NCBI GenBank assembly: GCA_016932475.1
Contig: JAFGCU010000120.1
Location: 4,562 to 68,561 of the forward strand
From: Anaerolineales bacterium
Lineage (GTDB): Bacteria; Chloroflexota; Anaerolineae; Anaerolineales; RBG-16-64-43
Length of the DNA: 64,000 nucleotides
Reading direction: 5' to 3'
Shown here: positions 1 through 64,000 of the stretch, piece after piece
Position numbering within the stretch: position 1 is the first letter of the stretch
Layout of the letters: each line of letters opens with the position of its first letter
Position numbers and translations under genes: made by a program
The notes under the pieces: generated by a model
The model's input: the letters and a program-made list of their open reading frames with translations, nothing else
The model's database searches: none
What the model was told of the DNA's origin: nothing

Positions 1-303
1 CCTCCCGGTCAGATCCGGCCGCAGCCCCAAGCCAATGTCGAGCGCATCCGCATCGTAATTTCCGCCCGGCACTTGCGCGTCCTTCCCGTAACTGCAAAAG
101 CCGATCAATTCTCCCCGCAAGCCGTGAATTCCATATATACGGTTCGCCGGGTCCGTCAAATACCGCATCTCCTTTTCCTTTTCTTCCGGTCGATAGTTAT
201 AGGAATCGTACGGGGGATCGTACCGCCAGTGGAAAATGACCTGCGCCGCGGCTTCATCGAGTGGAATGAAGGAAAGGGATAACTTCTTATGGCCGGTCAG
301 CAT
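1..303 (-). CDS. GNAT-family N-acetyltransferase, N-terminal part (gene runs off the left edge)
   Basis: I translated the minus strand from the ATG at 303-301: MLTGHKKLSLSFIPLDEAAAQVIFHWRYDPPYDSYNYRPEEKEKEMRYLTDPANRIYGIHGLRGELIGFCSYGKDAQVPGGNYDADALDIGLGLRPDLTGR. The frame stays open to nt 1. WRYDPPY..Y and LIGF...LDIGLGLRPDLTG are typical GNAT patterns. It is absent from the ORF track because it is open-ended. Confidence 0.55.
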   Translation of the reverse strand, partial: MLTGHKKLSLSFIPLDEAAAQVIFHWRYDPPYDSYNYRPEEKEKEMRYLTDPANRIYGIHGLRGELIGFCSYGKDAQVPGGNYDADALDIGLGLRPDLTGR

Positions 304-552
304 CCGCAAATTTCCAATCACCGTGATTCCCCATCCGTCAAAGGAAGGGATGCCGCTAAATTCCCGAAATGATCTTCCGGAATGTCCGTTTCCGATAGCT
401 TGAATACCCCGCGAGGTTCCGCGCCGGAAACCGGTCCTTCTATTTGCCCGGGACGATATCCCCGGCGATCCTGATCCCGCGAAACAACCCGCGCGACAGC
501 GTCAGGATCATCGGAGCCTTGTCAATCAAAAAACACGTTGCGGATCCTCGAC

Positions 553-1272
553 TCATGAGTCCCGAGGCGCCATCCCGGCCGGCAGGCGGATCGCCACCCG
601 GCAGAGATCGCCGCCCTGCAGGATACTCTCCAGCACCTCCACCCGCACGGGCTTTTGGAGGATAGACTCCCAGATTCCTTTGTAGAATCCCGCCCCGCAG
701 TAACAATACACGCCGGGAATTCTCTCCCCGCGACCGGCGGCCGCCCGCACCCGCGGGCAATGACAATAATACGCCCGCCTTTTCGCGGGGTCCTCCTCCT
801 CCAAATACGCGGCAAGATATTCGCTTTTCGGAATTTTGGTCGCAAGGATCGTACTCCCCTGCCGCACCCCGGCCGGTCCCCAGCCCCGGGTTAATACGTC
901 CGCGATCCGCGCCTCATCCAGCTTCAGATTCTCCCGCAGGAAAGCGGCGAACCGCTCCCGCAGCATGCGCATCGCCGCATCGATATCCCCGCCGGCCGCG
1001 AATTCACGGCGGATGACCCGCAGATCCGCCTCGTCGTACCGGCAGGAGCAGCGGGTCAGGATCTCCCGGGCTTTCGCCTCCCCGACCCGTCCAACCAGCC
1101 TTTCCATCGCCGCATGCGACCACGCCTCGATCTCCTTGGACGGGGAATACGACGCCAGGGCTCCGCTGCCTTCCATGACCGCGCAGCGCTCGGCATCGCC
1201 CGCAAGCGCATCGATCGCGTTGGAAAATTTTTCCAGCCAGGAACGCTCGAAATCCGGGTTGCCTTCGGTCAT
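553..1272 (-). CDS. Conserved hypothetical Cys-rich protein (YYCHCP...YCYCGAGFYKG motif), family not recognised
   Basis: Lies in ORF 553..1437. The internal ATG (MTEGNPDF) at 1272 is preceded by GGAGGAGG. GC3-rich coding. The clustered Cys/His motif suggests metal binding. Confidence 0.6.
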   Translation of the reverse strand: MTEGNPDFERSWLEKFSNAIDALAGDAERCAVMEGSGALASYSPSKEIEAWSHAAMERLVGRVGEAKAREILTRCSCRYDEADLRVIRREFAAGGDIDAAMRMLRERFAAFLRENLKLDEARIADVLTRGWGPAGVRQGSTILATKIPKSEYLAAYLEEEDPAKRRAYYCHCPRVRAAAGRGERIPGVYCYCGAGFYKGIWESILQKPVRVEVLESILQGGDLCRVAIRLPAGMAPRDS

Positions 1273-1328
1273 GCCTCCTCCGGCTATCCGCCTCGAATCC
1301 GGCGGCCGGGCCGCCGCCTTCCCCCGCC

Positions 1329-1751
1329 CTACGGGGCCTTGCCCTCGAAGGAAGCCGCGTCCCGGATGCATCCCACGCCGATCAGCCGCCCGTCGGCGTC
1401 CTCGAATACGAACTCGTAGACGCCGTAAGCGGTCCACTCCGGCGCCTGCACAATCCGGACGCCCCGCGCCGCGAACTCCGCATGCAATCCGTCCACTCCC
1501 GAGGGGGATGGGGGCGCCAGAAAGGCGTCGTATCCCGCGCCGTATCGGGTGCGGTTCGACTCGACAATTCCAATTTTCGATTGCACAAGGATAAGCTCGA
1601 CTGAATCCCGGTATATGGCGGCAAAAGGTTCGGAGGCGTCATACTTTTCGACGATCCGGAATCCCAGTTTTTGACGATACCATTCCGCTGTTTTTCGGAC
1701 GTCGGGCGCGACCAGAACGGCCGCGCAGTTGATCAGTTTGTTATCGGCCAT
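1329..1751 (-). CDS. VOC family protein (glyoxalase/bleomycin-resistance fold)
   Basis: Lies in ORF 1329..1802. The start MADNKLINCAAVLVAPDVRKTAEWYRQKLGF at 1751 follows GGAGGA. Size (140 aa) and the N-terminal beta-alpha-beta pattern fit VOC proteins. Confidence 0.7.
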   Translation of the reverse strand: MADNKLINCAAVLVAPDVRKTAEWYRQKLGFRIVEKYDASEPFAAIYRDSVELILVQSKIGIVESNRTRYGAGYDAFLAPPSPSGVDGLHAEFAARGVRIVQAPEWTAYGVYEFVFEDADGRLIGVGCIRDAASFEGKAP

Positions 1752-1833
1752 TGGATTCCTCCGGATTCTGCGCACCGAAGCATCGAATAGAGCCGCCGGC
1801 ATCGAAGATATTTCGGTCGTCTTGCCCGCGCTT

Positions 1834-1896
1834 GCCCTCGTGGCGCATCCCGGCTTGCGGCTGGCTCATGAGCCGGGATGAATGCAAAGCGAGGGG
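1834..1896 (+). repeat. Nested-hairpin intergenic repeat, family A copy 1
   Basis: Outer stem ccctcg/cgaggg (1835-1840 / 1890-1895). Inner 10-bp stem catcccggct/agccgggatg (1846-1855 / 1871-1880). Same architecture as the copies at 15295, 25793 and 55485. Confidence 0.8.
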
Positions 1897-2039
1897 GGCT
1901 TCCAGGAATCATACGATAATATCCACAAATGTGTGAACCGGATCCCCGGGCAATACGCTCGGGGATGACGTTCATTCAAGACGGCTCGGGGAGGGCGATC
2001 CTTCGCTGGTATTTGGGGGGGACGATCGATTCCAGTCTG

Positions 2040-2954
2040 CTATTTCGAAATCCTCCGGGCGATTGCGGCGATGAACTCCGGGCTGCTTCCGCAGCACCCG
2101 CCCGCCACCTGCACGCCGCGGGCGATGAGCGCGGCGGTCCTTTCGGCAAACAGTTGCGGGCCGACGTCGTACACCGCTTTGTCGCCGATCATCCTGGGCA
2201 GGCCGGCGTTGGGCTTGGCGATCCAGGGAAGCGCGGGCGCGGCATCGCGCAATTGGTCCAGCACCTCGTCCATGACATCCAAGCCCTCGCCGCAATTCGC
2301 GCCAAACGCCGCCAGCCCGAGCGGCCGCAGCGATTCGAGCGCCTGCCGGACTCCGATCCCCATGATCGTCCGGCCGCCCGGTCCGAACGTCATCGAACAG
2401 AAGACGGGCAGATCCGAAGCGCGGCGCGCGCCCGTGACGGCCGCGCGCGCCTCCTCCAGATCCATCATGGTTTCCACCCACAGGAGGTCCACCCCGCTTT
2501 CGGCCAGCGCCCGCGCCTGTTCGGCGAAGGCATCGACGGCCCCGGCGAAGGTCAGGCCGCCCATCGGCTCCATCATCTCGCCGCACGGGCCGATGTCGCC
2601 GGCCACGAACGCCCGGCCCCCCGCCGCCTCGCGCGCGAGCTCCGCCCCCGCACGGTTGAACTCGGCCGTCCGCGCGTCCATGCCCGCCCTTTTAAGTTTG
2701 ATCCGGCTTCCACCGAAGGTGTTGCTTAGGATGATCCGCGATCCGGCGGCGATGTAGGCGCGGTGCACGTCCGCGATCCGCTGGGGATACGCGACGTTCC
2801 ACTCCTCCGGGGGCGCGCCCGGTTCGAGTCCCTGGGCCATGAGGAGAGTCCCCATCGCGCCGTCGGCGAGGAACGTCTCCCCGCCCGCCAGGCGCTCCAG
2901 CAACCCTTTTTCCCGGATATCGGGGGTGTCGCCGATCTGCGAACCGTCCGTCAT
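2040..2954 (-). CDS. Homocysteine S-methyltransferase family protein
   Basis: 304-aa ORF. FLADGAMGTLL at the N-terminus and a C-terminal GGCCGSSPEFI zinc-site motif are characteristic of the Hcy-binding domain. GGAGG precedes the ATG at 2954. Confidence 0.85.
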   Translation of the reverse strand: MTDGSQIGDTPDIREKGLLERLAGGETFLADGAMGTLLMAQGLEPGAPPEEWNVAYPQRIADVHRAYIAAGSRIILSNTFGGSRIKLKRAGMDARTAEFNRAGAELAREAAGGRAFVAGDIGPCGEMMEPMGGLTFAGAVDAFAEQARALAESGVDLLWVETMMDLEEARAAVTGARRASDLPVFCSMTFGPGGRTIMGIGVRQALESLRPLGLAAFGANCGEGLDVMDEVLDQLRDAAPALPWIAKPNAGLPRMIGDKAVYDVGPQLFAERTAALIARGVQVAGGCCGSSPEFIAAIARRISK

Positions 2955-2978
2955 TTGGCCTCCGGTTCAATCCCCGCG

Positions 2979-3857
2979 CTACTCAAAAATGATCGTCCGT
3001 TGACCGCACAGGAACACCCGCTCATCCAGCACCAGTTTCACCGCCCGGGCCAGAACCGATTTTTCCACATCCCGCCCGGCCCGGATCATATCCTCGACGG
3101 TGTAGGTGTGGGCCACAGGCAGGATGCCCTGGGCGATGATCGGCCCTTCGTCGAGCTTTTCGGTGACGAAGTGGGCCGTCGCGCCGATGATCTTCACCCC
3201 GCGCTCATACGCCTGACGGTACGGGCTGGCCCCGGTGAACGCCGGCAGAAACGAGTGGTGAATGTTGATCATCCGGCTCGGGAAGCGGTTGATGAAATCG
3301 GCGGTGAGGACGCGCATGTATTTGGCCAGGATGATATATTCCGGATCGTACCGCGCAAGTTCCGCGAGGATCTCCGCTTCGTGTTGGGCGCGGGTTTTCC
3401 CCTCATGGCGGATATGGTGATACGGGACGTCAAACCGCCGGACCAGATCTCCCAATTCGGCATGGTTGGAGATCACCGCCCGGATCTCCGCATTCAAGTC
3501 GCCGAAGGCGTGGCGCAGCAGCAGGTCGCCCAGGCAGTGATATTCCTTTGTCGCGAAGATCACGATCCGCCGCTTTTCGCAGGTCGGGAATCGGACCGAG
3601 GCGCCCGGCGGGAGAACCGCCTGGAGCTCACCGGCAACCCGGCTCTGCTCGATCGTATGCTCGGCCGCCGTCCGCATGTAGAACCGCCCGCTGTTATGAT
3701 CCACGAACTCGTTATTCTGAACGATGTTTACCCCGTGCCGAAGCAGCACGTCCGTGACGGCGTGAATCAAGCCCTTGCGGTCCGGACATTCAATCAGGAT
3801 GATCTGAGGATAATCGGGCATCAGGTTTTCCGATGACGGAGGAAAAATCCTTTCCAT
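2979..3857 (-). CDS. purU: Formyltetrahydrofolate deformylase
   Basis: ACT-like N-terminus (ILIECPDRKGLIHAVTDVLLRHGVNIVQNNEFVDHNSGRFYMR) and a formyltransferase core (INIHHSFLPAFTGASPYRQAYERGVKIIGATAHFV) closely resemble E. coli PurU as I remember it. The start is ambiguous: 3857 (MERIF) or 3821 (MPDYPQ). Confidence 0.85.
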   Translation of the reverse strand: MERIFPPSSENLMPDYPQIILIECPDRKGLIHAVTDVLLRHGVNIVQNNEFVDHNSGRFYMRTAAEHTIEQSRVAGELQAVLPPGASVRFPTCEKRRIVIFATKEYHCLGDLLLRHAFGDLNAEIRAVISNHAELGDLVRRFDVPYHHIRHEGKTRAQHEAEILAELARYDPEYIILAKYMRVLTADFINRFPSRMINIHHSFLPAFTGASPYRQAYERGVKIIGATAHFVTEKLDEGPIIAQGILPVAHTYTVEDMIRAGRDVEKSVLARAVKLVLDERVFLCGQRTIIFE

Positions 3858-4479
3858 AGGATCAACCGGTTTTGCGTTTCTTTCCGGCGCAGCAGAGCAT
3901 CCCAATATACCGGTCCCCGCGCCGCAGTTCAGCAATCATCTCTCCAGCCGCTTCCGTTCCGCCTCCGGGAGCGTGGCTCGACCGACCCTGGAGAGGCAGT
4001 CGTTCCGCCGACGGGCCGGACGCGCGCGGCAGCCCGCGGTCAATCTGGTTTTTCCCAGTCCAGCCCGGACGTTTGCATGCATCTTCTAATTAACCCGGGT
4101 CAAGCGGGAATAGTCGTACATTGGATCACCCTCCCCGCAGCGGAACAGCCGCCGATGACGGCGGTCGATGCCGTTGGCAAAGCCTCAACATGAATAAGAT
4201 TATTTTACTCCACAATACTTGGAAAAATTGATGCATCCCTTGTAAAAACTTCTTATTTTGTGTTTTTTCATACATTCGAATACCGCTATAACGAGTGCCC
4301 GCGGATTTTTCAATCCGGCATGAACGAGTAATTCCCGCATGGGAACGGGCGGATATCCGAGGAGGATCGGACGGTCCCAGGTACTCAATTTTGTAAAAAA
4401 AATCCCGCCGGGGAGGAACGCAACCCGATCGAAATCCTGCCGGATTACGGGGATCGGTTCAATCATAAGTGAATTTCCC

Positions 4480-4887
4480 CTACCGCCAAACGACGAGGAT
4501 CGCTCCTGCCAGCCCGAATCCGATCAGGTTGTTCCCGACCCGGATCAGGAACAGGTTGAAAGGGTTCTTTTCCCGGATCAGTTCGCCGATTTCAAGGGGT
4601 ATGATGAAGCCGAGCCAAGCCAGGATGCCGATGAAGAGCCCGTCCACCACCGTGGCCGCGCCGGCAAGGTTGACGATAATCGCCAGGACGAGCGCGGAGA
4701 GAAAATTCCCGAGTACGCCGACCGGCAACCACCGGGAAGCGGGTTTCAGATTTGCTCCGGTGAGGCCGGACCATGCGTCGCCGAACACCTTCGGCAGATA
4801 CCAGATCCATCCGACCAGCATGAGGACTGCGGTTGCGGCCAGGACGGCCAGCAGGTTGACCGACGAGAGATTGAGAGTCGGGAGCAT
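4480..4887 (-). CDS. DUF1761-family small membrane protein
   Basis: 135 aa with 4 predicted TM segments. The N-terminal LAVLAATAVLMLVGWIWYLPKVFGDAW pattern is typical of DUF1761. GGAGGAGG precedes the ATG. Confidence 0.65.
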   Translation of the reverse strand: MLPTLNLSSVNLLAVLAATAVLMLVGWIWYLPKVFGDAWSGLTGANLKPASRWLPVGVLGNFLSALVLAIIVNLAGAATVVDGLFIGILAWLGFIIPLEIGELIREKNPFNLFLIRVGNNLIGFGLAGAILVVWR

Positions 4888-4926
4888 GGTTCCTCCTCCA
4901 AGCCGGCTTGTGCGCTGAACGGACGG

Positions 4927-5133
4927 CTATCCCGGCGCGGTTTGTTCGATCGATTGCACCCGCCCCACCCGGCCATCCTCCAGCATCACCTTGATGCCGT
5001 GCGGGTGGGCCGGGCTTTTGGTAAGGATGCGGGCGACGACTCCGGCCGATATTTGACCGCTGCGCTGGTTCTGCTTCTCGATGATTTGCACCCGCAAGCC
5101 TGGATGGAGCTCGCTTCTTTTTGGGTAAGGCAT
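4927..5133 (-). CDS. YwbE-family small protein (DUF2196)
   Basis: Internal start MPYPKRSELHPGLRVQIIEKQNQRSGQISAGVVARILTKSPAHPHGIKVMLEDGRVGRVQSI. The QR(T/S)G...HPHGIKV...GRV signature matches YwbE-like proteins. 68 aa. Confidence 0.7.
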   Translation of the reverse strand: MPYPKRSELHPGLRVQIIEKQNQRSGQISAGVVARILTKSPAHPHGIKVMLEDGRVGRVQSIEQTAPG

Positions 5134-5461
5134 AGGCCTCGTTTCATTGTGATAATTTCCCGTTTTGGCGCATCCGGGTCGAGGCAATCATTGTACACAA
5201 GATCGCGGCATGGCGGCACTGTCCGGACTCCTCTCCCGCTCTTCGACTTGGAAGACCGCCCAATCTCAGACGCTCCTCCCCCCGCTTCCCCCGCCCGTGA
5301 AACCTTTGGATCGGAAGGCGGACCCCCGAGGGGGATAGGGGAAAGAAGGTCGGGATAGAAAAGCGGGACGGAACGGAAATGACTCCGGGGGAAACCGGAG
5401 TCATTTCCTTGAGGAGAATTTTTTTCGGCCGGCTTTCCGACATGCGGATGGCGGAGAAAGG

Positions 5462-6466
5462 TCAGCCGCGCTTCAAGATCCGGTCGATCTCGTCCATCTG
5501 GGCCCGGGCAAGCGGCCCGAATTGGATCGCGCCGCAGTTTTCCTCGACCTGCTTCACGTTCTTGAAACCCGGAATCGGGATCGCCTTCGGGCTGCGGGCC
5601 CACAGCCACGCCAGCGCGCCCTGGGCCAGGGTCCGGCCGCCGGCGGTGAGCACCGCGCGGATCGAATCGAGCTTCTCGAGCCAATCCCGGGTGGGCCTGC
5701 CGTTCTGGAAACCGGGGTGCCAGCTGGCGTGCTTGCGCACATCCTCCTCGGCGAAGGTCGAGGCGGGGGAAAATTTTCCCGTCAGCAATCCCATCCCGAG
5801 CGGACCGCGGATCATGCTCCCGAGGTTCCATTCTCCGCACAGCTCGAGGAGTTCGTTGTTCCCGTCCAGCACGCTGAACTGCTGCTCGATCACCCCGCAG
5901 CGCGGCGAGGTCGAGAAGGCGCGGATCGCGTCGGTGCGATCTGTGCTCCAGCCGTAGGTTCGGATTTTCCCCTCCTCGACAAGCTTCTCGAGCACTTCAC
6001 GGGCCTCGAGCGCGCGTTCGATGCTGTGCCCCCAGATGTGCAGCAGGTAGACGTCGAGGAAATCGGTGCCGAGCCGCTGGAGGGTGCGTTCGAGATCCGC
6101 GCGGATGTGCGGGGCGGCGTCGCTGTCTTCCTCCGGCTGGGTATAGTTCGTCACCGCCCTGGCGGCTTCGTCGACCTTGTATCCGAACTTGCTGGCGATG
6201 ACGACCTTCCCGCGGCGGCCCTGGATCGCTTGGCCGAGGATGCGCTCGCTGTGGCCGGCGCCGTAGTTGGCGGCGGTGTCGAAGAAAATCACTCCCAGGT
6301 CGATGGCGGCATGGATCGCGCGGACCGATTCGGCGTCGTCGACGCCGGTCCAGCCCGCCTGGCCTCCGCCGAGAGTCCAATTTCCGCCGATCGCCCAGCA
6401 GCCCAGCCCCATCGGGCTGACTTCGATTCCGGAACGGCCGAGAACGCGGTTGGGTGTTGTGGTCAT
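5462..6466 (-). CDS. Aldo/keto reductase
   Basis: RVLGRSGIEVSPMGLGCWAIGG..., DTAANYGAGHSE and a C-terminal IPIPGFKNVKQVEEN are classic AKR motifs. The start MTTTPNR at 6466 follows AAGGAG. Confidence 0.85.
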   Translation of the reverse strand: MTTTPNRVLGRSGIEVSPMGLGCWAIGGNWTLGGGQAGWTGVDDAESVRAIHAAIDLGVIFFDTAANYGAGHSERILGQAIQGRRGKVVIASKFGYKVDEAARAVTNYTQPEEDSDAAPHIRADLERTLQRLGTDFLDVYLLHIWGHSIERALEAREVLEKLVEEGKIRTYGWSTDRTDAIRAFSTSPRCGVIEQQFSVLDGNNELLELCGEWNLGSMIRGPLGMGLLTGKFSPASTFAEEDVRKHASWHPGFQNGRPTRDWLEKLDSIRAVLTAGGRTLAQGALAWLWARSPKAIPIPGFKNVKQVEENCGAIQFGPLARAQMDEIDRILKRG

Positions 6467-6501
6467 TTGAGTCTCCTTGAGGAAAAATGATTTGTATTCC
6501 A

Positions 6502-6559
6502 TTCCCCCTTCTTCAGACCTGACAGGTCTTAAGACCTGTCAGGTCTGAAGAAGGGGGAA
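6502..6559. repeat. Perfect 58-bp palindrome containing two GACCTGNCAGGTC sub-palindromes
   Basis: I checked it base by base: position p pairs with 13061-p for all of 6502-6559 (ttcccccttcttcagacctgacaggtctt|aagacctgtcaggtctgaagaagggggaa). It lies between the flavodoxin-fusion stop (6561) and the AKR start (6466). Confidence 0.95.
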
Positions 6560-6560
6560 G

Positions 6561-7409
6561 TCATGCCGCCGCCTGCCATCCCGCGGCGATGATCCGGCTT
6601 TGTTTATGGGCAAGGATCTCGTCGGTCATGCCCCATTCCTGTAGAAAGGATGGATAAAACTCGCGGATGCGGTCGTCGGCTTGAAGCGCCTTCTCGGGGC
6701 ACACGCACATGCAGTGCATGCACTCGATGCATTTCGCCGGATCGGATGTGCCGCTCTGCGCGTCCATCGCCTGCGCCGGACACTCGGCTTCGCACACGCC
6801 GCACAGCGAGCAATCCTTGACCCGCACCGGCTGGGTCCATTTGCGTTCCATATTGGCCGGCGCGTCCACCCGGCTCTTCCAGGCCAGATCGTATCCGAAC
6901 GTTTTCTGGAGCGAGAAGGCTTCGGTGTTCGCGGGATCGAAGCGCTCCAGCGCCAGCGCAGCATATTCGCGCCCAACGGAAAAATCCGCGTCGTTCGGCC
7001 TGTCCGGCAGAAGCCGCCAGCCGGCGAGGTTGAAGGAATGCCTGCCCAGGAACTCCGCCGAAAGGCGGACGCGGAACCCGGCCTGCGTCAGCAGGGTGTA
7101 GATGTGGTACTGGGCATGGCCCGGAGTTCGGCCGCCGTAAGTGACAAACAGCGCGCACGGCTTCCCCCCTCCGTGGAGCGTTCGTATCCAGTCGCTCATC
7201 ACGCTCGGCGGAAAATCGGCGTACACCGGCATACCGAACAGGAAGGCATCGAAGCCGGCAGCGGGGAACGGCTTTTGGCGCGCCGCGAATGCGGTGAGGT
7301 TGAAAAGCTGCGCCTCGCGCCCGCGCCGGACCAACTCGCCGTGTATGACGCCGGCATATTCCTCCGTGACGTGCGTTCCAGAAAAAAAGATGACGGCGAT
7401 TTTTTTCAT
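6561..7409 (-). CDS. Flavodoxin-like domain fused to a 2x[4Fe-4S] ferredoxin domain
   Basis: The N-terminus MKKIAVIFFSGTHVTEEYA is flavodoxin-like. The C-terminus has CSLCGVCEAECP and CIECMHCMCVCP, two CxxCxxCxxxCP clusters. Confidence 0.8.
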   Translation of the reverse strand: MKKIAVIFFSGTHVTEEYAGVIHGELVRRGREAQLFNLTAFAARQKPFPAAGFDAFLFGMPVYADFPPSVMSDWIRTLHGGGKPCALFVTYGGRTPGHAQYHIYTLLTQAGFRVRLSAEFLGRHSFNLAGWRLLPDRPNDADFSVGREYAALALERFDPANTEAFSLQKTFGYDLAWKSRVDAPANMERKWTQPVRVKDCSLCGVCEAECPAQAMDAQSGTSDPAKCIECMHCMCVCPEKALQADDRIREFYPSFLQEWGMTDEILAHKQSRIIAAGWQAAA

Positions 7410-7430
7410 GAGCGCTCATGCTCCTATTGA

Positions 7431-7453
7431 CCCCTCCCCAGAGTGGGGAGGGG
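7431..7453. terminator. C/G-rich hairpin directly after the MBL hydrolase gene (no U tract)
   Basis: cccctcccca gag tggggagggg gives a 10-bp perfect stem. Confidence 0.5.
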
Positions 7454-7470
7454 TGAGAGGGAAAACGGAT

Positions 7471-8400
7471 TTATTCCTGTTGGAAAGTTCTGGCACGCGA
7501 AGGACATAGTTCGACGGGCATCGGGTCCCCATAACACGCCATGAAACGTCCGGGGGATATTTCCTCCACCCGGAACGGATCGCCGGTATGAGCCGCCAGC
7601 AATGTCGCCCGAGATTCGGCGAATTGGTGGAAAAAACGCCTCCGCTGGGATCGGGCCAGTTCGCGATCGAAATCCCAATCCGCGGCCGACCACTCCGGAT
7701 GCGGCGCCTGGGCCGGGTGATGGATCAGGTCCCCGAGGAACCACACGTTCCGATCCTCCAATTCGAAAACCAGGTGGCCCGGCGTATGGCCGGTGGTGTC
7801 GTGAACCCGGACCGGGCCGATCCGTTCGCCGCCGCGCGCGAACTGCACGGATCCGGCCTCCACCAGCGGAAGGATGCTGTCGTTGATGCACGGGTGCCGC
7901 GCCGGATCACCGGCCGGGAATCCGTTCCAGTATGCCCACTCGCGCGGGGCAAGCACATATTTCGCGCCCGGGAAGGTCGGCTCCCAGCGATCTCCGTTCC
8001 ACGTGGTCGCCAGGCCGACATGATCCGGATGCATGTGGGAAAGGAAGACATATTCCACATCGCCAAGGCCGACTCCCGCGGCAGCCAGAGTCTCGCGGTA
8101 CGGCAGGTTCTGATGATCCCAGTACGGTTCATCCGGGCGGGCCTTTCCGTTTCCGGATCCCGCCTCGATCAGGATCGCTCGATTGCCTTGTGTCACAAGG
8201 AACATCTGAGTCGAGGAAACGATCATTCCCGTTTCGGTCAGGCGGCTGTTCTCACCGGACGGGGATGCTTTGCGGATCGCATCCGCGGGAATCCCCGGGA
8301 AGAGCACGCCGTGCGGCATCGCTTCGCCCTCCCATTCGATGATCTGGAACACTTTCAACTCGTCAAACACATGCGGACCGCGGATTTCCAATAAAGTCAT
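7471..8400 (-). CDS. MBL-fold metallo-hydrolase
   Basis: Contains the SHMHPDHVG (HxHxDH) motif and the downstream TTGHTPGH. The start MTLLEIR at 8400 follows GGAGG. Confidence 0.85.
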   Translation of the reverse strand: MTLLEIRGPHVFDELKVFQIIEWEGEAMPHGVLFPGIPADAIRKASPSGENSRLTETGMIVSSTQMFLVTQGNRAILIEAGSGNGKARPDEPYWDHQNLPYRETLAAAGVGLGDVEYVFLSHMHPDHVGLATTWNGDRWEPTFPGAKYVLAPREWAYWNGFPAGDPARHPCINDSILPLVEAGSVQFARGGERIGPVRVHDTTGHTPGHLVFELEDRNVWFLGDLIHHPAQAPHPEWSAADWDFDRELARSQRRRFFHQFAESRATLLAAHTGDPFRVEEISPGRFMACYGDPMPVELCPSRARTFQQE

Positions 8401-8688
8401 CTTGGCCTCCAAAAAAGATCTTGTTTCTTTTTAATTCCACCCAATCCCATAGGATTCCCATGATCCTCATGCCCGCGCCCGCCCTCGCGAAGCGGGGGTG
8501 TACCCGCTCCGTAACCCTGGATTCCTGCCAGGATCACCCCCGCTCGCAAATGCTTCGCATCGGCAAACCTCCGATGCTCATGGCCCGGAGGGTTGACGCG
8601 GGAACAACGGCCAAACCAAGGCAGGGTATCACCCAAGGCGACCAATCTTTCCCCTTTTGGAGAGCCCCTGGCCGAAGGCCGGGAGTGG

Positions 8689-9195
8689 TCAACACTCCGC
8701 CAGCGGAAGGTCGCAATATTGCTGGCCGCCTTGGGGAGCCGGTTTCCCCCGCGGCTTGAAACCGTATTCCCAGACCTCGGCCTGGATGGTCTGCATCCCT
8801 ATTCGCCGCGCGACCGAAACGCGGTTGTGCCCGTCCTCGACGTAATACTGTTCTCCGGCCTTCAGCACACGGATCGCCGGCCACCCGGCTTCCTCGGCCA
8901 GCAGGTAAATGCTGATCCAGCGGTCGCGCAAGTGCGGCGCGAGCGGGCGGAAGTCGCGGTCGAAATCCGCATCGCGGTCGACGCTGCCGACGATCCGCTC
9001 AACCGGGATTTCCATAACCCCGCGGTAACGCCGCGCCGGTTCGAGCTCCGCCATCCGATTGCTGAAACTTTCCAGCTCCCCGCGTTTTGCGAACAGCCGC
9101 CGGAACAGGAATCCCTTCCGCGCCTTCGAAAGCTGGCTCTGGAATTCTTCGATCGCCATCAGGCGGGCGTAGGATAGAACGGCATCTGTCTGCAT
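8689..9195 (-). CDS. ParB/sulfiredoxin-like N-terminal domain protein
   Basis: GEQYYVEDGHNRVSVARRIG resembles the ParB/Srx DGHHR-type core. The start MQTDAV at 9195 follows GAGGAA. 168 aa. Confidence 0.55.
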   Translation of the reverse strand: MQTDAVLSYARLMAIEEFQSQLSKARKGFLFRRLFAKRGELESFSNRMAELEPARRYRGVMEIPVERIVGSVDRDADFDRDFRPLAPHLRDRWISIYLLAEEAGWPAIRVLKAGEQYYVEDGHNRVSVARRIGMQTIQAEVWEYGFKPRGKPAPQGGQQYCDLPLAEC

Positions 9196-9210
9196 GAAAT
9201 TCCTCGATTC

Positions 9211-9230
9211 CACTGCAACCGGTTGCAGTG
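9211..9230. promoter_or_regulatory. LacI-type operator candidate (20-bp perfect palindrome)
   Basis: cactgcaacc|ggttgcagtg. It sits 16 nt upstream of the ParB-like start codon and 15 nt downstream of the LacI stop. It shares the 14-bp core tgcaaccggttgca with 10283-10298. Confidence 0.55.
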
Positions 9231-9244
9231 CGACTAAAAAAAAA

Positions 9245-10270
9245 TTACGCGGATTGCCGGACGACCAGTTCGACCGGAACGGTTGTGTGCGTGACGGCGC
9301 GCGTCCGGATGTATTGCAGAAGGTTCTGGGCCAGCAACTTTCCCACCAGCGGAATGTTCTGGCTGACGGTTGTGAGCGTCGGGGTCACTTTTTCCGTGAT
9401 CGAGAGGTTATCGTACCCGACCACCGCGACATCTTCCGGCACGCGTTTCCCGATTTCCCGCAGCACCTGCATCGCCCCGATTGCCATCAGGTCGCTGTTG
9501 ACGAACACCGCATCCAGATCCGGCGCGCGGTCGAGCAAAGAGCGCATTTTTTCCGCGCCGGATTTGTCGGAATAATCGCCGTGCACGACCCGCAGCGGGT
9601 CAACGATCAACCCCGCCTCTTGGAGGGCGGTGGAGTAGCCTTCGAACCGGAGCGAGACTTCCTTCTCCTCGGACGGCCCGCCCAGGAAGGCGATCCGTTT
9701 CCGGCCAAGCCCGGCTAGGTGCCCGGCCGCGAGTTTCCCGCCCGTCAAATCGTCCCCGATCACCGTGCAATAGGAGTATTTCGGGTGCGGGATGCCCCAG
9801 GCGATGAACGGGGCATCCATCTCCACCAGCATTTTGATGTGCGCCTGCTTTCGGGTCGAGGTCATCAGGATAAAACCGTCCGCCCGCCCGGCCGCCAGGT
9901 GCTGGGCCGGCCAATCGGCGTCGCACGGGTCCACAAACAGCATCAGCAGGTCGTACCCTTGCTCCTTCAGCCCGCTGGTAATCCCGCCCAGAATCTCCAT
10001 GGTGAACAGATCGCACACGGAAAACTGCTTGTACATCGAATGGGTCACGAAGGCGATCGTGTTGCTCTGTTTCAGGGTCAGCCGCCGGGCCGGCATGTTG
10101 ATCTGGAAATGCCGCTTTTTTGCGATGGCGTTGATCTTCTGCTTGGTTCCATCGCCGATCAGCGGGTTGTCGTTCAGCGCGCGCGAAACCGTCGACTTGG
10201 AAACACCCGCTTCCCGGGCGATGTCGGCGATCGTGCAGGCTTTCTTCTTTTCCACAGCCCTGGGCTTCAT
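9245..10270 (-). CDS. LacI-family transcriptional regulator
   Basis: TIADIAREAGVSKSTVSRALN is the helix-turn-helix, followed by a periplasmic-binding-protein-like sugar-binding fold. The likely start is MKPRAV at 10270. Confidence 0.85.
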   Translation of the reverse strand: MKPRAVEKKKACTIADIAREAGVSKSTVSRALNDNPLIGDGTKQKINAIAKKRHFQINMPARRLTLKQSNTIAFVTHSMYKQFSVCDLFTMEILGGITSGLKEQGYDLLMLFVDPCDADWPAQHLAAGRADGFILMTSTRKQAHIKMLVEMDAPFIAWGIPHPKYSYCTVIGDDLTGGKLAAGHLAGLGRKRIAFLGGPSEEKEVSLRFEGYSTALQEAGLIVDPLRVVHGDYSDKSGAEKMRSLLDRAPDLDAVFVNSDLMAIGAMQVLREIGKRVPEDVAVVGYDNLSITEKVTPTLTTVSQNIPLVGKLLAQNLLQYIRTRAVTHTTVPVELVVRQSA

Positions 10271-10282
10271 CTTGTCAGAATT

Positions 10283-10298
10283 ATGCAACCGGTTGCAT
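10283..10298. promoter_or_regulatory. LacI-type operator candidate (16-bp perfect palindrome), autoregulatory position
   Basis: atgcaacc|ggttgcat lies 13 nt upstream of the proposed LacI start. Same core as 9211-9230. Confidence 0.55.
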
Positions 10299-10996
10299 GA
10301 TTTGTCAAGAGGGAAATGGTTTTTTTTCAAGCGGGCCGCAATGTCAAAAAAACGAGGAATGGATAAACCAATAATTTGTTTCCTTGGTGCCTCGGTATCT
10401 TGGTGGTTTTATGTCTTTTTTTTATCCGGAAAACCAATTGACCGCAAAGTCAACAAGACGCGAAGAATTCAATAAGTGAGTGCAGGATTTCCTGGGTGCC
10501 TTGGTCCCTGAGTGTCATGGTGGTTTCCGGTCAGTTGGTCAGCCGCATTGCCGCAGGGCGCACCTCCCCCTACGGATCGTCCAACTGTCCGGCTTCGTGC
10601 CGAAAGCCATCGATCTTCCGGAACAACGAAATCCATCCGCCGACGTAAGCGCCCAAAGCGGCATCGTTCACTCCCGGCGGATTTGCTCCCGGGCGGAGGA
10701 GAAAATCGGTCACATCGTCCCGCAGAAATTCACCGCGTCGATGCACCAACGGGAGGATATCTATTCCATCGGCGCACTGAGGCAAACCATCGTGGCGGCA
10801 AGCTTGATGCCCTCCTACGCAAGTTTCGTTCGTTTCGGGACCGCAGGGTCGCCGCGTGGCCATCGATTCCCCCGAATAGCAGCACCATCACCCAGAACAG
10901 CGGTTGGGCGCGGACCGGGATTCCGAACAGGATGCAGTCCGCTCGAAGCGGGTCGGTGAAGGTGATCCGGTATGCCGGATTCGAAATCCCGCTGGA

Positions 10997-11779
10997 TTAC
11001 GCCGCGATGAGCGCCAGAATACCGAGGATCGACAAGAGGACATTGCCGACCAGATGCGCGACGAACGCCGGCCAGATGCTTTTGCTTTTATAGCAGATGA
11101 ACGCAAACATCAGGCTGGAGATCAGCAACACCGGGAGCAGCCAGAGCTGAAAGGTATGATACAGGGCAAACAGTACCCCGTTCAGAACCCAGCTCCAGCC
11201 GCCGAAGCGCGACAGTTTCGGCAGCATCCAGGCCCGGAAGTACAGCTCTTCGCTCAGGATGTTCAGGATCAGCACCAACCCGATCAGCGGTAAAAGCCCA
11301 TACTGACCCGTCAGCGCAAGCCCGGGCGAGACCACGTTCATCTCCGCGGTTGCCGCATTGACGGAGGGATTGAGGAAAAAAGGCATGTATCCGGGAATGG
11401 TGAACCCGACCGCGTTAAGTACCGGCGGGATAATCCCCTGTACACCGGCCGCCAGCACCACGCTGAGAACCGCGAGACCAAGGCAGATCGCCCATTGCTT
11501 CAGGGATATTTTCTTCAGGCACATCCGCGTCCAAAGCGAGAGGCCCATTTCCTTAGCCTCCCGGCGCAGGAGGAAGAGCGCAATCAGCACAAAGATGAGC
11601 AACATCGCGCCGGCCACCCACGAGTAGGCGATAAGTACCGGCGTTCCGTTGCGGACGACCGCCGGCAGGACGGCATGGAATCCGACAAAGGCGAAAGCGC
11701 TTGGCGCGAACACGGCCAGCAATGATTGGAGGATCGATAATTGACGCGCGTTGCGCCAATCGAACGAATTGGCATTCAT
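10997..11779 (-). CDS. CPBP-family intramembrane glutamic endopeptidase (CAAX protease/Abi)
   Basis: Carries SEELYFRAWMLP (EExxxR), FALYHTF (FxxxH) and AHLVGN (HxxxN) motifs across multiple TM segments. Start MNANSF at 11779. Confidence 0.8.
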   Translation of the reverse strand: MNANSFDWRNARQLSILQSLLAVFAPSAFAFVGFHAVLPAVVRNGTPVLIAYSWVAGAMLLIFVLIALFLLRREAKEMGLSLWTRMCLKKISLKQWAICLGLAVLSVVLAAGVQGIIPPVLNAVGFTIPGYMPFFLNPSVNAATAEMNVVSPGLALTGQYGLLPLIGLVLILNILSEELYFRAWMLPKLSRFGGWSWVLNGVLFALYHTFQLWLLPVLLISSLMFAFICYKSKSIWPAFVAHLVGNVLLSILGILALIAA

Positions 11780-12007
11780 ATGGGTTTCCTTTTTTATTGG
11801 GAATAATCTGCAGTAATGCATTGTATCAGAACCCCAAGTGGAAAAAGAATACTCTCCGAAAAAGCATCGCCTCATTTTTCAACGTAAATGTTTTCGCATC
11901 CCGCGTCTGTGATGCTGGCGCCGGGAACCCGATATCCCGGAATTATTGGATCCATCATTTATCCAAATTCTCCAATATCGGCGTAGAGCCGTGTCTTTTT
12001 ATAAGGT

Positions 12008-12036
12008 AAAAAAACCTCTCCGCCGAAGCGAAGAGG
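12008..12036 (-). terminator. Rho-independent terminator of the small basic-protein gene
   Basis: The minus strand reads cctcttcgc ttcg gcggagagg ttttttt: a 9-bp stem with one mismatch, a tetraloop and a T7 run, 35 nt after the stop at 12071. Confidence 0.6.
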
Positions 12037-12070
12037 ACCGGTGCACCTATGCGGTTTTTCGGAAATAGAA

Positions 12071-12196
12071 TCAAATGGTGGTCACGTTTATGTTATTCTT
12101 CTTCTCCTGCTTCAGCTTCCGCTTTTCCTTGAGAGAATGTTTGGCCTTTTTCTTCTCTTCTCTGCCGGCCTTATCCTTGCTTCCCTTGTCGCCCAT
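12071..12196 (-). CDS. 41-aa highly basic Lys-rich protein
   Basis: MGDKGSKDKAGREEKKKAKHSLKEKRKLKQEKKNNINVTTI. The ATG is preceded by AAGGAGGAATGAA (strong SD) and the gene is followed by a good terminator. Confidence 0.5.
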   Translation of the reverse strand: MGDKGSKDKAGREEKKKAKHSLKEKRKLKQEKKNNINVTTI

Positions 12197-12333
12197 TTCA
12201 TTCCTCCTTGGTAGAGTGTCAGCCGATCCGGACGGACGGTGCGAAACGCCGGGCTGTCTTGGGTTTGCCCGGGGATTGCACGGCGCCATACCACCGATAT
12301 TTTAACCCCCATTCCCCAAATCGAAAAATCCGG

Positions 12334-13182
12334 TTATTCGCCGGGAGCCCGCCCCTCCTCCCACCACGGGAATATGTGACGTTCGATCAGCTCGCACCAC
12401 CGTACGCACGCCGCCTCAAGCTCCGCCTGGGTCTTGTAGGCCAGGCTGTCGGATCGAATTCCAATCGTCCGCAGGTTGAAAAATTCACACTTATCGGAAT
12501 CCGGGATTCGCGCGGCCAAGACGCTCAGCCGGTACCCGAATTTATCCCGGCCGATCAGAACCGTCTGCTCGGCTTTATTCTTTCTGCGCTTGAGATATTT
12601 CCCCTCCGACCAGCCTCCGCCTCCATCAATTCCAAAACCCGCTTGGACAAGAAAAGGAACCAATATCTTTCGAACCGCAGCACCGACCCGGATCTTGCGC
12701 GCATCCTCCCGGCCGATCAGCTCGGCCCTCACGGCGTACGCCTTGTCCAATTCCGCGGCCTCCGCCATCTTTTGCCGGGCTTCCCCGATCCGGCCCGCCG
12801 CCAGCAGCTTGTCGGCCTCGACGCTCTTTTCATAGCCGGCGAGCTTTGCCTCATCGATTTCATGGATACCGTATGTCATGGATCCTCCGAATTTTTTCGG
12901 GCGGCCGGCGGTTCGGTATCTGCCGGATCCCGGGTATATCTCCTCGATGCCCGCCGTTCCGTCCCGCCGGTTCGGCTCGCCGTCCTTTATAAATTGATTC
13001 GGCCGGCCTGTCTCTCCGGCCGTCCACTCGAAGAAGTTCTTGACGGTCTCAAAAAGCGCGCGAATGGTTTCGGCGCCGGGATGGTCATACACCCCATCGA
13101 GACCGGCCTGTATGGAAGGCGGGTTATCCTTCGTCTGCGCGAGCACCCGCATCCGCCGCTCATGATACCGACAACAACTCAT
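12334..13182 (-). CDS. Hypothetical protein; C-terminal ~180 aa may be a separate or alternative product
   Basis: 282-aa ORF that is GC3-rich throughout. The internal ATG at 12879 (MTYGIHEIDE) is preceded by GGAGGA at ideal spacing. The N-terminal starts at 13182 and 13152 lack an SD. No family recognised with confidence. Confidence 0.5.
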   Translation of the reverse strand: MSCCRYHERRMRVLAQTKDNPPSIQAGLDGVYDHPGAETIRALFETVKNFFEWTAGETGRPNQFIKDGEPNRRDGTAGIEEIYPGSGRYRTAGRPKKFGGSMTYGIHEIDEAKLAGYEKSVEADKLLAAGRIGEARQKMAEAAELDKAYAVRAELIGREDARKIRVGAAVRKILVPFLVQAGFGIDGGGGWSEGKYLKRRKNKAEQTVLIGRDKFGYRLSVLAARIPDSDKCEFFNLRTIGIRSDSLAYKTQAELEAACVRWCELIERHIFPWWEEGRAPGE

Positions 13183-13354
13183 AATGCGCGAGGATCAGGC
13201 AGCCGCCGAACAACGCCGGGGTTCCGGGGGAAACCCCGAGCAGGCACCGGTTCGAAAGCCGCCGCGCTTCGTTGGCATTCCAATTCCAGGCTTCAGACCA
13301 GGCGTGGAACCGCGGCTATGCCGGGGCGTATTTCCTCCGGATTCGCTGCGCCCG

Positions 13355-14029
13355 CTACGGACGAATCTCCACCGCCACGCCCAATCCGCCCGCGCGGGAT
13401 CCGCGCAGGATCTCGAAAAGCTCGATTACATCCGCATCGTCCAGGGCGATGCATCCCCAAGTCCAATCACGATCGCTCCCGCCGCCGTGGATCAGAATAT
13501 CGTTCCAGATCGGGTACCCGGGATTTCCCTCATTGAAAGCATACACTTCCCAGATCGTATCGAGCGGTCCGTGACCTTCGCTCCAAGCCTCCAGCCGTCG
13601 CCGGCCATCCGCCCCGTATTGGAGCTCATAATCCGCCAGGGATTGCGCGGTCGTCTCAAGGAGCATCTGCCGCGGCCCGAACCGCGATTCATACTGCATG
13701 CTGGCGATCATAAAAATGCCTTCCGGAGTCAGTTCGTCTTCCCAGGTTTTCCGCGGCGCCGGGCCGTGTTCACTGATCGCCGCACGGAAGGCTTTCACCT
13801 CCCGATCACCGGCGTGCACGACCAGCCGATGCTCGGATTTCGTCACCACAATCCGGTAATCATCGACCGGCGCGACCGGGACATGAAAAGTCACCATCCA
13901 GCGCCATACCAGGTACTCGCGGATGTGGCCGCCGGAAAGGCGGTAAAGCCCCAGCCCGCCGAGAAGAAAAGCGGTCCAGAGGAGCAGGATGCCCCATCGC
14001 GGATCGAATCTTTTAGGTGGGCGATTCAA
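13355..14029 (-). CDS. L,D-transpeptidase (YkuD) family protein with N-terminal membrane anchor
   Basis: ILIHGGGSDRDWTWGCIALDD is the H-G...(S/T)xGC catalytic motif. The TTG start overlaps the upstream stop (TTGA). The TM helix is GILLLWTAFLLGGLGLY. Confidence 0.75.
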   Translation of the reverse strand: MNRPPKRFDPRWGILLLWTAFLLGGLGLYRLSGGHIREYLVWRWMVTFHVPVAPVDDYRIVVTKSEHRLVVHAGDREVKAFRAAISEHGPAPRKTWEDELTPEGIFMIASMQYESRFGPRQMLLETTAQSLADYELQYGADGRRRLEAWSEGHGPLDTIWEVYAFNEGNPGYPIWNDILIHGGGSDRDWTWGCIALDDADVIELFEILRGSRAGGLGVAVEIRP

Positions 14030-14742
14030 AATGCCACCTCCAACAATGAGTGTAATCCATCGTTCTGTATTTCGCCTTGCTGCAACCGATGGATTCCCCT
14101 GTCAAGCACTTCGGCGGCTTCTTTCACGAACCGGTCCATCCTAGCCCCGGCCAGATACACGCGCTCCCTGGAAAATATCTCGTCGGTCTCGGCATCCGTG
14201 CGCCGATAATAGGTCTTGATATAGTCAATTCGCTGCCGGACCCCTTCCGGGAGCAGGATATCCAGATAATTCACGGGGTATTTGCAGTTCAGGAAGACGC
14301 GCCAGAATAAAGCTTCCGGGTGATTACGGACGTAGACGAAATCCAATCCATACCAATCTTTTTTCACCTCCCATATGAAATTCGGATCGGCGTCGAACCG
14401 GGCTTTATAACGCTCGATCGTCGGCCGCAGAATCCGCAACCGCCAAAGGTTATCCGTAACCAGGTGGCAGAAATACCCCCACAGAAAGGAGAATTTCTCC
14501 TTGTCCCTCTCCGGCCTGGACAGGTGCTCGCGGAAAAAGCCAAGATCGTCCATGGGATGCACGCACCCATCCGGCGCTTTGAAATGAGTCACATCGCCCG
14601 GCGGCGTGAATTTTTCCCATTTTTCATCGGGGATCCCGGAATCCGGGGCAATGCTGCCGACCGCAAACGGGGCAGGCAATAATCCGGGAATTCTTTCCAA
14701 CAAATTCTCCGCTATGCGCAGATGTGCGATCCAGGTCGCCAT
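14026..14742 (-). CDS. Zinc-dependent phospholipase C / P1-nuclease-like family protein
   Basis: The N-terminal WIAHLRIAENLL...GSIAPD pattern matches that family as I remember it. AAGGAGAG precedes the ATG. A 4-nt overlap with the downstream gene implies an operon. Confidence 0.55.
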   Translation of the reverse strand: MATWIAHLRIAENLLERIPGLLPAPFAVGSIAPDSGIPDEKWEKFTPPGDVTHFKAPDGCVHPMDDLGFFREHLSRPERDKEKFSFLWGYFCHLVTDNLWRLRILRPTIERYKARFDADPNFIWEVKKDWYGLDFVYVRNHPEALFWRVFLNCKYPVNYLDILLPEGVRQRIDYIKTYYRRTDAETDEIFSRERVYLAGARMDRFVKEAAEVLDRGIHRLQQGEIQNDGLHSLLEVAF

Positions 14743-15156
14743 GTCTCTCCTTTACCCAACGCTGTTTTGCCCAATCCCCCGGAATCCGCGCTCCGGCTGG
14801 AATGGCTTACCCCTTTGGATCCTTCGCGCCGAAAGCCAAAAAACCAACTTTCCACCGGGAGCCCTTCGGCATTCCACGCGAATTTTCATGTTTCGCATTG
14901 TATGAATTATGCATCCGCGTTCCGGCGGCGGCACAGTTCTGGTTTTTCGCCGCCGGGCTTGTTAATTTTATATGCTTCCACCCCGTTCGCGCGGATGTCA
15001 TAGGGGCATCGTAACCTTGCGATGGGATATATTCCTGCATGGGCGCACTTTGAGTCGAATCCCCTCCGGATTCACCGTGATATCTCTGCGGATTCTGCCC
15101 CCCTGGCAATCAGCACCCGCCGGAAAACCCAAACAAAATCTTAATACCCCGCTTAA

Positions 15157-15186
15157 TTGACGCCCCCCGCCCTTTCCCGATATAAT
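15157..15186 (+). promoter_or_regulatory. Sigma70-like promoter candidate upstream of purL
   Basis: TTGACG (15157-15162), an 18-nt spacer, then TATAAT (15181-15186). It sits about 410 nt upstream of purL, so the repeats at 15295-15485 would be in the leader. Confidence 0.3.
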
Positions 15187-15294
15187 TCGCCAAGCGTATG
15201 GTTGGATCGTTATCCCGGCATAGTTGAACCCGAGACAAAAATAGACCTTGCCGGGATCGTCATCCCGACGCCTGCCCTCGCGCCCGCCCCGCAC

Positions 15295-15360
15295 CTGCCC
15301 TCGCGGAGCATCCCTGCTCGGGTTGGTTTTATGAGCAGGGATGCTTGCGAAGCGAGGGGA
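15295..15360 (+). repeat. Nested-hairpin intergenic repeat, family A copy 2
   Basis: Outer stem ccctcgc/gcgaggg (15298-15304 / 15352-15358). Inner 12-bp stem gcatccctgctc/gagcagggatgc (15308-15319 / 15333-15344). Confidence 0.85.
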
Positions 15361-15375
15361 GCGATGAGCATTGGA

Positions 15376-15485
15376 GCAATCCCAATGCGAATGCTTCGCG
15401 AACGGGGAAGCATCCATGCTCGATGTTGATTTATGAGCATGGATGGATGCGCCTGCCCTGCGTTTTTTGGCAGGGAAGCGGGGGT
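15376..15485 (+). repeat. ~110-nt three-hairpin element, copy 1 (homologous to 25643-25751)
   Basis: H1 is gcgaa/ttcgc, H2 is catccatgctc/gagcatggatg and H3 is ccctgc/gcaggg. It is collinear with the second copy, with compensatory changes in H2. Confidence 0.8.
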
Positions 15486-15594
15486 GTTCTTGGCCGGGGC
15501 CGGCGCGAGCGCCGCTCAACGCACCTTCCATTAAAGAGCCAATCCACATCCTGGCCGCTTCCGCTCTGCGGGCGGCTTCCTGGGAGACCCTATC

Positions 15595-18471
15595 GTGAGA
15601 ACCGATGCCATCTGGCCCGTCCACACCCTCGTCGTCCGAACCCTGCTGAAAAGCGACCCGACCGCCGAGGCGCTCCTCTCCGACGCGCACGCGCTCGGAC
15701 TTAAATCCGTGCGCAAGATCGAACGCGAGCTGCTGTACTTCCTGGAAGGGAAACTGGCCCCCGCCGAGCGCGAGCAGCTCCGCACCGAACTGCTTACCGA
15801 CCCGATTGTCCAGACCGGCGCCTGGCGCGACAAGCCCGCCAAGGCGCCCGCCGGCGCGTTCGTGATCGAGGTCGCCTTGCGGCCGGGCGTGACCGACCCG
15901 GTCGCCGAGGAGATCGTCCGCTGCGCGCAGATGCTCGATATCAAGGGAGTCCAGCGCGCCGCCACCGGCACGCGCTACATCATCCGCGGCGCGCTCTCCC
16001 CCAAGCAGCGCACCATGCTTGCCAGGCGGCTGCTGGCCAACGACGTCATCCAGCGCTTCACCATCGGGCAGATCGAACCGGTCTTCCCCCACCCGGCGGA
16101 ATCCTCCGGGCAGGTGGAGCGCCTTCCGATCCGCAAGCTCGACGACCGCTCTCTGTCCAAACTCAACGCCGCGCGCCTGGCCGCGCTCGACCCCGAGGAG
16201 ATGCGCGCGATCCAAGCCTGGTACATCGAAGAGGACCGCGATCCAACCGACGTGGAATTCGAGATGATCGCCCAGACCTGGAGCGAACATTGCGGCCACA
16301 AGACCTTCAAGGCCGATATCACCGTCGCCGGCGAGGAAGAAACAATCGAGGGACTCCTCGATACCTACATCCGCGCCGCGACGGATGAGGTTCGCGCCGG
16401 CTGGGTGCGCTCGGCCTTCGTCGATAACGCCGGGATCATTGATTTCGACGGCGGCAACGAGGTTTCCTTTAAAGTGGAGACCCACAACCACCCCTCGGCG
16501 ATCGAGCCGTTCGGCGGCGCCAACACCGGCACGGGAGGGGTGATCCGCGATATCCTCGGCGTCTCGGCCAAGCCGATCGCCTCGACCGACGTGCTGTGCT
16601 TCGGCCCGGCGGATGCCAACCCGGACAAGCTCCCCGAGGGTGTTCTCCACCCGCGCCGAATCCGCTCCGGCGTCGTCGCCGGAATCCAGGATTACGGCAA
16701 CAAGATCGGCATCCCGACCGTCTCCGGCGCGATCTGGTACGACCCGGCCTACACCGCCAACCCGCTCGTGTATTGCGGCTGCGTCGGGATCGCCCCCAAG
16801 GGCAAGCACGTCCGCTCACCCAAACCCGGCGACCATATCATCCTGCTGGGCGGCAAGACCGGGCGCGACGGCCTGCGCGGCGCGACCTTCTCCTCGATGA
16901 CGATGGATGCCAAGACCGGCGAAGTCTCCGGCGCCTCGGTCCAGATCGGCGATCCGATCACCGAGAAGGGGTTGATCGAGGTGATCGTCCGCGCGCGCAA
17001 CAAAGGCCTCTACCACGCCGTCACCGATTGCGGCGCGGGCGGGCTTTCCTCCGCCGTAGGCGAAATGGGTTCCCGAATCGGCTTCGACGTCGAACTGCGC
17101 GAGGTCCCGCTCAAGTACGCCGGACTCGCGCCGTGGGAAATCTGGCTCTCGGAAGCCCAGGAACGCATGGTGCTCGCGGTGCCGACGGACAAGCTGGTCG
17201 AGCTGCGGAAGATCTGCAAGATCTTCGACGTCTCCCTGACCGACATCGGCCGCTTCACCAACGACAAGCGCGCTATCGTCCGTTACAACGGCATCACCGT
17301 GCTGGATCTGGAAAATCATTTCCTCCACGAGGGCCAGCCGGTGCGCAAGCTCAAGGCCGTTCTGCCCAAGCCGGTGGAAACGAAGGCGGCCGACGCGCCG
17401 CGCCGGCCCAAGGTGGACAACAACGCGGTGCTCCTCAAGCTCCTGGCGCACCCCAACATCGCCACTAAGGCCGAGACGATCCATGTTTATGATTACGAAG
17501 TCCAGGCCGGCACCTCCGTCAAGCCGCTCACCGGCATCGAGAACGACGGACCCTCCGACGCGGTCGTGCTGGTTCCCGCCGGCGCGAAAGGCTCCAAGGG
17601 GATCGTGCTCTCGGTCGGTTTCAACCCGGAGATCGGCAAAGTGGATCCGTACCGCATGGCTCTCAGCGTGATCGACGAGGCGGTCCGCAACGCGGTGGCC
17701 GTGGGCGCGAATCCGGACCGGATCAGCCTTCTGGATAATTTCTGTTTCGGCGATCCGCTGCGCCCCGAGGTGCTCGGAACGCTCGTCGCCGCCTGCCGCG
17801 GCTGCTACGACGCGGCGCTCACCTTCAAGCTGCCTTTCATCTCCGGCAAGGATTCACTCAACAACGAATACATCGGCTCCGACGGCAGGAAACAAGCCAT
17901 CCCGCCCTCGCTCCTCATTTCCGGGATCGGAATCGTGGACGACGTGTTCGACATCGTCACGATGGATCTTAAAGCCGAGGGCAGCACGGTTTATCTGATC
18001 GGAGAAACGCGCGACGAGATGGGCGGAAGCCATTTCCACCTGGTGCAGGGCGGCGGCGCGGGCGAACCCGCCCCGGACCTGCCCGCATTCGCGCCGGCGC
18101 TCTACCGCTGCCTGCACACGGCGATCCGCAAGGGATTGGTGCTATCCTGCCACGACCTCTCGGAAGGCGGGCTGGCGGTGGCGGCGGCCGAGATGTGCAT
18201 CGCCGGACGGCTGGGCATGCTGCTCGACCTTGATGACGACGATACCACCCTCGCCCTGTTCGGCGAATCCAACAGCCGCTTCCTGGTCGAGGTGGAAAGC
18301 AGCAACGCGATCGCTTTCGAGACCTGCTTCACCGGCGGGATGGGCAATTTTGCGCGGCGGCTAGGCAACACCGTCCCCGGCCGCCGCCTGACCATCTCGA
18401 CGATCGATGAAACCCTGCTCTCGATCTCTGTCGACGATATGGTCAAAGCCTGGAAGGGGAATGTGAAATAA
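15595..18471 (+). CDS. purL: Phosphoribosylformylglycinamidine synthase subunit PurL with N-terminal tandem PurS-like repeats
   Basis: 958 aa. The core has WSEHCGHKTF, ETHNHPSAIEPFGGA and AVTDCGAGGLSSA. The first ~200 aa hold two PurS-like units (…ELLTDPIVQ; …LRPGVTDPVAEEI…RRLLANDVIQRF). GTG start. Confidence 0.9.
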   Translation: MRTDAIWPVHTLVVRTLLKSDPTAEALLSDAHALGLKSVRKIERELLYFLEGKLAPAEREQLRTELLTDPIVQTGAWRDKPAKAPAGAFVIEVALRPGVTDPVAEEIVRCAQMLDIKGVQRAATGTRYIIRGALSPKQRTMLARRLLANDVIQRFTIGQIEPVFPHPAESSGQVERLPIRKLDDRSLSKLNAARLAALDPEEMRAIQAWYIEEDRDPTDVEFEMIAQTWSEHCGHKTFKADITVAGEEETIEGLLDTYIRAATDEVRAGWVRSAFVDNAGIIDFDGGNEVSFKVETHNHPSAIEPFGGANTGTGGVIRDILGVSAKPIASTDVLCFGPADANPDKLPEGVLHPRRIRSGVVAGIQDYGNKIGIPTVSGAIWYDPAYTANPLVYCGCVGIAPKGKHVRSPKPGDHIILLGGKTGRDGLRGATFSSMTMDAKTGEVSGASVQIGDPITEKGLIEVIVRARNKGLYHAVTDCGAGGLSSAVGEMGSRIGFDVELREVPLKYAGLAPWEIWLSEAQERMVLAVPTDKLVELRKICKIFDVSLTDIGRFTNDKRAIVRYNGITVLDLENHFLHEGQPVRKLKAVLPKPVETKAADAPRRPKVDNNAVLLKLLAHPNIATKAETIHVYDYEVQAGTSVKPLTGIENDGPSDAVVLVPAGAKGSKGIVLSVGFNPEIGKVDPYRMALSVIDEAVRNAVAVGANPDRISLLDNFCFGDPLRPEVLGTLVAACRGCYDAALTFKLPFISGKDSLNNEYIGSDGRKQAIPPSLLISGIGIVDDVFDIVTMDLKAEGSTVYLIGETRDEMGGSHFHLVQGGGAGEPAPDLPAFAPALYRCLHTAIRKGLVLSCHDLSEGGLAVAAAEMCIAGRLGMLLDLDDDDTTLALFGESNSRFLVEVESSNAIAFETCFTGGMGNFARRLGNTVPGRRLTISTIDETLLSISVDDMVKAWKGNVK

Positions 18472-18474
18472 CGC

Positions 18475-18590
18475 CGTCCTAACCCCCTCACCCCCGGCCC
18501 CTCTCCCCCTTCCCCTTACGGGGAAGGGGGAGAGGGGTGCCTGAGCCACGGTGTCTTTCGTGGCGAAGGCGGGGAGAGGGGGTTAGGACG
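18475..18590 (+). repeat. 116-nt structured element between purL and purQ (15-bp outer stem enclosing 18-bp and 5-bp hairpins)
   Basis: Outer stem cgtcctaaccccctc (18475-18489) / gagggggttaggacg (18576-18590). Inner stem cccctctcccccttcccc ttac ggggaagggggagagggg (18498-18537). Third hairpin gccac...gtggc. All stems are perfect. Confidence 0.85.
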
Positions 18591-18688
18591 GGAAGCATCG
18601 AACTCTGCACGCACAATTATCGGCCATGGTCCATCGTCCATCGTCCATGGTCCCGTACACAGATAACGAACGGAGAGAACTCTCAACC

Positions 18689-19564
18689 ATGAAACCCCAA
18701 GCCCTGATCCTGCATGCCAACGGCATCAACCGCGATATCGAGACCGCCGCCGCGCTGGAAAAAGCCGGCGCGGAGGCGGATACGGTCCACCTCAACCAGC
18801 TGCGCGAAGGCGGCGTGAAGTGGAACGATTACCAGATCCTGGTGATCCCGGGCGGCTTCTCGTACGCCGACGCGCTCGGCGGGGGAAAACTGATGGCGCT
18901 CGAGATGAACGTCTACTTCGCCGACCAGGTGCGCGAGTTCGTCGAAAGCGGCAAGCCGGTGCTCGGGATCTGCAACGGATTCCAGGCGCTGGTCAAAAGC
19001 GGGATCCTGCCCGGCTCGGTCCGCCTCAAGCCCGCCAAGGCCGCACCCAAGGGCAAGGCGAAAGGGAAGTCCAAACCGAAGGCGAAAGCCAAACCGGCCG
19101 CGGCTCCGAAGATCAAGCTCTCTCCGCCGATCCGCGCCACCCTGACCTTCAACGAAAGCGGCAAGTTCGAATGCCGATGGGTCCACCTCAAACCGGTTTC
19201 GCAAAAGTGCATCTGGACCCAGGAGCTCGAGGAACTGGTCTACTGCCCGGTTGCGCACGGCGAGGGCCGCTTCGTCCTCAAGGATTCCAAAAGTTTGAAC
19301 ACCCTGCGCGCCGGGGATATGGTCGCGCTCACCTACGTCAACCCGGACGGCTCCCCCGCCGGCGGGGAATACCCGATCAATCCCAACGGGTCGCTGGCCG
19401 ATATCGCCGGCATCTGCAACGACAAGGGCAACGTGCTCGGGCTGATGCCGCATCCGGAGGATCACATCCACCAGTGGCAGCACCCGCGCTTCGGTCGCGG
19501 TGAAGCCGGCGAGCTCGGCCTCGCGCTTTACGAAAACGGCGTCTTTTACGCGGAAGAAATGTGA
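18689..19564 (+). CDS. purQ: Phosphoribosylformylglycinamidine synthase glutaminase subunit PurQ, with a K/A/P-rich insertion
   Basis: Carries PGGFSYAD, GICNGFQAL (catalytic Cys) and MPHPE. The start MKPQALILH at 18689 follows GGAGAG. A ~35-aa insert (RLKPAKAAPKGKAKGKSKPKAKAKPAAAPKIKLSPP) follows ILPGS. Confidence 0.9.
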   Translation: MKPQALILHANGINRDIETAAALEKAGAEADTVHLNQLREGGVKWNDYQILVIPGGFSYADALGGGKLMALEMNVYFADQVREFVESGKPVLGICNGFQALVKSGILPGSVRLKPAKAAPKGKAKGKSKPKAKAKPAAAPKIKLSPPIRATLTFNESGKFECRWVHLKPVSQKCIWTQELEELVYCPVAHGEGRFVLKDSKSLNTLRAGDMVALTYVNPDGSPAGGEYPINPNGSLADIAGICNDKGNVLGLMPHPEDHIHQWQHPRFGRGEAGELGLALYENGVFYAEEM

Positions 19565-19571
19565 CATCGTT

Positions 19572-19600
19572 GGGGCGCACGGCTGTGCGCCCTTGTTCGT
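19572..19600 (+). terminator. Rho-independent terminator after purQ
   Basis: ggggcgcac ggct gtgcgccc followed by the T-rich ttgttcgt. Confidence 0.55.
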
Positions 19601-19966
19601 CATCCCGAGGAGCCGAAGGCGACGAGGGATCTGTCATCCGGAGGCCACTGAAGCGGCCGAGGGATCTGCTTTCTCTGTTACATCCAGGCGCGCCCCTTTA
19701 CCCGCGGGGATAAATCCCCGCCCTGGAACACAACGCCCCTCCGGGGCAGAAATCCTCATAATGATCAGTCCGCTTTCGCGGGCTTCGTGTGCCAGCGCCG
19801 GGTTTCAACCCGGCGCGATCATTGGCGTCATTTGTATGTTCCCGTTTTCATCTGTCATCCTGAGCCCCGCAGGGATGAAGAATTGGTTTTTCGTTTTCCT
19901 CCGGGCGCCCCTCGTGGGGACTCTCTGCGAAATGTCATCCCGAAGCCGCTGAAGCTGCTTCGGGAC
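19599..19966 (+). repeat. Cluster of four GTCATCC-type short hairpin repeats
   Basis: Copies lie at 19599-19631, 19633-19666, 19854-19880 and 19934-19966. Each begins gtcatcc(c/g/t)ga and folds back on gggat(c/g) or cggg. Confidence 0.7.
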
Positions 19967-20081
19967 CGGTTACGAATGGGTAATGGCTTCTCCCGCACGT
20001 ATTCCCCCACCTGCCTTATAATTACTCCTGCGGTCATCATTCCATCTTTCTCATCATTTCATCCGTTTTTTGGAGATCCTG

Positions 20082-20663
20082 ATGCTTCAATCCCAGGCAC
20101 AAACGCACATTAATTCCCGCGCCCTGGCCCGCATCGCGGCCGTCGGCGCCTTCGCAGCCCTCAGCGCAATCTCGGCCCGCGTAACCGTCAACCTGCCATT
20201 CACCCCCGTCCCCGTCACGCTGCAGGTGCTGGTCGTCCTGCTCGCCGGGCTGTCCTTGGGCCCGCGCGAGGGCGCTCTCAGCCAGCTCGCCTACCTGGCC
20301 GCGATCACCGCCGGGCTTCCGCTCGACGCGCGCATGCTCGGCCCGGCGGTTTGGGCCACACCCACCGCCGGCTACCTGCTCGGCTTCGCAGCCGGCGCCT
20401 TTGCCGCCGGCTGGGTCGCCGAGCGCGCGCGCGGCCGTCTCCCCGGCGCCGAATTCCTCGCCGTCGCGGCCGGGATCCTCGCCCTCTACGCCTTCGGCGC
20501 ATCCTGGCTGACGGTGTTCTTCCTGCACGGAAACCTCGCCGCCGGTGTTGCCGCCGGCATCGCTCCCTTCGTCCTGATCGATTCCCTAAAAGCGGCGGCC
20601 GCGGCTCTGCTTTCCGGCGCCGGCCGCGGCGCTGTCCGCGCCCTGACGGGAGGCCGCCCATGA
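20082..20663 (+). CDS. bioY: Biotin transporter BioY
   Basis: LPFTPVPVTLQVLVVLLAGLSLGPREGALSQLAYL...TAGYLLGF is a typical BioY core. The ATG at 20082 follows GGAGAT. The stop overlaps the purC start (ATGA at 20660-20663). Confidence 0.8.
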   Translation: MLQSQAQTHINSRALARIAAVGAFAALSAISARVTVNLPFTPVPVTLQVLVVLLAGLSLGPREGALSQLAYLAAITAGLPLDARMLGPAVWATPTAGYLLGFAAGAFAAGWVAERARGRLPGAEFLAVAAGILALYAFGASWLTVFFLHGNLAAGVAAGIAPFVLIDSLKAAAAALLSGAGRGAVRALTGGRP

Positions 20664-21631
20664 TTTCCTCCGAACAGATCCGCGCCGCCCTGCCCCTCGC
20701 CCTTGGAGAAACGCATCTCCCGCTTCAAGAACGGCGCACCGGTAAAGTCCGCGATTGGTACACGCTCAACGACCAGAGCAAACTGTTCATCACCACCGAC
20801 CGGCTTTCCGCTTTCGACCGGATCCTGGCGCGCGTGCCCTTCAAAGGCCAGGTGCTCAACCAGCTCTCCGCCTGGTGGTTCGATATCACCCGCGACCTGA
20901 TCGACAACCAGATGGTGAACATTCCGGATCCGAACGCGATTGTCGCGCGGACGGTCAGACGCTTCCCGGTCGAGATCGTCGTGCGCGGCTACATCACCGG
21001 CGTGACCACCACCGCGCTGTGGTACCGCTATTCGCTCGGCGAGCGCAGCATTTACGGCTACACCTTCCCCGACGGTTTGAAGAAGAATCAGGCGCTGCCG
21101 GAGCCGATCCTCACCCCGACCACCAAGGGCGATGAAGGCGCGCACGACGAGCGCCTAACCTGCGCCGAGGTGGTCGAACGCGGCCTGCTGGATGCCGCCA
21201 CCTGGGAAAAAGCCGGCACGGCGGCGCTGGCGGTCTTCCGCCGCGGGCAGGAGATCGCCGCGCGTTCCGGCCTGATCCTGGTCGACACCAAATACGAGAT
21301 GGGCCTTTCCACCGACGGGAAAGTGACGCTGATCGACGAGGTCCACACGCCGGATTCCTCGCGCTTCTGGAAGGCGGATTCCTACGCCGAAAAATTCGAA
21401 GCCGGCGAGGAACCGGAGAACTTCGACAAGGAGATCGTGCGCCTGGCGTATGCCGAGAAAGGCTACCGCGGCGACGGCGAACCGCCCGCCATGCCCGACG
21501 ATCTGTGGATCGCCGCCAGCGAGCGCTACATTTCTATCTTCGAGATGCTCACCGGCCGCAATTTCGAAGCGGCATCCTATCCGGCCGAACCTCGAATTCT
21601 CGAGAATCTCAAGCGGGCGGGGATCATATAA
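20660..21631 (+). CDS. purC: Phosphoribosylaminoimidazole-succinocarboxamide synthase, long (~320 aa) form
   Basis: Contains GKVRDWYTL...LFITTDRLSAFDRIL and LILVDTKYEMG. 323 aa counted from the ATG at 20660. Confidence 0.9.
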   Translation: MISSEQIRAALPLALGETHLPLQERRTGKVRDWYTLNDQSKLFITTDRLSAFDRILARVPFKGQVLNQLSAWWFDITRDLIDNQMVNIPDPNAIVARTVRRFPVEIVVRGYITGVTTTALWYRYSLGERSIYGYTFPDGLKKNQALPEPILTPTTKGDEGAHDERLTCAEVVERGLLDAATWEKAGTAALAVFRRGQEIAARSGLILVDTKYEMGLSTDGKVTLIDEVHTPDSSRFWKADSYAEKFEAGEEPENFDKEIVRLAYAEKGYRGDGEPPAMPDDLWIAASERYISIFEMLTGRNFEAASYPAEPRILENLKRAGII

Positions 21632-21633
21632 CT

Positions 21634-21707
21634 CCTCCCCCATTAGCGTTGGGGAAGGAGTAGATTCTAAAATAACCAACCCCTCCCCCCAACGCTAATG
21701 GGGGAGG
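21634..21707 (+). repeat. 21-bp perfect-stem hairpin between purC and purE
   Basis: cctcccccattagcgttgggg (21634-21654) pairs with ccccaacgctaatgggggagg (21687-21707) around a 32-nt loop. It is followed by the ggaggacagaggaggggg motif. Confidence 0.85.
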
Positions 21708-21744
21708 ACAGAGGAGGGGGAGGGGCAGGAGCAAGGAGCCGCAC

Positions 21745-22236
21745 ATGTCCAACGCTTTGGTCGTCATCCTGATGGGTTCGAAAGCCGACGAGGAACACTG
21801 CCGCAAGATCGCCGAGGCGGCCCGCGCGCTCGGCCTCGAAACGGTCCTGCGGGTGGGCTCGGCCCACAAGACTCCCCAGCATGTGATCGATCTGCTGCGG
21901 CAGTTCGAAGCCGATCCGCGCCCGAAGGTCTACATCACCGTGGCCGGCCGGAGCAACGCGCTTTCGGCCTTCGCCGACGGTCTGGTTGCGGCGCCGGTGA
22001 TCGCCTGCCCTCCGCCAAGCGAAGCCTTCGGCGGCGGGGATATCTTCTCCTCGCTGCGCATGCCCTCCGGCATCGCGCCGGCCGTTGTGCTCGAACCCGC
22101 CAACGCCGCGCTCCTGGCGGCCAAGATCCTCAGCCTGGCCGATCCGGCCCTGGCGGCGAAGGTGTCTGAGTATCAGAAGGCGCAGGCCGGCAAGGTCCTC
22201 TCCGACGATAAAATGGTGGGCGGCGCAAAGGGGTAA
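21745..22236 (+). CDS. purE: PurE, class II-like (AIR carboxylase type)
   Basis: VAGRSNALSA and APVIACPPPSEAFGGGDIFSSLRMPSGIA align with the class II signature I remember from human PAICS (VAGRSNGLGP; YPVISCPP...VWSSLRLPSGLG). They do not align with the class I signature AGGAAHLPGM. AAGGAG precedes the ATG. Confidence 0.85.
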   Translation: MSNALVVILMGSKADEEHCRKIAEAARALGLETVLRVGSAHKTPQHVIDLLRQFEADPRPKVYITVAGRSNALSAFADGLVAAPVIACPPPSEAFGGGDIFSSLRMPSGIAPAVVLEPANAALLAAKILSLADPALAAKVSEYQKAQAGKVLSDDKMVGGAKG

Positions 22237-22272
22237 AATACGGGCGCGACATCCGTTCGCGGACACAGGGAG

Positions 22273-22316
22273 GGACACGAAGGATTGAACGCACTGCTTC
22301 GTGTCCTTCTTTTTCC
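22273..22316 (+). terminator. Rho-independent terminator after purE
   Basis: ggacacgaag (22273-22282) pairs with cttcgtgtcc (22297-22306), followed by ttctttttcc. Confidence 0.6.
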
Positions 22317-22352
22317 GGCGGGAATTTTTGTGTCCGGTGAAAGGTGCAAGGC

Positions 22353-23777
22353 ATGACGGAAACCATCCGGTTCGACGACCGGCCCGGCGAGGAATGCGGG
22401 GTCGTCGGCATTTTCGCCCCCAGCGAAGACGTGGCCAGCATGGCCTACTTCGCGCTCTTCGCGCTGCAGCACCGCGGCCAGGAGGCGGCCGGGATCGCGG
22501 TCTGCGACGGTGAAACCGCGCGGATCCGCAAGGATACCGGCCTGGTCTCGCAGGTGTTCACCCCGGAGAACCTGCGCTCCCTGCGCGGCCGCTACGCCAT
22601 CGGCCACACCCGCTACTCCACCACCGGCTCCTCGGTCCTGCGCAATGCCCAGCCCTTCCTGATCGAAACCCGTTACGGGCCGCTGGCCATTTCCCACAAC
22701 GGGAACCTCGTCAACACCTACGCCCTGCGCCGCGGGCTGCTGCAGAAGGGGGTCGGCCTGCTTTCCTCGTCCGACAGCGAGGTGATCACGCTGATGCTGG
22801 CCGGCGCCGAAGGAGCGTCCTGGGAGGAGCGCATCCGCACGACGATGCCCAAATGGCGCGGCGCGTATTCGCTGGTGATCCTGACCCGCGAGGGCGTGTT
22901 CGCCGTGCGCGATCCCTGGGGTTTCCGCCCGCTCTCGGTCGGCCGCCTGAAGAGCGGCGGCCACGCCGCCGCGTCGGAATCCTGCGCGCTGCGGACGATC
23001 GGCTGCGAGGCGATCCGCGAGGTCAAGCCGGGCGAGGTGATCCGCCTTTCGAACACCGCCCTCTCCGTCCTGCAGGCGCTGCCGCCGGTGGAGCCTTCCG
23101 CGCTGTGCACATTCGAGCATATTTATTTCTCGCGCCCGGATTCGATCTGGGACGGGCGCAGCGTGCATCACATCCGCCAGCGGCTGGGCGTGGAACTCGC
23201 GCGCGAGGCGCCGGTTGAGGCGGATGTCGTCATCCCGGTCCCGGATTCGTCGATCCCCGCCGCGATCGGCTACGCCCGCGAGAGCGGCATCCCCTACAAC
23301 GACGGCTTCATAAAAAACCGCTACATCGGCCGCACCTTCATCGAGCCGACCGACAGCCTGCGCAAGCAGGGCGTGGCGCTCAAGTTCAACGTACTGGAGG
23401 AGAACCTGCGCGACCGGCGCGTGGTCGTGATCGACGACAGCATCGTTCGCGGGAACACCTCCGGCCCCCTGCTGCGCCTGCTGCGGGAGGCCGGCGCATG
23501 CGAAGTGCACCTGCGAATCACCTGCCCGCCGATCGTCAGCCCCTGCCACATGGGCGTGGATTTCGGCACCTGCGAAGAGCTGATCGCGCACCACCGAACG
23601 GTGGAGGAAATCTGCCGTCACGTGGGCGCCGACACGCTGCATTTCCTCTCGCTTCCGAGCATGATGCGCGCCATCGGCCGCGCGACCGGCTACTGCAACG
23701 CCTGCTACACCGGAGCCTACCCTCTGGACGTGGAGCCCGAACAAGCCAAGACCGGTTTTGAAAATTCGATCTGCTGA
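22353..23777 (+). CDS. purF: Amidophosphoribosyltransferase
   Basis: Has ECGVVGIF (N-terminal nucleophile Cys), HTRYSTTG, VVVIDDSIVRGNT (PRPP motif) and C-terminal Cys residues for an Fe-S cluster. Confidence 0.9.
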   Translation: MTETIRFDDRPGEECGVVGIFAPSEDVASMAYFALFALQHRGQEAAGIAVCDGETARIRKDTGLVSQVFTPENLRSLRGRYAIGHTRYSTTGSSVLRNAQPFLIETRYGPLAISHNGNLVNTYALRRGLLQKGVGLLSSSDSEVITLMLAGAEGASWEERIRTTMPKWRGAYSLVILTREGVFAVRDPWGFRPLSVGRLKSGGHAAASESCALRTIGCEAIREVKPGEVIRLSNTALSVLQALPPVEPSALCTFEHIYFSRPDSIWDGRSVHHIRQRLGVELAREAPVEADVVIPVPDSSIPAAIGYARESGIPYNDGFIKNRYIGRTFIEPTDSLRKQGVALKFNVLEENLRDRRVVVIDDSIVRGNTSGPLLRLLREAGACEVHLRITCPPIVSPCHMGVDFGTCEELIAHHRTVEEICRHVGADTLHFLSLPSMMRAIGRATGYCNACYTGAYPLDVEPEQAKTGFENSIC

Positions 23778-23857
23778 TCCCGCGCAGAATTGCGCGCGCA
23801 AATACCGGCGGACATCGCCTGCCGAATTTATCCTTAGCGAAAAAAGGAATTCCTCCA

Positions 23858-25579
23858 ATGGAAGAAATAAATCTCCCCGAAACCTTCAGTCTGCTATGGC
23901 CTGAAGGCGCCGACCCCTCTCCCGATCCGGACCGCCCGCGCTGGGGCGAGCGCACCCAGGCCGACCTCGGGATCGAAACGCTGGCCGCGCACCTCAGCCC
24001 CGATCCCCAATACACCCGGTCGATTCTTTCCTTCCTGCTCCCGCTGACATGCGACCCCGAAACCATCCGCTACCGGCAGGAGGTCCTCGAGGATTTCCTC
24101 CGCATCCCGGATATCACCGCAGTCTTCCAGGAGCTGCAGGCGCCGCTCCTGGAAATCGAGCGGCTGGGCGGGCCGGCCCCGGCGGAGCAGACCCCGCTGC
24201 AAAAAACGCTCTACCGCATGGGGGAACTGGAATTGTATGTGGATTGCGTCGAGAAGTTATGGACGGTGCTTTCGGCCAATCGCGGGAAGCTCAAATCGGC
24301 CGGGCTGCTCCAATTGTTCGGGCTTATCTCCGGCGTCCGGGGCGAACCGGCCTTCGCCGCCATGGCGGGAGAGCTGCCGAAACTGCGCGCCCGCTACGAT
24401 ACGATCGCCGGGATCACCATCGGCGTTAACCTCGACGACGGCTTGCGCCCGATCGGGGCGACCCTGCTCTCGATCCGCCGCACCCCGTTCAAGGAAGGGA
24501 CATTTCTGAGCAAACTTTTTGGAAAGGGCAGCCCCGAGGACGAACGGGGCATCGCCCCCATTCACGAACTGCCGCTCAAGCGCGTGTACGGCACGTACGC
24601 CTCCGTGGAAACGTTCGCCCGCGAGGATCCGGAGTTGTTCCCGCTGTTCAAGGACCTGGATGTCATCCTCAAGAGCATCACCAAGCCGATCGCGCAGATC
24701 CTCACCCAGTACCTGCAGGTCTGCACGCGCCCGCTAGCCGGCCTGGGCGATGAAGTGGTGTTTTACCTGAACGGCGCGCGTCTGATGAACCGGCTGATCG
24801 CCGCCGGGTTGCCCGTCTGCCGGCCGGAAATCGCCCCCATGGAGGAGCGCGTCTGCGAGATCGACGACCTCTACAACATCAACCTGGCGCTGGACCTGAT
24901 GGATACGCAGGCGCCGCAGACCCCGGCCAAGGCGGTTGTCCGCAACAGCATCCATTTCGGCGGGCAGGGCCGGATATTCATCCTGACCGGCCCCAACCGC
25001 GGCGGCAAAACCGTCTTCACCCGGGCCGTCGGGCTGGCGCAGGTCCTTTTCCAGGCGGGCCTGTCCGTCCCCGGCACCCGCGCGCGCATCAGCCCGGTGG
25101 AGGGAATCCTCTCGCACTTCCCGACCGAGGAGATGCCCAGCCTGGATGCCGGGCGCTTGGGCGAGGAGGCGGGGCGCATCCATGAGCTCTTCCGCCAAAT
25201 CACCCGCCACAGTCTGGTGCTGTTGAACGAATCGCTGTCCACGACTTCTCCGGGCGAGGGGCTTTACCTGGCGCGTGATGTCGTCCGCGCGATCCGCATG
25301 ATCGGCGCGCGCGCGCTCTACGCCACCCACCTGCACGAACTCGGCGACGTCGCGCGTATCAATGAAGACACCGCCGGCGACAGCCTGGCGGCGAGCCTGG
25401 TGGCCGGGAGCGAGACGACCGCCACCGCCGCCGAGGGCGGCGAACCTTCCGTCCGCCGCACGTATGAAATCAAGCCCGGCCCCCCGCAGGGCCTCAGCTA
25501 CGCGCGCGACATCGCGCGCAGATATGGGATCGAGCTGAATCAGATTATTTCCACATTGAAGGAGCGGCAAGTGCTGTAA
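23858..25579 (+). CDS. MutS-related ATPase (MutS domain V only; no mismatch-binding or Smr domain seen)
   Basis: Contains TGPNRGGKTVFTRAVGLAQVLFQAG (Walker A), LVLLNESLSTTSPGEG and YATHLHEL. The N-terminal 300 aa are helical and unassigned. Confidence 0.75.
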   Translation: MEEINLPETFSLLWPEGADPSPDPDRPRWGERTQADLGIETLAAHLSPDPQYTRSILSFLLPLTCDPETIRYRQEVLEDFLRIPDITAVFQELQAPLLEIERLGGPAPAEQTPLQKTLYRMGELELYVDCVEKLWTVLSANRGKLKSAGLLQLFGLISGVRGEPAFAAMAGELPKLRARYDTIAGITIGVNLDDGLRPIGATLLSIRRTPFKEGTFLSKLFGKGSPEDERGIAPIHELPLKRVYGTYASVETFAREDPELFPLFKDLDVILKSITKPIAQILTQYLQVCTRPLAGLGDEVVFYLNGARLMNRLIAAGLPVCRPEIAPMEERVCEIDDLYNINLALDLMDTQAPQTPAKAVVRNSIHFGGQGRIFILTGPNRGGKTVFTRAVGLAQVLFQAGLSVPGTRARISPVEGILSHFPTEEMPSLDAGRLGEEAGRIHELFRQITRHSLVLLNESLSTTSPGEGLYLARDVVRAIRMIGARALYATHLHELGDVARINEDTAGDSLAASLVAGSETTATAAEGGEPSVRRTYEIKPGPPQGLSYARDIARRYGIELNQIISTLKERQVL

Positions 25580-25586
25580 ACGGAAT

Positions 25587-25628
25587 CCTCCCCCGTTTAT
25601 CGATCTTGTTCTTGATAAACGGGGGAGG
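25587..25628 (+). repeat. 15-bp perfect-stem hairpin right after the MutS-related gene
   Basis: cctcccccgtttatc (25587-25601) pairs with gataaacgggggagg (25614-25628). It is followed by ggaggacaaaggaggggg. Confidence 0.85.
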
Positions 25629-25642
25629 ACAAAGGAGGGGGT

Positions 25643-25751
25643 GCAAATCCAATGCGAATGATTCGTGAGCGGGGCAGCAAAACTGCTCGCCTTTGAACGT
25701 TGAGCAGTTTTGATTGCGCCTGCCCTGCGCCTTATGCAGGGAAGCGAGGGG
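25643..25751 (+). repeat. ~110-nt three-hairpin element, copy 2
   Basis: gcaaatccaatgcgaatgattcgtgagcgggg cagcaaaactgctc ... gagcagttttg ... cctgccctgcgccttatgcagggaagcgagggg. Collinear with 15376-15485. Confidence 0.8.
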
Positions 25752-25792
25752 ACAGAGGAGGGGGCCACCTCACCCTGCCCTTCTCCCAGCTC

Positions 25793-25857
25793 TTGCCCTT
25801 GCGGAGTGCGCTGGCTCGTTCTACTCTTGGAGCCTGCGCGATCACGGAGCAAGGGGA
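25793..25857 (+). repeat. Nested-hairpin intergenic repeat, family A copy 3
   Basis: Outer stem cccttgc/gcaaggg (25796-25802 / 25849-25855), a compensated variant of ccctcgc/gcgaggg. Inner stem gcgctggctc/gagcctgcgc. Confidence 0.8.
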
Positions 25858-26152
25858 TGCCGGGAGAGGGTTCTAAATCCCTTTTCCTCGCGCCCGCCTC
25901 CAGCGCGTGCCTTTTTGTGAGACAAAGGATCGATTTGTTCCGGGTATCTGCATAATCACAGAACAAGCAGAAGCTTGATGAGGGACGGACATTTCAAACT
26001 CTCCCTTCTCCCAGCATCAGCTGGGAGAAGGTGGCCGAAGGCCGGATGAGGGGGGTATGGTACAATTCCCAAAAGCGGCGGAAAAAACTCCGCCCCCCCG
26101 GTTCTCCGTTTTTATACATTCCATTTGGAATTGATCGGGTTGCATAATTATT

Positions 26153-26184
26153 AACGGCCTGTCTCCAGGCCGGTTCGTTTTTTT
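26153..26184 (+). terminator. Orphan rho-independent terminator in the long gap upstream of purD
   Basis: aacggcct gtctcc aggccggtt (8 bp plus 1 bulge) followed by cgttttttt. No annotated plus-strand gene ends nearby. Confidence 0.5.
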
Positions 26185-26564
26185 CATATAAAGGTCGTGC
26201 CGAATGGCGCAGCTACAAATGGAAAACCTCTCCAGGATCTTCCACGTGCCCGCCGGAGCTACCGGCCTCGCGGGATCGCCGGACGCGCGGATGTCATTCC
26301 CGCTCCCGGCGCAAAACACAGCGGAGCCTCCGCGCTGCCCGCTCCACCGATCTGCGCGCGCGGCGAAAGGGATAATCACCCGGGTCCTGCCGTCCGCCTT
26401 CTTCGCCTACTATCCAACCTTGCAGCTAGTGGATAAAATGACCATGCTGCCCCTGTTAAATTTTTCCGCCCCGCGGACCGGCCTGGCGGCGGCCGCACGT
26501 GTCCGGAGGCGTTGCCGGGGCTCCCGCCGGGGAACCGGATCCTGATCCTTCAAAGGAGCGCGAC

Positions 26565-27860
26565 ATGAGAGTGCTGTTGATCGGTTCGGGAGGAAGAGAA
26601 CACGCGCTGGCCTGGAAACTGGCCCAATCTCCGCTCTTGAAAGCACTCTTTATTGCGCCCGGCAACGCCGGCACCGCCCGCCTCCACGCGCCGGGGGTGG
26701 AGATCGCCAACCTGCCCGTCGACGTATCGGAAAAACCAGCCCTGGTCGCCACGGCGCTGGAAAAAAAGATCGATTTGGTGGTGATCGGTCCGGAAGCGCC
26801 GCTGGCCGCGGGCCTGGCGGATGATTTCCGGGTGAAGGGACTGGCCGTCTTCGGCCCGTCGCGCGCCGCCGCGGAGATTGAAAGCTCGAAGGTCTTCGCC
26901 AAGGAATTTATGCAGCGGCGCCGGATCCCCTCCGCGAAATTTTCGACCTTCCACGATTTCAACCGGGCCCTGGCTTACCTCCAGGAACTGGAACGGCCGG
27001 TGGTGATTAAAGCCGACGGCCTTGCCGCCGGCAAAGGCGTGATCCTCCCGGAGAATCCCGGCCAGGCGGAGGCGGCGCTGCGCCAGATCATGATCGAAAA
27101 GACATTCGGCGCGGCCGGCGACAAGGTGGTATTCGAGGAAAAACTCGCGGGCCCGGAAGTCTCGTTGTTCGGGTTCACCGACGGCACGACGCTGAAAGCC
27201 ACCATCCCCGCCCAGGACCACAAACGGATTTTCGACGGCGACCGCGGACCGAACACCGGCGGCATGGGCGCCTACGCGCCTGTCCCGGTGTGCGCGCCCG
27301 CGATGGCGGAAAAAATCACCCGCGATGTGCTCCAGGCGGCCGTCAACGGGCTGCGCGAGGAAGGCCGCCCGTTTGTCGGCGTCCTGTACGGCGGCCTGAT
27401 GCTCACAAGCGAAGGGCCCAAAGTGATCGAATTCAACTGCCGCTTCGGGGATCCGGAAACCCAGGTGATCCTCCCGCTCCTCGAAAGCGACCTGCTCGAG
27501 ATCCTCATGGCCTGCGCGACCGGGCGGCTGGCGGAAGTGGACATCCAGTGGAGCAAAGGCGCGGCGGCGTCCGTGGTGATCGCTTCGGATGGCTACCCGG
27601 GCAAGTACCCCGTCGGCCGGCCGATCGCCGGACTCGACCAGAATACGCCGGATTCCTTCATCTTCCATGCCGGCACGAAGGAACAGGACGGCCGAATCGT
27701 CACCGCCGGCGGGCGGGTTTTATGCGCGACCGGGTGGGGCGAAAATATCGAGCAGGCGTTAAAATCAGCCTACGCCGCCATCGGGCCGGTCCGTTTTGAG
27801 GGAATGCACTACCGCAAGGATATCGGCCGCCGGGCGGTTACGGGAATTCTCCATGGCTAA
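26565..27860 (+). CDS. purD: Phosphoribosylamine-glycine ligase
   Basis: MRVLLIGSGGREHALAWKL and the ATP-grasp core. AAGGAG precedes the ATG at 26565. Confidence 0.9.
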   Translation: MRVLLIGSGGREHALAWKLAQSPLLKALFIAPGNAGTARLHAPGVEIANLPVDVSEKPALVATALEKKIDLVVIGPEAPLAAGLADDFRVKGLAVFGPSRAAAEIESSKVFAKEFMQRRRIPSAKFSTFHDFNRALAYLQELERPVVIKADGLAAGKGVILPENPGQAEAALRQIMIEKTFGAAGDKVVFEEKLAGPEVSLFGFTDGTTLKATIPAQDHKRIFDGDRGPNTGGMGAYAPVPVCAPAMAEKITRDVLQAAVNGLREEGRPFVGVLYGGLMLTSEGPKVIEFNCRFGDPETQVILPLLESDLLEILMACATGRLAEVDIQWSKGAAASVVIASDGYPGKYPVGRPIAGLDQNTPDSFIFHAGTKEQDGRIVTAGGRVLCATGWGENIEQALKSAYAAIGPVRFEGMHYRKDIGRRAVTGILHG

Positions 27861-28908
27861 AAATCCCTCCCCCGCGCACGCCTCGAAACCCTCCAATTAC
27901 GCCGCCGCCGGCGTGGATATGGACGTCAAGTACCGGGCGGTGGAACTGATGACCGCCGCGGTGAAATCCACCTACGGACCGGAAGTCCTGGCCGGCATCG
28001 GCGCGTTCGGCGGCCTGTTCGATGCCAGCGGGATCCTGCGAGAAATGCGCGCCCCCGTCCTGGTCGGCTCGACCGACGGGGTGGGCACCAAAGTGAAGCT
28101 CGCCGCCAAGACCGGCCGCTGTGCCACGCTCGGCGAAGACATCGTCAATCATTGCATTAACGACATCCTCGTCCAGGGCGCGCGCCCGCTCTTCTTCCTC
28201 GATTACTTCGCCTCCTCAAAACTTAATCCAACGGTCATCGCAGACATCGTCGGCGGAATGGCCAAGGCTTGCCGCGAAGCGGGCTGCGCCCTGATCGGCG
28301 GCGAGACGGCTGAGATGCCGGGCGTGTACCAACCCGGTGAATTCGACGTGGCCGGAACGATCGTCGGCGCGGTGGACCGCGAACGCATCCTTCCGAAGAA
28401 AGACCTGCGCCCGGGCGACCTGCTGATCGGAATCCGCTCCACCGGTCCCCACACCAACGGCTATTCGCTCATCCGTAAAATTTTTGAAAGCACGCCGCTG
28501 GAAACGGTTTTTCCGGAATTGGGCGTTCCGCTCGCGGAGGCGCTGCTTGCGCCGCACCGCTCCTACCTGCCGCTGCTCAAACCGCTTCTGGCGGCCGAAA
28601 ATCCGCCCGTCAAGGCGCTGGCCCACCTCACCGGCGGCGGTTGGATCGAAAATCCCATCCGCGTGTTCCCGGAGGGGATCGGCGCCGAAGTGAAACTCGG
28701 CTCGTGGCCGGTTCCCCCGCTCTTCTCGATCATCCAGCAGCAGGGCGAAGTGGACGCGAAGGAGATGCACCGGGTGTTCAATATGGGGATCGGAATGCTG
28801 CTCGTGGCCGCGAAAGAGGATGCCGGGCGGGTGCGCGCGGCGATTTCCGAAGAAACGTGGATCGTCGGCGAATTAATCGCCGGCAAGCGCGAAGTCATCC
28901 TGAAATAA
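27853..28908 (+). CDS. purM: Phosphoribosylformylglycinamidine cyclo-ligase
   Basis: Contains YAAAGVDMD, GTDGVGTK, DYFA and LAHLTGGG. An 8-nt overlap with purD. Confidence 0.9.
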   Translation: MAKNPSPAHASKPSNYAAAGVDMDVKYRAVELMTAAVKSTYGPEVLAGIGAFGGLFDASGILREMRAPVLVGSTDGVGTKVKLAAKTGRCATLGEDIVNHCINDILVQGARPLFFLDYFASSKLNPTVIADIVGGMAKACREAGCALIGGETAEMPGVYQPGEFDVAGTIVGAVDRERILPKKDLRPGDLLIGIRSTGPHTNGYSLIRKIFESTPLETVFPELGVPLAEALLAPHRSYLPLLKPLLAAENPPVKALAHLTGGGWIENPIRVFPEGIGAEVKLGSWPVPPLFSIIQQQGEVDAKEMHRVFNMGIGMLLVAAKEDAGRVRAAISEETWIVGELIAGKREVILK

Positions 28909-28920
28909 CCGGGAGATACA

Positions 28921-30093
28921 GTGTCGAAAGAAATCACTCTGCGCTACGGCGCCAATCCCAATCAAACCCCGGCCCGGGCGTACGTAAACCGCGGCGAACT
29001 GCCATTCCAGGCGCTGGGCGGCGCGCCCGGCTACATCAACCTGCTGGACGCGCTCAATTCCTGGCAGCTGGTGGCGGAATTGAAGCAGTCGACCGGGCTG
29101 CCCGCCGCGGCCTCCTTCAAGCACGTCAGCCCGTCCGGCGCGGCGGTCGGCGTCCCGCTCCCCGAAGCGCTGCGCAAGGCGTATTTCGTAGACGACCTCG
29201 AGCTTTCCCCGCTCGCCGCCGCCTACGCCCGCGCCCGCGGCGTGGACCGCATGTCTTCGTTCGGGGATTGGATCGCCCTCTCCGATCCGGTCGACGAATC
29301 CACCGCCCGGCTGATCAGCCGCGAAGTCTCCGACGGGGTCATCGCGCCGGGGTATGAACCCGCGGCGCTGAAAATCCTCACCGCCAAAAAATCCGGCAAG
29401 TACGTCGTCCTGCAGATCGATCCCGGATACGTCCCCGATCCGGTCGAACGGCGGGAAGTGTTCGGGATCACGCTCGAGCAGCATCGCAACGACCGGCCGG
29501 TGAGCAACGAGGATTTCCGGAATATCGTCACAACCAAGAAGGACCTGCCGGAAGGCGCGCTCCGGGATATGCGGATCGCCTGGATCACGCTCAAGTACAC
29601 GCAGTCGAATTCGGTCTGTTTCGCCGCGGACGGCCAGGTGATCGGTGTGGGCGCGGGCCAGCAATCGCGCATCCATTGCACCCGCCTCGCGGGAGTCAAG
29701 GCGGATCTGTGGCGGCTGCGGCAGCACCCCGCCGTGCTCGGGCTGAAATTCCAGCCCGGCGTCAAACGCCCGGACCGCGACAACGCCATCGACCAGTACC
29801 TGCGCGACGACGTCACCCCGGCCGAAAAAAGCGGCTGGAAGGATATCTTCGCCGAACCGCCGCAGCCGCTCGACGCCGGGGAAAAAATCGAGTGGGCGCG
29901 CGGCCTTCGGGGAGTCGTGCTCGGATCCGACGCCTTTTTCCCGTTCCGGGATTCGATCGACCGGGCTTCGCAGAGCGGCGTGCAATACGTCCTGCAACCC
30001 GGCGGCTCCAACCGCGACGACGCCGTGATCCAGGCCTGCGACCAATACGGCATGGTGATGGTGTTCTCCGGAGTCCGGCTGTTTCATCACTGA
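28921..30093 (+). CDS. AICAR-transformylase-domain-only PurH paralog (no MGS-like IMP cyclohydrolase domain)
   Basis: 390 aa. LRYGANPNQ and FKHVSPSG compare with LRYGENPHQ and VKHVSPCG in the full-length purH at 30797. C-terminal motifs are SDAFFPF and QPGGS.RD. GTG start after GGGAGA. Confidence 0.8.
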   Translation: MSKEITLRYGANPNQTPARAYVNRGELPFQALGGAPGYINLLDALNSWQLVAELKQSTGLPAAASFKHVSPSGAAVGVPLPEALRKAYFVDDLELSPLAAAYARARGVDRMSSFGDWIALSDPVDESTARLISREVSDGVIAPGYEPAALKILTAKKSGKYVVLQIDPGYVPDPVERREVFGITLEQHRNDRPVSNEDFRNIVTTKKDLPEGALRDMRIAWITLKYTQSNSVCFAADGQVIGVGAGQQSRIHCTRLAGVKADLWRLRQHPAVLGLKFQPGVKRPDRDNAIDQYLRDDVTPAEKSGWKDIFAEPPQPLDAGEKIEWARGLRGVVLGSDAFFPFRDSIDRASQSGVQYVLQPGGSNRDDAVIQACDQYGMVMVFSGVRLFHH

Positions 30094-30101
30094 GGAAACG
30101 G

Positions 30102-30695
30102 ATGACCGATCAATCCCGCCTCGTCGTCCTCGTCTCCGGCAGCGGCACCAACCTGCAGGCAATTCTGGACGCCTGCAAGGATGGAACGCTTCCTGCGCGG
30201 GTGGCGGCGGTCGTCTCGAATAAAAACGACGCCTTCGGGCTCGAACGCGCGCGGCGCGCCGGTGTGCCGGCGGTCGCCAAGCCCCGCCCAAAGGAACAGG
30301 ACCGCCGGGAGTATGATGCGGAATTGGCGGACGTGGTCGCCTCATACCGGCCGGATTGGGTGATCCTGGCGGGTTGGATGCGGGTGCTTTCCTCAAATTT
30401 CCTCTCCCGCTTCCCAAACCGGGTGATGAATTTGCATCCCGCCCTGCCCGGCACTTTTCCCGGCACGCACGCGATCGAACGCGCGTTCGAAGCCTTCCAG
30501 CGCGGAGAGCTCCGCGCCACGGGCGTGATGATCCACCTGGTGCCGGACGAAGGAGTCGATTGCGGTCCGGTCCTGCTCCAGGAAGAGGTGCCGATCCTCG
30601 CCGGGGATACGCTCGAGATGCTGGAAGCCCGGATCCATTCCGTCGAACACCGGCTGCTGGTGGCGGCGATTAAGAACGCAATCGAGGAACACTAA
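30102..30695 (+). CDS. purN: Phosphoribosylglycinamide formyltransferase
   Basis: Contains RLVVLVSGSGTNLQAI, LAGWMRVL and NLHPALPG. Confidence 0.9.
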   Translation: MTDQSRLVVLVSGSGTNLQAILDACKDGTLPARVAAVVSNKNDAFGLERARRAGVPAVAKPRPKEQDRREYDAELADVVASYRPDWVILAGWMRVLSSNFLSRFPNRVMNLHPALPGTFPGTHAIERAFEAFQRGELRATGVMIHLVPDEGVDCGPVLLQEEVPILAGDTLEMLEARIHSVEHRLLVAAIKNAIEEH

Positions 30696-30777
30696 CCTTC
30701 CTCACCCCCTCCCCCGTCCTTTGCAGGAAAACGGCGACGCCGTGCCGCCACGGAACGGGGGAAGGGGGTGAGGAAGG
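30696..30777 (+). repeat. 22-bp-stem hairpin starting immediately after the purN stop
   Basis: ccttcctcaccccctcccccgt (30696-30717) pairs with acgggggaagggggtgaggaagg (30755-30777), with one bulged base. Confidence 0.85.
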
Positions 30778-30796
30778 ATAAAAAGAAAGGCGGATC

Positions 30797-32302
30797 ATGC
30801 CCAAAGCGATCCTCTCCGTTCACGATAAAACCGGCCTGGTGGAATTTGCGCGCGGCCTGCTGGCGCTTAATTGGACCCTCATCGCTTCGGGCGGGACGGC
30901 CAAGCTCCTGCGCGAGAGCGGGATACCCGTCACCGAAGTCGCCGAGTACACCGGTTCACCGGAGATCCTCGGCGGGCGGGTTAAAACACTCCATCCGGCG
31001 ATCCACGGCGGCCTGCTCGCCCGCGCGAACCAGACGGACCTTGGAGAACTGAAGAAGCTCGGCTGGGATTACCTCGACCTGGTGGCGTGCAACCTGTACC
31101 CGTTCCAGCAAACGGTCGCCAAGCCGGGCGTCACGCTCGACGAAGCGATCGAGAACATCGACATCGGCGGCGTGACCCTCATCCGCGCGGCCGCCAAGAA
31201 CCATCAGCGGGTGATCCTGTGCTGCGATCCGGCCGATTACCCGGCCGTGCTCGACGCGCTGCGCGCGGGAACGGTGGACGAAGCCGCGCGCCGCAAGCTC
31301 GCAGGGAAGGGATTTGGGATGACCGCCGAGTATGATGCGGCGATCCATGCCTACCTGGCCGGCGGCGATGCGCCGCTGCGGATCCTCGCGCATCCTCAGC
31401 AGAAACTCCGCTACGGCGAAAATCCGCACCAGACCGCGGCCATTTATGCGTATGCGCCCGGCGCCGGCCCCCTGGGCGGGAAGGTTCTGCAGGGCAAGGA
31501 ACTTTCCTACACCAACCTGCTGGATATGGACGCCGCCTGGCGCACCGCGGTCGGTTTCGAACGCCCGACCGTGGCGATCGTCAAACACGTCTCGCCGTGC
31601 GGGGTCGCCTGCGCAAGCGAACTCCCCGACGCGTTCCGCGGCGCGCTTGCGTCCGATCCGGTTTCGGCCTACGGCGGCGTGGTCGCGGCCAACCGTCCCG
31701 TGGACGAAGCCACCGTCAAGGCGATGGGAAACCTGTTCATTGAATGCATCATCGCGCCCGGCTTCTCCGCCGGCGCGCGCGAGGAGCTCGCCAGGCGCAA
31801 GAACTGCCGGCTGCTGGAGATGCCGGACACGGTCATCGAACCCGCATTCGAATTCCGCTCGGTGACGCGCGGCGTGCTGATGCAGGATTCGGATTTCGGC
31901 GATCCGGCCCTAACCCCGGAATGGAAAGTGGTCAGCAGGCGCACTCCGTCCGCGGAGGAAATGAAGGATCTGCGCTTCGCCTGGAAGGCGTGCCAGTTCG
32001 TGCGCTCCAATGCGATCGTCTTCGCCCACAGCGAAGCCACGGTCGGCATCGGCGGCGGGCAGCCGAACCGCGTGGATTGCGTGCGGATCGCCGCCCAGCG
32101 CGCGGGCGAGAAGGCCCAGGGCGCGGTGATGGCCTCGGACGCCTTCTTCCCGTTCCCGGATTCAGTCCAGGTCGCCGCGGAGGCCGGCATCACCGCCGTC
32201 ATCCATCCCGGCGGATCGGTGCGCGATGCCGAAGCGATCGCCGCGGCCGACGCAGCCGGGATGGCCATGGTCGTCACCGGCGTGCGGCACTTCAAGCATT
32301 GA
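30797..32302 (+). CDS. purH: Bifunctional AICAR transformylase / IMP cyclohydrolase
   Basis: 501 aa. N-terminal MGS-like domain ([15 protein letters not shown]; GGRVKTLHP) plus the AICARFT domain. Confidence 0.92.
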
Positions 32303-32352
32303 CAATCGGCAAGGCCGGGTCAGTGACCCGCCCTTACAACATCAGGAGGCTC

Positions 32353-33849
32353 ATGAACGAAGAACTCTTCCAATCCCATGAAGCGCTGACCTTCGACGAT
32401 CTTCTGATCATCCCCGGATACACCTCGGTGCTTCCGGATCAGACCGACGTGCGCGCAAAACTTACCCGCGAGATCCCGCTCAACATCCCGGTCATTTCGG
32501 CGGCGATGGATACCGTGACCGAAGCGCGGATGGCGATCGCCCTGGCGCGCGAAGGCGGGCTGGGAATCATGCACCGGAATCTCTCGATCGAGGCTCAGGC
32601 GGCGTTCGTCGAGCAGGTCAAACGGTCCGAATCCGGGATGATCACCGACCCGGTCACCCTGGATCCCTCCGCCACGCTTCAGGAAGCGGAAGACCTGATG
32701 GGTAAATTCCACATCTCCGGCATTCCGATCACCGAAAAAGGCAGCGGCGGCAAGCTGGTGGGGATCCTCACCAACCGGGATATCCGCTTCCTCGAGCCGG
32801 GGGATTTCCACAAGCCGGTCAGCGAATTCATGACCCGCGAGGGGCTGGTCACCGCGCCGGTCGGGACGACGCTCGAGCAGGCGAAGGCCATCCTCCAAAA
32901 GCACCGCATCGAGAAACTTCCCCTGGTGGACAAGAACGGCAAACTGAAGGGATTGATCACCGTCAAGGACATTCAGAAGAAGATGGATTTCCCGAAAGCT
33001 GCGGTGGACGCCCAGGGCAGGCTGCGGACGGGCGCCGCGGTCGGGGTGGGCGCGGACCTGGAAACCCGGGTCGGGGCGCTGGTCGAGGCCGGGGTGGACC
33101 TGGTTGCGATTGACACCGCCCACGGGCATTCGGCCGGTGTGATCCAGGCGATATCGCGGATCAAGAAGCAGTGGCCAAAACTTCCGGTTACGGCCGGAAA
33201 CGTGGTCACCGCCGAGGCGACCGAAGCGCTGATCGCCGCCGGGGCCGACGCGATAAAAGTCGGCGTCGGGGCCGGTTCGATCTGCACCACCCGCATCATT
33301 TCCGGCGCGGGCATGCCTCAGATGACCGCCATCTGGCAGTGCGCGCGCGCCGCGCGCCCGAAGGGGATCCCGATCATCGCCGACGGCGGGATCAAATACT
33401 CAGGCGATATCGTCAAGGCGCTGGTCGCGGGGGCGAGCGTGGTCATGCTCGGCGCTCTGCTTGCGGGCCTCGATGAATCTCCGGGCGAGGTGGTGCTCTA
33501 CGAAGGCCGCCGGTTCAAGGAACACCGCGGGATGGGTTCGCTTGGCGCGATGCAGGGTTTCGGCCGCGACCGGTACGCTTCCGCCCAGGGAGAATCCAGC
33601 GGCAGCGGGAAGCTTGTCCCCGAGGGGATTGAGGCGATGATCGCCTACAAGGGGAAGCTCACGGACTACGTGTATCAGCTCGTCGGCGGCTTGCGATCGG
33701 GGATGGGTTACGCCGGCGCGGCGACGATCGCGGACCTGCAGGATAAAACCGGCCTGGTCAAGATTTCCCACGCCGGGTTGATCGAAAGCCACCCGCACGA
33801 CGTCATGATTACCAAGGAAGCGCCGAACTACCAATCGCCGAGGTCATAA
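32353..33849 (+). CDS. guaB: IMP dehydrogenase
   Basis: Has [17 protein letters not shown], a CBS pair, [11 protein letters not shown] (catalytic Cys loop) and [14 protein letters not shown] precedes the ATG at 32353. Confidence 0.92.
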
Positions 33850-33864
33850 CCCAAAACCATTCTC

Positions 33865-33962
33865 ACCGCAAAGTCGCGAAGGACGCGAAGAATATAAAAA
33901 TATTTTTCCCTCTGCGTTCTTTGCGTCCCTGGCCCAGCCCGACCAGGGCGGGCTTTGCGGTG
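33865..33962 (+). terminator. Compound hairpin element after guaB (family B, 'accgcaaag...ctttgcggt' type)
   Basis: Outer stem caccgcaaag/ctttgcggtg. Inner stems ggacgcgaagaa/ttctttgcgtcc and ccctgg/ccaggg. Related hairpins follow the stops at 41484 and 42988. Confidence 0.6.
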
Positions 33963-34002
33963 AAAGGGTTTTCTTCGCCTTACTTCTTCTCCCCCGCCGG
34001 TT
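33879..34002 (+). repeat. Direct repeat copy 1 (124 nt) of the 3' end/downstream region of the GGDEF gene
   Basis: Identical to 34254-34379 except for a T5 vs T7 run and two substitutions (counted by hand). It includes a silent copy of the last 23 nt of the GGDEF ORF. Confidence 0.9.
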
Positions 34003-34253
34003 AAGAAAGCGCGTTCGCCGACCCTGGGCTCGGGATCCCAAAATATATCACCGCCTCTTCCGGTTATTTGTTTAATCGAGGATAAATTATTGGAGCGCAA
34101 TTATTAGCCCCAAAGGGGGCAGAGTACACAAAATAATTCTTGAATATTTTCGGGTATATCCGTTTCGTATCGGAAAATTCTATGTACTCTTTGTTGCGGT
34201 TTTTCGCATCCCTGCGATGAGCAATCGCGAACGCAGAATAATAATCAGCCACA

Positions 34254-34379
34254 AAGGACGCGAAGAATATAAAAATATTTTTTTCCCTCTGCGTGCTCTG
34301 CGTCCCTGGCCCAGCCCGACCAGGGCGGGCTTTGCGGTGAAAGGGTTTTCTTCGCCTTACTTCTTCTCCCCCGCCGGTT
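34254..34379 (+). repeat. Direct repeat copy 2 (126 nt), overlapping the true 3' end of the GGDEF gene
   Basis: See 33879-34002. The two copies bracket a 251-bp segment that is mostly AT-rich. Confidence 0.9.
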
Positions 34380-37029
34380 CGGAAAGCGTATCCGCCTCCC
34401 CGGTCCCCTTCCGCGACTTCTCGCCGCGCGCCGGCTCCGCGGGTGCGGTGTACGGCCAGGGCATCGGCTCGGGAACGCGCGTCCGGTTGCGTCCGGTTTG
34501 CTTGGCGTCATACAGCCAGCGGTCGGCTTCATCGATCAGCCGGTGCACGTCGTTGGCGTCCTCCGGGAAGGTCGCCCCGCCCGCCGATACGGTGATCGAG
34601 ATCGATTTATCGTCCACCAGGAACGGCTGCATTGCGATTCCCTGCCTGAGCCGCTCGCCCACACCGGCCAGGGAACTCGCCGGCGTGCCGGGCAGAATGA
34701 CCGCGAACTCCTCGCCGCCGTAGCGCGCGAGGATATCCACCGCGCGCAGCTCTTCCTTGATCCGGCGCGCCACCATCTGCAGGATCCGGTCGCCGATCGG
34801 GTGGCCGTGGGTGTCGTTGACCAGTTTAAAATGATCGATGTCGTAAATGAGGAGCGAAACCGGGTACCCGATCCGCCGCGCGCGGTCGATCTCCAATTGC
34901 AGCTGCTCGTGGAAGTAACGCCGGTTGTAGATCCCGGTGACGAAATCGGTGATCGAAGCCTGCTCCACTTCGCCGAAGGTCAGCGCGTTGAGAAGCGCCA
35001 AAGCGGCGTGGCCAGCCAGGCTCTCCAGGCGGCTGGCATGGTCGGCGGAATAATATCCGCGCTCGGCTTTGTCCATCGAGAGGAATCCCAGCAGCTGTTC
35101 GCCCGTCACCAGCGGCGCGCCGACCCACGAACCCACATGCCAGGTCGGTCCGATCGACTGCCAGCCCGGATCGGTCTGGACGTCCGGGATGAAGTGCGGG
35201 TGAAGCGTGGTGGCCATGTGGTGAATGCCGCTCAGGCGTTCGATCGGCAAGTCCAGCCGCGCGATCCACTCCGTGAGTCCGAAGCGCTCGTATCCGCGGT
35301 GCGAAGCCACCCGCACCCGGTCGCCCTGGAGCAGCATGACGTTGGCGCTGTCGAAGGGAACCACCCGGCCGATCTGTTCGAGCAGCGTTTCGAGAATGGT
35401 GCCCGCCCGCAGCGAGCCGGAGAGGATCAACCCGATGTCGCGCAGGGTCTCGGCCAGGATCCGCTGCTGGTGTTCACTCTCGTAAAGCCGGGCGTTCACC
35501 AGCGCCAGGGCGGCCTGCTCGGCCGGCACCCGCAGGCGCTGGAGTTCGAGCGCGGAAAACGACCGGTTGTTCTGGCGGCTGTACAACCGCAGGAGACCGA
35601 GCGCCTTGCCCCCCGCCCACAATGGGATCATCAGCAACGCGCCGTAATGCAGCTGGCGCAGGAGGGCCGCCTCGCTCGGGTGAACCTGCGGATCGTCGAT
35701 CCGCAGCAGCAGCGGATCGCTGCCTTTAAGCACCTGCATGCTCACCGGAGAATCCGCGAGCGCATACCCGGTCCCGAATTCGCGGTCGGTCCGTTCCCCG
35801 AACGCCGAATACGCCGCGAGAGTCCGGACCTGGCCCTGCTCCATGTCGACCGAGGCGATGACGCAGGCATCCATCCGCGCCGTCCAGACCAGCAGCACGG
35901 CGATCTGCTGCAGCAGTTCCTCGAGGTCGAGCGTGGACGTGACCACCCGCGCCATATCGACGATCATCCGCAGGTCGGATTCGCGCTGGCGGCTTTCCTC
36001 GAGCAGGCGGAGGCGCTCGATCGTCCCGGCCGCCTGCACCGCGTACAGCGTAAGCCCGTCCATCTCCGCCTGCGAGAAGGTATGCGGGAGCGAGTAGCGG
36101 ACCGAAAGCACGCCGATCACCTGGTTGCGGATCTTGAGCGGCAGGCCGACCAGCGTGACGACGCCCTTCGCGCTCAGCAGTTCGCGATCCTCCGGCGGCG
36201 TCAGCTCCTCCGTCAGGAGCACTTTGGGAGTCCCGGCGGCCAGGATTTCCGTCACCAATGATTCCGGATGCGGGACGGTCTCGTCGAGGATCTCGCGCCC
36301 GGCGTTGTCCACCCCGTGGCTGAGCGAGATCTTCCCCTCCTGGTCGATCAGGTACACGATCGCGGATTGGGCGGTGGTCGCCATCAAGGCGAACTTGGCT
36401 GTGAGTTCCAGAGCCTGGGGGAAGGTGGTGGCGGCGATGATCCGGCTGCCGAATTCGTAGAACCGGGTGAGCTGGATATTGGCCGTCTGGGATTGCGCAA
36501 ACAGGCGTGATCCGAACAGCAGCACGGCGATGTGCCCGGCCAGGCTTTCCAGCCAGGCGGTCTCTTCCGCGCTGAAGCGGTGCGGCTCCGAGTCGTTAAG
36601 ATCCAGCACGCCAAGGATCTGGCCGCCGGAAATGAGCGGCAGGCTGACCTGGGATTTCATCCCCAGAGCGCGCAGCGGCTCGCCGAGGATCGGCTCGTCG
36701 GCGGAGTGTTCGACGGCGATCATCTTCCGGGATTGATACGCCCGCCCGGCGATGACCTCGCCGGCTACCAGCCTCCGCCGCCGTTCCTCCGGCCCAATGC
36801 GCGCGCCGGCTTCCGCCATCAGGTGCAGGACCTCCCCGCCGTCGCCGGTGAGATAGATCGCGGCCGACGGCATTCCGCTGAAGGTAATCGCGGCATCGAG
36901 CAGGTCCGGCAGCAGGTTTTCGATGCTGCGGATGGACGCGGATTTTTCGACCAGCTTGCCGAGGAAATTCAATAATTCGGGGAGGGATTTCCCGAACGGC
37001 GAGGACTGTGCCTGGATCGGATCGGTCAT
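34357..37029 (-). CDS. Multi-GAF-domain diguanylate cyclase (GGEEF active site, RxxD I-site)
   Basis: 890 aa from the ATG at 37029 (MTDPIQAQ). Repeated GAF-like units, then a C-terminal GIYNRRYF...IYDIDHFKLVNDTHGH...RAVDILARYGGEEF. The start overlaps the rpe stop (ATGA). Confidence 0.85.
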   Translation of the reverse strand: MTDPIQAQSSPFGKSLPELLNFLGKLVEKSASIRSIENLLPDLLDAAITFSGMPSAAIYLTGDGGEVLHLMAEAGARIGPEERRRRLVAGEVIAGRAYQSRKMIAVEHSADEPILGEPLRALGMKSQVSLPLISGGQILGVLDLNDSEPHRFSAEETAWLESLAGHIAVLLFGSRLFAQSQTANIQLTRFYEFGSRIIAATTFPQALELTAKFALMATTAQSAIVYLIDQEGKISLSHGVDNAGREILDETVPHPESLVTEILAAGTPKVLLTEELTPPEDRELLSAKGVVTLVGLPLKIRNQVIGVLSVRYSLPHTFSQAEMDGLTLYAVQAAGTIERLRLLEESRQRESDLRMIVDMARVVTSTLDLEELLQQIAVLLVWTARMDACVIASVDMEQGQVRTLAAYSAFGERTDREFGTGYALADSPVSMQVLKGSDPLLLRIDDPQVHPSEAALLRQLHYGALLMIPLWAGGKALGLLRLYSRQNNRSFSALELQRLRVPAEQAALALVNARLYESEHQQRILAETLRDIGLILSGSLRAGTILETLLEQIGRVVPFDSANVMLLQGDRVRVASHRGYERFGLTEWIARLDLPIERLSGIHHMATTLHPHFIPDVQTDPGWQSIGPTWHVGSWVGAPLVTGEQLLGFLSMDKAERGYYSADHASRLESLAGHAALALLNALTFGEVEQASITDFVTGIYNRRYFHEQLQLEIDRARRIGYPVSLLIYDIDHFKLVNDTHGHPIGDRILQMVARRIKEELRAVDILARYGGEEFAVILPGTPASSLAGVGERLRQGIAMQPFLVDDKSISITVSAGGATFPEDANDVHRLIDEADRWLYDAKQTGRNRTRVPEPMPWPYTAPAEPARGEKSRKGTGEADTLSEPAGEKK

Positions 37030-37727
37030 GACGGAACCGCGGCGGAAAGCGCGGCTGCGCGCAGCGCGCGGACGGCGTCGCCGATCGGAACCGCCGCCCG
37101 GAATATGGACACGCCCGCCACCAGAACGCTGGCACCCGCCTCCACAAGGGTGGCGGCGTTGGCGGTTGAAATGCCGCCATCGACTTCCAATTCCGCCATG
37201 GAGTTGGCGGCCGTCAGCCATTCGCGGATCCGCTTGATGCGCGCCACGGCCTCCGGCAGGAACTTCTGCCCGCCGAACCCCGGTTCGACCGACATGACCA
37301 GGATCTGGTCCGCATAGGGCAGGCCGGCCTGGATCGAGAGCAAGGGAGTTCTCGGCCGCAGGGTCAGCCCGCTGCGCGCCTTATGCGTGCGGATCATCTT
37401 GAGCGTGCCGAACACATCCTTGGAGGCTTCCACCTGGATGGTGATGATATCGGCTCCGGCGAGGGCGAACTGGGGGACAAAACGCTCGGGTTCCTCGATC
37501 ATCAGGTGCACGTCGACGACGGCGCCGGCCTTATGGACCATCGGCGCCAGGGCCTCGACGACGACCGGGCCGACGGAAATATTCGGGACGAACTGTCCAT
37601 CCATGACGTCCATATGGATGTATTCCGCGCCGGCTTCGAGCGCCTGCGCGACCTGATCCCCCAGATGAAGGAAATCGGCGGCCAGAATGGATGGTGCGAT
37701 TTTTATCGTGGATGGCATGACACGCAT
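37026..37727 (-). CDS. rpe: Ribulose-phosphate 3-epimerase
   Basis: Contains KIAPSILAADF, HMDVMDGQFVPN, MSVEPGFGGQKF and VDGGI. The start is 37727 (MRVM) or 37718 (MPST). Confidence 0.88.
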   Translation of the reverse strand: MRVMPSTIKIAPSILAADFLHLGDQVAQALEAGAEYIHMDVMDGQFVPNISVGPVVVEALAPMVHKAGAVVDVHLMIEEPERFVPQFALAGADIITIQVEASKDVFGTLKMIRTHKARSGLTLRPRTPLLSIQAGLPYADQILVMSVEPGFGGQKFLPEAVARIKRIREWLTAANSMAELEVDGGISTANAATLVEAGASVLVAGVSIFRAAVPIGDAVRALRAAALSAAVPS

Positions 37728-38153
37728 TTTCCCGGGCGGATCTCCGGCTTGCCATTCCGAGGAGCGCCGTCCCGTGGAAGCGGCTGCTTCTCTGCCCACC
37801 GGCACAGTCATCCCTGCGTCAAAACCGGAGCTGGCGGGGATGCTTCCGGAGGGCGTGCGCGCACGGGTTCGGTGCCCGGCATGAATATCCGGCGTTGGGT
37901 TAATTTTACTCCTATTGGTAAAAGGCATTCTTGGAGAAAAATTGCGGGGGTTTTCCGCACCCGGCACACCAAATCCACACCGGTCATTCACAAAAAAGGG
38001 CTGTCTTCGCCCGGGTCCTTCACCCGCCCGAGCGATGATGGATGCTCGGGGATAGCGGGACAATCCGCCATTTCCGCGCCTGTCCTCGCGCCACGCGGGC
38101 GCTCTTGGCGCATGCCGCCCAAGCCCCGTCTTTTTCTCCCGCTTCCAAACGCG

Positions 38154-39461
38154 TTACGCCTGAGCGTCCGCGACAACCGCTGCAATCGCCGCGCCGATGC
38201 CGGAACCGTCCTTGATCAGGCGTGTGGTCACGCTGCGGGCGCCCGGCCCCAGGACGGCCTCCAGACCGGCGCGGATGCCCGCGTCGTAACCCGGCATGTG
38301 CGCGTAGAGCGAACCGTCGATCGCCACCACATGCCCGCGTCCGAGCCCGGGATCAAGGTAGCGCACTACCCCCGCATAGGTGGCGCCCGCCAGCCGGGCG
38401 GAGCGTCCGGTGACACTCTCCACCAGCTTCCGAATGGACAGCAGCTGCTCCTTCGACAAATCCGTCAGCGCCAATTGGGTTTGCGCCACGCTTTTTGTTT
38501 TGCCGCAATCCGGCCCGTCCTTGAGCACCTGGGTCAGGTTAACGCCGGTAAGCGTTCCGCGATCCCAGCTTTTGTTTGCGGCGGGGAGCAACCCTTCGGC
38601 GGTCATCGCCCGAAGCGCGGCCAGCACCACTTCGCCAAGGTAGGCTCCGGAGACCTGCTTTTCGAGCAGTTGCGCCCCGGGGTAGCCGCTGGCGTCGTTC
38701 ACCGCCCGGTCGAACGGGGTGAGCGTTACTCCGTCGAAGTTGCCCGATTCCATATTCACGATCATCGGCTGCCCCGTAAGCGGATGGCAGGGTTCAAGGT
38801 AGCAGGTGTTGTGGCCCGTTCCGCAGATGCTGCCGAGGTCGACATCCCGCAGCTGATAGGCGGCCGCGATCAGCGTTCCGACCGTATCGTTGATAACCGC
38901 CCGGGGCCGGACGTGGCGCACGCCCTGGCGCTCGAGCGCTTCGGTCAGCAACGGCGTCACATCCCGCCCTTCGACGCCGCTCGTCCGGATCTCCTTGGTC
39001 CATTGGATCAGTACCGCCTGATTGATGCCCTCCTGCCGGCATGGAAAGGAGAAGGTGTGCCCGAGCGGCAGTATCGCGCTTTCGCCCGCCAGCACATCGG
39101 CCACATGGCGCGCAATGAAGTCGAAGAGCTCCTCCGCCCGGGTCTGCGCGCGGGTATGGTCGTAAGTCCCCTTGGGATCCTTCAGGCAGAAGGAACTGGA
39201 TTTTTCAGACTGCGCCCGGCCGTCGGCCAGACGAACCCTGAGGACCCGGACGTTGGTTCCGCCGAAATCGACCGCGACAGCATCGCCCCGCTCGCCGCCG
39301 CCCGGCCGGGCGAGATAGGAGGGCAGCATTCGGAGCGAACTCGGCCGCCCGGCAAGTCCCTCGCGCATGGCCGTCTCGAAGCGCGCGGCGACAAGCTTCA
39401 GCGCTTCGGACGTGAGATCGAGCTGACCGCGGGCTTCTTTCATAAAGTCGGCAAGGCCCAT
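38154..39461 (-). CDS. Hexokinase-family (eukaryote-type) sugar kinase
   Basis: LRMLPSYL...AVDFGGTNVRVLRV, LGHTFSFP and INDTVGTL are hexokinase_1/2 signatures. The start MGLADF at 39461 follows AGGAG. Confidence 0.8.
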   Translation of the reverse strand: MGLADFMKEARGQLDLTSEALKLVAARFETAMREGLAGRPSSLRMLPSYLARPGGGERGDAVAVDFGGTNVRVLRVRLADGRAQSEKSSSFCLKDPKGTYDHTRAQTRAEELFDFIARHVADVLAGESAILPLGHTFSFPCRQEGINQAVLIQWTKEIRTSGVEGRDVTPLLTEALERQGVRHVRPRAVINDTVGTLIAAAYQLRDVDLGSICGTGHNTCYLEPCHPLTGQPMIVNMESGNFDGVTLTPFDRAVNDASGYPGAQLLEKQVSGAYLGEVVLAALRAMTAEGLLPAANKSWDRGTLTGVNLTQVLKDGPDCGKTKSVAQTQLALTDLSKEQLLSIRKLVESVTGRSARLAGATYAGVVRYLDPGLGRGHVVAIDGSLYAHMPGYDAGIRAGLEAVLGPGARSVTTRLIKDGSGIGAAIAAVVADAQA

Positions 39462-39894
39462 GATTTGCTCCTGCACGTAAAAAATAAAGGATTGGCCGGA
39501 AGCCGGATTTGCCGGATGAGGCTCATTATACTTAATCCGCGCCCGGGTTTCATATCCATACGGGCATCTGCCGCTGACAGGGACGGCAAAAAGCGTCCTG
39601 CGGGACCAAGCAAACGGCGGGCTCTCCTCCGATATTTCTTGCCCCCCTCCGGATAGACCGGTATACTTCCCGTGTTCTGAAAACCGACAATCGACCATGG
39701 CTGCGGTATAAATGGAAACCTTTCCCGTGTACGAGTCCGCACGGCGGGTTGGGCATTGGGGAATCGGAATCTTTTAAAAGCGCGAATCCCCGGTCCGCCC
39801 TCCCCTATCGATGCAACGGTGGATCAGTTTTTACCTGTCCGGCCGCCCCTTGCGGGCGGCCATCCCGGTGGACGGCCCATACAAGGTGAACGCA

Positions 39895-41484
39895 ATGCTT
39901 CCCGATTACCGCATCCGCCAGCGCGACGTCCTGCTCGAAATCATCCGCACCATCACCCAGGAACTGGATCTGGACCGGGTGCTGGAGAAAATCCTGCGCG
40001 CCTCGGTCGAGATCCTCAACGGCCAGGCCGGGATCATCGCGCTGCCGGGCAGCGGCCTTTCGGAATCCGGCTCGTGGCGGATCGCCGCCTCGGTCGGCAT
40101 GGCGCCCGCCTTCCTCAAATCGCTGGACATTATTTTGCGCGAGCTCCCGCAAACGGATGACGCCCAGCATCTCCTGCTCCCGGAAATCGACCGCCGCCTG
40201 CGGCGCCTGACCCATGAAGCTTCGCTCGGCTGGCTGGCTTCCCTCGGCCTGCCGATGGTGACGCGCGGGACGGTCGTCGGCGCGGCCTACATCTTCCGCA
40301 CCGGGCCGGTCAGCTTCACCGAGAACGAGCGCGCGCTGCTGCAATCCTTCGCGGATCAGGCCGCGGTGGCGGTGGCGAACGCGCGCCTGTTCGCCCTGGT
40401 GCGCGAGGAAAAGCAGCGGATGGACGCGATTCTGGATTCGTCCGCCGAGGGCATCGCCATCCTCGGACCCGACAACCGCATCCAGCGTTTCAACCGCGCG
40501 ATCGCCCGGCTCTCGGGCGTCACGCCGGAGGAAGCCGTCGGCCTCCCGCACGACGACGTGCTGCGCTTCACCGCCATCCAGACCGGGCGCACGCTTTCCC
40601 AGGCGGAGGCCGGCGGCTGGCCGCTTTCGGACCGGGCCACGCTCTACCTGGAGGCGGATCTCGTCCGCGCGGCGGGCGGGCCGCTCTCGGTCGGCGCGAC
40701 CTACGCGCCCGTGTTCACCCAGGATCGGAACCTCCTCAACATCGTCATCGGGATGCGCGATCTCACCCGCTTCCGCGAAGCGGAGGAAATGAAGGATACG
40801 TTCATCTCGATCATCAGCCACGAATTGAAAACCCCCGTCGCGCTGATCAAAGGCTACGCCAGCACCCTCCGCCGCGAGGACGTCCACTGGGAGCGGCAGG
40901 TGGTCGCGGATTCGCTTTCGGTGATCGAAGAGGAAGCCGACCGCCTGACCGTGCTGATTGACGACCTGCTGGATGCCTCGCGCCTGCAGGTCGGCGGGCT
41001 CTCCCCGAATTACTGCGAGGTGGATATCCCGCGGCTGGCCGCGCGGGTCGCCGAGCGCGCCACCCGCCAGTTCCCGGGCCGCGTGATCCGGACCAGGTTC
41101 CCGCCGGCCTTCCCGCTTGTCTCGGCCGACGAGACTCGCATCAGCCAGGTGCTCACCAACCTCGTTTCCAACGCGGTTAAATATTCCGCGCCGGAATCAG
41201 CGGTCGAGATTCACGGCGTCGCGGCCCCGGAGGAAGTAACCGTCACGGTCGAGGATCAGGGCTACGGGATCGACGGCAAGGATCTTCCATATGTATTCGA
41301 TCGGTTCTACCGCGGTCCGGAGAACGCCAAGCGGACCAAGGGCGCGGGGCTGGGGTTGTACCTCGCGAAAGCGGTGGTGGAAGCGCACGGCGGCAGGATC
41401 TGGATCGAAAGCCAGCCCGGTCGGGGGACCCGAGCGTCGTTCACCCTCCCGCGCACACCGGAATCCGCCGTAAAAAAAATCTAA
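39895..41484 (+). CDS. Sensor histidine kinase (GAF + PAS + HisKA + HATPase_c), cytoplasmic, no adjacent response regulator
   Basis: FISIISHELKTPVALIKGYAS is the H-box, followed by the N box NLVSNAVKY and the G boxes DQGYGI and GAGLGLYLAK. AAGGTGA precedes the ATG at 39895. Confidence 0.85.
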   Translation: MLPDYRIRQRDVLLEIIRTITQELDLDRVLEKILRASVEILNGQAGIIALPGSGLSESGSWRIAASVGMAPAFLKSLDIILRELPQTDDAQHLLLPEIDRRLRRLTHEASLGWLASLGLPMVTRGTVVGAAYIFRTGPVSFTENERALLQSFADQAAVAVANARLFALVREEKQRMDAILDSSAEGIAILGPDNRIQRFNRAIARLSGVTPEEAVGLPHDDVLRFTAIQTGRTLSQAEAGGWPLSDRATLYLEADLVRAAGGPLSVGATYAPVFTQDRNLLNIVIGMRDLTRFREAEEMKDTFISIISHELKTPVALIKGYASTLRREDVHWERQVVADSLSVIEEEADRLTVLIDDLLDASRLQVGGLSPNYCEVDIPRLAARVAERATRQFPGRVIRTRFPPAFPLVSADETRISQVLTNLVSNAVKYSAPESAVEIHGVAAPEEVTVTVEDQGYGIDGKDLPYVFDRFYRGPENAKRTKGAGLGLYLAKAVVEAHGGRIWIESQPGRGTRASFTLPRTPESAVKKI

Positions 41485-41553
41485 CCGCAGAGTCGCAGAG
41501 ATCGCAGAGAAAAAAAATAAAGAATTTCTCTGCGTCCTTTGCGGCTTCGCGGT
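41484..41553 (+). terminator. Family B imperfect hairpin after the histidine kinase gene
   Basis: accgcagagtcgcagagatcgcagagaaa ... tttctctgcgtcctttgcggcttcgcggt. An A-rich/T-rich loop. Confidence 0.5.
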
Positions 41554-41629
41554 GAAAAGGTTTTACAGTCATCTTGATAGGAATACATCTCCCGGGTAGA
41601 ATGGACCATCTCCACCCGAAAGGTACGCC

Positions 41630-42988
41630 ATGCCCCCTATTCAAACGACGATTAAATGCCCATCCTGCGGAACCCCGCAACCTGCGCTCCTCGAGCAGGT
41701 GATCGACGTCGGGCGCGATCCCGGATCCAAAACGCGCCTGCTGCAGGGGCGGTTGAATTTCTTCCAGTGTCCCGGTTGCGGATTTCAGGGCATGCTGGCC
41801 TCGCCGCTCGTGTACCACGACCCGCTCAAGGAACTCCTCCTCACTTTTGTCCCGCCGGAACTGCGCCTCTCGCCGATCGAACAGGAAAAAATTCTCGGAG
41901 GGCTGACCCAGCAGGTGCTCAACGCCCTGCCGCCCGAACAGCGGAAAGGCTACCTCCTGCGGCCGCAAGCCGTCCTCACCGCCCAGGGGTTGATGGAACG
42001 CGTGCTCGAGGCGGACGGGATCACCAAGGAGATGCTTGAAGAGCAGCGCGCCAAGTCGAAGCTGGTCCGGGACCTGGTCGACGCCGAACCCGATGCGCGC
42101 CCGGCCCTCATCCAGGAACAGGACGGCCGGATCGATTCGGACGTGCTGGCGCTGATCGGCGCCATCGCCCGCTCGGCGGCGGGCAAGGAAGACAAGGCAT
42201 TCGCAGAGAAAGTCCTGAAAGCCCGGGATGACGTCTACCGGCTCTCAACCGCTGGGAAGCGGGCCCAAACCCAGAAGGAGGAGATGGATGCCGCCGCCCG
42301 CGATCTGGAAGTGCTGGGCAGGGAATTCAACCTGGATGCGCTCGTGAAGCTGGTCTCCTCAGCGCCTTCCCTGGACCGGGTCACCGCGCTGGCCGCGCTG
42401 GCCTGGCAGGTGATGGATTACGCGTTCTTCCAGCGCTTTACGGAGACGCTTGAAAAAACCGTCGGCTCCGAACGCGAACGGCTGACCGCCATCCGCGACC
42501 GCGCGCTCGAGGAAGTCCAGCGCGTGCAGCAGGCGATGCAATCCGAGATGAACCTCACCGCCGGGGTCCTGCAGAGCATCCTCCAGGCGCCGGACCTGGA
42601 CGCGGCGATCGAGGAACACCTTCCGGAATGCAGCGACCTGTTTTTCGCGGTGCTCGAGGCGAATCTCGAAAGCGCCCGCCGCAACAAACAGGAAAACGCC
42701 ATCCAGCGCCTGGAGGAAGTGAAGGCCAAGCTTCTCGCCGCGCTGGAAAACTCGCTCCCGCCGGAGCTGCGCTTCGTGCGCGACCTGCTCGGGGCGGAGA
42801 ACGACGAACAGGCGCAGAAGTTGCTGGCCGAACGGCCGGCGGAAGTCACCGACAACTTCGTCGCCGCCCTGCGGGCGACCGTCAAGGATCTGGAACCCAC
42901 GCCGCAGGAACCGCTCGCGGCGCGGATGAAGAGACTCCTCGATCTGGCGGAGAAGCAGCTCGCCATGGCGAAGTTCACCGGGAAATGA
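41630..42988 (+). CDS. CpXC-domain protein with a long helical C-terminal region
   Basis: N-terminal paired zinc-ribbon motifs (CPSCGTP...CPGCGFQG) with the spacing of the CpXC domain. The rest is helical and unassigned. Confidence 0.6.
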   Translation: MPPIQTTIKCPSCGTPQPALLEQVIDVGRDPGSKTRLLQGRLNFFQCPGCGFQGMLASPLVYHDPLKELLLTFVPPELRLSPIEQEKILGGLTQQVLNALPPEQRKGYLLRPQAVLTAQGLMERVLEADGITKEMLEEQRAKSKLVRDLVDAEPDARPALIQEQDGRIDSDVLALIGAIARSAAGKEDKAFAEKVLKARDDVYRLSTAGKRAQTQKEEMDAAARDLEVLGREFNLDALVKLVSSAPSLDRVTALAALAWQVMDYAFFQRFTETLEKTVGSERERLTAIRDRALEEVQRVQQAMQSEMNLTAGVLQSILQAPDLDAAIEEHLPECSDLFFAVLEANLESARRNKQENAIQRLEEVKAKLLAALENSLPPELRFVRDLLGAENDEQAQKLLAERPAEVTDNFVAALRATVKDLEPTPQEPLAARMKRLLDLAEKQLAMAKFTGK

Positions 42989-43097
42989 CGAGAACCTTTT
43001 CACCGCAATGCCGCGAAAAGCGCAAAGAGGAAAAATTTAATTAAGGATTTTCTTGGCGTCCTTGGCGCCTTTGCGGTAAGATTTTTATTACCTCGTT

Positions 43098-43134
43098 AAA
43101 TAAAACGCTCCTTCCACAGGAGCATTTTATTTGT
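43098..43134. terminator. Bidirectional terminator between convergent genes
   Basis: aaaacgctcc ttccaca ggagcatttt is flanked by A-run and T-run sequence. It lies between the CpXC gene (+) and the GH gene (-). Confidence 0.55.
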
Positions 43135-43163
43135 TCAGGAGCTATTGATGAAGCTCGGCGCTG

Positions 43164-44513
43164 TTATTTGGCCACGAACACCCACAACATCACCGAGAGC
43201 GGAGCCAGTTCCACCGGATCGCCGTTTTCAAACGCCGGCGGGGCGACCGGTTCCGCGTTGTGCGTTGCGTCGAACAGGTAGGTTTCCTCAAGCTTGTACG
43301 CGCCGCCCTTCTCCAGCTGCAAAACCATGGTCACCGCCGCGTCGCCGCGGTTGACGAAGACCGCGGTCAGCGCGCCGTCGTCGCGCTTGGCGGCAAACAG
43401 CGAAATCATCGGATCGTCGGCGTTGGCCGCCAGCAGATGGTTCCCGAAGCGCTTCCAAATCTGGAACACGTAATAGCTCGGACGCAGGTTATACGAGTCC
43501 ATCAGCGCGTGCCCGGCGCCCGAGGCCCCGGTCTTCAAAGTCCAGTAGGCAAGCAGCTCCGGGCGCTGGCGGATCATGCGCCCCATCACGTCCGCCGTCC
43601 AGAGCGCGCCCAGGAACGAATCCGGCGAGGTTTCCGCGCCCGAAACGTTGGACCAGTTCGAGTTCCATTCCATGACCCCGACCGGTTTTTCCTTCCCGGT
43701 TACTTCCTTAATTACCCTTCTTAGGTCGGGGATGATATTGTCCCATTCCGGCGTGTTGGCCAGCAGTTCGGTCTTGGTGGGCGTTCCGCAAGTCCGGCAG
43801 GAGGGGAACGGATAGCGGTGGACGGTGATGATGTCCACCAGGTCGGCGTTCAGCTTCAGGAACTCGCGCAGGTAATCCCGGCCGTTGGAATCTTTCGGAT
43901 CGACGGCCGGATCCCCGCTGAACTGGTGTGTGTCTGGGCCGTAGAGGATGATCGTCGGGTCGACCTTTTTCATCGCCTGGGCGAATTCCCGCCAGCGCTT
44001 GGGGTAGGCAACGGCGTCCAACGCCTGATCCCCCAGCGACGTATCCGCCTCATAAAGCGAGGACTCGTTGCCGATGCTCCAGTATTTCACACCATACTGC
44101 TTCTCGATGTTCACGTAGCGGACCCACTCGGCGGCCGCTTCCGGCGTGCTGCCCGGAAGCCGCAGGGTGAAGCTCGGCTCGGCACCGATCATCTTCGCCT
44201 GGGCGATGTAGTTGTCCACCTGGAGGGTGGTGATGTCGTTGCGGTCGCCCCAGTTCCCTCCCGGCCAGCGCAGGAAGGTAATCCCGGAGTTCTTGACCGG
44301 TTCGAGGTTGTTCACACCCAGGTCCGCCCACGGTCCGTGGTTGGTCCCCAGAACATATTTGCTGATCTCACCCAGATCCGAGGCGGTATCGATGAGGAAA
44401 ACGCCCGACGGATAATTTGTCGGGGTCGGCGTCGCGAATTCGGGCTGACAGGCCGACAAAAGAAATAGAACCACACAGAAGGACAGCGAATGAAGCCGGA
44501 TATTGGGGTTCAT
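43164..44513 (-). CDS. Secreted lipoprotein glycoside hydrolase, clan GH-A fold (family not assignable by eye)
   Basis: Lipobox LLSAC. LRWPGGNWGD, YWSIGNE (acid/base Glu) and VMEWNSNW (nucleophile Glu candidate) resemble GH44/GH51/GH30-type (beta/alpha)8 enzymes. Start at 44513. Confidence 0.6.
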   Translation of the reverse strand: MNPNIRLHSLSFCVVLFLLSACQPEFATPTPTNYPSGVFLIDTASDLGEISKYVLGTNHGPWADLGVNNLEPVKNSGITFLRWPGGNWGDRNDITTLQVDNYIAQAKMIGAEPSFTLRLPGSTPEAAAEWVRYVNIEKQYGVKYWSIGNESSLYEADTSLGDQALDAVAYPKRWREFAQAMKKVDPTIILYGPDTHQFSGDPAVDPKDSNGRDYLREFLKLNADLVDIITVHRYPFPSCRTCGTPTKTELLANTPEWDNIIPDLRRVIKEVTGKEKPVGVMEWNSNWSNVSGAETSPDSFLGALWTADVMGRMIRQRPELLAYWTLKTGASGAGHALMDSYNLRPSYYVFQIWKRFGNHLLAANADDPMISLFAAKRDDGALTAVFVNRGDAAVTMVLQLEKGGAYKLEETYLFDATHNAEPVAPPAFENGDPVELAPLSVMLWVFVAK

Positions 44514-44658
44514 TTTTCTCTCCAATAAGGAATGGCTCCGCAGGTATACGCGGATGGGCGCCGGCAAGAACGGGAAGCGATCCGGGCGGCCCGCGCGGCC
44601 GCCCGGATTTTCCGGAAAGCGAAGTCTCGCACCCGGCACAGCCCCGGCAAAGAGAGAT

Positions 44659-45972
44659 TTATTTTTCCACGCCGGTGATGACGATGCCCTGGACAAAGAA
44701 GCGCTGGGCGGCGATAAACAGGATCAGCGGCGGGACCAGGGAGACCAGCGCGCCGGCCTGGATCAGTTCCGGATGCTGGCCGAACATGCCGTTGAAGCGG
44801 GCCAGCGCCACCGAGACCGGCTGCATATCCATCTTGGTCGTGAGGTAGATCAACGGGCCGAAATAATCGTTCCAGGACCAGACGATGTGGAAGACGGTCA
44901 CCGCCACGATCACCGGGTAGGATTGCGGGATGATCACCGACCACAGGACCCGCAGCGGAGTCGCGCCGTCGATCATCGCGCTCTCATCCAACTCGCGCGG
45001 CAGGGTCATGAAAAATTGCCGCAGGAGGAAGGTATCGTAAGGGTTGGCGAAGAACGCCGGGACGATCAGCGGCAGCCAGGTTCCCACCCAGCCGATCTGG
45101 CTGAAGAACAGGAACTGCGGGATGATGGTGACGGTCCCGGGCAGGAACATAACCGAGATCAGGATCATGAACAGCAGGTCCCGGAAGGGAAAGCGGAACC
45201 GGGAAAATCCATACGCCACCAGGACGCATGAGATCAGCACCCCGATGGTCGTGGTGAGCGTATAGTAGAAGGTATTCCACAATACCTGGGGGTAGTTGAT
45301 GTCGTTCCACATGCGGATGAAATTGTCCCAGGCCGGAGTAAACACCCACGGGCGCTGCAGGCCTTTATACGAACCGCCGTTCCACGCGATCGGACCCGCG
45401 GCGATGTTTTCCGGGTCGATGAAGACGGCCCCCTTCTGGTACCCCTTCAGCATCGCCAGGTTTTTCTCCACACCGTCGATCGGAACCGTGATGACGTCCA
45501 GGGTTTTGCCCACATAATCGCCCAGATGGATCGTCTCTTCGACGGGTTCCGCCAGCGCCTTGGCGACCATCAGGGTATACGTGCCCGTGTTGCCGCCCTC
45601 ATAGACCCAGGTCGGGGGCATTACTGGCCAGATCGGCGCATTGGCGAAGGCAAATTGCTCCTGCGTTTTCAACGACGTCATAATCATGTACAAAAATGGA
45701 ATCAGGAACACGATCAGCAGGAGCGTGGTGAAGGCGGTGATCAGGATCGAGGGAACGGCTTTGAGGAAGCGCGACGGGCGGTACACGGTCGGGATCGGGA
45801 GCGCAGCCTCCGCCGCGGCCGCGCCGGTTGGCGTCCGGATCCGCGCGGGAGCCGCCCGCGCCGGAACGGACCGGCGGGCGCTGTGCGCCACGGGCTTGTT
45901 CTTGTTTCCCCGGGCCGCCACCTTCCTCCGGATAGCCCCTTTGGTTGTGGACTTTTGCGTTTTGGAAGGCAT
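44659..45972 (-). CDS. Carbohydrate ABC transporter permease, MalG-type paralog 3, with a ~60-aa basic N-terminal tail
   Basis: The C-terminal two thirds are almost identical to the two upstream paralogs (…LPRELDESAMIDGA…AAQRFFVQGIVITGVEK). The tail is MPSKTQKSTTKGAIRRKVAARGNKNKPVAHSARRSVPARAAPARIR. Confidence 0.85.
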   Translation of the reverse strand: MPSKTQKSTTKGAIRRKVAARGNKNKPVAHSARRSVPARAAPARIRTPTGAAAAEAALPIPTVYRPSRFLKAVPSILITAFTTLLLIVFLIPFLYMIMTSLKTQEQFAFANAPIWPVMPPTWVYEGGNTGTYTLMVAKALAEPVEETIHLGDYVGKTLDVITVPIDGVEKNLAMLKGYQKGAVFIDPENIAAGPIAWNGGSYKGLQRPWVFTPAWDNFIRMWNDINYPQVLWNTFYYTLTTTIGVLISCVLVAYGFSRFRFPFRDLLFMILISVMFLPGTVTIIPQFLFFSQIGWVGTWLPLIVPAFFANPYDTFLLRQFFMTLPRELDESAMIDGATPLRVLWSVIIPQSYPVIVAVTVFHIVWSWNDYFGPLIYLTTKMDMQPVSVALARFNGMFGQHPELIQAGALVSLVPPLILFIAAQRFFVQGIVITGVEK

Positions 45973-46165
45973 GTGTGTCGATATCCTTTCTGCGGTCCGG
46001 CATCCATGCGAACCGCAAGCAACGCCGAGCGATCTCACCCGGATTTTATCGCCGTTCCTTCCGCGTCCGGGGGTGGAACAAACTCAGCCTGACAAAATGT
46101 CAGGCTGAGAGGAAAAGCATATGGTGTTTCCACGGGGGCCTCGCAACAATCCTTCATGGCCGAGG

Positions 46166-47305
46166 CTACTTCTCCACGCCGGTGATGACGATGCCCTGGA
46201 CAAAGAAGCGCTGGGCGGCGATGAACAGGATCAGCGGCGGGATGAGGGTCACCAGCGCGCCGGCTTGGATCAGTTCCTGGCGTTGCACATACATCCCGTT
46301 GAAGCGCGCCAGGGCCACCGAAATCGGCTGAAGGTCCACCTTGGTCGACAGGTAGATCAGCGGGTTGAAGTAGTCGTTCCAGGCCCAGACGATGTGGAAG
46401 ACGGTCACCGCCACCATGACCGGGTAGGATTGCGGGATGATGATCGACCAAAGAATCTGGAACGGGTTGGCGCCGTCGATCATCGCGCTCTCATCCAACT
46501 CTCGCGGCAGGGTCATGAAGAACTGCCGCAGCAGGAACGTGTCGTAGGGATTGGTGAAGAACGCCGGGACGATCAGCGGCAGCCAAGTCCCCACCCAGCC
46601 GATCTGGGTGAAGAACAGGAAGGTCGGGATGACGGTTACCGTCTGGGGCAGGAACATGACCGAGATCAGGATCATGAACAAAAGGTCCCGGAAGGGGAAG
46701 CGGAAACGGGAGAAACCGTACGCCACCATCACGCACGAGATCAGCACCCCGATGGTCGTGGTGAACGCGTAAAAGAACGTGTTCCACAGCACCTGCGGGT
46801 AATCGAGCGCGTTCCACATCTCGGCGTAGTTTTCCCAGGCCGGGGAGAAGACCCATGGCCGCTGCAGGCCCTTGTACGATCCGCCGTTCCAGACGATCGG
46901 TTCCGCGTTGGGATTGGCGACGTCGAGGAAAATACTTCCCTTTTGGAAGCCTTTGATTAACCCCGCGCTCTTTTCCGACCCGTCCGGCATCGGCACGCTG
47001 TAGACTTCGAGGGTCTTCCCGGCGATGGCCTGGTAATCGATGGTTTCCTCCACCATGGTTCCCACTTTATTCACTTGAACCGTGTGGGAACCCCGGAGTT
47101 CCGCCGGAACGACGAACGTGGGGGGAGCCACCGGCCAGATCGGAGCGTTCGGCAGGGTGAATTGGGCCTGCGTCTTGAGGGACGTCATGATCATGTATCC
47201 AAACGGTATCAGGAACAGGATAAGGAGAATCGTCGTAAACCCGGTCACCGTGATGGACGGCAGGGCTCTTTTAATTCTCGGCGTTCGATAGACTGTCGTC
47301 TCCAT
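46166..47305 (-). CDS. Carbohydrate ABC transporter permease, MalG-type paralog 2
   Basis: Has the EAA-loop region LPRELDESAMIDGANPFQILW and 6 TM segments. GGGAGAAA precedes the ATG at 47305. Confidence 0.85.
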   Translation of the reverse strand: METTVYRTPRIKRALPSITVTGFTTILLILFLIPFGYMIMTSLKTQAQFTLPNAPIWPVAPPTFVVPAELRGSHTVQVNKVGTMVEETIDYQAIAGKTLEVYSVPMPDGSEKSAGLIKGFQKGSIFLDVANPNAEPIVWNGGSYKGLQRPWVFSPAWENYAEMWNALDYPQVLWNTFFYAFTTTIGVLISCVMVAYGFSRFRFPFRDLLFMILISVMFLPQTVTVIPTFLFFTQIGWVGTWLPLIVPAFFTNPYDTFLLRQFFMTLPRELDESAMIDGANPFQILWSIIIPQSYPVMVAVTVFHIVWAWNDYFNPLIYLSTKVDLQPISVALARFNGMYVQRQELIQAGALVTLIPPLILFIAAQRFFVQGIVITGVEK

Positions 47306-47458
47306 TACTATTTCTCCCAATGCTTCATTTAATTTGCCGGGTTCTAAAAAAACCTTCGCGGTTTTCCCCGGCCCGATCCGTATTCCCCGCCCGACTTCCG
47401 CGGGCCGCGGACACGGCGCAAGACCCGTGCGATCTTTCCGGACCGTTACCCGCGCAGG

Positions 47459-48595
47459 CTACTTTTCCACTCCGGTGATGACGATGCCCTGAACGAAGAA
47501 CCGCTGGGCGGCGACGAACAGGATCAGCGGCGGGATAAGAGTCACCAGCGCGCCGGCCTGGATCAGCTCCGGCCGCTGGCCAAACATGCCGTTGAAGCGG
47601 GCCAGCGCCACCGAGACCGGCTGCATGTCCATCTTGGTCGAGAGGTAGATCAGCGGCGTGAAGTAGTCGTTCCAGGCCCAGACAATATGGAAGACCGTCA
47701 CCGCCACGATCACCGGGTAGGATTGCGGGATGATGATCGACCACAGCACCCGCATCGGGCTGGCGCCGTCGATCATCGCGCTCTCGTCCAGCTCGCGCGG
47801 CAGGGTCATGAAGAACTGCCGCAGCAGGAAGGTGTCGTATGGGTTGGCAAAGAACGAAGGGACGATCATCGGCAGCCAGGTGCCCACCCAGCCGATCTGG
47901 GTGAAGAACAGGAACGTCGGGATGATGGTGACGGTCCCGGGCAGGAACATAATCGAGATCAGCAGCATGAACAGCAGGTCGCGGAACGGGAAGCGGAAGC
48001 GGGAGAAACCGTACGCCACCAGGATGCACGAAACCAGCACGCCGACGGTCGTGGTGAACGCATAAAAGAACGTATTCCACAGCACCTGCGGGTAGTCGAT
48101 CGCGTTCCACATCTCGGCGAAGTTGCCCCAGGCCGGCGAGAAGACCCACGGCCGTTGCAGCGACCGGTAGGACCCCCCGTTCCATACGATCGCGCCGGCC
48201 CCGGGGTTGTCCGGATCGATGAAGATGCTTCCCTTCTGAAACCCCTTGACGAGCGCCAGATCCTGCTCCGATCCATCTTCCATGGGGACGGTATAGACAT
48301 CCAGGGACTGCCCGGCAAATGCCGTCAGATCGATGGTCTCATCCACAAAGGCGCCGACCTTGTTGACGCTGACGGTAAACATGCCCGAAAGGGAATCCGG
48401 CGCCATGTACTTGGGCGGGGCCACCGGCCAGATCGGCGCATTCTGCAGGGCGAACTGAGCCTGCGTTTTCAGCGACGTAAGGATCATGTACAGGAACGGG
48501 ACCAGAAACAGGATCAGCAGAAGCGTGACAAAGGCGGTTACCAGTATCGACGGCAAAGCCTTCGCGATCCTGGAAGGGCGGTAGGCAGTCTCCAT
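47459..48595 (-). CDS. Carbohydrate ABC transporter permease, MalG-type paralog 1
   Basis: Same family. It starts 24 nt after the MalF-type permease stop. Confidence 0.85.
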   Translation of the reverse strand: METAYRPSRIAKALPSILVTAFVTLLLILFLVPFLYMILTSLKTQAQFALQNAPIWPVAPPKYMAPDSLSGMFTVSVNKVGAFVDETIDLTAFAGQSLDVYTVPMEDGSEQDLALVKGFQKGSIFIDPDNPGAGAIVWNGGSYRSLQRPWVFSPAWGNFAEMWNAIDYPQVLWNTFFYAFTTTVGVLVSCILVAYGFSRFRFPFRDLLFMLLISIMFLPGTVTIIPTFLFFTQIGWVGTWLPMIVPSFFANPYDTFLLRQFFMTLPRELDESAMIDGASPMRVLWSIIIPQSYPVIVAVTVFHIVWAWNDYFTPLIYLSTKMDMQPVSVALARFNGMFGQRPELIQAGALVTLIPPLILFVAAQRFFVQGIVITGVEK

Positions 48596-48619
48596 CGTTG
48601 CACCAATCCGGGATCCGGG

Positions 48620-49612
48620 TTATTTATCCGACGCGTAATACACCCATTTGCGGGCGGTGGCGAACAGGAAGAATGTGACGATCAGGATGATCAGGAAGAG
48701 CACCCAGGCCAGGGTCGCCCCGTACGACATGTTGTGGTAGAAGAAGAACGTCCGATAAAGCAGCAGGTTATAGAACATCGTCGCGCCGCCCGGAAACCCG
48801 GTGCCCTGGTTAACCACCAGCGGAACCAGGAAGTATTGAAACAGGCCGACGACGCTGAGGATCAGGTTGTAGAACACAACCGGTGAAATCATCGGGAAGG
48901 TTACGTTCCAGAACGTGGACCACATGCCGGCGCCGTCGACTTTCGAGGCGTCGTAGAGCTCGGTCGGGACGGATTGCAGGCCGGCCAGCTGGGTCAGCAT
49001 GGCGTTGCCGATTCCCCAGATGCCCATGATGATGAAGGTTGGATACACCCAGTTGACGTCGTTAACCCACAGCGGCACAGCGGATTTCGGCATGCCCAGC
49101 CACATCAGGAACTTGTTGACCCAGCCGTTTTCCGGGTTCAGCACGCCGCCCCACAGGATGACGCTGGCGACGAACGGGATGATGTAGGGCATGTAGAACG
49201 CCGAGCGGAAGAAGTTCTGGCCTTTGAGGTTCTTGTTGTTCATCAGCAGCGCGATGAAGAGCGGGAGGAAGATCGCCACCGGGAGGGACAGCAGACCAAA
49301 CCGAAGGGTCACCTGCATGGCTCCCGGAGTTTCACTGCCCGATTTGCCCCAAACCGTGCCGTCTTTGAGCAGGGTGGCGTAGTTGTCGAACCCGACCCAT
49401 TTCGGAGCGGCGAGGATCTGGTCTTCGATCTTGAGATCCATGAACGTGAACAGGAAGGTCGCGATCATGGGGATGAGCGTGAAGAGCAGAAAACCGATAA
49501 TCCACGGCGAGATGAACAGCATCCCGTTGCGGAATTCCCGCCTGGCCAGCGGGGGCATATTCCGCAGGGTGTCGGCCGAAGGCAGTTGGGGTAAGCGAGT
49601 CAGTTGCTCCAT
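48620..49612 (-). CDS. Carbohydrate ABC transporter permease, MalF-type
   Basis: 330 aa with 6 TM segments and the EAA-like region ASKVDGAGMWSTFWNVTFPM. Confidence 0.85.
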   Translation of the reverse strand: MEQLTRLPQLPSADTLRNMPPLARREFRNGMLFISPWIIGFLLFTLIPMIATFLFTFMDLKIEDQILAAPKWVGFDNYATLLKDGTVWGKSGSETPGAMQVTLRFGLLSLPVAIFLPLFIALLMNNKNLKGQNFFRSAFYMPYIIPFVASVILWGGVLNPENGWVNKFLMWLGMPKSAVPLWVNDVNWVYPTFIIMGIWGIGNAMLTQLAGLQSVPTELYDASKVDGAGMWSTFWNVTFPMISPVVFYNLILSVVGLFQYFLVPLVVNQGTGFPGGATMFYNLLLYRTFFFYHNMSYGATLAWVLFLIILIVTFFLFATARKWVYYASDK

Positions 49613-49682
49613 TATGACGCTCCGTTGTAAGTTATCGGGCGGGCGATTTTCATCGCCCGCCCGATAGTATCTCAGGAACTAA

Positions 49683-51116
49683 TTACTTGGCGAAGATCGT
49701 GTTGAGATCGGCCAGGTACGTGGCAATTTCCTTGTCCAGGTCGAGCCCAGGGGTGTTCCGCAGCAGATTGGCGAACGTATTGCCGCGGGTCCAGGCCTCG
49801 TTGTAGTTCGGCATGTAGCCTTCCGCGCTCGGGGCGTCCGGGTAGGACAGGCCGGCGATGACGGTGTCGAGGTTCTTAACCCACGGGAACGCAACTGCCT
49901 TCTGCTCGCGCCAGGCTTCCTGCGCGGAGATCAGCGCGGGAATCGCGCCGTACGCAGCCGCCATATCCTCGGAGCCGACGATGAGGATCTGAACCGCGTC
50001 GGTGACGAGGTACTTCAGGACTTCGAAGGCCTGTTCCGGAACCTTGGTGCCCTTCCAAATGCGGAAGGTGTCGGCATCCACGCGGCCGGCGACGGTGCCA
50101 TTGTAGGACGGCAGAATTCCGGCGTCCCAGGTATTGACATCGCCTATGCAGCAGGTGTACCAGAACGGCTGGTCGGTCATGGCTACTTTATTGCTGTTGA
50201 AGGGGTTGCCACCGGCGTAGTCCTGGCTGCCTTCAACCGCGGCATTGGCCATGAAGGGCTGATCGCCCCAGATCGCATCGTAGGTCCACTTCCAAGCGTC
50301 GACCCACGCATCGGGAGCCTGGGCGGTCTTGCCATCGGCCGCAACCATCGAGCCGCTGGCGAAGTAGGAGCCCCAGTAGTTCGGGTGATTGTTGTACTGC
50401 CAAGTGAAACCGTATTGCTTGACGTCGTCCTTGTTGAAGCCTTCTTCCGTCGAGTTCAAACCCGCTCCGTCGATGGTGAGCAGTTTCGAAACGGCGGTCA
50501 GGGTATCCCACGACCAGTCCACTTCGCTGCCGTCCGGCATCGTGTACTTTTCGCCGTAGTTGGCGGGCGGGTACGCAAGACCGGCTTCGTCGAAGAGCTT
50601 GGTGTTATAGAAAACGACCGCCGGATAAACCGCGAACGGAAGGCCGACCTGCCCTTCCGAGGTCTCGTATGCGGAGACCAGGGCCGGGTTGAAGATCGAG
50701 CTGTCGAAGCCGCTCGAGGTCATGTAGCTGGAGATGTCCAGCCACTGCCCGTAGAAGGCGTTCGAGCCGCCCCAGCCTACCGGTCCGATGATGTCGGGGC
50801 CGTTGCCGGAAGCGATCTGGGTCGAGAGAACGTCCTTGGCGCTGTCGAAGGGGACGATTTCCAGGATCAGGTTGATGTCATCCTGCATCGCGTTGAACTT
50901 GTTCACAACTTCGAGTTCAGCGCGAACCTGAACCGGATCGGTTCCGGTCCCCATGCCCACGAACCAGCGGACATCCACGGCGCCCGGCTTGGCGGGAACC
51001 GCGGTATCGGCCGGCTTGACGGTCGGTTGATCGGCCGCCGGGGTGGCAGTGCCGCACGCCACGAGCAACATGCTGAGAACGGTCAGCGCCGTCAAAACAA
51101 CAAAAATTTTACGCAT
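49683..51116 (-). CDS. ABC transporter extracellular solute-binding lipoprotein (sugar family)
   Basis: Signal peptide plus lipobox (LLVACG). 477 aa. AAGGAGA precedes the ATG. First gene of the transporter operon. Confidence 0.85.
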   Translation of the reverse strand: MRKIFVVLTALTVLSMLLVACGTATPAADQPTVKPADTAVPAKPGAVDVRWFVGMGTGTDPVQVRAELEVVNKFNAMQDDINLILEIVPFDSAKDVLSTQIASGNGPDIIGPVGWGGSNAFYGQWLDISSYMTSSGFDSSIFNPALVSAYETSEGQVGLPFAVYPAVVFYNTKLFDEAGLAYPPANYGEKYTMPDGSEVDWSWDTLTAVSKLLTIDGAGLNSTEEGFNKDDVKQYGFTWQYNNHPNYWGSYFASGSMVAADGKTAQAPDAWVDAWKWTYDAIWGDQPFMANAAVEGSQDYAGGNPFNSNKVAMTDQPFWYTCCIGDVNTWDAGILPSYNGTVAGRVDADTFRIWKGTKVPEQAFEVLKYLVTDAVQILIVGSEDMAAAYGAIPALISAQEAWREQKAVAFPWVKNLDTVIAGLSYPDAPSAEGYMPNYNEAWTRGNTFANLLRNTPGLDLDKEIATYLADLNTIFAK

Positions 51117-51227
51117 TTCCTATCTCCTTTTCTCCTCGAACAAGAATTCAGAACAGTCGATTAACGTACCGTATCGTGCGAAAACCAATTTCCGCGCTTT
51201 ATCTTCTGGTACCACCTCCTTTCGCAT

Positions 51228-52247
51228 TCATTGGCCGATGAGATCCATACACAGACCTGAAGAGGAGCGAATAACCAGTTCCGTCGGCAGGACCAGACGA
51301 TGCGGCGGAGCCGTTCCCTCATTAACAATCTGGATCAGCGTTTCCGCGGCCAATTGCCCCATTCCCTGAATACTTTGGCGGACCGTGGTAAGCGGCGGAT
51401 CCATGTGCGCGGCCGATGGAATGTCGTCGAATCCCACAACGGCCACATCTTCCGGAATTCGTTTGCCCGATTCCCGCAATGCGCGCAACGCGCCCACGGC
51501 CATGGTGTCGCTCGCGACAAAAACGGCATCCGGGTTCTGAGGTATCAGGCGCATCATGCTGGTGTATCCGCCGCTTTCCGAAAAGTCACCCTCCACGATA
51601 AGAGCCGGGTCGGGGCTCATGCCGCGCTCGTGGAATGCATGTTCATAGCCTTCCCGGCGGTCGATCCCGGCGATCATGTTGTTTGGACCGGTGATGGTGG
51701 CCACCCGGCAACGGCCCAGGCGGAGCAGGTGCACGACCGCTTCGCGCGCGCCTTGAAAGTTGTCGGCATCCAGATAACTCAGATCGGTTCGTGTGGGATG
51801 GCGCCCGATGAGCAGGAACGGCAGACCGGCCTTGGTCAGGGCCTCAAGGATGGGATCATCAATGAGATAGGAGGCAATGACCATACCGTCCAGGAGGCTG
51901 TCCGAAACCAATTGATGGATTTTATTTTGTTCTTGTTCCGGATTGGTCAACCACAACATGACCGAATAATCTCGGGCGTTGCAAACCGCGGTGATGCCTT
52001 GAATAAGCCTTGGATAATACGGATCGGTGAAAAGCGAAGACTGCGCAGTCGGCAACACCAAACCAATAATTCTTGTCCGCCCGGAAGCCAACCCCCGCGC
52101 CACGGAATTGGGCCGATAATTCACTTTCCGAATAACTTCCTTGATACGCGCGCGGGTAGATTCCTTTACATTCGGGTCGTTATTGATCACACGGGAAACC
52201 GTGGACCGCGATACGCCGCTCAGCTTGGCGACTTCTTCAATCAACAT
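51228..52247 (-). CDS. LacI-family transcriptional regulator
   Basis: MLIEEVAKLSGVSRSTVSRVINN is the HTH, followed by a sugar-binding fold. Confidence 0.85.
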   Translation of the reverse strand: MLIEEVAKLSGVSRSTVSRVINNDPNVKESTRARIKEVIRKVNYRPNSVARGLASGRTRIIGLVLPTAQSSLFTDPYYPRLIQGITAVCNARDYSVMLWLTNPEQEQNKIHQLVSDSLLDGMVIASYLIDDPILEALTKAGLPFLLIGRHPTRTDLSYLDADNFQGAREAVVHLLRLGRCRVATITGPNNMIAGIDRREGYEHAFHERGMSPDPALIVEGDFSESGGYTSMMRLIPQNPDAVFVASDTMAVGALRALRESGKRIPEDVAVVGFDDIPSAAHMDPPLTTVRQSIQGMGQLAAETLIQIVNEGTAPPHRLVLPTELVIRSSSGLCMDLIGQ

Positions 52248-52308
52248 TCAGGAGGGCTCCCGAAAAAGGTGAGGCCGGTAATTCAGGTAGTAGGAAAAAC
52301 CATAAAAA

Positions 52309-52326
52309 ATTGGGACCGCTCCCAAT
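52309..52326. promoter_or_regulatory. LacI-type operator candidate upstream of the LacI gene at 51228-52247
   Basis: attgggacc|gctcccaat is an 18-bp palindrome with one mismatched pair and a central CG, about 62 nt upstream of the start. Confidence 0.4.
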
Positions 52327-52716
52327 ATTAGAGTAAAAAATGGCAATTGTCAATGGTTTTTGATTCCATTTGACTCATATATTACCCCTGTTTTTAGCCA
52401 TTTTTGAAGATCCTGCTGTGGTTGGCAGAAAATGACTAAACGCGTTTGCGAATGGAAGCGCTTCCATTTCCTCTGTAGGATTCCAGGTAGGACCTGATAT
52501 CTGTCAGTGGTCGCGCAATCATCTTATCAGGCTGCTCGCCGGTTCTGGATCTGATCCGTGAAGCAGGCGGGCGGTGGAAATATCCTTCCAATCGATATTC
52601 GCGGATTCCATCCCCTTCTACCGGCCCAGCCCGGTTGGATAAAATGCGGATATTCGGACGCACGGATTTTTCGGCGACGAAATAATCGCGAAGGCCCGAT
52701 TGGATCCCGCCCGGCC

Positions 52717-52745
52717 TTGAAGCGATCGGTGCAAGACACTATAAT
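52717..52745 (+). promoter_or_regulatory. Sigma70-like promoter giving a leaderless deacetylase mRNA
   Basis: TTGAAG (52717-52722), a 17-nt spacer, then TATAAT (52740-52745). Only 7 nt separate the -10 box from the ATG at 52753. Confidence 0.45.
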
Positions 52746-52752
52746 CCGCGCC

Positions 52753-53895
52753 ATGGCATCCCGGAGATCCCTCTTCCTGTACTGCACCGAGCTCGAAAGG
52801 CTTCCTTTCCCCACCGACCATCCATTTAATACGATCCGCGCGCCCAAGACCCGGGAATTGATCCGCTCGATGGGTTGGCTTTCGGGCGGGGATCACGCCG
52901 AAGCCGGGTGCGAACCCGCCGCCCGCGCGGTGCTCGAAAAATTCCACACCCGCCGCTACCTGGACGCGCTCCAGAACGCCTCGCAAGGCGGGTGGGAATA
53001 CGACGTCTTGAGCATGGGTATCGGGACGTCGGATTGTCCGGTGTTCCCGGGGATGTACGAACACTCGCTCCTGGCCGCCGGCGCCTCCCTCGCGGGGGCG
53101 GCCGCAATCCTGGAAAACCGCGCGGACGCGGTTTTCAATCCGCATGGCGGCTTCCATCATGCCTTCCCGGAGCGCGCGGCGGGCTTCTGCTACATCAACG
53201 ATCCCGCGCTTGCATGCATGGCGCTGGCGGACGCCGGAAAACGCGTCTTTTATCTGGATATAGACGTCCATAACGGCGACGGGGTCGCCTTCGCCTTCCA
53301 GGACCGGGCGGACGTGATGACGGTTTCATTCCACGAAAATCCACGGATCCTCTTCCCGGGAACCGGATTTGAACACGAGATCGGTTCGGGAAAGGGCTTG
53401 GGCTTCTGCGTCAACCTGCCCCTGCCGGTCGGGACATACGACGAGGCTTATCTCGGCGCGTTCGAGGAAGTCGCGGTTCCGTTGATCAAGGTATTCCGGC
53501 CGGATGTGTTCGTCGTGGAATTCGGCGCCGATGGATTGGCGCAGGACCCGCTCGCCCATCTGCAATTAACCAATAATGTCTATGCGGACATTCTAAGCAG
53601 GCTGCTGGCGTTTGAAAAACCGATCCTGATGACGGGCGGCGGCGGATACAACGTGGAGAACACCGTCCGCGCCTGGGCACTGGCCTGGAGCGTGCTTTCC
53701 GGCCAGGATGACAACGATTACGGAAACGCCGGGCTGGGCGGGGTGATGCTGGGAAGCACGGAATGGAAGGGCGGATTGCGGGACAGGGAATTGGTCATCC
53801 CGGAGCAGCAACGCGAAGCGGTTACCCAGGCATTGGCTTATACCGTCAAGAAGGTTAAGTCATTGGTATTCCCGATCCACGGAATTAAAACGTAG
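52753..53895 (+). CDS. Histone deacetylase-family protein (AcuC-like deacetylase)
   Basis: Contains PHGGFHHAFPERAAGFCYIND and YLDIDVHNGDGV, then GGGGYN. 380 aa. Confidence 0.8.
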   Translation: MASRRSLFLYCTELERLPFPTDHPFNTIRAPKTRELIRSMGWLSGGDHAEAGCEPAARAVLEKFHTRRYLDALQNASQGGWEYDVLSMGIGTSDCPVFPGMYEHSLLAAGASLAGAAAILENRADAVFNPHGGFHHAFPERAAGFCYINDPALACMALADAGKRVFYLDIDVHNGDGVAFAFQDRADVMTVSFHENPRILFPGTGFEHEIGSGKGLGFCVNLPLPVGTYDEAYLGAFEEVAVPLIKVFRPDVFVVEFGADGLAQDPLAHLQLTNNVYADILSRLLAFEKPILMTGGGGYNVENTVRAWALAWSVLSGQDDNDYGNAGLGGVMLGSTEWKGGLRDRELVIPEQQREAVTQALAYTVKKVKSLVFPIHGIKT

Positions 53896-54027
53896 GGGCG
53901 AGGCAGTCGCCTCGCCCGTTCCATATTAATTATTGGTATTCCCATTGCATGGATTGAAACCGGAAATTTACCCGTTGGGGCGAGCCGTCTCCATTAACGG
54001 CCGTAGGGGCACGGCGCCCCTGCGATA

Positions 54028-55416
54028 TTATTTCCCCCGCGCCGGAGGCCGGATCAACGTCACCAGGCCCGCCGCGACCAGGCAGGCGATTCCGGCTGCG
54101 ACGAATGCCAAGCGGTAATCCCCGACCGTGAAGAATTTTTCCGCGATTGTCCCGGCCGCATCCGTCACCTCGTACGTCACCTTGTCGACAACGCGCATCA
54201 GCGAAGCCGCGAGGTACGGCCCGGCAATCCCGCCCGCCCCGTAGGCCGTGAACATCACGCCGTAATTCACCCCGATGTGCTTGGTCCCGAAGTAATCGGC
54301 CGTCAGCGCGGGGTACAAGGCGAGGAAGCCGCCGAAACACAGGCCGATGAGCGAAACCATCGCCAGATAGAACGGGTACGCGTGCAACCAATCCAAAATC
54401 AGCAGCGCGACGCCGCACAGGACGAAGATCACCACAAGCGTGACCTTGCGCCCGATCTTATCCGAGATCACTCCCCACGCGATCCGGCCCGCGGAATTGA
54501 AGATGGCGATAATCGAGACGGCCATCGCCGCGGCCGTGGCCGTCAGGCCGAAGTCGACGGCGGAAATCGGCGGCGTCATGGAGCCCAAGCTGAAGGACTG
54601 CCAGATGGGCGAGGCCTTCATGATGATCTGCAAGCCGCCCGAGCAGGCGATGAAGTAGGTCACCCACAGCAACCAGAACGCCGGCGTGCGCACCATATCC
54701 ATCGGGGAGCATTCGGTTTTGGAGGCGGCCGCGGCGGGAGTCTTTGCCTGCGGCGGAACCCAACCGGCGGGAACATACCCGGGCGGCGGATTGCGCAGGA
54801 GCTGGGCGCCGGCCACCACGCAGACGAGGAAGATAATTCCCAGGATCAGGAAGGTGTTGAATATGCCGATCTGCGGCAGGGTGAATAATTTCGCCCCCAG
54901 CAGTTCGTAGGCCCCGCCCGAGATCAGCGCCTTGGCCAGCGGCGCGAAAAAGAAGGCGCCGGCGCCGAAGCCCGCCACCGCCAGGCCGGTGATCAGCCCG
55001 CGCTTGTCCGGGAACCATTTGACGCACGTGGCGATCGGGCATACGTACCCGGCGCCGATCCCGACCCCGCCGAGGATCGAAAAGGTCGCGATCAGCCACA
55101 CCAGGGCGGTGCCCGACGGGAAAAGCTCGGTGAACTTCGCGAGAATCAGGCCCGCACCGAGGATGATCCCGCCGGCGGTCGCCACGATCCGCGGACCCAC
55201 CCGGTCCTGGATCCGCCCGGCCAGAATCACCGCCAGGGCGAACGCCGCCAGCACGATCTGGGCCGGGAGCGTGACCTGCGTCTCGCTCCAATCCTGATAG
55301 ACGGACTTGAGGGGAGTCTGGAACACGCTCCAGATGTACACCGCGCCGAGGCTGACCTGGATCACCAGCGCGCCGGCCACGACCCACCAGCGGTTCATGG
55401 TTTTCTCGCCTGTCAT
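54028..55416 (-). CDS. MFS transporter, oxalate/formate antiporter (OFA)-like
   Basis: NRWWVVAGALVIQVSLGAVYIWSVF is typical of the OFA family. 12 TM segments. AAGGAGGA precedes the ATG at 55416. Confidence 0.8.
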   Translation of the reverse strand: MTGEKTMNRWWVVAGALVIQVSLGAVYIWSVFQTPLKSVYQDWSETQVTLPAQIVLAAFALAVILAGRIQDRVGPRIVATAGGIILGAGLILAKFTELFPSGTALVWLIATFSILGGVGIGAGYVCPIATCVKWFPDKRGLITGLAVAGFGAGAFFFAPLAKALISGGAYELLGAKLFTLPQIGIFNTFLILGIIFLVCVVAGAQLLRNPPPGYVPAGWVPPQAKTPAAAASKTECSPMDMVRTPAFWLLWVTYFIACSGGLQIIMKASPIWQSFSLGSMTPPISAVDFGLTATAAAMAVSIIAIFNSAGRIAWGVISDKIGRKVTLVVIFVLCGVALLILDWLHAYPFYLAMVSLIGLCFGGFLALYPALTADYFGTKHIGVNYGVMFTAYGAGGIAGPYLAASLMRVVDKVTYEVTDAAGTIAEKFFTVGDYRLAFVAAGIACLVAAGLVTLIRPPARGK

Positions 55417-55484
55417 GGTTTTTTCCTCCTTGAAGATATATCTTCGTCGGAATTCTCCTCCTCATCCCATCCTTCTCCCAGAGC

Positions 55485-55549
55485 CTGCCCTCGCGGAGTG
55501 CGCAGGTTCGGTTTGATCCTGGAACCTGCGCGACCACAAAGCGAGGGTA
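55485..55549 (+). repeat. Nested-hairpin intergenic repeat, family A copy 4
   Basis: Outer stem ccctcgc/gcgaggg (55488-55494 / 55541-55547). Inner stem gcgcaggttc/gaacctgcgc. Confidence 0.85.
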
Positions 55550-55666
55550 CGCTGGGAAAAGGGCGGATGAGGAGGGTACGAAGTCGAAAGACCGTTGCGA
55601 TATAAACAAACGGCCGGACGCTTTTTCTTCTGCGTCCGGCCGCGGGTCGACCGAAATGCGCGCGGT

Positions 55667-57655
<1,989 letters not shown>

Positions 57656-57856
57656 AGCATTCTCCTAGGGGTATGCCAGCGGCAAAAAGCCTTCGGAGGG
57701 CTGTATGCGCTCTCCGATCACGCAGTTTGCCGTTGGCTTTGGGATCCGTGAAGGTGTTAACCGGCGGCCGTGACGTCCTCCGCCCCCGGGGTTCACACAA
57801 CCGGGTAATTCTAGCCGCGCGGAGGGGGAGTGTCAATCCCGGCCGGCTTCGGAGCA

Positions 57857-57948
57857 GACAGGATTACCAGGATTTTTATCAGGATATTCAGGAAGGTAGT
57901 AAATTATAAAAAACCTGTAAATCCTGAACCAATCCTGCAATTCCTGTC
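57857..57948. repeat. Imperfect inverted repeat built from four CAGGA(T/A) units per arm
   Basis: The left arm (57857-57892) has caggat at 57859, 57868 and 57880 and caggaa at 57889. The right arm (57914-57948) is the mirror image. The AT-rich loop contains TATAAT on the minus strand. The repeat abuts the GH94 stop codon. Confidence 0.8.
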
Positions 57949-60392
57949 TAATATATCGTCGCCTCGACCGCCACCTCGTCCGTGCCCGGCGCCGGCAGCG
58001 GGATGGTGTTCCCGGACACCGCCTTGCCGTCGACCATGAGCGAGACCGAATTGCCCTTCCCGCTGCGTTTGACCGAGATGCGGTAGGTGACCCCCCGGTA
58101 TTTGCGGACAGCCGTAAAACCCTTCCAGAGCGACGGGATCACGGGCGCAATCTGGAGGCCTTTCAGCGTCGGGCGGATCCCCAGGATGAATTGCGTGACC
58201 GCGTAGAAATTCCAGGCCGCGGTGCCGGTCAGCCAGGAGTTCTTCGCCTCGCCGTGCGTCGGCGCGTCGCGCCCCGCAATCATCTGCGGGTAGACGTACG
58301 GCTCGCAGCGGTGCACCTCGCCGATGCCCTCGCGCGCGGAAGGGTTGATCCGGGTGTAATACTCGTGAGCCTGGTCGCCGTTGCCGGTCATCGTTTCGGC
58401 AATGATGATCCACGGATTGTTATGACAGAAGATGCCGGCGTTCTCCTTGTACCCCGGCGGATAGGAGGAAATCTCGCCGTATTCGATGTAATAGCGGGTG
58501 AAGGCCGGCTGGTTGAGGACGATCCCGTGCCTGGTTGCGAGCCGGGTCTTGACCGATTCAAGCGCCTTCTGCGCCATCCCGTCTTGGAGCCCGATCCCGG
58601 CCATGACGCACATGCCCTGGCTCTCGATGAAGATCTGGCCTTCTTGGCATTCCTTCGAACCCACCTTGCGGCCGAAATCGTCGTAGGCCCGGACGAACCA
58701 CTCGCCGTCCCAGCCGTGCTTGCGGACGGTCTCCTTCATCCGCTCGGCTTCCCAGCGGCAGCGCTTGGCGTCCCCGCGGCGGTCGAGCATCTCCGCCAGG
58801 TCCGCCAGCTCGTTCGCCGCGAGCACGAACAGACCGCCGATGAAAACCGACTCGGCCGTCTTGCCATCCTTGCTGGTCGTGGTCTGGAAGGATTGGCCAG
58901 GCGTGTCGGAAAAGCAATTTAAATTAAGGCAGTCGTTCCAGTCCGCGCGGCCGATGAGTGGCAGCTTGTGGGGCCCAAGGCGGTCGAGCGTGTACTGGAG
59001 CGATCGCCGGAGATGGTCATAGAGCGGCTTCTCGCTGCCGGGTTCGTTCTCGTACGGCACCTTCTCGTCCAAGATCGACGTATCGCCCGTTTCCTTTATG
59101 TAGGTGTTGACGCCCAGGATCAGCCACAGCGGGTCGTCGTTGAAGCCGCTGCCGACATCGTTGTTGCCGCGCTTGGTCAGCGGCTGGTACTGGTGGAACG
59201 CCCCGCCGCTTTTTAGCTGCGTCGCCGCCAGGTCCAGGATCCGTTCCCGGGCCCGCGACGGGACCATCTGGACAAACCCCAGCAGGTCCTGGTTCGAATC
59301 GCGGAACCCGAGGCCCCGCCCGACGCCGGATTCATAAAACGAAGCCGAGCGCGACATGTTGAAGGTGGCCATGCACTGGTACGCGTTCCAGATGTTCACC
59401 ATCCGGTTGGTGTGCAGGTCGGGCGTATCAACCTGGATCACCGAGAGGGTCTCATCCCAGTATTGCCGCAGCGCGCGGAAGGCCGCTTCCACGTTTTGCA
59501 CGTCGCGGTATTTCGCGACCACCATTTCGGCGTTTTGTTTGTTGACGGTTTGGGAATCCGCCGGAAGGAACTTCCGGTCTTTCGGATTCTCCTGATACCC
59601 GAGAATGAAGACGATCTGTTTGGTTTGTCCGGGCTTCAGGCTGATCTTTACGTGGTGCGATCCGATCGGAGCCCAGCCGTGGGCGATGGAATTGGCCGAG
59701 CGGCCGCTTTCCACAACCGCCGGGTTATCCCAGCCGCGGTAGGCTCCGAGGAATGCCTCGCGCTGGGTGTCGAACCCGGCGAGTTTCTCGGAGCAGGCGA
59801 AGTAGGCGAAGTGATCCCGGCGTTCGCGGTATTCCGTCTTGTGGTAAATCACGCCGTCTTCGACCTCGACCTGCCCGGTGTTGAAATTCCGCTGGAAGTT
59901 GGTCTGGTCGTCCCAGGCGTCCCACAGGCAGAACTCGATCGAGGAAAACACCGAAAGCTTGGCGGGCTTCTTGCGGCGGTTGGTGACGGTCAACTGCCAG
60001 ATTTCCAAATTCTCGCCCATCGGCACGAAGTAGCGGGTGCTGGCTTCGATCCCTTCGTACGTCGATCCGATGGTGGTGTAACCCATCCCGTGCCGGCAGG
60101 AGTAACGCTCGGCCTTGTGGCGGGTCGGCATCCAGGAAGGCGACCAGAATTCACCGCTCGCGGCGTCGCGCATGTAAATGTATCGCCCGCCCATGTCGAA
60201 CGGCGCGTTGTTGTACCGGTAGCGGGTGATCCGCCGCAGGCGCGCGTCCTTATAAAAGGAATATCCTCCGGCGGTATTGGAAATTAATCCGAAGTAGGCT
60301 TCGCAGCCGAGGTAGTTGATCCACGGCAGGGGTGTGTCGGGCCGGGTGATGATGTACTCTCTGCGTTTGTCGTCAAACTTGCCGTAGCGCAT
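57948..60392 (-). CDS. GH94 cellobiose/chitobiose/cellodextrin phosphorylase
   Basis: MRYGKFDDKRREYIITRPDTPLPWINYLG is the typical GH94 N-terminus. 814 aa. AGGAG precedes the ATG at 60392. Confidence 0.88.
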   Translation of the reverse strand: MRYGKFDDKRREYIITRPDTPLPWINYLGCEAYFGLISNTAGGYSFYKDARLRRITRYRYNNAPFDMGGRYIYMRDAASGEFWSPSWMPTRHKAERYSCRHGMGYTTIGSTYEGIEASTRYFVPMGENLEIWQLTVTNRRKKPAKLSVFSSIEFCLWDAWDDQTNFQRNFNTGQVEVEDGVIYHKTEYRERRDHFAYFACSEKLAGFDTQREAFLGAYRGWDNPAVVESGRSANSIAHGWAPIGSHHVKISLKPGQTKQIVFILGYQENPKDRKFLPADSQTVNKQNAEMVVAKYRDVQNVEAAFRALRQYWDETLSVIQVDTPDLHTNRMVNIWNAYQCMATFNMSRSASFYESGVGRGLGFRDSNQDLLGFVQMVPSRARERILDLAATQLKSGGAFHQYQPLTKRGNNDVGSGFNDDPLWLILGVNTYIKETGDTSILDEKVPYENEPGSEKPLYDHLRRSLQYTLDRLGPHKLPLIGRADWNDCLNLNCFSDTPGQSFQTTTSKDGKTAESVFIGGLFVLAANELADLAEMLDRRGDAKRCRWEAERMKETVRKHGWDGEWFVRAYDDFGRKVGSKECQEGQIFIESQGMCVMAGIGLQDGMAQKALESVKTRLATRHGIVLNQPAFTRYYIEYGEISSYPPGYKENAGIFCHNNPWIIIAETMTGNGDQAHEYYTRINPSAREGIGEVHRCEPYVYPQMIAGRDAPTHGEAKNSWLTGTAAWNFYAVTQFILGIRPTLKGLQIAPVIPSLWKGFTAVRKYRGVTYRISVKRSGKGNSVSLMVDGKAVSGNTIPLPAPGTDEVAVEATIY

Positions 60393-60797
60393 TAACAAAT
60401 CTCCTGGATTCCGTTTTTTCCCCCGGGAAAATCCCCGGGTTGCTGTTCGGGCCGTATTATATCCCGCTCGCGGAGGGGGCTTGCATTCGTCTTTCGCAAA
60501 GAGCATGTCCCCCTGGCATAAATCGCCGGAACCGGCTCGCCATCGCAAGCTTCGCGAGGGATGGGATCAGGCATCCCCCGCGGGAGAAGGCGGCATGGTT
60601 TACCGCCTTTCTCCGCCAAATCCCGTCACTTCGGGGCGGAGGATGGAATTATTGTTTTCTTTACGCCGGAGCCTTATGCGGGAACCTAGAATCAGAATTG
60701 CCGGGCTGGATGGTCCGGAGAATCCATCCCGCTTCCGCAACCGCGCGGAGGATCCATTTGTGTCGCGCGGTGCGATCATAGAAAAGCGAAAAAAGAC

Positions 60798-63104
60798 ATG
60801 TCGCACCTTTTCCCTCGAATCCTTGTGGTGGATGACGACGCCGACACCCGCCAGCTTGTACAAATGATCCTTGCCCGGGCCGGTTATGAGGTCGTGCTCG
60901 CCGAAGATGGCGAATCGGGATGGAAATCTCTTATGGAAGCCCGGCCGGATTTGCTGCTGACGGACATCATGATGCCGAATCTGGACGGGCTTGCGCTGCT
61001 TCGGCGCGTGCGGGCGCATTCCCCCACCCGTACGCTCCCGGTGATCCTGCTCAGCGCCAAGGCGACGGTGGACGAAGTCGCCGAAGGATTGGACCTGGGG
61101 GCGGACGATTACCTGACCAAACCCTTTCACAAGACGGAGCTTCTGGCGAGGGTGCGCGCAAAAATCACGCCCCCCGCACTCCCGGGAGATCCGGCCGCGC
61201 CGGAGCGCATCTCCGGGTTGCTCTCGGAAGGACGGTTCATGGACGAACTCCGGCGCGAGGTTGATCGCGTGAACCTCGACGGGAACACCGCCTGCCTGGC
61301 GCACCTCACCTTTCCCGAGGCAAGACGCATCCGTCAAACATTGGGCGCAGACGCAGACCTCGCTTCGCAGGTCGCATCCGATTTTCAGGAATCGGACCGG
61401 CGGCTGGATTTAATCGGACGCGATTCCTCCGGCCACTTCCTGATACTGCTGCCTCATACAACCTCCGAACAGGCCCGCGTGCGCCTGGAAGCGTTCGGCT
61501 GCCGGATGGCATCGCGGATATTTCACACAAGCGGCCGCTCCTTCCATCTCACCCCTGCGACCGGATTTGTGGTCTTCGGCGCTGGCGCAACCGCCGACCG
61601 GATCCGGCAGCAGGTCGAACGAGCCCTCGAACACGCCGCATTGCAACTGGATCTCACTCCCGCGGAATACGATCCCTCGATGGAACGCGCCGCGCCGGGC
61701 GCCCATCCCGTCCGGGCGGGGAAGTGGGATGCCGTTCGCAGCCGCCTGCTGGTCCCGTTTCAGCTGGCGGCGGTCCTCCTGCTGAGCTGGGTCCTCCCCT
61801 TTTTCGCGTATCGCGGATTGGATTCCATCGGCTTCGACATCAGCCGTTACGTTTATCTGATCGTGGTGGCCGCGCTGGCGGCGACGGCGTTTTTCATCTG
61901 GCTCGAGGGATGGATCGCGCTGCGCCGGATCGAGCCGCCGGCCGAGCCCGGCTCTCCGTTCCCCCCCGCCACGGCGATCATCGCCGCCTACCTGCCCAAT
62001 GAGGCGGCAACCGTCCTCGAAACGGTGGAGGCTTTTCTCCGCATCGATTATCCCGCGCCGCTCCAGATCATCCTCGCCTACAACACCCCGCGGGCGATGC
62101 CGATTGAGGAGGAATTTCGGGAATTGGCCGCCCGCGACAGCCGCTTCCTCCCCATGCGCGTGAAGGGCAGCACTTCCAAGCCTCAGAACATCAACGCCGC
62201 CCTCGTGGAAGTCACCGGGGAGTTCGTCGGGATCTTCGACGCCGACCATCTCCCGGAGCCGGACGTGTTCACCCGCGCCTGGCGGTGGCTTTCGAACGGC
62301 GCGGACGTCGTCCAGGGCCATTGCGTCGTCCGCAACGGCGACGCGTCGTGGGTTGCTCGCATGGTGGCGGTCGAGTTCGAGGCGATCTACGCCGTCAGCC
62401 ACCCCGGCCGCGCCCGGCTGCACGATTTCGCCGTGTTCGGGGGATCGAACGGCTACTGGCGGACCGAAGTGCTGCGCCGGACCCGCCTGTACAGCACGAT
62501 GCTGACGGAAGACATCGATTCCTCCATCCGGATCGCTTCCTATGGCGGGAAGATCGTCTGCGATCCGGGGATCATTACCCGCGAATTGGCCCCGACCACA
62601 CTGCGCCATCTGTGGGACCAGCGCGTGCGTTGGGCGCAGGGGTGGTACCAGGTCTCCCTGCGGCGGTTCTGGGATTCGCTGCGGTCGCCGGCGCTCTCCG
62701 GCCGCCAGAAGGCCGGAATTATCTGGCTGCTGGGGTGGCGCGAAATCTACCCCTGGATCGCGGACCAGATGTTCCCGCTCATCGCCTTTCTGGCGTTGAA
62801 AGCCGGCGGGCTGGATAAACTGGATTGGCTGATCCCGATCTTCGTGATAACGACTCTTTTCACCCTGAGCGTCGGCCCCGGCCAGACCCTCTTCGCGTAT
62901 TGGCTTGGCGACGGCAAGATCCGCCGCCGCAAAGGATGGTTCTGGAGTTACCTGTTGCTGTCTTCCGTGTTCTATACGGAATTCAAGTACATCATCGCGC
63001 GCATCGCGCAGATCAATGAATGGATGCGCGTGCGGTCGTGGAAGATCACACCTCGCGCGGAACCCGGGCAGGCCGTGGTCCCCGCTCCCGAAACCCCGGG
63101 ATGA
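60798..63104 (+). CDS. Response-regulator receiver / degenerate GGDEF (I-site retained) / membrane-embedded processive family-2 glycosyltransferase fusion
   Basis: The REC domain is intact (DD, LLLTDIMMP, LLSAK, YLTKPF). The GGDEF fold reads RRLD-LIG-R-D-SSGHF in place of RxxD-x3-R-x-GGEEF. TM helices follow, then the GT2 motifs LPNE, FDADH, TEDIDSS and QRVRWAQGW. Confidence 0.85.
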   Translation: MSHLFPRILVVDDDADTRQLVQMILARAGYEVVLAEDGESGWKSLMEARPDLLLTDIMMPNLDGLALLRRVRAHSPTRTLPVILLSAKATVDEVAEGLDLGADDYLTKPFHKTELLARVRAKITPPALPGDPAAPERISGLLSEGRFMDELRREVDRVNLDGNTACLAHLTFPEARRIRQTLGADADLASQVASDFQESDRRLDLIGRDSSGHFLILLPHTTSEQARVRLEAFGCRMASRIFHTSGRSFHLTPATGFVVFGAGATADRIRQQVERALEHAALQLDLTPAEYDPSMERAAPGAHPVRAGKWDAVRSRLLVPFQLAAVLLLSWVLPFFAYRGLDSIGFDISRYVYLIVVAALAATAFFIWLEGWIALRRIEPPAEPGSPFPPATAIIAAYLPNEAATVLETVEAFLRIDYPAPLQIILAYNTPRAMPIEEEFRELAARDSRFLPMRVKGSTSKPQNINAALVEVTGEFVGIFDADHLPEPDVFTRAWRWLSNGADVVQGHCVVRNGDASWVARMVAVEFEAIYAVSHPGRARLHDFAVFGGSNGYWRTEVLRRTRLYSTMLTEDIDSSIRIASYGGKIVCDPGIITRELAPTTLRHLWDQRVRWAQGWYQVSLRRFWDSLRSPALSGRQKAGIIWLLGWREIYPWIADQMFPLIAFLALKAGGLDKLDWLIPIFVITTLFTLSVGPGQTLFAYWLGDGKIRRRKGWFWSYLLLSSVFYTEFKYIIARIAQINEWMRVRSWKITPRAEPGQAVVPAPETPG

Positions 63105-63231
63105 CTTGCGCTCGTCATGCCGGCGCGTTCTAAGCCGGCATCCAGGACATGCGCTCGTCTTACCGGTGCGTACTAAGCCGGCATCCAGGACATGCGCTCG
63201 TCATGCCGGCGCGTACTAAGCCGGCATCCAG
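63103..63231 (+). repeat. 3 x 43-bp tandem repeat, each unit a hairpin (atgccggc N9 gccggcat)
   Basis: Units at 63103-63145, 63146-63188 and 63189-63231, delimited by hand. The first unit overlaps the TGA stop of the GT2 fusion. Confidence 0.9.
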
Positions 63232-63344
63232 GATCATTCCTGAAGAATCCTTTCCCCCATGCCCTGGATCCCGGCCAGGATCTCGCCGGGATGACGGACT
63301 TCTTCGCATCCGCCGCCGGACCCCCGCCCGCGTTATAATTAAAC

Positions 63345-64000
63345 ATGCCCACCACCCCCCATATAATCGGATTCGACAACGAAAAGTACCTCGCCGAACA
63401 GACCGTCGCGATCCTCGAACGCATGAAAGCCTCCGACAACAAGCTGTACCTGGAGTTCGGCGGAAAGCTGCTGTTCGACATGCACGCCTCGCGCGTCCTG
63501 CCCGGGTTCGACCCGTGCGTCAAGATGCGCCTGCTGCACAACCTTAAGGACCAGGCCGACATCATCCTGTGCATCTTCGCCGGCGACATCGAGCGCAAGA
63601 AGGTCCGCGCGGATTTCGGGATCACCTACGACGCGGATGCGGTCAAGCTGATCGACGACCTCAAGGAGCGCGGAGTCCCGGTCGCGGCGGTGGTGATCAC
63701 GCGCTTCGAAGAACAGCCCGCGGCAAGCATTTTCAAGAACAAGCTCGAGCGCCGCGGCATCCGCGTCTTCACCCATAAGCTGATCCGCGGCTACCCGACC
63801 GATATCGAGCACATCGTCAGCGACGAAGGCTACGGCCTGAACCCCTACATCGAAACGACCAAACCGCTGGTGGTCGTGACCGGCCCCGGCCCCAACAGCG
63901 GCAAGCTTTCCACCTGCCTCTCCCAGCTCTACCACGAATACCGGCACGGGGTTAAGGCGGGGTATTCCAAATTCGAAACTTTCCCGATCTGGAACCTGCC
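63345..64000 (+). CDS. DUF1846 (UPF0371) family protein, N-terminal part (runs off the right edge)
   Basis: I translated from the ATG at 63345: [57 protein letters not shown]...[23 protein letters not shown]. This matches the GFD..KY...Q and [10 protein letters not shown] signature of the family. It is not in the ORF track because it is open-ended. Confidence 0.75.

Follow-up and report, generated by a model that had tools for sequence, protein, structure and literature searches.

The window, that is, the whole stretch of 64,000 nucleotides analysed here, belongs to the 3.65-Mb genome of an Anaerolineales MAG (G000; 129 contigs, 61% G+C) and includes the purine genes purL and purD. Two of its segments, 15376-15485 (copy 1) and 25643-25751 (copy 2), can be read directly as collinear series of three hairpins, located 110 nt from purL and about 750 nt from purD, respectively. 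The central hairpin has an 11-bp stem and a 13-nt loop in both cases, with the arms CATCCATGCTC/GAGCATGGATG in copy 1 and CAAAACTGCTC/GAGCAGTTTTG in copy 2. These stems differ at four pairs, all four of which are compensated. Both copies also have the flanking hairpins GCGAA-3 nt-TTCGC(T) and CCCTGC-loop-GCAGGG. RNA folding predicted the same three hairpins, with -49.5 kcal/mol for copy 1 (z = -3.8, equalled by 0 of 200 shuffles) and -42.0 kcal/mol for copy 2 (z = -2.0, equalled by 7 of 200), and the whole composite around copy 1 (15259-15501) folds with -124 kcal/mol (z = -4.1). The initial annotation had reported a collinear three-hairpin element, with fully compensatory swaps in its central stem, 110 nt from purL and in the purD spacer; the window sequence and the folding bear out the structure, and the distances are right.

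Copy 1 is embedded in a larger block of repeat DNA, which starts at the base directly following the -10 hexamer of the purL promoter (Table 1). Since it lies just past the -10 box, copy 1 is probably carried in the 5' leader of purL. Both copies are decayed, copy 1 having a degenerate outer 3' arm and copy 2 having no host arms. A fourth hairpin, ATTGG-7 nt-CCAAT (H0), belongs to the same module, and the left edge of the 110-nt segment as first delimited splits it; in copy 2 it is truncated, with its 5' half missing. Downstream of copy 2, the tail GGACAAAGGAGGGGG of a neighbouring hairpin of another family recurs at 25750-25764, so that copy 2 lies between 15-nt direct repeats. The H3 unit also occurs in other host palindromes of the genome, for example at C58:31447 and C62:2178.

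Table 1. Features of the two copies and of related repeats in the window
Feature	Position	Strand	Remark
purL promoter, sigma-70-like, TTGACG-18-TATAAT	15157..15186	+	11/12 matches; kept in relatives, with CCGGCGCG directly after
First insert: degenerate SRM-like hairpin CGTTATCCCGGC-28 nt-GCCGGGATC and short leader	15187..15258	+	present in G000 and G007, absent from other relatives
Composite nested element with copy 1, 243 nt	15259..15501	+	block missing at the same site of G007
Composite, outer 5' arm GTCATCCCGAC	15259-15269	+	
Composite, two CCTGCCCTCGCG arms	15271-15282, 15294-15305	+	
Composite, first inner hairpin	15306-15346	+	
Composite, GCGAAGCGAGGGG	15347-15359	+	
L2b module: AGCGATGAGC, then H0, H1, then GAACGGGGAA	15360..15409	+	alignment of copies
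H0, ATTGG-AGCAATC-CCAAT	15370-15386	+	all 5 pairs covary
H1, GCGAA-TGC-TTCGC	15387-15399	+	sequence-conserved
Copy 1 central hairpin L3: G-CATCCATGCTC, 13-nt loop, GAGCATGGATG, GATGCG	15410..15451	+	10/11 pairs covary in 64 copies of relatives
H3, CCTGCCCTGCG-TTTTTTG-GCAGGG, then closing arm AAGCGGGGGTG	15452..15486	+	minimal CCTG-type unit after GCG
Composite, degenerate outer 3' arm GGCCGGGGCC	15492-15501	+	
Hairpin of a different family, CCTCCCCCGTTT...AAACGGGGGAGG, tail GGACAAAGGAGGGGG	25586..25641	+	family also found on both sides of a DUF559 gene (C44:57632)
Copy 2: 5'-truncated module without outer host arms	25643..25751	+	
Copy 2 H1	25654-25666	+	
Copy 2 L3, stem CAAAACTGCTC/GAGCAGTTTTG	25677-25712	+	
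Copy 2 H3	25719-25741	+	
Copy 2, AAGCGAGGGG	25742-25751	+	
Adjoining nested hairpin, L2+L3 design; outer arms CCCTTGC/GCAAGGG, inner stem TGCGCTGGCTC/GAGCCTGCGCG	25793..25857	+	
Four basal SRM/CGTC-REP hairpins, un-nested host form: three tandem +, one -	63113..63296	.	published SRM pattern

The pair represents a small part of a large and diversified repeat family. When G000 was scanned for extended-stem hairpins of the form GCTC-N-GAGC, the 11-bp/13-nt-loop design came up dozens of times, and the central hairpin type, which belongs to an element first described as present twice, has about 50-100 occurrences in the genome. Among these, 27 exact copies have the major stem CATCCCGGCTC/GAGCCGGGATG, and more than 15 other stems, such as CATCCCTG, CATTCCGG, CATCACCA, and CAAAACCG, are each compensated. 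An nhmmer search with both window copies returned about 70 significant matches, partial or full, in which the unit reaches 5' to the fourth hairpin. A blastn-short search for full-length copies gave partial matches only and thus indicates that the element is modular. Moreover, many copies are located at contig ends, which means that the repeat breaks the assembly.

The modules follow a nested design. A 32-nt hairpin, (T)CGTCAT-nCCGGC-GTGnTCnwr-GCCGGn-ATCCA(G), forms the outermost layer; G000 has 346 well-formed units and about 1,300 half-sites of it. Its loop measures 9 nt in 219 of the well-formed units and is longer in nested ones. Nested hairpin modules, between one and four of them, occur in about one fifth of the well-formed outer units. 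The host loop of about 50 units contains the module L2, CCTG-CCCTCGC-GAA-GCGAGGG, lodged between G and TG; it may occur alone, as at C23:17413, or carry L3, the hairpin with the 11-bp central stem and 13-nt loop, within its tip. L3 is optionally preceded by L2b, a further CCTG-type unit carrying H0 and H1, and optionally followed by H3, a minimal CCTG-type hairpin. On this design, the 110-nt element consists of the 3' part of L2b (the H0/H1 unit), L3, and H3. L2 has a fixed polarity in its hosts of the SRM type (a published hairpin motif described below), with 40 forward cases and 0 reverse, a pattern that descent from a single composite ancestor could explain without repeated strand-specific insertion. 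GCG precedes 126 of 669 CCTGCCCY sites, compared with a background of 3.7%; this preference is suggestive only. A strict 'GCG^' target for the CCTG-type units was rejected, as most CCTGCCCY sites are background and the bases preceding the modules in integron attC sites (see below) are GAG.

Pairing is retained throughout the family. Among 17 copies from G000 itself, 92% of the cells of the alignment are paired and 10 of 21 pairs show two-sided change, a level reached by 0 of 500 shuffles. For 64 distinct copies from ten other genomes, the respective values are 95% and 16 of 21 (0 of 500 shuffles), although these counts are inflated because the alignment of the relatives was fitted to the model. 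Slid controls of the same alignment are 34-48% paired. The covariation in the relatives' copies involves 10 of the 11 pairs of L3 and all five of H0. H1 shows two-sided change in one of its five pairs; being conserved in sequence, it says little. Of the flanking hairpins noted at first, both stems do exist in both copies, yet the GCGAA/TTCGC stem is kept as sequence. The wider proposal that structure rather than sequence is kept holds across the family, and the additional copies have compensated stems instead of the uncompensated changes that would have spoken against it. In the basal hairpin (the un-nested host form), three pairs are variable, and the counts of their partner bases agree, for example T/C 169:62 against A/G 168:60.

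The type of mismatch bears on the question of which nucleic acid this constraint acts on. An RNA read from one strand would be expected to tolerate G-U but not A-C. Single mismatches in L3 comprise 33 G-T and 23 A-C, and those in the basal stem 20 G-T and 25 A-C. These near-equal numbers, together with the random orientation of the copies described below, favour a stem constraint on DNA rather than on RNA.

The repeat family spans two genera within a single Anaerolineales family. A covariance model built on the 21 pairs of H0-H1-L3 gave at least about 100 matches each in G000 and the relatives G004, G006, and G007, 53-66 in G002 and G005, 10 in G001, and 0 in G003. Four genomes of the second genus have 13-26 matches, and 29 other genomes of the order have 0; the BLAST distribution agrees. 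Stem subfamilies are common to several species and differ in copy number. The stem CATCCCGGCTC has 27 copies in G000, 17 in G004, 9 in G007, 8 in G006, 2 in G005, and 1 in G002, whereas CAAAACTGCTC has 2, 3, 7, 12, 4, and 0 copies in the same genomes and 1 in the other genus, where CATCCCGGCTC has 0. Both are absent from G001 and G003. As both window stems occur in several species, they represent two old subfamilies and not one local compensatory event.

At orthologous sites, the elements come and go. All purL relatives that were found belong to Anaerolineales or Chloroflexota MAGs. In relatives whose purL is 86-91% identical at the amino acid level, the leader reads TTGACG-N-GATATAAT|CCGGCGCGAAC, with the junction GATATAAT|CCGGCGCG and no insert. 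The site is empty in L001 and L003, and G007 has the 72-nt degenerate hairpin only, without the 243-nt composite that follows the 72-nt insert in the window. G002 carries a different palindrome at the same place. No target-site duplication was seen at the purL site. At the orthologous position of the purD spacer, G004 shares L3 (CAAAACTG) and H3 with copy 2 but differs in the 5' part; neither G007 nor G002 has this L3 and H3.

A further 15 nested elements were compared with five congeners, and two of these sites were read through at sequence level. The site C2:26266 is filled in G000, G004, and G006 and is a spacer of 43-59 nt in G007, G002, and G005. Within this shared element, G004 has a 63-nt L2b (H0/H1) module between CGCG and GCATCCC, which G000 and G006 do not have. 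The site C7:17063 is filled in G000 and G004, whereas G006 has only 3 nt and G005 only 5 nt there; the same spot is occupied by a different hairpin remnant in G007 and by a repeat of another family in G002. The adjoining basal hairpin carries a nested hairpin in G000 and a 9-nt loop in G004. Spacers between matched flanks also vary in length among congeners at several other sites. Thus, whole elements as well as single modules have been gained or lost between species. Either insertion or precise deletion could underlie the presence/absence patterns, and a clean target-site duplication was not seen at any of the elements examined.

The gene context was counted on a rough in-house ORF model. By these counts, 92% of the basal units lie between genes, with an excess in convergent spacers (30% vs 14%) and few in divergent ones (4% vs 14%). 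Their orientation relative to the genes is unbiased (30:30 and 21:31), and the L3-bearing elements of co-directional spacers comprise 18 in the same sense and 14 opposite. A replication-strand bias was considered for the three-contig relative G006 and rejected, since a reverse-complement query found both orientations interleaved as inverted dimers. Such random, REP-like orientation was what the initial annotation had named as evidence against an RNA, and with it the regulatory-RNA readings fail. A purine-specific cis-regulatory leader or small RNA common to purL and purD would account for the location of both copies upstream of pur genes on the same strand. It is nevertheless scarcely credible, as the purL leaders of close relatives lack the insert or, in G007, retain a remnant only, the purD spacers of G007 and G002 lack the element, and about 100 other copies sit beside unrelated genes. 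Rfam yielded no riboswitch or other family at gathering thresholds, and at E = 1 it returned only chance matches to miRNA and ctRNA (miRNA E about 0.1-0.8); the comparison with described RNAs therefore came out negative.

mRNA stabiliser, processing, or attenuator roles have been proposed for REP, ERIC, and Correia elements. It is accordingly worth weighing whether the present modules are exapted RNA structures that are co-transcribed as mRNA stabilisers, processing sites, or attenuators, with the compensation arising from selection on RNA. The modules do fold strongly and are intergenic, copy 1 follows the purL -10 box, probably within the leader, and the loop is strand-asymmetric and T-rich (GyTTCTGGTTCAT). 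Against this stand the unbiased orientation, the about equal G-T and A-C mismatches, the lack of Rfam matches, the congeners whose orthologous genes are without the elements, and the hairpins themselves, after which no T-tract was found; this possibility is therefore considered unlikely. Of the options offered at the outset, namely a leader RNA, a small RNA, or a REP/MITE-type DNA element, the DNA element stands and both RNA options are given up, and so is the link to the purine genes. Most likely, the 110-nt element is one non-coding module from a family of nested palindromic DNA repeats and not a purine-gene RNA. The copies at purL and purD would then be incidental insertions. The purL leader probably includes copy 1, seemingly with no need of it; relatives do without it.

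The outer hairpin that hosts the modules has relatives in published repeat systems. In Neisseria, the NTS repeat has the consensus CGTCATTCCCGCGMAVGCGGGAATCYRG, and the wider SRM hairpins follow the degenerate pattern HGTCWYN(0-2)YYVSBRHN(0-5)WNVSBRGN(0-2)RNCYNB (PMC11893778). Such NTS/SRM hairpins frame genes for 94-aa GIY-YIG nucleases (Ssn), and they are cleaved as ssDNA only; the identity of the SRM loop is dispensable and the loop can be extended (PMC11893778), which fits the loops carrying inserts here. The SRM pattern matches 225 sites in G000, including 4 in the window, compared with 18 in a reversed-sequence control. Furthermore, the genome encodes a single-domain 97-aa GIY-YIG protein (C101:23501-23791, PF01541 with 67 bits), and its gene is framed by three hairpins upstream (+) and two downstream (-). 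Homologues in 12 relatives (51-76% identity) have the same hairpin framing, as do proteins 67-70% identical in Desulfobulbus and Planctomycetota genomes. The C101 protein belongs to a very large family of about 95 aa, 65-70% identical across phyla; among PDB relatives it has weak UPF0213 matches only (E = 1e-3). A second GIY-YIG gene was set aside, since it is framed by another repeat family.

The host hairpin resembles the NTS/SRM-Ssn system in its CGTCAT tag, its 8-bp stem starting with AT, its ATCCAG tail, and the hairpins on both sides of a gene for a putative single-domain nuclease. Versions in the relatives fit the Neisseria NTS consensus except for the last base (CGTCATTCCCGCGAAGGCGGGAATCCAC). 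The systems differ in several respects. The loop has 9 nt (GTGnTCnwr) as opposed to 3-5 nt, the host phylum is Chloroflexota, the 110-nt element is an insert and not the SRM itself, and nested loop modules are not described in PMC11893778. The CGTC-tagged REP superfamily has as its defining features a CGTC tag, a stem of 8-9 bp that begins with AT, a CCA tail, and no associated transposase; it includes the dRS3/NIME mosaics of Neisseria and the RPEs of Rickettsia, and for Chloroflexi only GTAG repeats were reported, not CGTC (PMC3733652). The host hairpin has this tag, stem, and tail. In a position table of 231 units, C occupies position -1 in 207, stem position 2 is T in 169 and C in 62, and A follows CC in 211; GTCA and CC served as search anchors, so that only the other positions are independent. 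High copy number, extragenic position, and inverted dimers about 65 nt apart without a flanking transposase are further likenesses. The loops of 4-5 nt given in PMC3733652 are matched by the 4-nt loops of relatives in other genera but not by the 9-nt loop that predominates in G000. Additionally, the mosaics in that work consist of side-by-side units or of REPs inside other palindromes, whereas modules are placed inside the REP loop here. Judged by its sequence, the host hairpin is a CGTC-tagged REP that fits the NTS/SRM motif and has the arrangement of an Ssn system. Literature searches on modules nested within REP or attC hairpins, and on palindromic repeats of Anaerolineae, brought up nothing specific.

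A likeness also exists to the REP/REPIN-RAYT and BIME repeats of proteobacteria, which are likewise short palindromic intergenic repeats with compensated stems and mosaic clusters and are depleted from divergent promoter regions. The present repeats differ in having no GTAG tag. A RAYT as mobiliser was rejected: the five RAYT-like matches are weak, the palindrome on either side of the C90 gene (AGACCTGTCAGGTCT) is an unrelated one, and CGTCAT units frame no RAYT-like locus among those scanned in G000 and relatives. DUF559 nucleases were dismissed as movers because the repeats framing the five genes belong in every case to other families, and no IS110-type transposase was found in the G000 assembly. 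With respect to a MITE, the outer arms are inverted repeats, yet they covary between copies, and the 15-nt direct repeat bracketing copy 2 corresponds to the tail of another family. The transposase and RAYT candidates of the assembly included no autonomous partner.

The modules are not confined to SRM hairpins. The near-complete genome G006 contains an integron cassette array at C3:20-60 kb, with small low-G+C ORFs all on one strand and an attC after each, formed by R'' GCCCAAC-CCGCGGTTG and CAACCGCG-AACC-GTTGGGC R'. A plain attC measures 130 nt; others measure 200-530 nt and carry one to four L2, L3, or L2b modules. At least ten attC sites bear modules, always in the polarity of the attC bottom strand. 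Within the attC, they form a side branch of the 5' arm; it follows GCGGTTGAG, the preceding bases being GAG, and does not occupy the native tip. An NCBIfam scan of the ORFs adjoining this array returned no matches. An integron integrase is also encoded in G000 (TIGR02249; score 448 bits, cut-off 265); after it come GTTGGGCG, a segment of low G+C content, and the end of the contig, which breaks in GCGCCCA.

These observations raise the question of whether the inner modules are derived from integrons, as the variable tip of attC shuffled by the integrase, with the SRM-hosted copies being secondary. The module-bearing attC sites of G006, in one polarity, and the bona fide integrase of G000 beside a contig end that breaks in GCGCCCA speak for it. 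It is still considered very unlikely, because the window copies and most G000 copies are without AAC/GTT boxes (R'' RYYYAAC and R' GTTRRRY were sought in the window copies and not found, and the whole of G000 has only 4 weak box matches) and reside in CGTCAT hairpins, the module in attC is a side branch of the 5' arm instead of the tip, and one array is the sample. The IS1111/IS110 family, which uses REP and attC sites, and the group IIC-attC introns target folded hairpins. The present modules resemble them in that they occupy REP-type hairpins and attC sites with a single polarity and leave no obvious target duplication, and differ in being 20-65 nt long, non-coding, and themselves hairpins, with no intron features. 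With considerable reserve, the CCTG-type units and their cargo hairpins may be proposed as a class of their own, tiny non-autonomous mobile modules that insert in one polarity and without duplication into hairpins folded in ssDNA, with two hosts unrelated to each other within one genus, the SRM sites of Ssn nucleases and the attC sites of integrons.

The reading of the element as a module of palindromic repeat DNA suggests how its stems would covary. The modules may be propagated or retained as hairpins in single-stranded DNA. In such a hairpin state, a stem change would persist only with a change of the partner base or by conversion within the palindrome.

For annotation, a false lead is removed, as the stems that covary beside purL and purD belong to repeat DNA and not to a purine riboregulator; perfect compensatory changes between two copies are by themselves no indication of an RNA. 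The repeats also account for many of the contig breaks in these MAGs. Moreover, the Ssn/SRM (CGTC-REP) system is placed in Chloroflexota, where the hairpin loop has come to receive further hairpin modules, with nesting over three to four levels. If the units are indeed tiny mobile modules, a structure-targeted insertion route would exist. If their presence in both SRM and attC reflects repeated insertion, a process that recognises folded single-stranded DNA would be at work, and Ssn cleavage and integron cassette recombination, both of which depend on folding, would be affected.

In a relative of the organism (G006), positions 20001-60000 of contig C3 hold an integron-type cassette array, which carries the nested hairpin modules (L2/L3/L2b), the non-coding repeat units under study, within its recombination sites. 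At least 10 attC sites of the form GCCCAAC...GTTGGGC sit behind small low-G+C ORFs, all on the same strand. A plain attC of this array measures 130 nt, and module-bearing ones extend over 200-530 nt with one to four modules each; inside the attC sites, the modules have bottom-strand polarity without exception. No intI was found in the G006 assembly, which is 77% complete. Separately, an apparent extreme strand bias of pattern matches in the same contig was rejected as a match-listing artefact, exposed by a reverse-complement query.

The organism's own genome (G000) encodes a bona fide integron integrase outside the window (within C120:7408-9152; TIGR02249, 448 bits). After the gene come GTTGGGCG at about position 8899, a low-G+C stretch and the contig end in GCGCCCA; the cassette array that G000 carries is probably missing from the assembly. 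Additionally, a RAYT-like gene within C90:962-4312, which scores below the cut-off (NF047646, 57 bits), is framed by the palindromes AGACCTGTCAGGTCT. Two small GIY-YIG genes also lie outside the window, with a separate hairpin family framing each of them. These loci look like two Ssn-like nuclease/repeat pairs within one genome.

Copy 2 of the element (window 25643..25751), upstream of purD, adjoins a hairpin at 25586-25641 that lies 3' of a 573-aa gene and is terminator-like in appearance; it is a member of a repeat family whose hairpins also frame a DUF559 gene (C44:57632). The 15-nt tail of this hairpin, GGACARAGGAGGGGG, recurs at 25750-25764, so that copy 2 has the duplicated tail on either side. 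Further towards purD, window 26040-26200 is conserved in the congeners G007 and G002, amid variable repeats. This stretch had no match in Rfam; candidate identities for it are a small RNA, a leader and a tiny ORF.

Features of the GIY-YIG loci and of the conserved stretch upstream of purD
Feature	Location	Sequence or surroundings
GIY-YIG gene region 1	G000:C101:23360-23866	framed by CGTCAT-type SRM hairpins
GIY-YIG gene region 2	G000:C5:39730-40230	framed by GTCATTCCGAGGGG...CCCCGAGGAATCG hairpins
-10-like	within window 26040-26200	TGGTACAAT
Sequence element	within window 26040-26200	GCGGCGGAAAAAACTCCGCC
Terminator-like hairpin + T-run	window 26155-26182	CGGCCTGTCTCCAGGCCG

Two intergenic points, window 15187 at the purL promoter and G000:C7:17000-17200, hold repeats whose family differs from one congener to another. 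The occupants are of the SRM type, the CGTCAT-type host hairpin of the class tied to small GIY-YIG Ssn single-strand DNA nucleases, in G000, G004 and G007. G002 has other palindromes there, and in some species the sites are empty. Both points look like insertion hot spots adjoining promoters or stop codons.

Follow-up and report, generated by a model that had tools for sequence, protein, structure and literature searches.

Substrate specificity of type I ABC importers is normally ascribed to the binding protein, and their diversification is known to proceed via duplication of this component. The closest described sugar importers, MalFGK2-MalE and LpqY-SugABC, combine an SBP_bac_1 protein with a single permease each of the MalF/SugA and MalG/SugB types, and the PF00528 core of the latter carries an EAA loop. 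The sugar-uptake operon described here, which is encoded on the minus strand of a 64-kb stretch of DNA (the window, analysed over its whole length) from an uncultured Anaerolineales bacterium, possesses the same types of subunits; however, it has three MalG-type genes (termed G1, G2 and G3) compared to one in those systems. Similar to HisJ/LAO and Borrelia OppA1-5, one component is duplicated and the rest remain single, but these systems multiply the binding protein, whereas it is the membrane subunit that is multiplied here. A literature search found no description of an importer diversified by a duplicated membrane subunit. Two relatives of the operon (L005 and L037) multiply the binding protein in tandem, as HisJ/LAO-type systems do.

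The operon starts with a LacI-family regulator, followed by a solute-binding lipoprotein, a MalF-type permease (F), G1, G2, G3 and a clan GH-A lipoprotein (Table 1); the sequence-only reading had proposed the same gene order from the binding protein onwards and the same three MalG-type open reading frames, all of which are found at these positions. Both operon partners typical of CUT1 importers, the SBP_bac_1 binding protein and the MalF-type subunit, are present. The binding protein, whose distant PDB matches are sugar-binding proteins, gives one tblastn match in the window and is hence the sole copy there. In the PDB, the hydrolase lipoprotein weakly matches GH51 and GH79 enzymes, and in most related loci its gene sits near the transporter, either preceding the regulator or immediately following the G gene. 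The LacI regulator is also syntenic in most related loci. In line with the earlier statement that no ATPase is present, a search of all frames of the 64-kb window found neither a Walker-A nor an LSGGQ motif of an ABC ATPase; CUT1 importers often rely on an ATPase whose gene lies elsewhere, as exemplified by MsmK, MsiK and MsmX. Altogether, the cluster encodes a type I sugar ABC importer of the CUT1 class, in which in-place amplification has given three isoforms of the MalG-type subunit.

Table 1. Features of the operon in minus-strand order, with positions in the 64-kb window.
Feature	Position	Strand	Evidence or remarks
LacI-family regulator, cluster head	51228..52247	-	Pfam LacI, Peripla_BP_1, Peripla_BP_3
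Solute-binding lipoprotein SBP_bac_1, 477 aa	49683..51116	-	Pfam match; lipobox LLVAC in translation
MalF/UgpA-type permease (F), single copy	48620..49612	-	PF00528; best NCBIfam matches UgpA, MalF
G1, MalG/SugB-type permease, 378 aa	47459..48595	-	PF00528; insert at ~48101-48460
Weak A-run/T-run hairpin, G1-G2 spacer	47346..47368	-	Related CCGCGG-AAAA-CCGCG..GGTTTTT in the corresponding spacer of orthologous loci
G2, MalG-type permease, 379 aa	46166..47305	-	PF00528; insert at ~46808-47167
Terminator-like 12-bp hairpin followed by TTTGTT, G2-G3 spacer	46083..46109	-	Terminator scan; -21.1 kcal/mol, z = -6.9
G3, MalG-type permease, 437 aa	44659..45972	-	PF00528; insert at ~45300-45660
GC-rich hairpin, G3-hydrolase spacer	44580..44608	-	-32.3 kcal/mol, z = -2.5
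Clan GH-A-like glycoside hydrolase lipoprotein, 449 aa	43164..44513	-	Weak Pfam GH39, GH44; lipobox LLSAC in translation

The spacers upstream of G2, G3 and the hydrolase gene are 153, 193 and 145 nt long, respectively, and the Shine-Dalgarno sequence of G2 is GGGAGA. The earlier proposal that each paralog possesses its own Shine-Dalgarno sequence and a spacer of 145-195 bp holds as to the spacers before G2 and G3, and the hydrolase gene also follows such a spacer, but it fails for G1, which lies 24 nt after F and has a weak Shine-Dalgarno sequence. The hairpin in the G2-G3 spacer occurs once in the window; its stem is kept in 7 of the 7 multi-copy loci, with variable flanks, and is shortened in L082. 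The hairpin in the G1-G2 spacer folds no better than shuffled sequence (z = -0.6), and the hairpin element in front of the hydrolase gene, ATCCGGGCGGC...GCCGCCCGGAT, is shared with L001, L002, L081 and L075.

The sole Pfam match of G1-G3 is PF00528 (BPD_transp_1), which covers the C-terminal ~180 residues and scores 51.5-54 bits (cut-off 26.4). With the EAA loop defined as EAA-x3-G-x9-I-x-LP between core transmembrane (TM) helices, the coupling loop LDESAMIDGA(x)P(x3)LWS(x)IIPQSYP, as read off the alignment, is invariant in G1, G2 and G3. All copies are closer to SugB, UgpE and MalG than to SugA, UgpA and MalF, with E-values of 3e-23 for SugB (phmmer) and 1e-3 for SugA in the PDB, and of 7e-36 for UgpE and 6e-5 for UgpA in NCBIfam. 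Structural similarity search using Foldseek returned SugB and MalG chains as the top matches of the G model (SugB with E = 2.5e-11 and a TM-score of 0.71 normalised to SugB). In the AlphaFold2 model of G1, TM1 (residues 9-41) is followed by a β-rich domain (residues 58-138, pLDDT ~88), whereas the helical core, which starts with TM2 at residue 168, superposes on SugB. Six TM helices are predicted, and the Lys/Arg-rich N-terminus would lie inside the cell.

Compared to SugB and MalG, which have only a short TM1-TM2 loop, the G copies carry a ~120-residue insert at this site that is confidently predicted to fold into a β-rich domain. In the HMM alignment, G1 residues 156-372 match SugB residues 54-272, leaving ~100 extra residues in G1, in accordance with the unusually long loop noticed from the sequence. 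The E. coli maltose system also has a large external domain; however, it is located on MalF (the P2 loop) rather than on MalG. A search for a recognisable fold relative of the insert domain found none, nor a solved counterpart, and the domain hence gives no hint of a particular function. In addition, G3 starts with an extension of 59 residues (~45796-45972), and its first 60 residues include 14 Lys/Arg and one acidic residue. This segment had been described as a Lys/Arg-rich tail of ~60 residues, which is right in composition, but it is N-terminal. All G3 orthologs have this extension, with 13-16 Lys/Arg per 60 residues, as does the second copy of L085. Overall, each isoform consists of a variable N-terminal module, namely the cytoplasmic N-terminus, TM1 and the ~120-residue β-rich external domain, and a constant module of TM2-TM6 with the EAA loop.

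The three copies share an overall amino-acid identity of 77-80%, which is unevenly distributed along the protein: 70-78% in TM1 (residues 1-45), 54-68% in the TM1-TM2 insert (residues 46-165) and 86-89% in the core (residues 166-378). Alignment thereby confirms a loop that is only about half conserved, whereas the C-terminal cores, once called nearly identical, are indeed uniform but only ~88% identical. In the insert, 12 of the 52 conserved positions carry residues specific to one paralog, compared to 8 of 171 in the core. A slow core and a fast insert are also seen between single-copy orthologs, as L083 and L087 are 85% identical in the core and 57% in the insert. The amino-acid pattern alone therefore needs no gene conversion, and the divergence of the insert need not mean a new specificity.

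Silent sites were compared as the uncorrected proportion of differences at fourfold-degenerate sites. For paralogs of the same genome, this proportion is 0.58 in TM1, 0.53 in the insert and 0.28 in the core, compared to 0.36, 0.39 and 0.27 for orthologs and 0.65, 0.59 and 0.50 against the single-copy L083. Taking TM1 and the insert together, paralogs differ by ~0.55 and orthologs by 0.37. The high silent divergence of paralogs in the N-terminal modules and its low level in the core indicate that the cores were homogenised long after the N-terminal modules had split; paralog cores are marginally closer within one genome (0.281) than across genomes (0.312). Between orthologs, silent divergence is also lower in the core than in the insert (0.27 vs 0.39), so that part of the contrast is a regional effect. 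The paralog pattern is repeated between the two copies of L085, at 0.80 in TM1, 0.50 in the insert and 0.20 in the core.

Phylogenetic trees of the two segments disagree: the N-terminal third resolves three ortholog clades with bootstrap values of 100, 100 and 97.5%, whereas these clades collapse in the core tree (5, 25 and 19%). Moreover, copy 1 of L078 is chimeric: its N-terminal third falls with the G2 of that locus (100%), its core with the G3 (99%). The runs test for conversion tracts gave p <= 0.003 in L078 and p = 0.001 in L079. Among the G copies of the window itself, no significant recent tract was detected by this test, with p = 0.42, 0.14 and 0.027 over the whole gene, uncorrected for the 21 pairs tested, and p = 0.55, 0.37 and 0.14 over the core alone. 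The earlier suggestion that gene conversion keeps the cores uniform is supported by the silent sites and by the chimeras in relatives, but not by a recent tract in the window, and single-copy orthologs show the same slow core and fast insert. The history of the G array is mosaic. It resembles the segmental concerted evolution of tuf genes and of constant/variable surface-protein cassettes, in which one segment is homogenised, another keeps its old divergence, and chimeras appear in relatives. Unlike in surface-protein cassettes, neither silent cassettes nor dedicated recombination machinery are evident here; each G copy has a start site of its own and looks like an expressed gene, and conversion is episodic.

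The near-uniform core and the distinct outward domains suggest a transporter that swaps its MalG-type subunit, and it is plausible that exchangeable subunits retune docking or specificity. We propose, tentatively and with a probability of roughly 0.3, that the three MalG-type isoforms compete for a single MalF-type subunit and a single ATPase, that their distinct, previously undescribed external domains select or modulate the docking partner or substrate, and that segment-limited conversion keeps the shared interface uniform. In the broader main reading, to which we give even odds, each isoform would pair with the sole MalF-type subunit and an ATPase encoded elsewhere, giving three versions of the translocator that would be alike except for the external domain, at the place where the binding protein docks; this domain could influence how a binding protein docks, how substrate is handed over or which binding protein is chosen. 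The constant module would have to fit the same partners, and strong purifying selection together with episodic conversion between tandem copies may keep it uniform, whereas conversion tracts reaching into the variable module would mostly not be retained. G1, which directly follows the MalF-type gene, is probably the default partner, and expression of G2, G3 and the hydrolase gene is probably graded or made conditional by the conserved hairpins that precede them. The closest analogy, in concept only, is provided by group II ECF transporters, where alternative specificity-determining membrane subunits compete for one shared module. The likeness is functional, with the sharing presumed for the G isoforms; the two systems are unrelated in fold and family, and ECF transporters work without a binding protein, their S components binding the substrate directly.

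The operon encodes only one binding protein and thus no evident range of alternative docking partners, which counts against this model. A narrower form of it assumes that each isoform serves a different binding protein encoded elsewhere, so that docking sites are multiplied rather than one system being retuned. The variable module faces the binding protein according to MalG-family topology and the AlphaFold2 model, and the two tandem binding proteins of L005 and L037 imply that the system diversifies at this very interface. However, in well-studied importers (His/LAO and Opp), several binding proteins share one unchanged translocator, and we consider this form rather improbable.

The retention of the copies bears on a further explanation, in which they are redundant, being kept for dosage or condition-dependent expression, and the divergence of the insert merely reflects the relaxed evolution typical of this region. 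The faster evolution of the insert in single-copy orthologs fits this view, as does the graded expression that hairpins between the copies would provide. Copy number also shifts among relatives. A single G copy is found at ~55 other Anaerolineae loci, and one conserved synteny spans one (L087), two (L075) and three copies (the window); among close relatives L082 has three copies and L075 two, with G3 absent, and in the two-copy L086 the inserts are 89% identical at the amino-acid level. On the other hand, the same three orthologous copies occur in six independent assemblies (L001, L002, L078, L079/L080, L081 and L082), with G2 orthologs being 86-93% identical. Each of the three insert types is conserved across at least six species-level lineages, and their fixed residues differ by paralog. 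The ω values of orthologs are 0.03-0.25 in cores and inserts (0.05-0.25 in the inserts) and 0.13-0.65 in the short TM1 segment. With ω well below 1, there is no sign of positive selection in the insert, in a test that is weak as silent sites are near saturation. All three copies are hence intact, under purifying selection and kept as three orthologous lineages across at least six further assemblies, with ω of ~0.05-0.3. Redundant copies in a converting tandem array, by contrast, would be expected to homogenise fully or to decay, and pure redundancy appears doubtful to us.

It is very unlikely that MalG-type paralogs pair with one another, for instance G2 with G3, to form a second translocator without the MalF-type subunit. 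G2 and G3 are separated from F and G1 by long hairpin-bearing spacers, and some other type I importers, such as ModB2 and MetI2, do have homodimeric membrane domains; however, every solved CUT1 system combines a MalF-type and a MalG-type subunit (MalFGK2, SugABC and AlgM1M2), the two-copy L075 and the single-copy L087 keep the same operon frame, and the sequences give no hint of a new interface. Assembly artefact or decaying duplicates, which the sequence-only reading had itself raised, can be rejected: short-read assemblies do break in the array (the contig L003 stops behind G1, L004 is 1.6 kb long and holds G2, and L005 ends just past its first G gene), but the copies differ by ~20% in protein and by more in the DNA of the N-terminal third, at least six assemblies made independently in different studies share the arrangement, no copy of the three-copy orthologs has an internal stop, and ω is low. 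Such breaks mean that copy number is easily under-called.

Overall, the locus presents a natural, evolutionarily conserved case of a multiplied membrane subunit with a clear split into variable and constant modules. If the three isoforms compete as alternatives, specificity of type I importers could reside partly in the membrane subunit, beyond the binding protein. As true alternatives, they would indicate that translocator subunits contribute to the selection of partner or substrate, would offer a new external domain for study, and would provide a compact example of segment-limited concerted evolution that maintains a shared protein interface.

A single gene cluster on the minus strand spans 43164-52247, with the binding protein, the MalF-type permease (F), three MalG-type permeases (G1, G2 and G3) and the GH-A-like lipoprotein, or hydrolase, in the order that the sequence-only reading had described. 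On every feature checked, G1, G2 and G3 are each typical of the MalG-type family. Among solved structures, G1 matches SugB with E = 3e-23 and SugA with just E = 1e-3, an AlphaFold2 model of G1 ranks the SugB and MalG chains first in Foldseek, and the EAA coupling loop is unchanged across the three copies. The reported absence of an ATPase was confirmed by a search of the 64-kb window, in which every frame lacks ABC ATPase motifs; an ATPase encoded away from the operon is ordinary in the CUT1 family, in which MsmK-type ATPases are shared. Searches with the hydrolase returned just weak clan GH-A matches. In L083, the nearest single-copy relative, the operon lies, within 1-14176, amid genes for GH94, a melibiase-type α-galactosidase, GH130, a GH5 "cellulase" and an AXE1 esterase, a gene set that may point to a substrate among mannan- or glucomannan-type oligosaccharides. 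At a distance of 40 kb the window holds another LacI-family regulator, with 33% identity to that of the operon; the products of the scanned ORFs around it are an aldo-keto reductase, a ferredoxin-like protein, a metallo-β-lactamase-fold protein and an Rce1-like protease, and no transporter gene was found among those adjoining it.

Features of the permease cluster and related elements in the window
Feature	Position	Strand	Remarks
LacI-family regulator	51228-52247	-	First gene of the cluster
SBP_bac_1 solute-binding lipoprotein	49683-51116	-	Lipobox LLVAC
F, MalF/UgpA-type permease	48620-49612	-	NCBIfam: UgpA
G1, MalG/SugB/UgpE-type permease	47459-48595	-	378 aa; NCBIfam: UgpE
G2, MalG/SugB/UgpE-type permease	46166-47305	-	379 aa
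G3, MalG/SugB/UgpE-type permease	44659-45972	-	437 aa
N-terminal extension of G3	45796-45972		59 residues
G2-G3 spacer hairpin	46083-46109		12-bp stem
Conserved stretch before G3	45973-46082	-	Alignment A4
GC-rich hairpin before the hydrolase	44580-44608		-32.3 kcal/mol
Lipoprotein with weak clan GH-A similarity	43164-44513	-	Lipobox LLSAC
PtaRNA1 (Rfam), rejected	44575-44650	-	29 bits, E = 0.015
Second LacI-family regulator	9245-10330	-	

The three G proteins share 77-80% identity over their whole length, with 70-78% in TM1 (residues 1-45), 54-68% in the insert between TM1 and TM2 (residues 46-165) and 86-89% in the core (residues 166-378). The loop is the least conserved segment, and the cores, at ~88% identity, are the most alike, though not "nearly identical". 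The loop is also unusually long, since the match of G1 residues 156-372 to SugB 54-272 leaves ~100 extra residues. The AlphaFold2 prediction for the insert is a seven-stranded folded domain (residues 58-138, pLDDT ~88), with the same fold whether modelled alone or within the full protein. Foldseek found no solved structure resembling the insert modelled alone (best E = 0.5), and with the full G1 model the membrane core alone matches. A SH3- or Tudor-like barrel was considered and dropped, the resemblance being vague and without a PDB match under E = 0.5, and the fold was left unassigned. Among 1.84 billion representative proteins scanned, the insert turned up in only 154 clusters; near-full-length proteins of ~360-390 residues match at ~45-170, as in G1, many of the other matches come from fragments, and in a few longer proteins the match sits elsewhere.

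Among positions at least 85% conserved inside each of the three ortholog groups, those that differ between groups number 12/52 in the insert, 8/171 in the core and 12/30 in the TM1 segment, the last count being inflated by alignment columns found only in the G3 extension. One site, for example, reads LSG, LRG or GGNTG, and another DYQAIAG versus NLGDYVG. By these residue patterns, each paralog evidently retains its own external domain. The Lys/Arg-rich region of G3, described earlier as a tail, is in fact an extension at the N-terminus; the first 60 residues count 14 Lys/Arg against a single acidic one. All G3 orthologs have this extension (per 60 residues, 13-16 are Lys/Arg and 0-2 acidic), although its sequence is poorly conserved.

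Silent divergence was calculated as the uncorrected proportion of fourfold-degenerate sites that differ, using only codons with the same amino acid in both sequences. For TM1, insert and core, respectively, it is 0.58, 0.53 and 0.28 between paralogs of the same genome, 0.36, 0.39 and 0.27 between orthologs, and 0.65, 0.59 and 0.50 against L083. The N-terminal modules of the paralogs lie close to the outgroup level. The core is able to diverge, as its value against L083 indicates, yet the paralog cores match the ortholog level; they are even slightly closer within a genome (0.281) than across genomes (0.312). Neighbour-joining of the N-terminal third recovers the G1, G2 and G3 clades with bootstraps of 100, 100 and 97.5%, and in the core tree the support of the ortholog clades falls to 5, 25 and 19%. 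Copy 1 of the three-copy locus L078 (6786-7913) is a three-part chimera: its N-terminal third resembles and groups with its own G2 (100%), codons ~185-330 resemble its own G3, with which the core groups (99%), and its 3' end is G1-like. A Sawyer-type runs test is significant in L078 and L079 (p 0.0005-0.003) and finds no significant recent conversion tract among the window's own copies; a sliding nearest-neighbour scan detects patches also in L082 and in the G3 insert of L001. The two copies of L085 follow the same pattern, with values of 0.80 in TM1, 0.50 in the insert and 0.20 in the core. In another two-copy locus, L086, the copies are near-identical past TM1 (amino-acid identity 89% in the insert and 93% in the core).

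Part of this pattern does not require conversion, as ortholog silent divergence is itself already somewhat lower in the core than in the insert, and the single-copy orthologs of L083 and L087 share 57% amino-acid identity in the insert and 85% in the core, so that a fast insert and a slow core occur there too. GC-biased conversion was also considered: third-position GC is 0.87-0.92 in the core against ~0.78 in the N-terminal third, but is uninformative because single-copy relatives reach 0.84-0.85. From these sequence comparisons we conclude that the cores were homogenised near the base of the clade and occasionally afterwards, and that their uniformity today stems mostly from purifying selection. 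Trees first suggested an independent duplication in L085, an idea put in doubt by the finding that its second copy has the G3-type hairpin and Lys/Arg-rich extension; the G3 type may predate the clade. The more distant locus L085 has an in-frame version of this extension, of 68 residues (3386-3589), ahead of the start called for its second G copy.

The sequence-only observation is confirmed and its interpretation supported in part. The anatomy of the copies, their retention, their paralog-specific conservation and their mosaic history are shown by the sequences, and the best reading of them is a CUT1 importer in which the MalG-type subunit comes in three alternative isoforms; to this reading we assign a probability of about one half. 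We infer that each isoform would combine with the one F subunit and with an ATPase from elsewhere in the genome, and might affect specificity. The isoforms differ in a module of N-terminus, TM1 and external domain, which, if the MalFGK2-MalE and LpqY-SugABC structures are a guide, would lie on the binding-protein docking face. The constant module of TM2-TM6 and the EAA loop would have to fit the shared partners, which would account for the strong constraint and the tolerated conversion there.

Alternatively, each isoform might be dedicated to an orphan binding protein, which we regard as unlikely. Importers are known to diversify by extra binding proteins and shared ATPases, and tandem duplicated binding proteins upstream of F and G in L005 (5052-8915) and L037 (1899-4562) represent the conventional way to diversify this operon; in the window, the operon's type of binding protein gives a single tblastn match. 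Equally doubtful is that the copies are redundant or expression variants, and G-G pairs without F are very improbable.

A spacer of 145-195 bp had been given for each paralog; instead, the long spacers, of 153, 193 and 145 nt, lie ahead of G2, G3 and the hydrolase gene, respectively, and the F-G1 gap is only 24 nt. The G2-G3 hairpin, CTCAGCCTGAC-N-GTCAGGCTGAG followed by TTTGTT, has an energy of -21.1 kcal/mol (z = -6.9 versus shuffled sequences), and its stem is kept in 7/7 multi-copy loci (shortened in L082) amid variable flanks, with a similar hairpin in L085. The GC-rich hairpin before the hydrolase recurs in four relatives, and the G1-G2 spacer element is weak. The only Rfam match in the operon, PtaRNA1, overlies this GC-rich hairpin well below the gathering score of 47 and is probably due to chance. 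Downstream of the G2-G3 hairpin, the conserved stretch GCATGCGGTTCGCATGGATGCCGGACCGTAGAAAGGA forms a second hairpin that ends at the G3 Shine-Dalgarno, is conserved in 6/7 multi-copy loci, and may be a 5'-UTR element controlling G3 translation or transcript stability. No sigma-70-like promoter was found in the spacers on the coding strand, and local alignment of the three spacers, made to define the duplication unit, scored within the shuffled-sequence range. In single-copy loci the hydrolase follows ~26 nt after G (L087) or abuts it (L083); the hairpin spacers thus came with the amplification. The hairpins would probably cause partial termination or transcript processing, and thereby unequal expression. 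All copies are intact, with no internal stop in any G copy of any locus, and ortholog omega (dN/dS) is low (core 0.03-0.20, insert 0.05-0.25), which indicates that selection maintains all three.

Relatives were collected by a scan of one genome per species and look-ups of metagenome contigs, which recovered the operon in ~70 loci, nearly all from Anaerolineae, ~55 of them with just one G gene. An array of three copies orthologous to G1, G2 and G3 recurs in L001, L002, L078, L079/L080, L081 and L082, so that an artefactual triplication can be practically dismissed. These loci share the synteny of the window (acetyl-CoA synthetase, MFS transporter, deacetylase, operon, CpXC protein and histidine kinase). 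Within this synteny, L075-L077 carry one G1-type and one G2-type copy but no G3 type, which the sister lineage L082 does have, L086 also carries two copies, and L087 one; copy number thus ranges over 1, 2 and 3 within one conserved neighbourhood. Short-read contigs stop inside the array (L003 runs as far as G1, and the fragment L004 holds G2), and the array can therefore be missed. In L081 (4237-5212) the MalF-type gene is broken into two products, of 70 and 232 residues, and lacks residues ~52-70, perhaps through a genuine lesion or through a fault of the assembly. In the MFD-series MAGs L025, L031, L040, L044 and L046 (~10001-11160), the single G gene matches as two pieces in different frames, and in some of them LacI, F or binding-protein genes also match in two frames; sequencing or assembly frameshifts seem more likely here than real pseudogenes.

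One MalF-type and three MalG-type genes with one binding protein, and MalG-type subunits that carry a large folded insert, are not ordinary for such importers. The nearest functional analogy to the three-isoform importer is found in the unrelated family of ECF transporters, in which many S components share one energising module. The literature searched contains no account of an ABC importer with alternative tandem permease paralogs, an absence that is not proof of novelty. While its functional meaning is wholly what we infer, the arrangement itself is unusual, conserved and open to testing.

Follow-up and report, generated by a model that had tools for sequence, protein, structure and literature searches.

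A putative phosphorelay-gated exopolysaccharide synthase carrying an intact receiver and a catalytically inactive GGDEF domain in an Anaerolineales bacterium

Within a 64,000-nucleotide stretch of DNA from an Anaerolineales bacterium (hereafter, the window), a single gene encodes what sequence and structure models indicate to be a membrane-bound synthase of a sugar polymer, to which a two-component receiver (REC) and a catalytically dead domain of cyclase (GGDEF) fold are fused. We hold, with moderate confidence, that it is best read as a phosphorelay-gated exopolysaccharide synthase in which the dead GGDEF domain serves as an adaptor. The protein would be a membrane-embedded, processive family-2 glycosyltransferase (GT2)—i.e., a synthase-type exopolysaccharide polymerase and exporter—whose activity is most likely switched post-translationally when Asp56 of the fused N-terminal receiver is phosphorylated. 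The original prediction had placed four parts (receiver, GGDEF segment, two transmembrane [TM] helices, and a GT2 followed by further TM helices) in one ORF, and this was borne out: the translation runs for 768 aa without interruption, and Pfam returned Response_reg, GGDEF, Glyco_tranf_2_3, and Glyco_trans_2_3. The AlphaFold model of the full-length protein reached a pLDDT of 86.7 and a pTM of 0.74.

Table 1. Coordinates in the window of the synthase gene, its parts, and other genes considered
Feature	Position (nt)	Strand	Basis
REC + dead GGDEF + two TM helices + GT2 + C-terminal TM bundle	60798..63104	+	ORF, Pfam, AlphaFold
Receiver (REC), aa 8-120	60819..61157	+	PF00072 E 5.6e-31
Phospho-acceptor D56	60963-60965	+	receiver active site
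Flexible Pro-rich linker TPPALPGDPAAPERIS, aa 124-139	61167..61214	+	low pLDDT
Degenerate GGDEF-fold domain, aa 139-290	61212..61667	+	PF00990, phmmer, domain model
RRLD (I-site position, aa 201-204) + LIGRD + SSGHF (signature position, aa 210-214)	61398..61439	+	sequence
Two N-terminal TM helices, aa 309-374	61722..61919	+	model helices 309-343, 349-374
GT-A catalytic domain, aa 389-600	61962..62597	+	PF13641 E 1.7e-24, PF13632 E 5.3e-21
DAD, aa 481-483	62238-62246	+	GT-A motif
TED, aa 570-572	62505-62513	+	GT-A motif
Interface helix with QRVRW + C-terminal TM bundle, aa 602-743	62601..63026	+	model
QRVRW, aa 608-612	62619-62633	+	interface helix
GH94 cellobiose phosphorylase, ~814 aa, divergent neighbour	57948..60392	-	PF17167, PF06165; context only
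4xGAF-GGDEF protein, cyclase signature RAVD + GGEEF	34357..37221	-	Pfam, motif
GAF-PAS-HisKA-HATPase histidine kinase, candidate kinase, unlinked	39811..41484	+	Pfam

The architecture is not a product of chance: there are homologues with 87% identity, and ~110 of the 120 best database matches, i.e., nearly all, are built in the same way. It recurs in all 80 of the best species-level loci and is found in Chloroflexota, Actinomycetota, Deinococcus, and some Proteobacteria; the REC–dead GGDEF–GT2 arrangement is not rare but widespread. A representative search gave 51,628 matches at E 1e-30 or better, a number that includes REC-only and GT2-only matches and is not the size of the family. In line with the original statement that no such synthase had been described, a literature search of incomplete coverage, in which absence is no proof, turned up no paper describing a REC–GGDEF–GT2 synthase. 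Some relatives depart from the common plan. In one (L088), the protein is split into two genes exactly at the Pro-rich linker, leaving the receiver as a separate gene, and three REC-less relatives (P0145, P0154, and P0156) keep the GGDEF-fold domain. Since this domain is retained without a fused receiver in all of these, it appears to be required by the synthase itself.

The receiver scored 107.4 bits against PF00072 (cut-off, 30.2), and its active-site quintet is complete, as originally claimed: the acidic pair D12/D13, the phospho-acceptor D56, S86, and K108 are all present and are conserved in the family. Among the best 120 database matches, D56 and K108 are kept wherever the REC region is aligned. 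The nearest solved receiver is that of PleD (E 4e-28), and residues 1–300 resemble the REC-GGDEF cyclases PleD, WspR, and DgcR (Foldseek E 1e-17 to 1e-15), which share both the two-domain layout and the fold and from which the module probably derives. These three are active cyclases with a GG[DE]EF signature, and their solved structures have a helical stalk between REC and GGDEF; the present protein instead has SSGHF, a disordered Pro-rich linker, and a fused synthase as output. In the full-length model, the pLDDT of linker residues 126–138 is below 50, and R125, P126, and P129 hardly vary among homologues.

Could the REC-GGDEF module be a relic with no signaling role here, the synthase being constitutive or regulated only transcriptionally? 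We consider this very unlikely. Relatives consisting of the GT2 core only do exist (P0175), no two-component genes adjoin the synthase in the window, and the phospho-acceptor Asp has disappeared from some clades (Deinococcus L047 and L052, also L053, L057, and L067). Yet all five active-site residues are intact in the present protein, and orphan response regulators are common. Moreover, although sequence varies more in the receiver and the dead GGDEF domain than in the GT domain (column entropies averaging 1.97, 2.32, and 0.92 bits, respectively), D13, D56, K108, E154, R157, and D285 are nearly invariant across phyla.

The second domain was only just recognized by Pfam (PF00990 at aa 139–280, 24.1 bits against a cut-off of 23.8), while phmmer aligned it to the solved cyclases 7e6g and 3ign. 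When modeled alone, it gave a pLDDT of 92 and a pTM of 0.88, and the model superposed on solved GGDEF domains with TM-scores of 0.80–0.86 and rmsd values of 2.1–2.9 Å over ~160 columns. As modeled, then, the GGDEF fold on which the original prediction hinged is real. The residues needed for cyclase activity are absent, SSGHF standing for GG[DE]EF and LTFPEA for DxDxFK, and both sites are degenerate in every homologue examined, which confirms the domain as catalytically dead. Its best-conserved positions are A276, P253, G256, D285, L286, and E174, none of which lies in the I-site.

The original prediction went further and proposed a dual-input synthase, in which the receiver senses phosphorylation, the dead GGDEF domain binds c-di-GMP at RRLD, and both gate the enzyme in cis. 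The I-site geometry invoked for this is indeed kept: RRLD (nt 61398–61409) precedes SSGHF (nt 61425–61439) by five residues (LIGRD), the canonical spacing seen in PleD; phmmer pairs the two motifs with the RxxD and GGEEF of solved cyclases; and RRLD-LIGRD-SSGHF lines up with RAVD-ILARY-GGEEF of the 4xGAF-GGDEF protein in the window. The well-preserved fold also fits, as does the proven role of RxxD-bearing degenerate GGDEF domains as c-di-GMP receptors of polysaccharide machines in PelD and BcsE (PMC8461298, PMC8892547), both of which depend on this motif (PMC8461298), and in PssE (PMC4125290). RxxD is intact in the nearest relatives as well (P0001–P0003 and L081), and the 4xGAF-GGDEF protein, which has an intact cyclase signature and is encoded 23 kb away, is a possible source of c-di-GMP.

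We nevertheless regard the dual-input reading as unlikely. R201, the arginine of the motif, has an entropy of 3.29 bits and ranks 133rd in conservation among 151 GGDEF-domain positions; since it is among the least conserved residues of the domain, preservation of the I-site is no evidence of a c-di-GMP receptor, contrary to what had been proposed. RxxD occurs in ~25% of the species-level alignment (20 of its 81 rows) and in ~49% of the top-hit alignment (59 of its 121 rows), the query being counted in both, and it is lost even in relatives 69–79% identical, where LPQD (P0004), QPLE (P0009), GPMD (P0010), or PPPA (P0015) stands in its place. By hand count, there was no enrichment in Chloroflexota (7/26 loci), and a cross-tabulation of RxxD with adjacent two-component genes was weak (5/19 with the motif vs. 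27/61 without). The position matching PleD R390 is Ala232 in a manual alignment. A secondary arginine of the PelD R402 type was also considered; R236 fits the offset only if there are no indels, and this ambiguous candidate was dropped. An Rfam scan of the whole window, aimed especially at c-di-GMP riboswitches preceding the gene, returned no family of any kind at the gathering threshold. As for gene neighbors, a GGDEF-domain gene lies within 200 bp of the synthase in 3 of 87 loci, which would suit a c-di-GMP input, but GGDEF genes are rare neighbors overall (6/87 loci), whereas two-component genes are common ones. Together, the family data argue against a conserved c-di-GMP site; binding at RRLD in the present protein is doubtful and would at best be an optional, lineage-specific extra.

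The phosphorylation half of the dual-input proposal fared better. D56 is retained in 67 of 80 species-level homologues. In the loci of homologues, from which the neighborhood data were taken, a same-strand gene for a histidine kinase, a single-domain receiver, or an Hpt protein lies within 3 kb of the synthase in 35 of 80 species-level loci, and all three are present in 13. The kinase gene often abuts or overlaps the synthase stop codon, and kinase genes are 14-fold denser within 3 kb than at 3–6 kb in the same loci (0.81 vs. 0.06 per 10 kb). In Blastococcus (L007), for example, the order is kinase, REC, synthase, and Hpt, and the genes for REC and Hpt each share a few bases with that for the synthase. 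Judged from this conserved gene linkage, phosphorylation is strongly supported as an input, and the family is probably switched by it. In the window and in close relatives, no kinase, Hpt, or single-receiver gene adjoins the synthase. The original prediction had offered the histidine kinase in the window as a possible source of this input; its similarity to synthase-linked kinases is only generic (31% identity in the kinase core, 110–150 bits), and we did not assign it as the partner.

Turning to the output, the cellulose-synthase-like GT2 core that had been proposed was recovered by several routes. Pfam places Glyco_tranf_2_3 at aa 389–615 and Glyco_trans_2_3 at aa 479–666; no solved structure matches the sequence better than BcsA (E 4e-11), the alignment spanning the TM region; and Foldseek finds the folds of BcsA, hyaluronan synthase, and the archaeal mannosyltransferase PcManGT. 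On either side of the GT domain, the predicted TM helices align with those of BcsA and hyaluronan synthase, the N-terminal pair (309–343 and 349–374) matching BcsA TM helices, and in the full-length model helices 602–628, 635–656, 658–669, 678–703, and 712–743 form an amphipathic and TM bundle. The claim that every processivity motif is present has to be narrowed, however: DAD, TED, and QRVRW are there (DAD, TED, and QRxRWAQGW being invariant in the best 120 database matches), but LAYNTP, nearly invariant in the family, aligns with the first UDP-binding motif of BcsA, LCDDGG. With YN in place of this Asp motif, neither the use of a donor nor activity as such is certain.

These features bear on whether the enzyme makes a polymer at all. 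A membrane GT2 that, in the manner of minimal enzymes of the cellulose-synthase fold, adds sugar to a lipid or produces short oligosaccharides would be compatible with AYNTP in place of the DDG motif, and the best target-normalized TM-score is that to PcManGT (6yv7, TMt 0.77), although this high value is mostly due to the small size of PcManGT. No NCBIfam equivalog cut-off is reached: the best-scoring named GT2 family is TIGR03937 (PgaC/IcaA) with 79.5 bits against 422.3, and scores were also below the cut-off for TIGR03030 (BcsA; 54.2 against 699), PRK11498 (BcsA; 35.8 against 992), and TIGR04242 (NodC; 30.3 against 550). Around Gram-positive or monoderm members, no conserved export partner genes were seen. 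We nonetheless give a nonpolymerizing enzyme only a slim chance, since TED and QxxRW, the motifs of processive β-glycan synthases, are invariant and the BcsA alignment extends over the TM region. In P0156, moreover, TPR repeats and an outer-membrane barrel of the PgaA type are joined to the GGDEF-like region and GT2 core, which points to an exported polymer. We infer that the product is an exported β-linked polymer.

In the phosphorelay-gated mechanism that we favor, the REC-GGDEF module would have descended from a response-regulator cyclase of the PleD/WspR/DgcR type, all cyclase residues having been lost. The dead GGDEF domain would then sit between the synthase and a receiver on a flexible tether, as an adaptor or as a module for dimerization or docking, and would relay the signal; phosphorylation would presumably activate rather than inhibit. 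Direct action of a receiver on a polysaccharide enzyme has a precedent, since a single-domain response regulator is reported to activate the phosphoglycosyl transferase with which an exopolysaccharide pathway begins (PMC12802240). That system resembles the one proposed here in that a receiver directly controls a polysaccharide-biosynthesis enzyme post-translationally, but it is Wzx/Wzy- or ABC-transporter-dependent and acts in trans, whereas the present receiver is in cis on a GT2.

Among known synthases, BcsA is likewise a membrane GT2 with DxD, TED, and QxxRW, flanking TM helices, and a regulatory domain fused in cis. It is PilZ-gated and has DDG, whereas the present protein gave no PilZ match in a Pfam scan and has an N-terminal REC plus dead GGDEF and YN. 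The PNAG synthase PgaC/IcaA is the closest named family by score, and the barrel of P0156 is of the PgaA type, but the protein falls far under the family cut-off and lacks a PgaD; PgaCD binds c-di-GMP at the subunit interface (PMC10333796). PelD, BcsE, PssE, and YdaK also attach a dead GGDEF fold to a polysaccharide synthase system, but as separate proteins acting in trans for which RxxD is required (PMC8461298); here the module is part of the synthase polypeptide and has an intact receiver, and the family does not conserve RxxD. BcsE even carries a REC*-GGDEF* tandem (PMC8892547), but its receiver is degenerate. The original list of c-di-GMP-gated synthases, limited to PilZ domains and separate degenerate-GGDEF partners, was incomplete, as NfrB (GT2 plus MshEN) and BgsA carry a c-di-GMP receptor in cis (PMC8669469, PMC5567048). 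Both are, like the present protein, processive GT2s with a cis-fused regulatory domain, but their receptors have other folds and a C-terminal position, and they have no receiver domain. In archaea, fusions of the MTH_548 type, in which one or two receivers are joined to a BcsA-like PF13641 glycosyltransferase, have been noted bioinformatically (PMC5847659); these are confined to Methanobacteriaceae and uncharacterized, and a GGDEF-like adaptor, which the present protein has, is not described for them.

In the reviewed synthase-type machines of bacteria (cellulose, PNAG, Pel, alginate, NfrB, and BgsA), post-translational control runs through c-di-GMP. Since the receiver is fused to the synthase itself, a phosphorelay would here act on polymerization without a transcription factor or second messenger; the family would add a different control principle, with a former cyclase domain re-used as an adaptor. 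It may also be an evolutionary snapshot in which local c-di-GMP signaling was short-circuited by domain fusion. A lineage-specific coincidence detector, needing both the phosphorelay at Asp56 and c-di-GMP at RRLD to open the synthase, seems improbable to us. If it were true, the family would document how a response-regulator cyclase came to be captured by the very synthase it targeted, with the second messenger bypassed altogether in most lineages, and a functional I-site in this lineage would make the protein the first synthase with a cis-fused gate for coincident phosphorylation and c-di-GMP. Because the family occurs in soil, sludge, and sediment lineages (Anaerolineae, Actinomycetota, and Deinococcus among them) whose matrix polymers are largely unknown, it offers a tractable entry point to biofilm and sheath polymers.

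Finally, the GH94 gene beside the synthase had been taken as a hint of a β-glucan or chito-oligomer product. It is a divergently oriented neighbor, as stated, but the adjacency is lineage-specific, being found only in close relatives (1/80 species-level loci), and we rejected it as a clue to the product. The GH94 protein itself is a canonical cellobiose phosphorylase, matching the Clostridium thermocellum enzyme (3qde) over its full length with 1146 bits, compared with 522 for chitobiose phosphorylase.

The ORF at 60798-63104 (+) runs without interruption and encodes a 768-aa product in which the ORF call, Pfam and a structural model bear out the four predicted parts: a receiver (REC), a GGDEF-fold segment, two transmembrane (TM) helices and a GT2 synthase with further TM helices. 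The receiver active-site set is complete (D12/D13, D56, S86 and K108), and an NCBIfam scan of the protein returned only receiver matches and weak GT2 matches, none approaching its curated cut-off. Although the Pfam score of the GGDEF domain is marginal, we regard its predicted fold as secure, because phmmer aligned it to solved cyclases, pairing RRLD with the RxxD I-site motif and SSGHF with GGEEF, and because a domain-only AlphaFold model (pLDDT 92, pTM 0.88) superposed on solved GGDEF domains with TM scores of 0.80-0.86 and rmsd of 2.1-2.9 A. RRLD-LIGRD-SSGHF lies exactly at 61398-61439, and the segment is, as predicted, catalytically dead, cyclase residues being entirely missing from the query and all homologues examined (hence GGDEF*). 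In the full-length model (pLDDT 86.7, pTM 0.74), the receiver leads through a Pro-rich linker, disordered at aa 126-138, to the GGDEF fold; two TM helices, the GT-A domain, an interface helix with QRVRW and a C-terminal helical bundle follow in that order. The claim that every processivity motif is present was slightly overstated: QRVRW was found, but the first UDP-binding motif of BcsA, LCDDGG, pairs with LAYNTP (window 62070-62090, aa 425-431), which is almost invariant across the query's family, so that this GT2 core departs from BcsA at a donor-binding position.

Features of the query, its window and homologous proteins (P numbers)
Feature	Position	Strand	Evidence or remark
Query, receiver domain	aa 8-120	+	Pfam, E 5.6e-31
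Query, GGDEF domain	aa 139-280	+	Pfam, 24.1 bits vs gathering cut-off 23.8
Query, GT2 models	aa 389-666	+	Pfam
4xGAF-GGDEF protein	34357-37221	-	RAVD, GGEEF motifs; Pfam
GAF-PAS histidine kinase	39811-41484	+	Pfam
CpXC-domain protein (PF14353)	41630-42988	+	directly downstream of GAF-PAS histidine kinase
DUF1846 (PF08903) gene	63344-64000, continues past window end	+	downstream of synthase
P0175: GT2 core alone			Pfam
P0145: GGDEF*-GT2, without receiver			Pfam
P0016, P0048: REC-x-REC-GGDEF*-GT2, ~1100 aa			Pfam
P0154: GGDEF*-GT2-TPR			Pfam
P0156: GGDEF*-GT2-TPR-PgaA barrel			Pfam

The survey of REC-GGDEF-GT2 architectures proposed in the original prediction was carried out, and the architecture is widespread rather than a one-off. 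A homology search gave 3556 matches at E 1e-5 or better; among the best 120 of these, 45% to 87% identical to the query, about 110 carry Response_reg, usually GGDEF, and GT2 models in precomputed Pfam annotation, at ~760-790 aa. Scanning one genome per species yielded at least 567 confirmed relatives, from which 80 loci were kept, almost all spanning query residues ~8-755 apart from two shorter fragments at contig ends. The taxa represented are Chloroflexota (Anaerolineae, Chloroflexia, Thermomicrobiales), Actinomycetota (Cellulomonas, Cryobacterium, Mycolicibacterium, Kineococcus, Streptomyces), Deinococcus, Acidobacteriota, Gemmatimonadota, Dormibacterota and some Alphaproteobacteria, and source annotations name family members only "response regulator" or "glycosyltransferase". 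A search of 1.84 billion representatives with Pfam scans showed the family to be modular. In P0016, P0048 and loci L025, L035, L042 and L080, REC-GGDEF*-GT2 is preceded by a further receiver at the N-terminus and by a weakly GGDEF_2-like segment, a layout of PleD-like tandem receivers. P0154 and P0156 (1605-1967 aa) have long TPR arrays attached to the query-type GGDEF-like region and GT2 core; a PgaA-type outer-membrane beta-barrel is added in P0156, placing synthase and porin in a single polypeptide.

D56 is kept in 67 of the 80 species-level homologues. At 35/80 loci the synthase strand also carries, no more than 3 kb away, a gene for a kinase, a single-domain receiver or an Hpt protein, the kinase gene frequently abutting or overlapping the synthase stop codon, and a complete phosphorelay of all three occurs at 13/80; in a Blastococcus locus the gene order is kinase, REC, synthase, Hpt. 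Inside this 3-kb range, kinase genes number 0.81 per 10 kb; from 3 to 6 kb out at these loci, which serves as an internal control, the density is 0.06 per 10 kb. The best-supported mechanism is, with reasonable probability, an exopolysaccharide synthase gated by a phosphorelay, with the dead cyclase as its adaptor. In several clades, pseudo-receiver versions also occur (L047 and L052 from Deinococcus; L053, L057, L067, L068, L072, L076), with the phospho-acceptor Asp and acidic pair replaced and the remaining architecture unchanged.

The original prediction went further, envisaging dual input by phosphorylation and by c-di-GMP at the putative RxxD site. Its phosphorylation half is backed by D56 retention and phosphorelay linkage, but RxxD, needed by the known degenerate-GGDEF receptors PelD (R367/D370/R402) and BcsE (PMC8461298, PMC8892547), is not conserved in the family. 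Counting the query, its arginine (R201) is present in 59/121 aligned top-hit rows and 20/81 species-level rows, with a column entropy of 3.29 bits and a conservation rank of 133 among 151 domain positions; RxxD is gone from P0004, P0009, P0010 and P0015, each 69-79% identical to the query, and a hand count found it in 7/26 Chloroflexota loci. The conserved GGDEF* positions (A276, P253, G256, D285, L286, E154, R157, T252, E174) lie away from it, and GGDEF-domain genes are neighbours at 6/87 loci. Judged from the alignments, this pattern suggests that an ancestral I-site has been drifting, not that a receptor is being maintained. Since the query and its nearest relatives have kept the RxxD motif, c-di-GMP binding is possible in that lineage, although dual input is unlikely even there. 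Overall, the original observation was confirmed and its interpretation partly supported.

GGDEF* is kept in relatives without a receiver and also where the receiver is a separate gene, as at L088/L089 (79% identical to the query, with shared ACS-GH94 synteny; fission region L088 4328-6965). There, a 134-aa receiver gene, 67% identical to the query receiver, is followed by a 268-bp spacer and GGDEF*-GT2. This natural fission point is exactly the disordered linker, which implies a receiver that works by docking and a physical coupling to the synthase that runs through the GGDEF-like domain. Because the first 300 aa of the query, both domains together, match PleD, WspR and DgcR, the REC-GGDEF* module is likely a captured response-regulator cyclase.

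As for the product, the best-scoring named GT2 families were PgaC/IcaA (79.5 bits, cut-off 422), CelA (54), EpsU (42) and NodC (30), and fold matches were BcsA, hyaluronan synthases and PcManGT. The PgaA-barrel fusion in P0156 supports an exported polymer as the probable product. The divergent GH94 neighbour, originally taken as a product hint, is a typical cellobiose phosphorylase, scoring 1146 bits against 3qde and 522 against chitobiose phosphorylase. It adjoins the synthase in close relatives only and is of little use as a guide to the product.

In line with the original prediction, no account of a REC-GGDEF-GT2 synthase turned up in full-text literature searches. In Methanobacteriaceae, fusions of REC with a BcsA-like GT2 have already been reported (PMC5847659), and cis-fused c-di-GMP receptors occur in the GT2 synthases NfrB (MshEN; PMC8669469) and BgsA (PMC5567048). 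PelD, BcsE, PssE and YdaK are degenerate-GGDEF receptors acting in trans, whereas the query's GGDEF* sits in the synthase polypeptide. A single-domain response regulator is reported to activate a phosphoglycosyl transferase directly (PMC12802240), which provides a functional precedent for a receiver acting on a polysaccharide enzyme. The family is widespread, uncharacterised and open to experiment.

Elsewhere in the window, the GGDEF cyclase-type gene and the histidine kinase gene, originally named as possible sources of the two inputs, are both real and lie 19-23 kb from the synthase; the resemblance of this kinase to synthase-linked kinases is no more than generic. Between them, long opposite-strand ORFs overlap (37383-39656, + and 38154-39698, -), the 757-aa plus-strand ORF having no Pfam match. 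An Rfam scan of the window found no riboswitch or other Rfam family. Beginning at the synthase stop codon, a 43-bp unit occurs in three copies (63103-63233; 90% matches), each with a GC-rich palindrome, GCCGGCGCGTACTAAGCCGGC, REP-like or terminator-like in appearance. L001 and L088, both close relatives, share the synthase-DUF1846 gene order.
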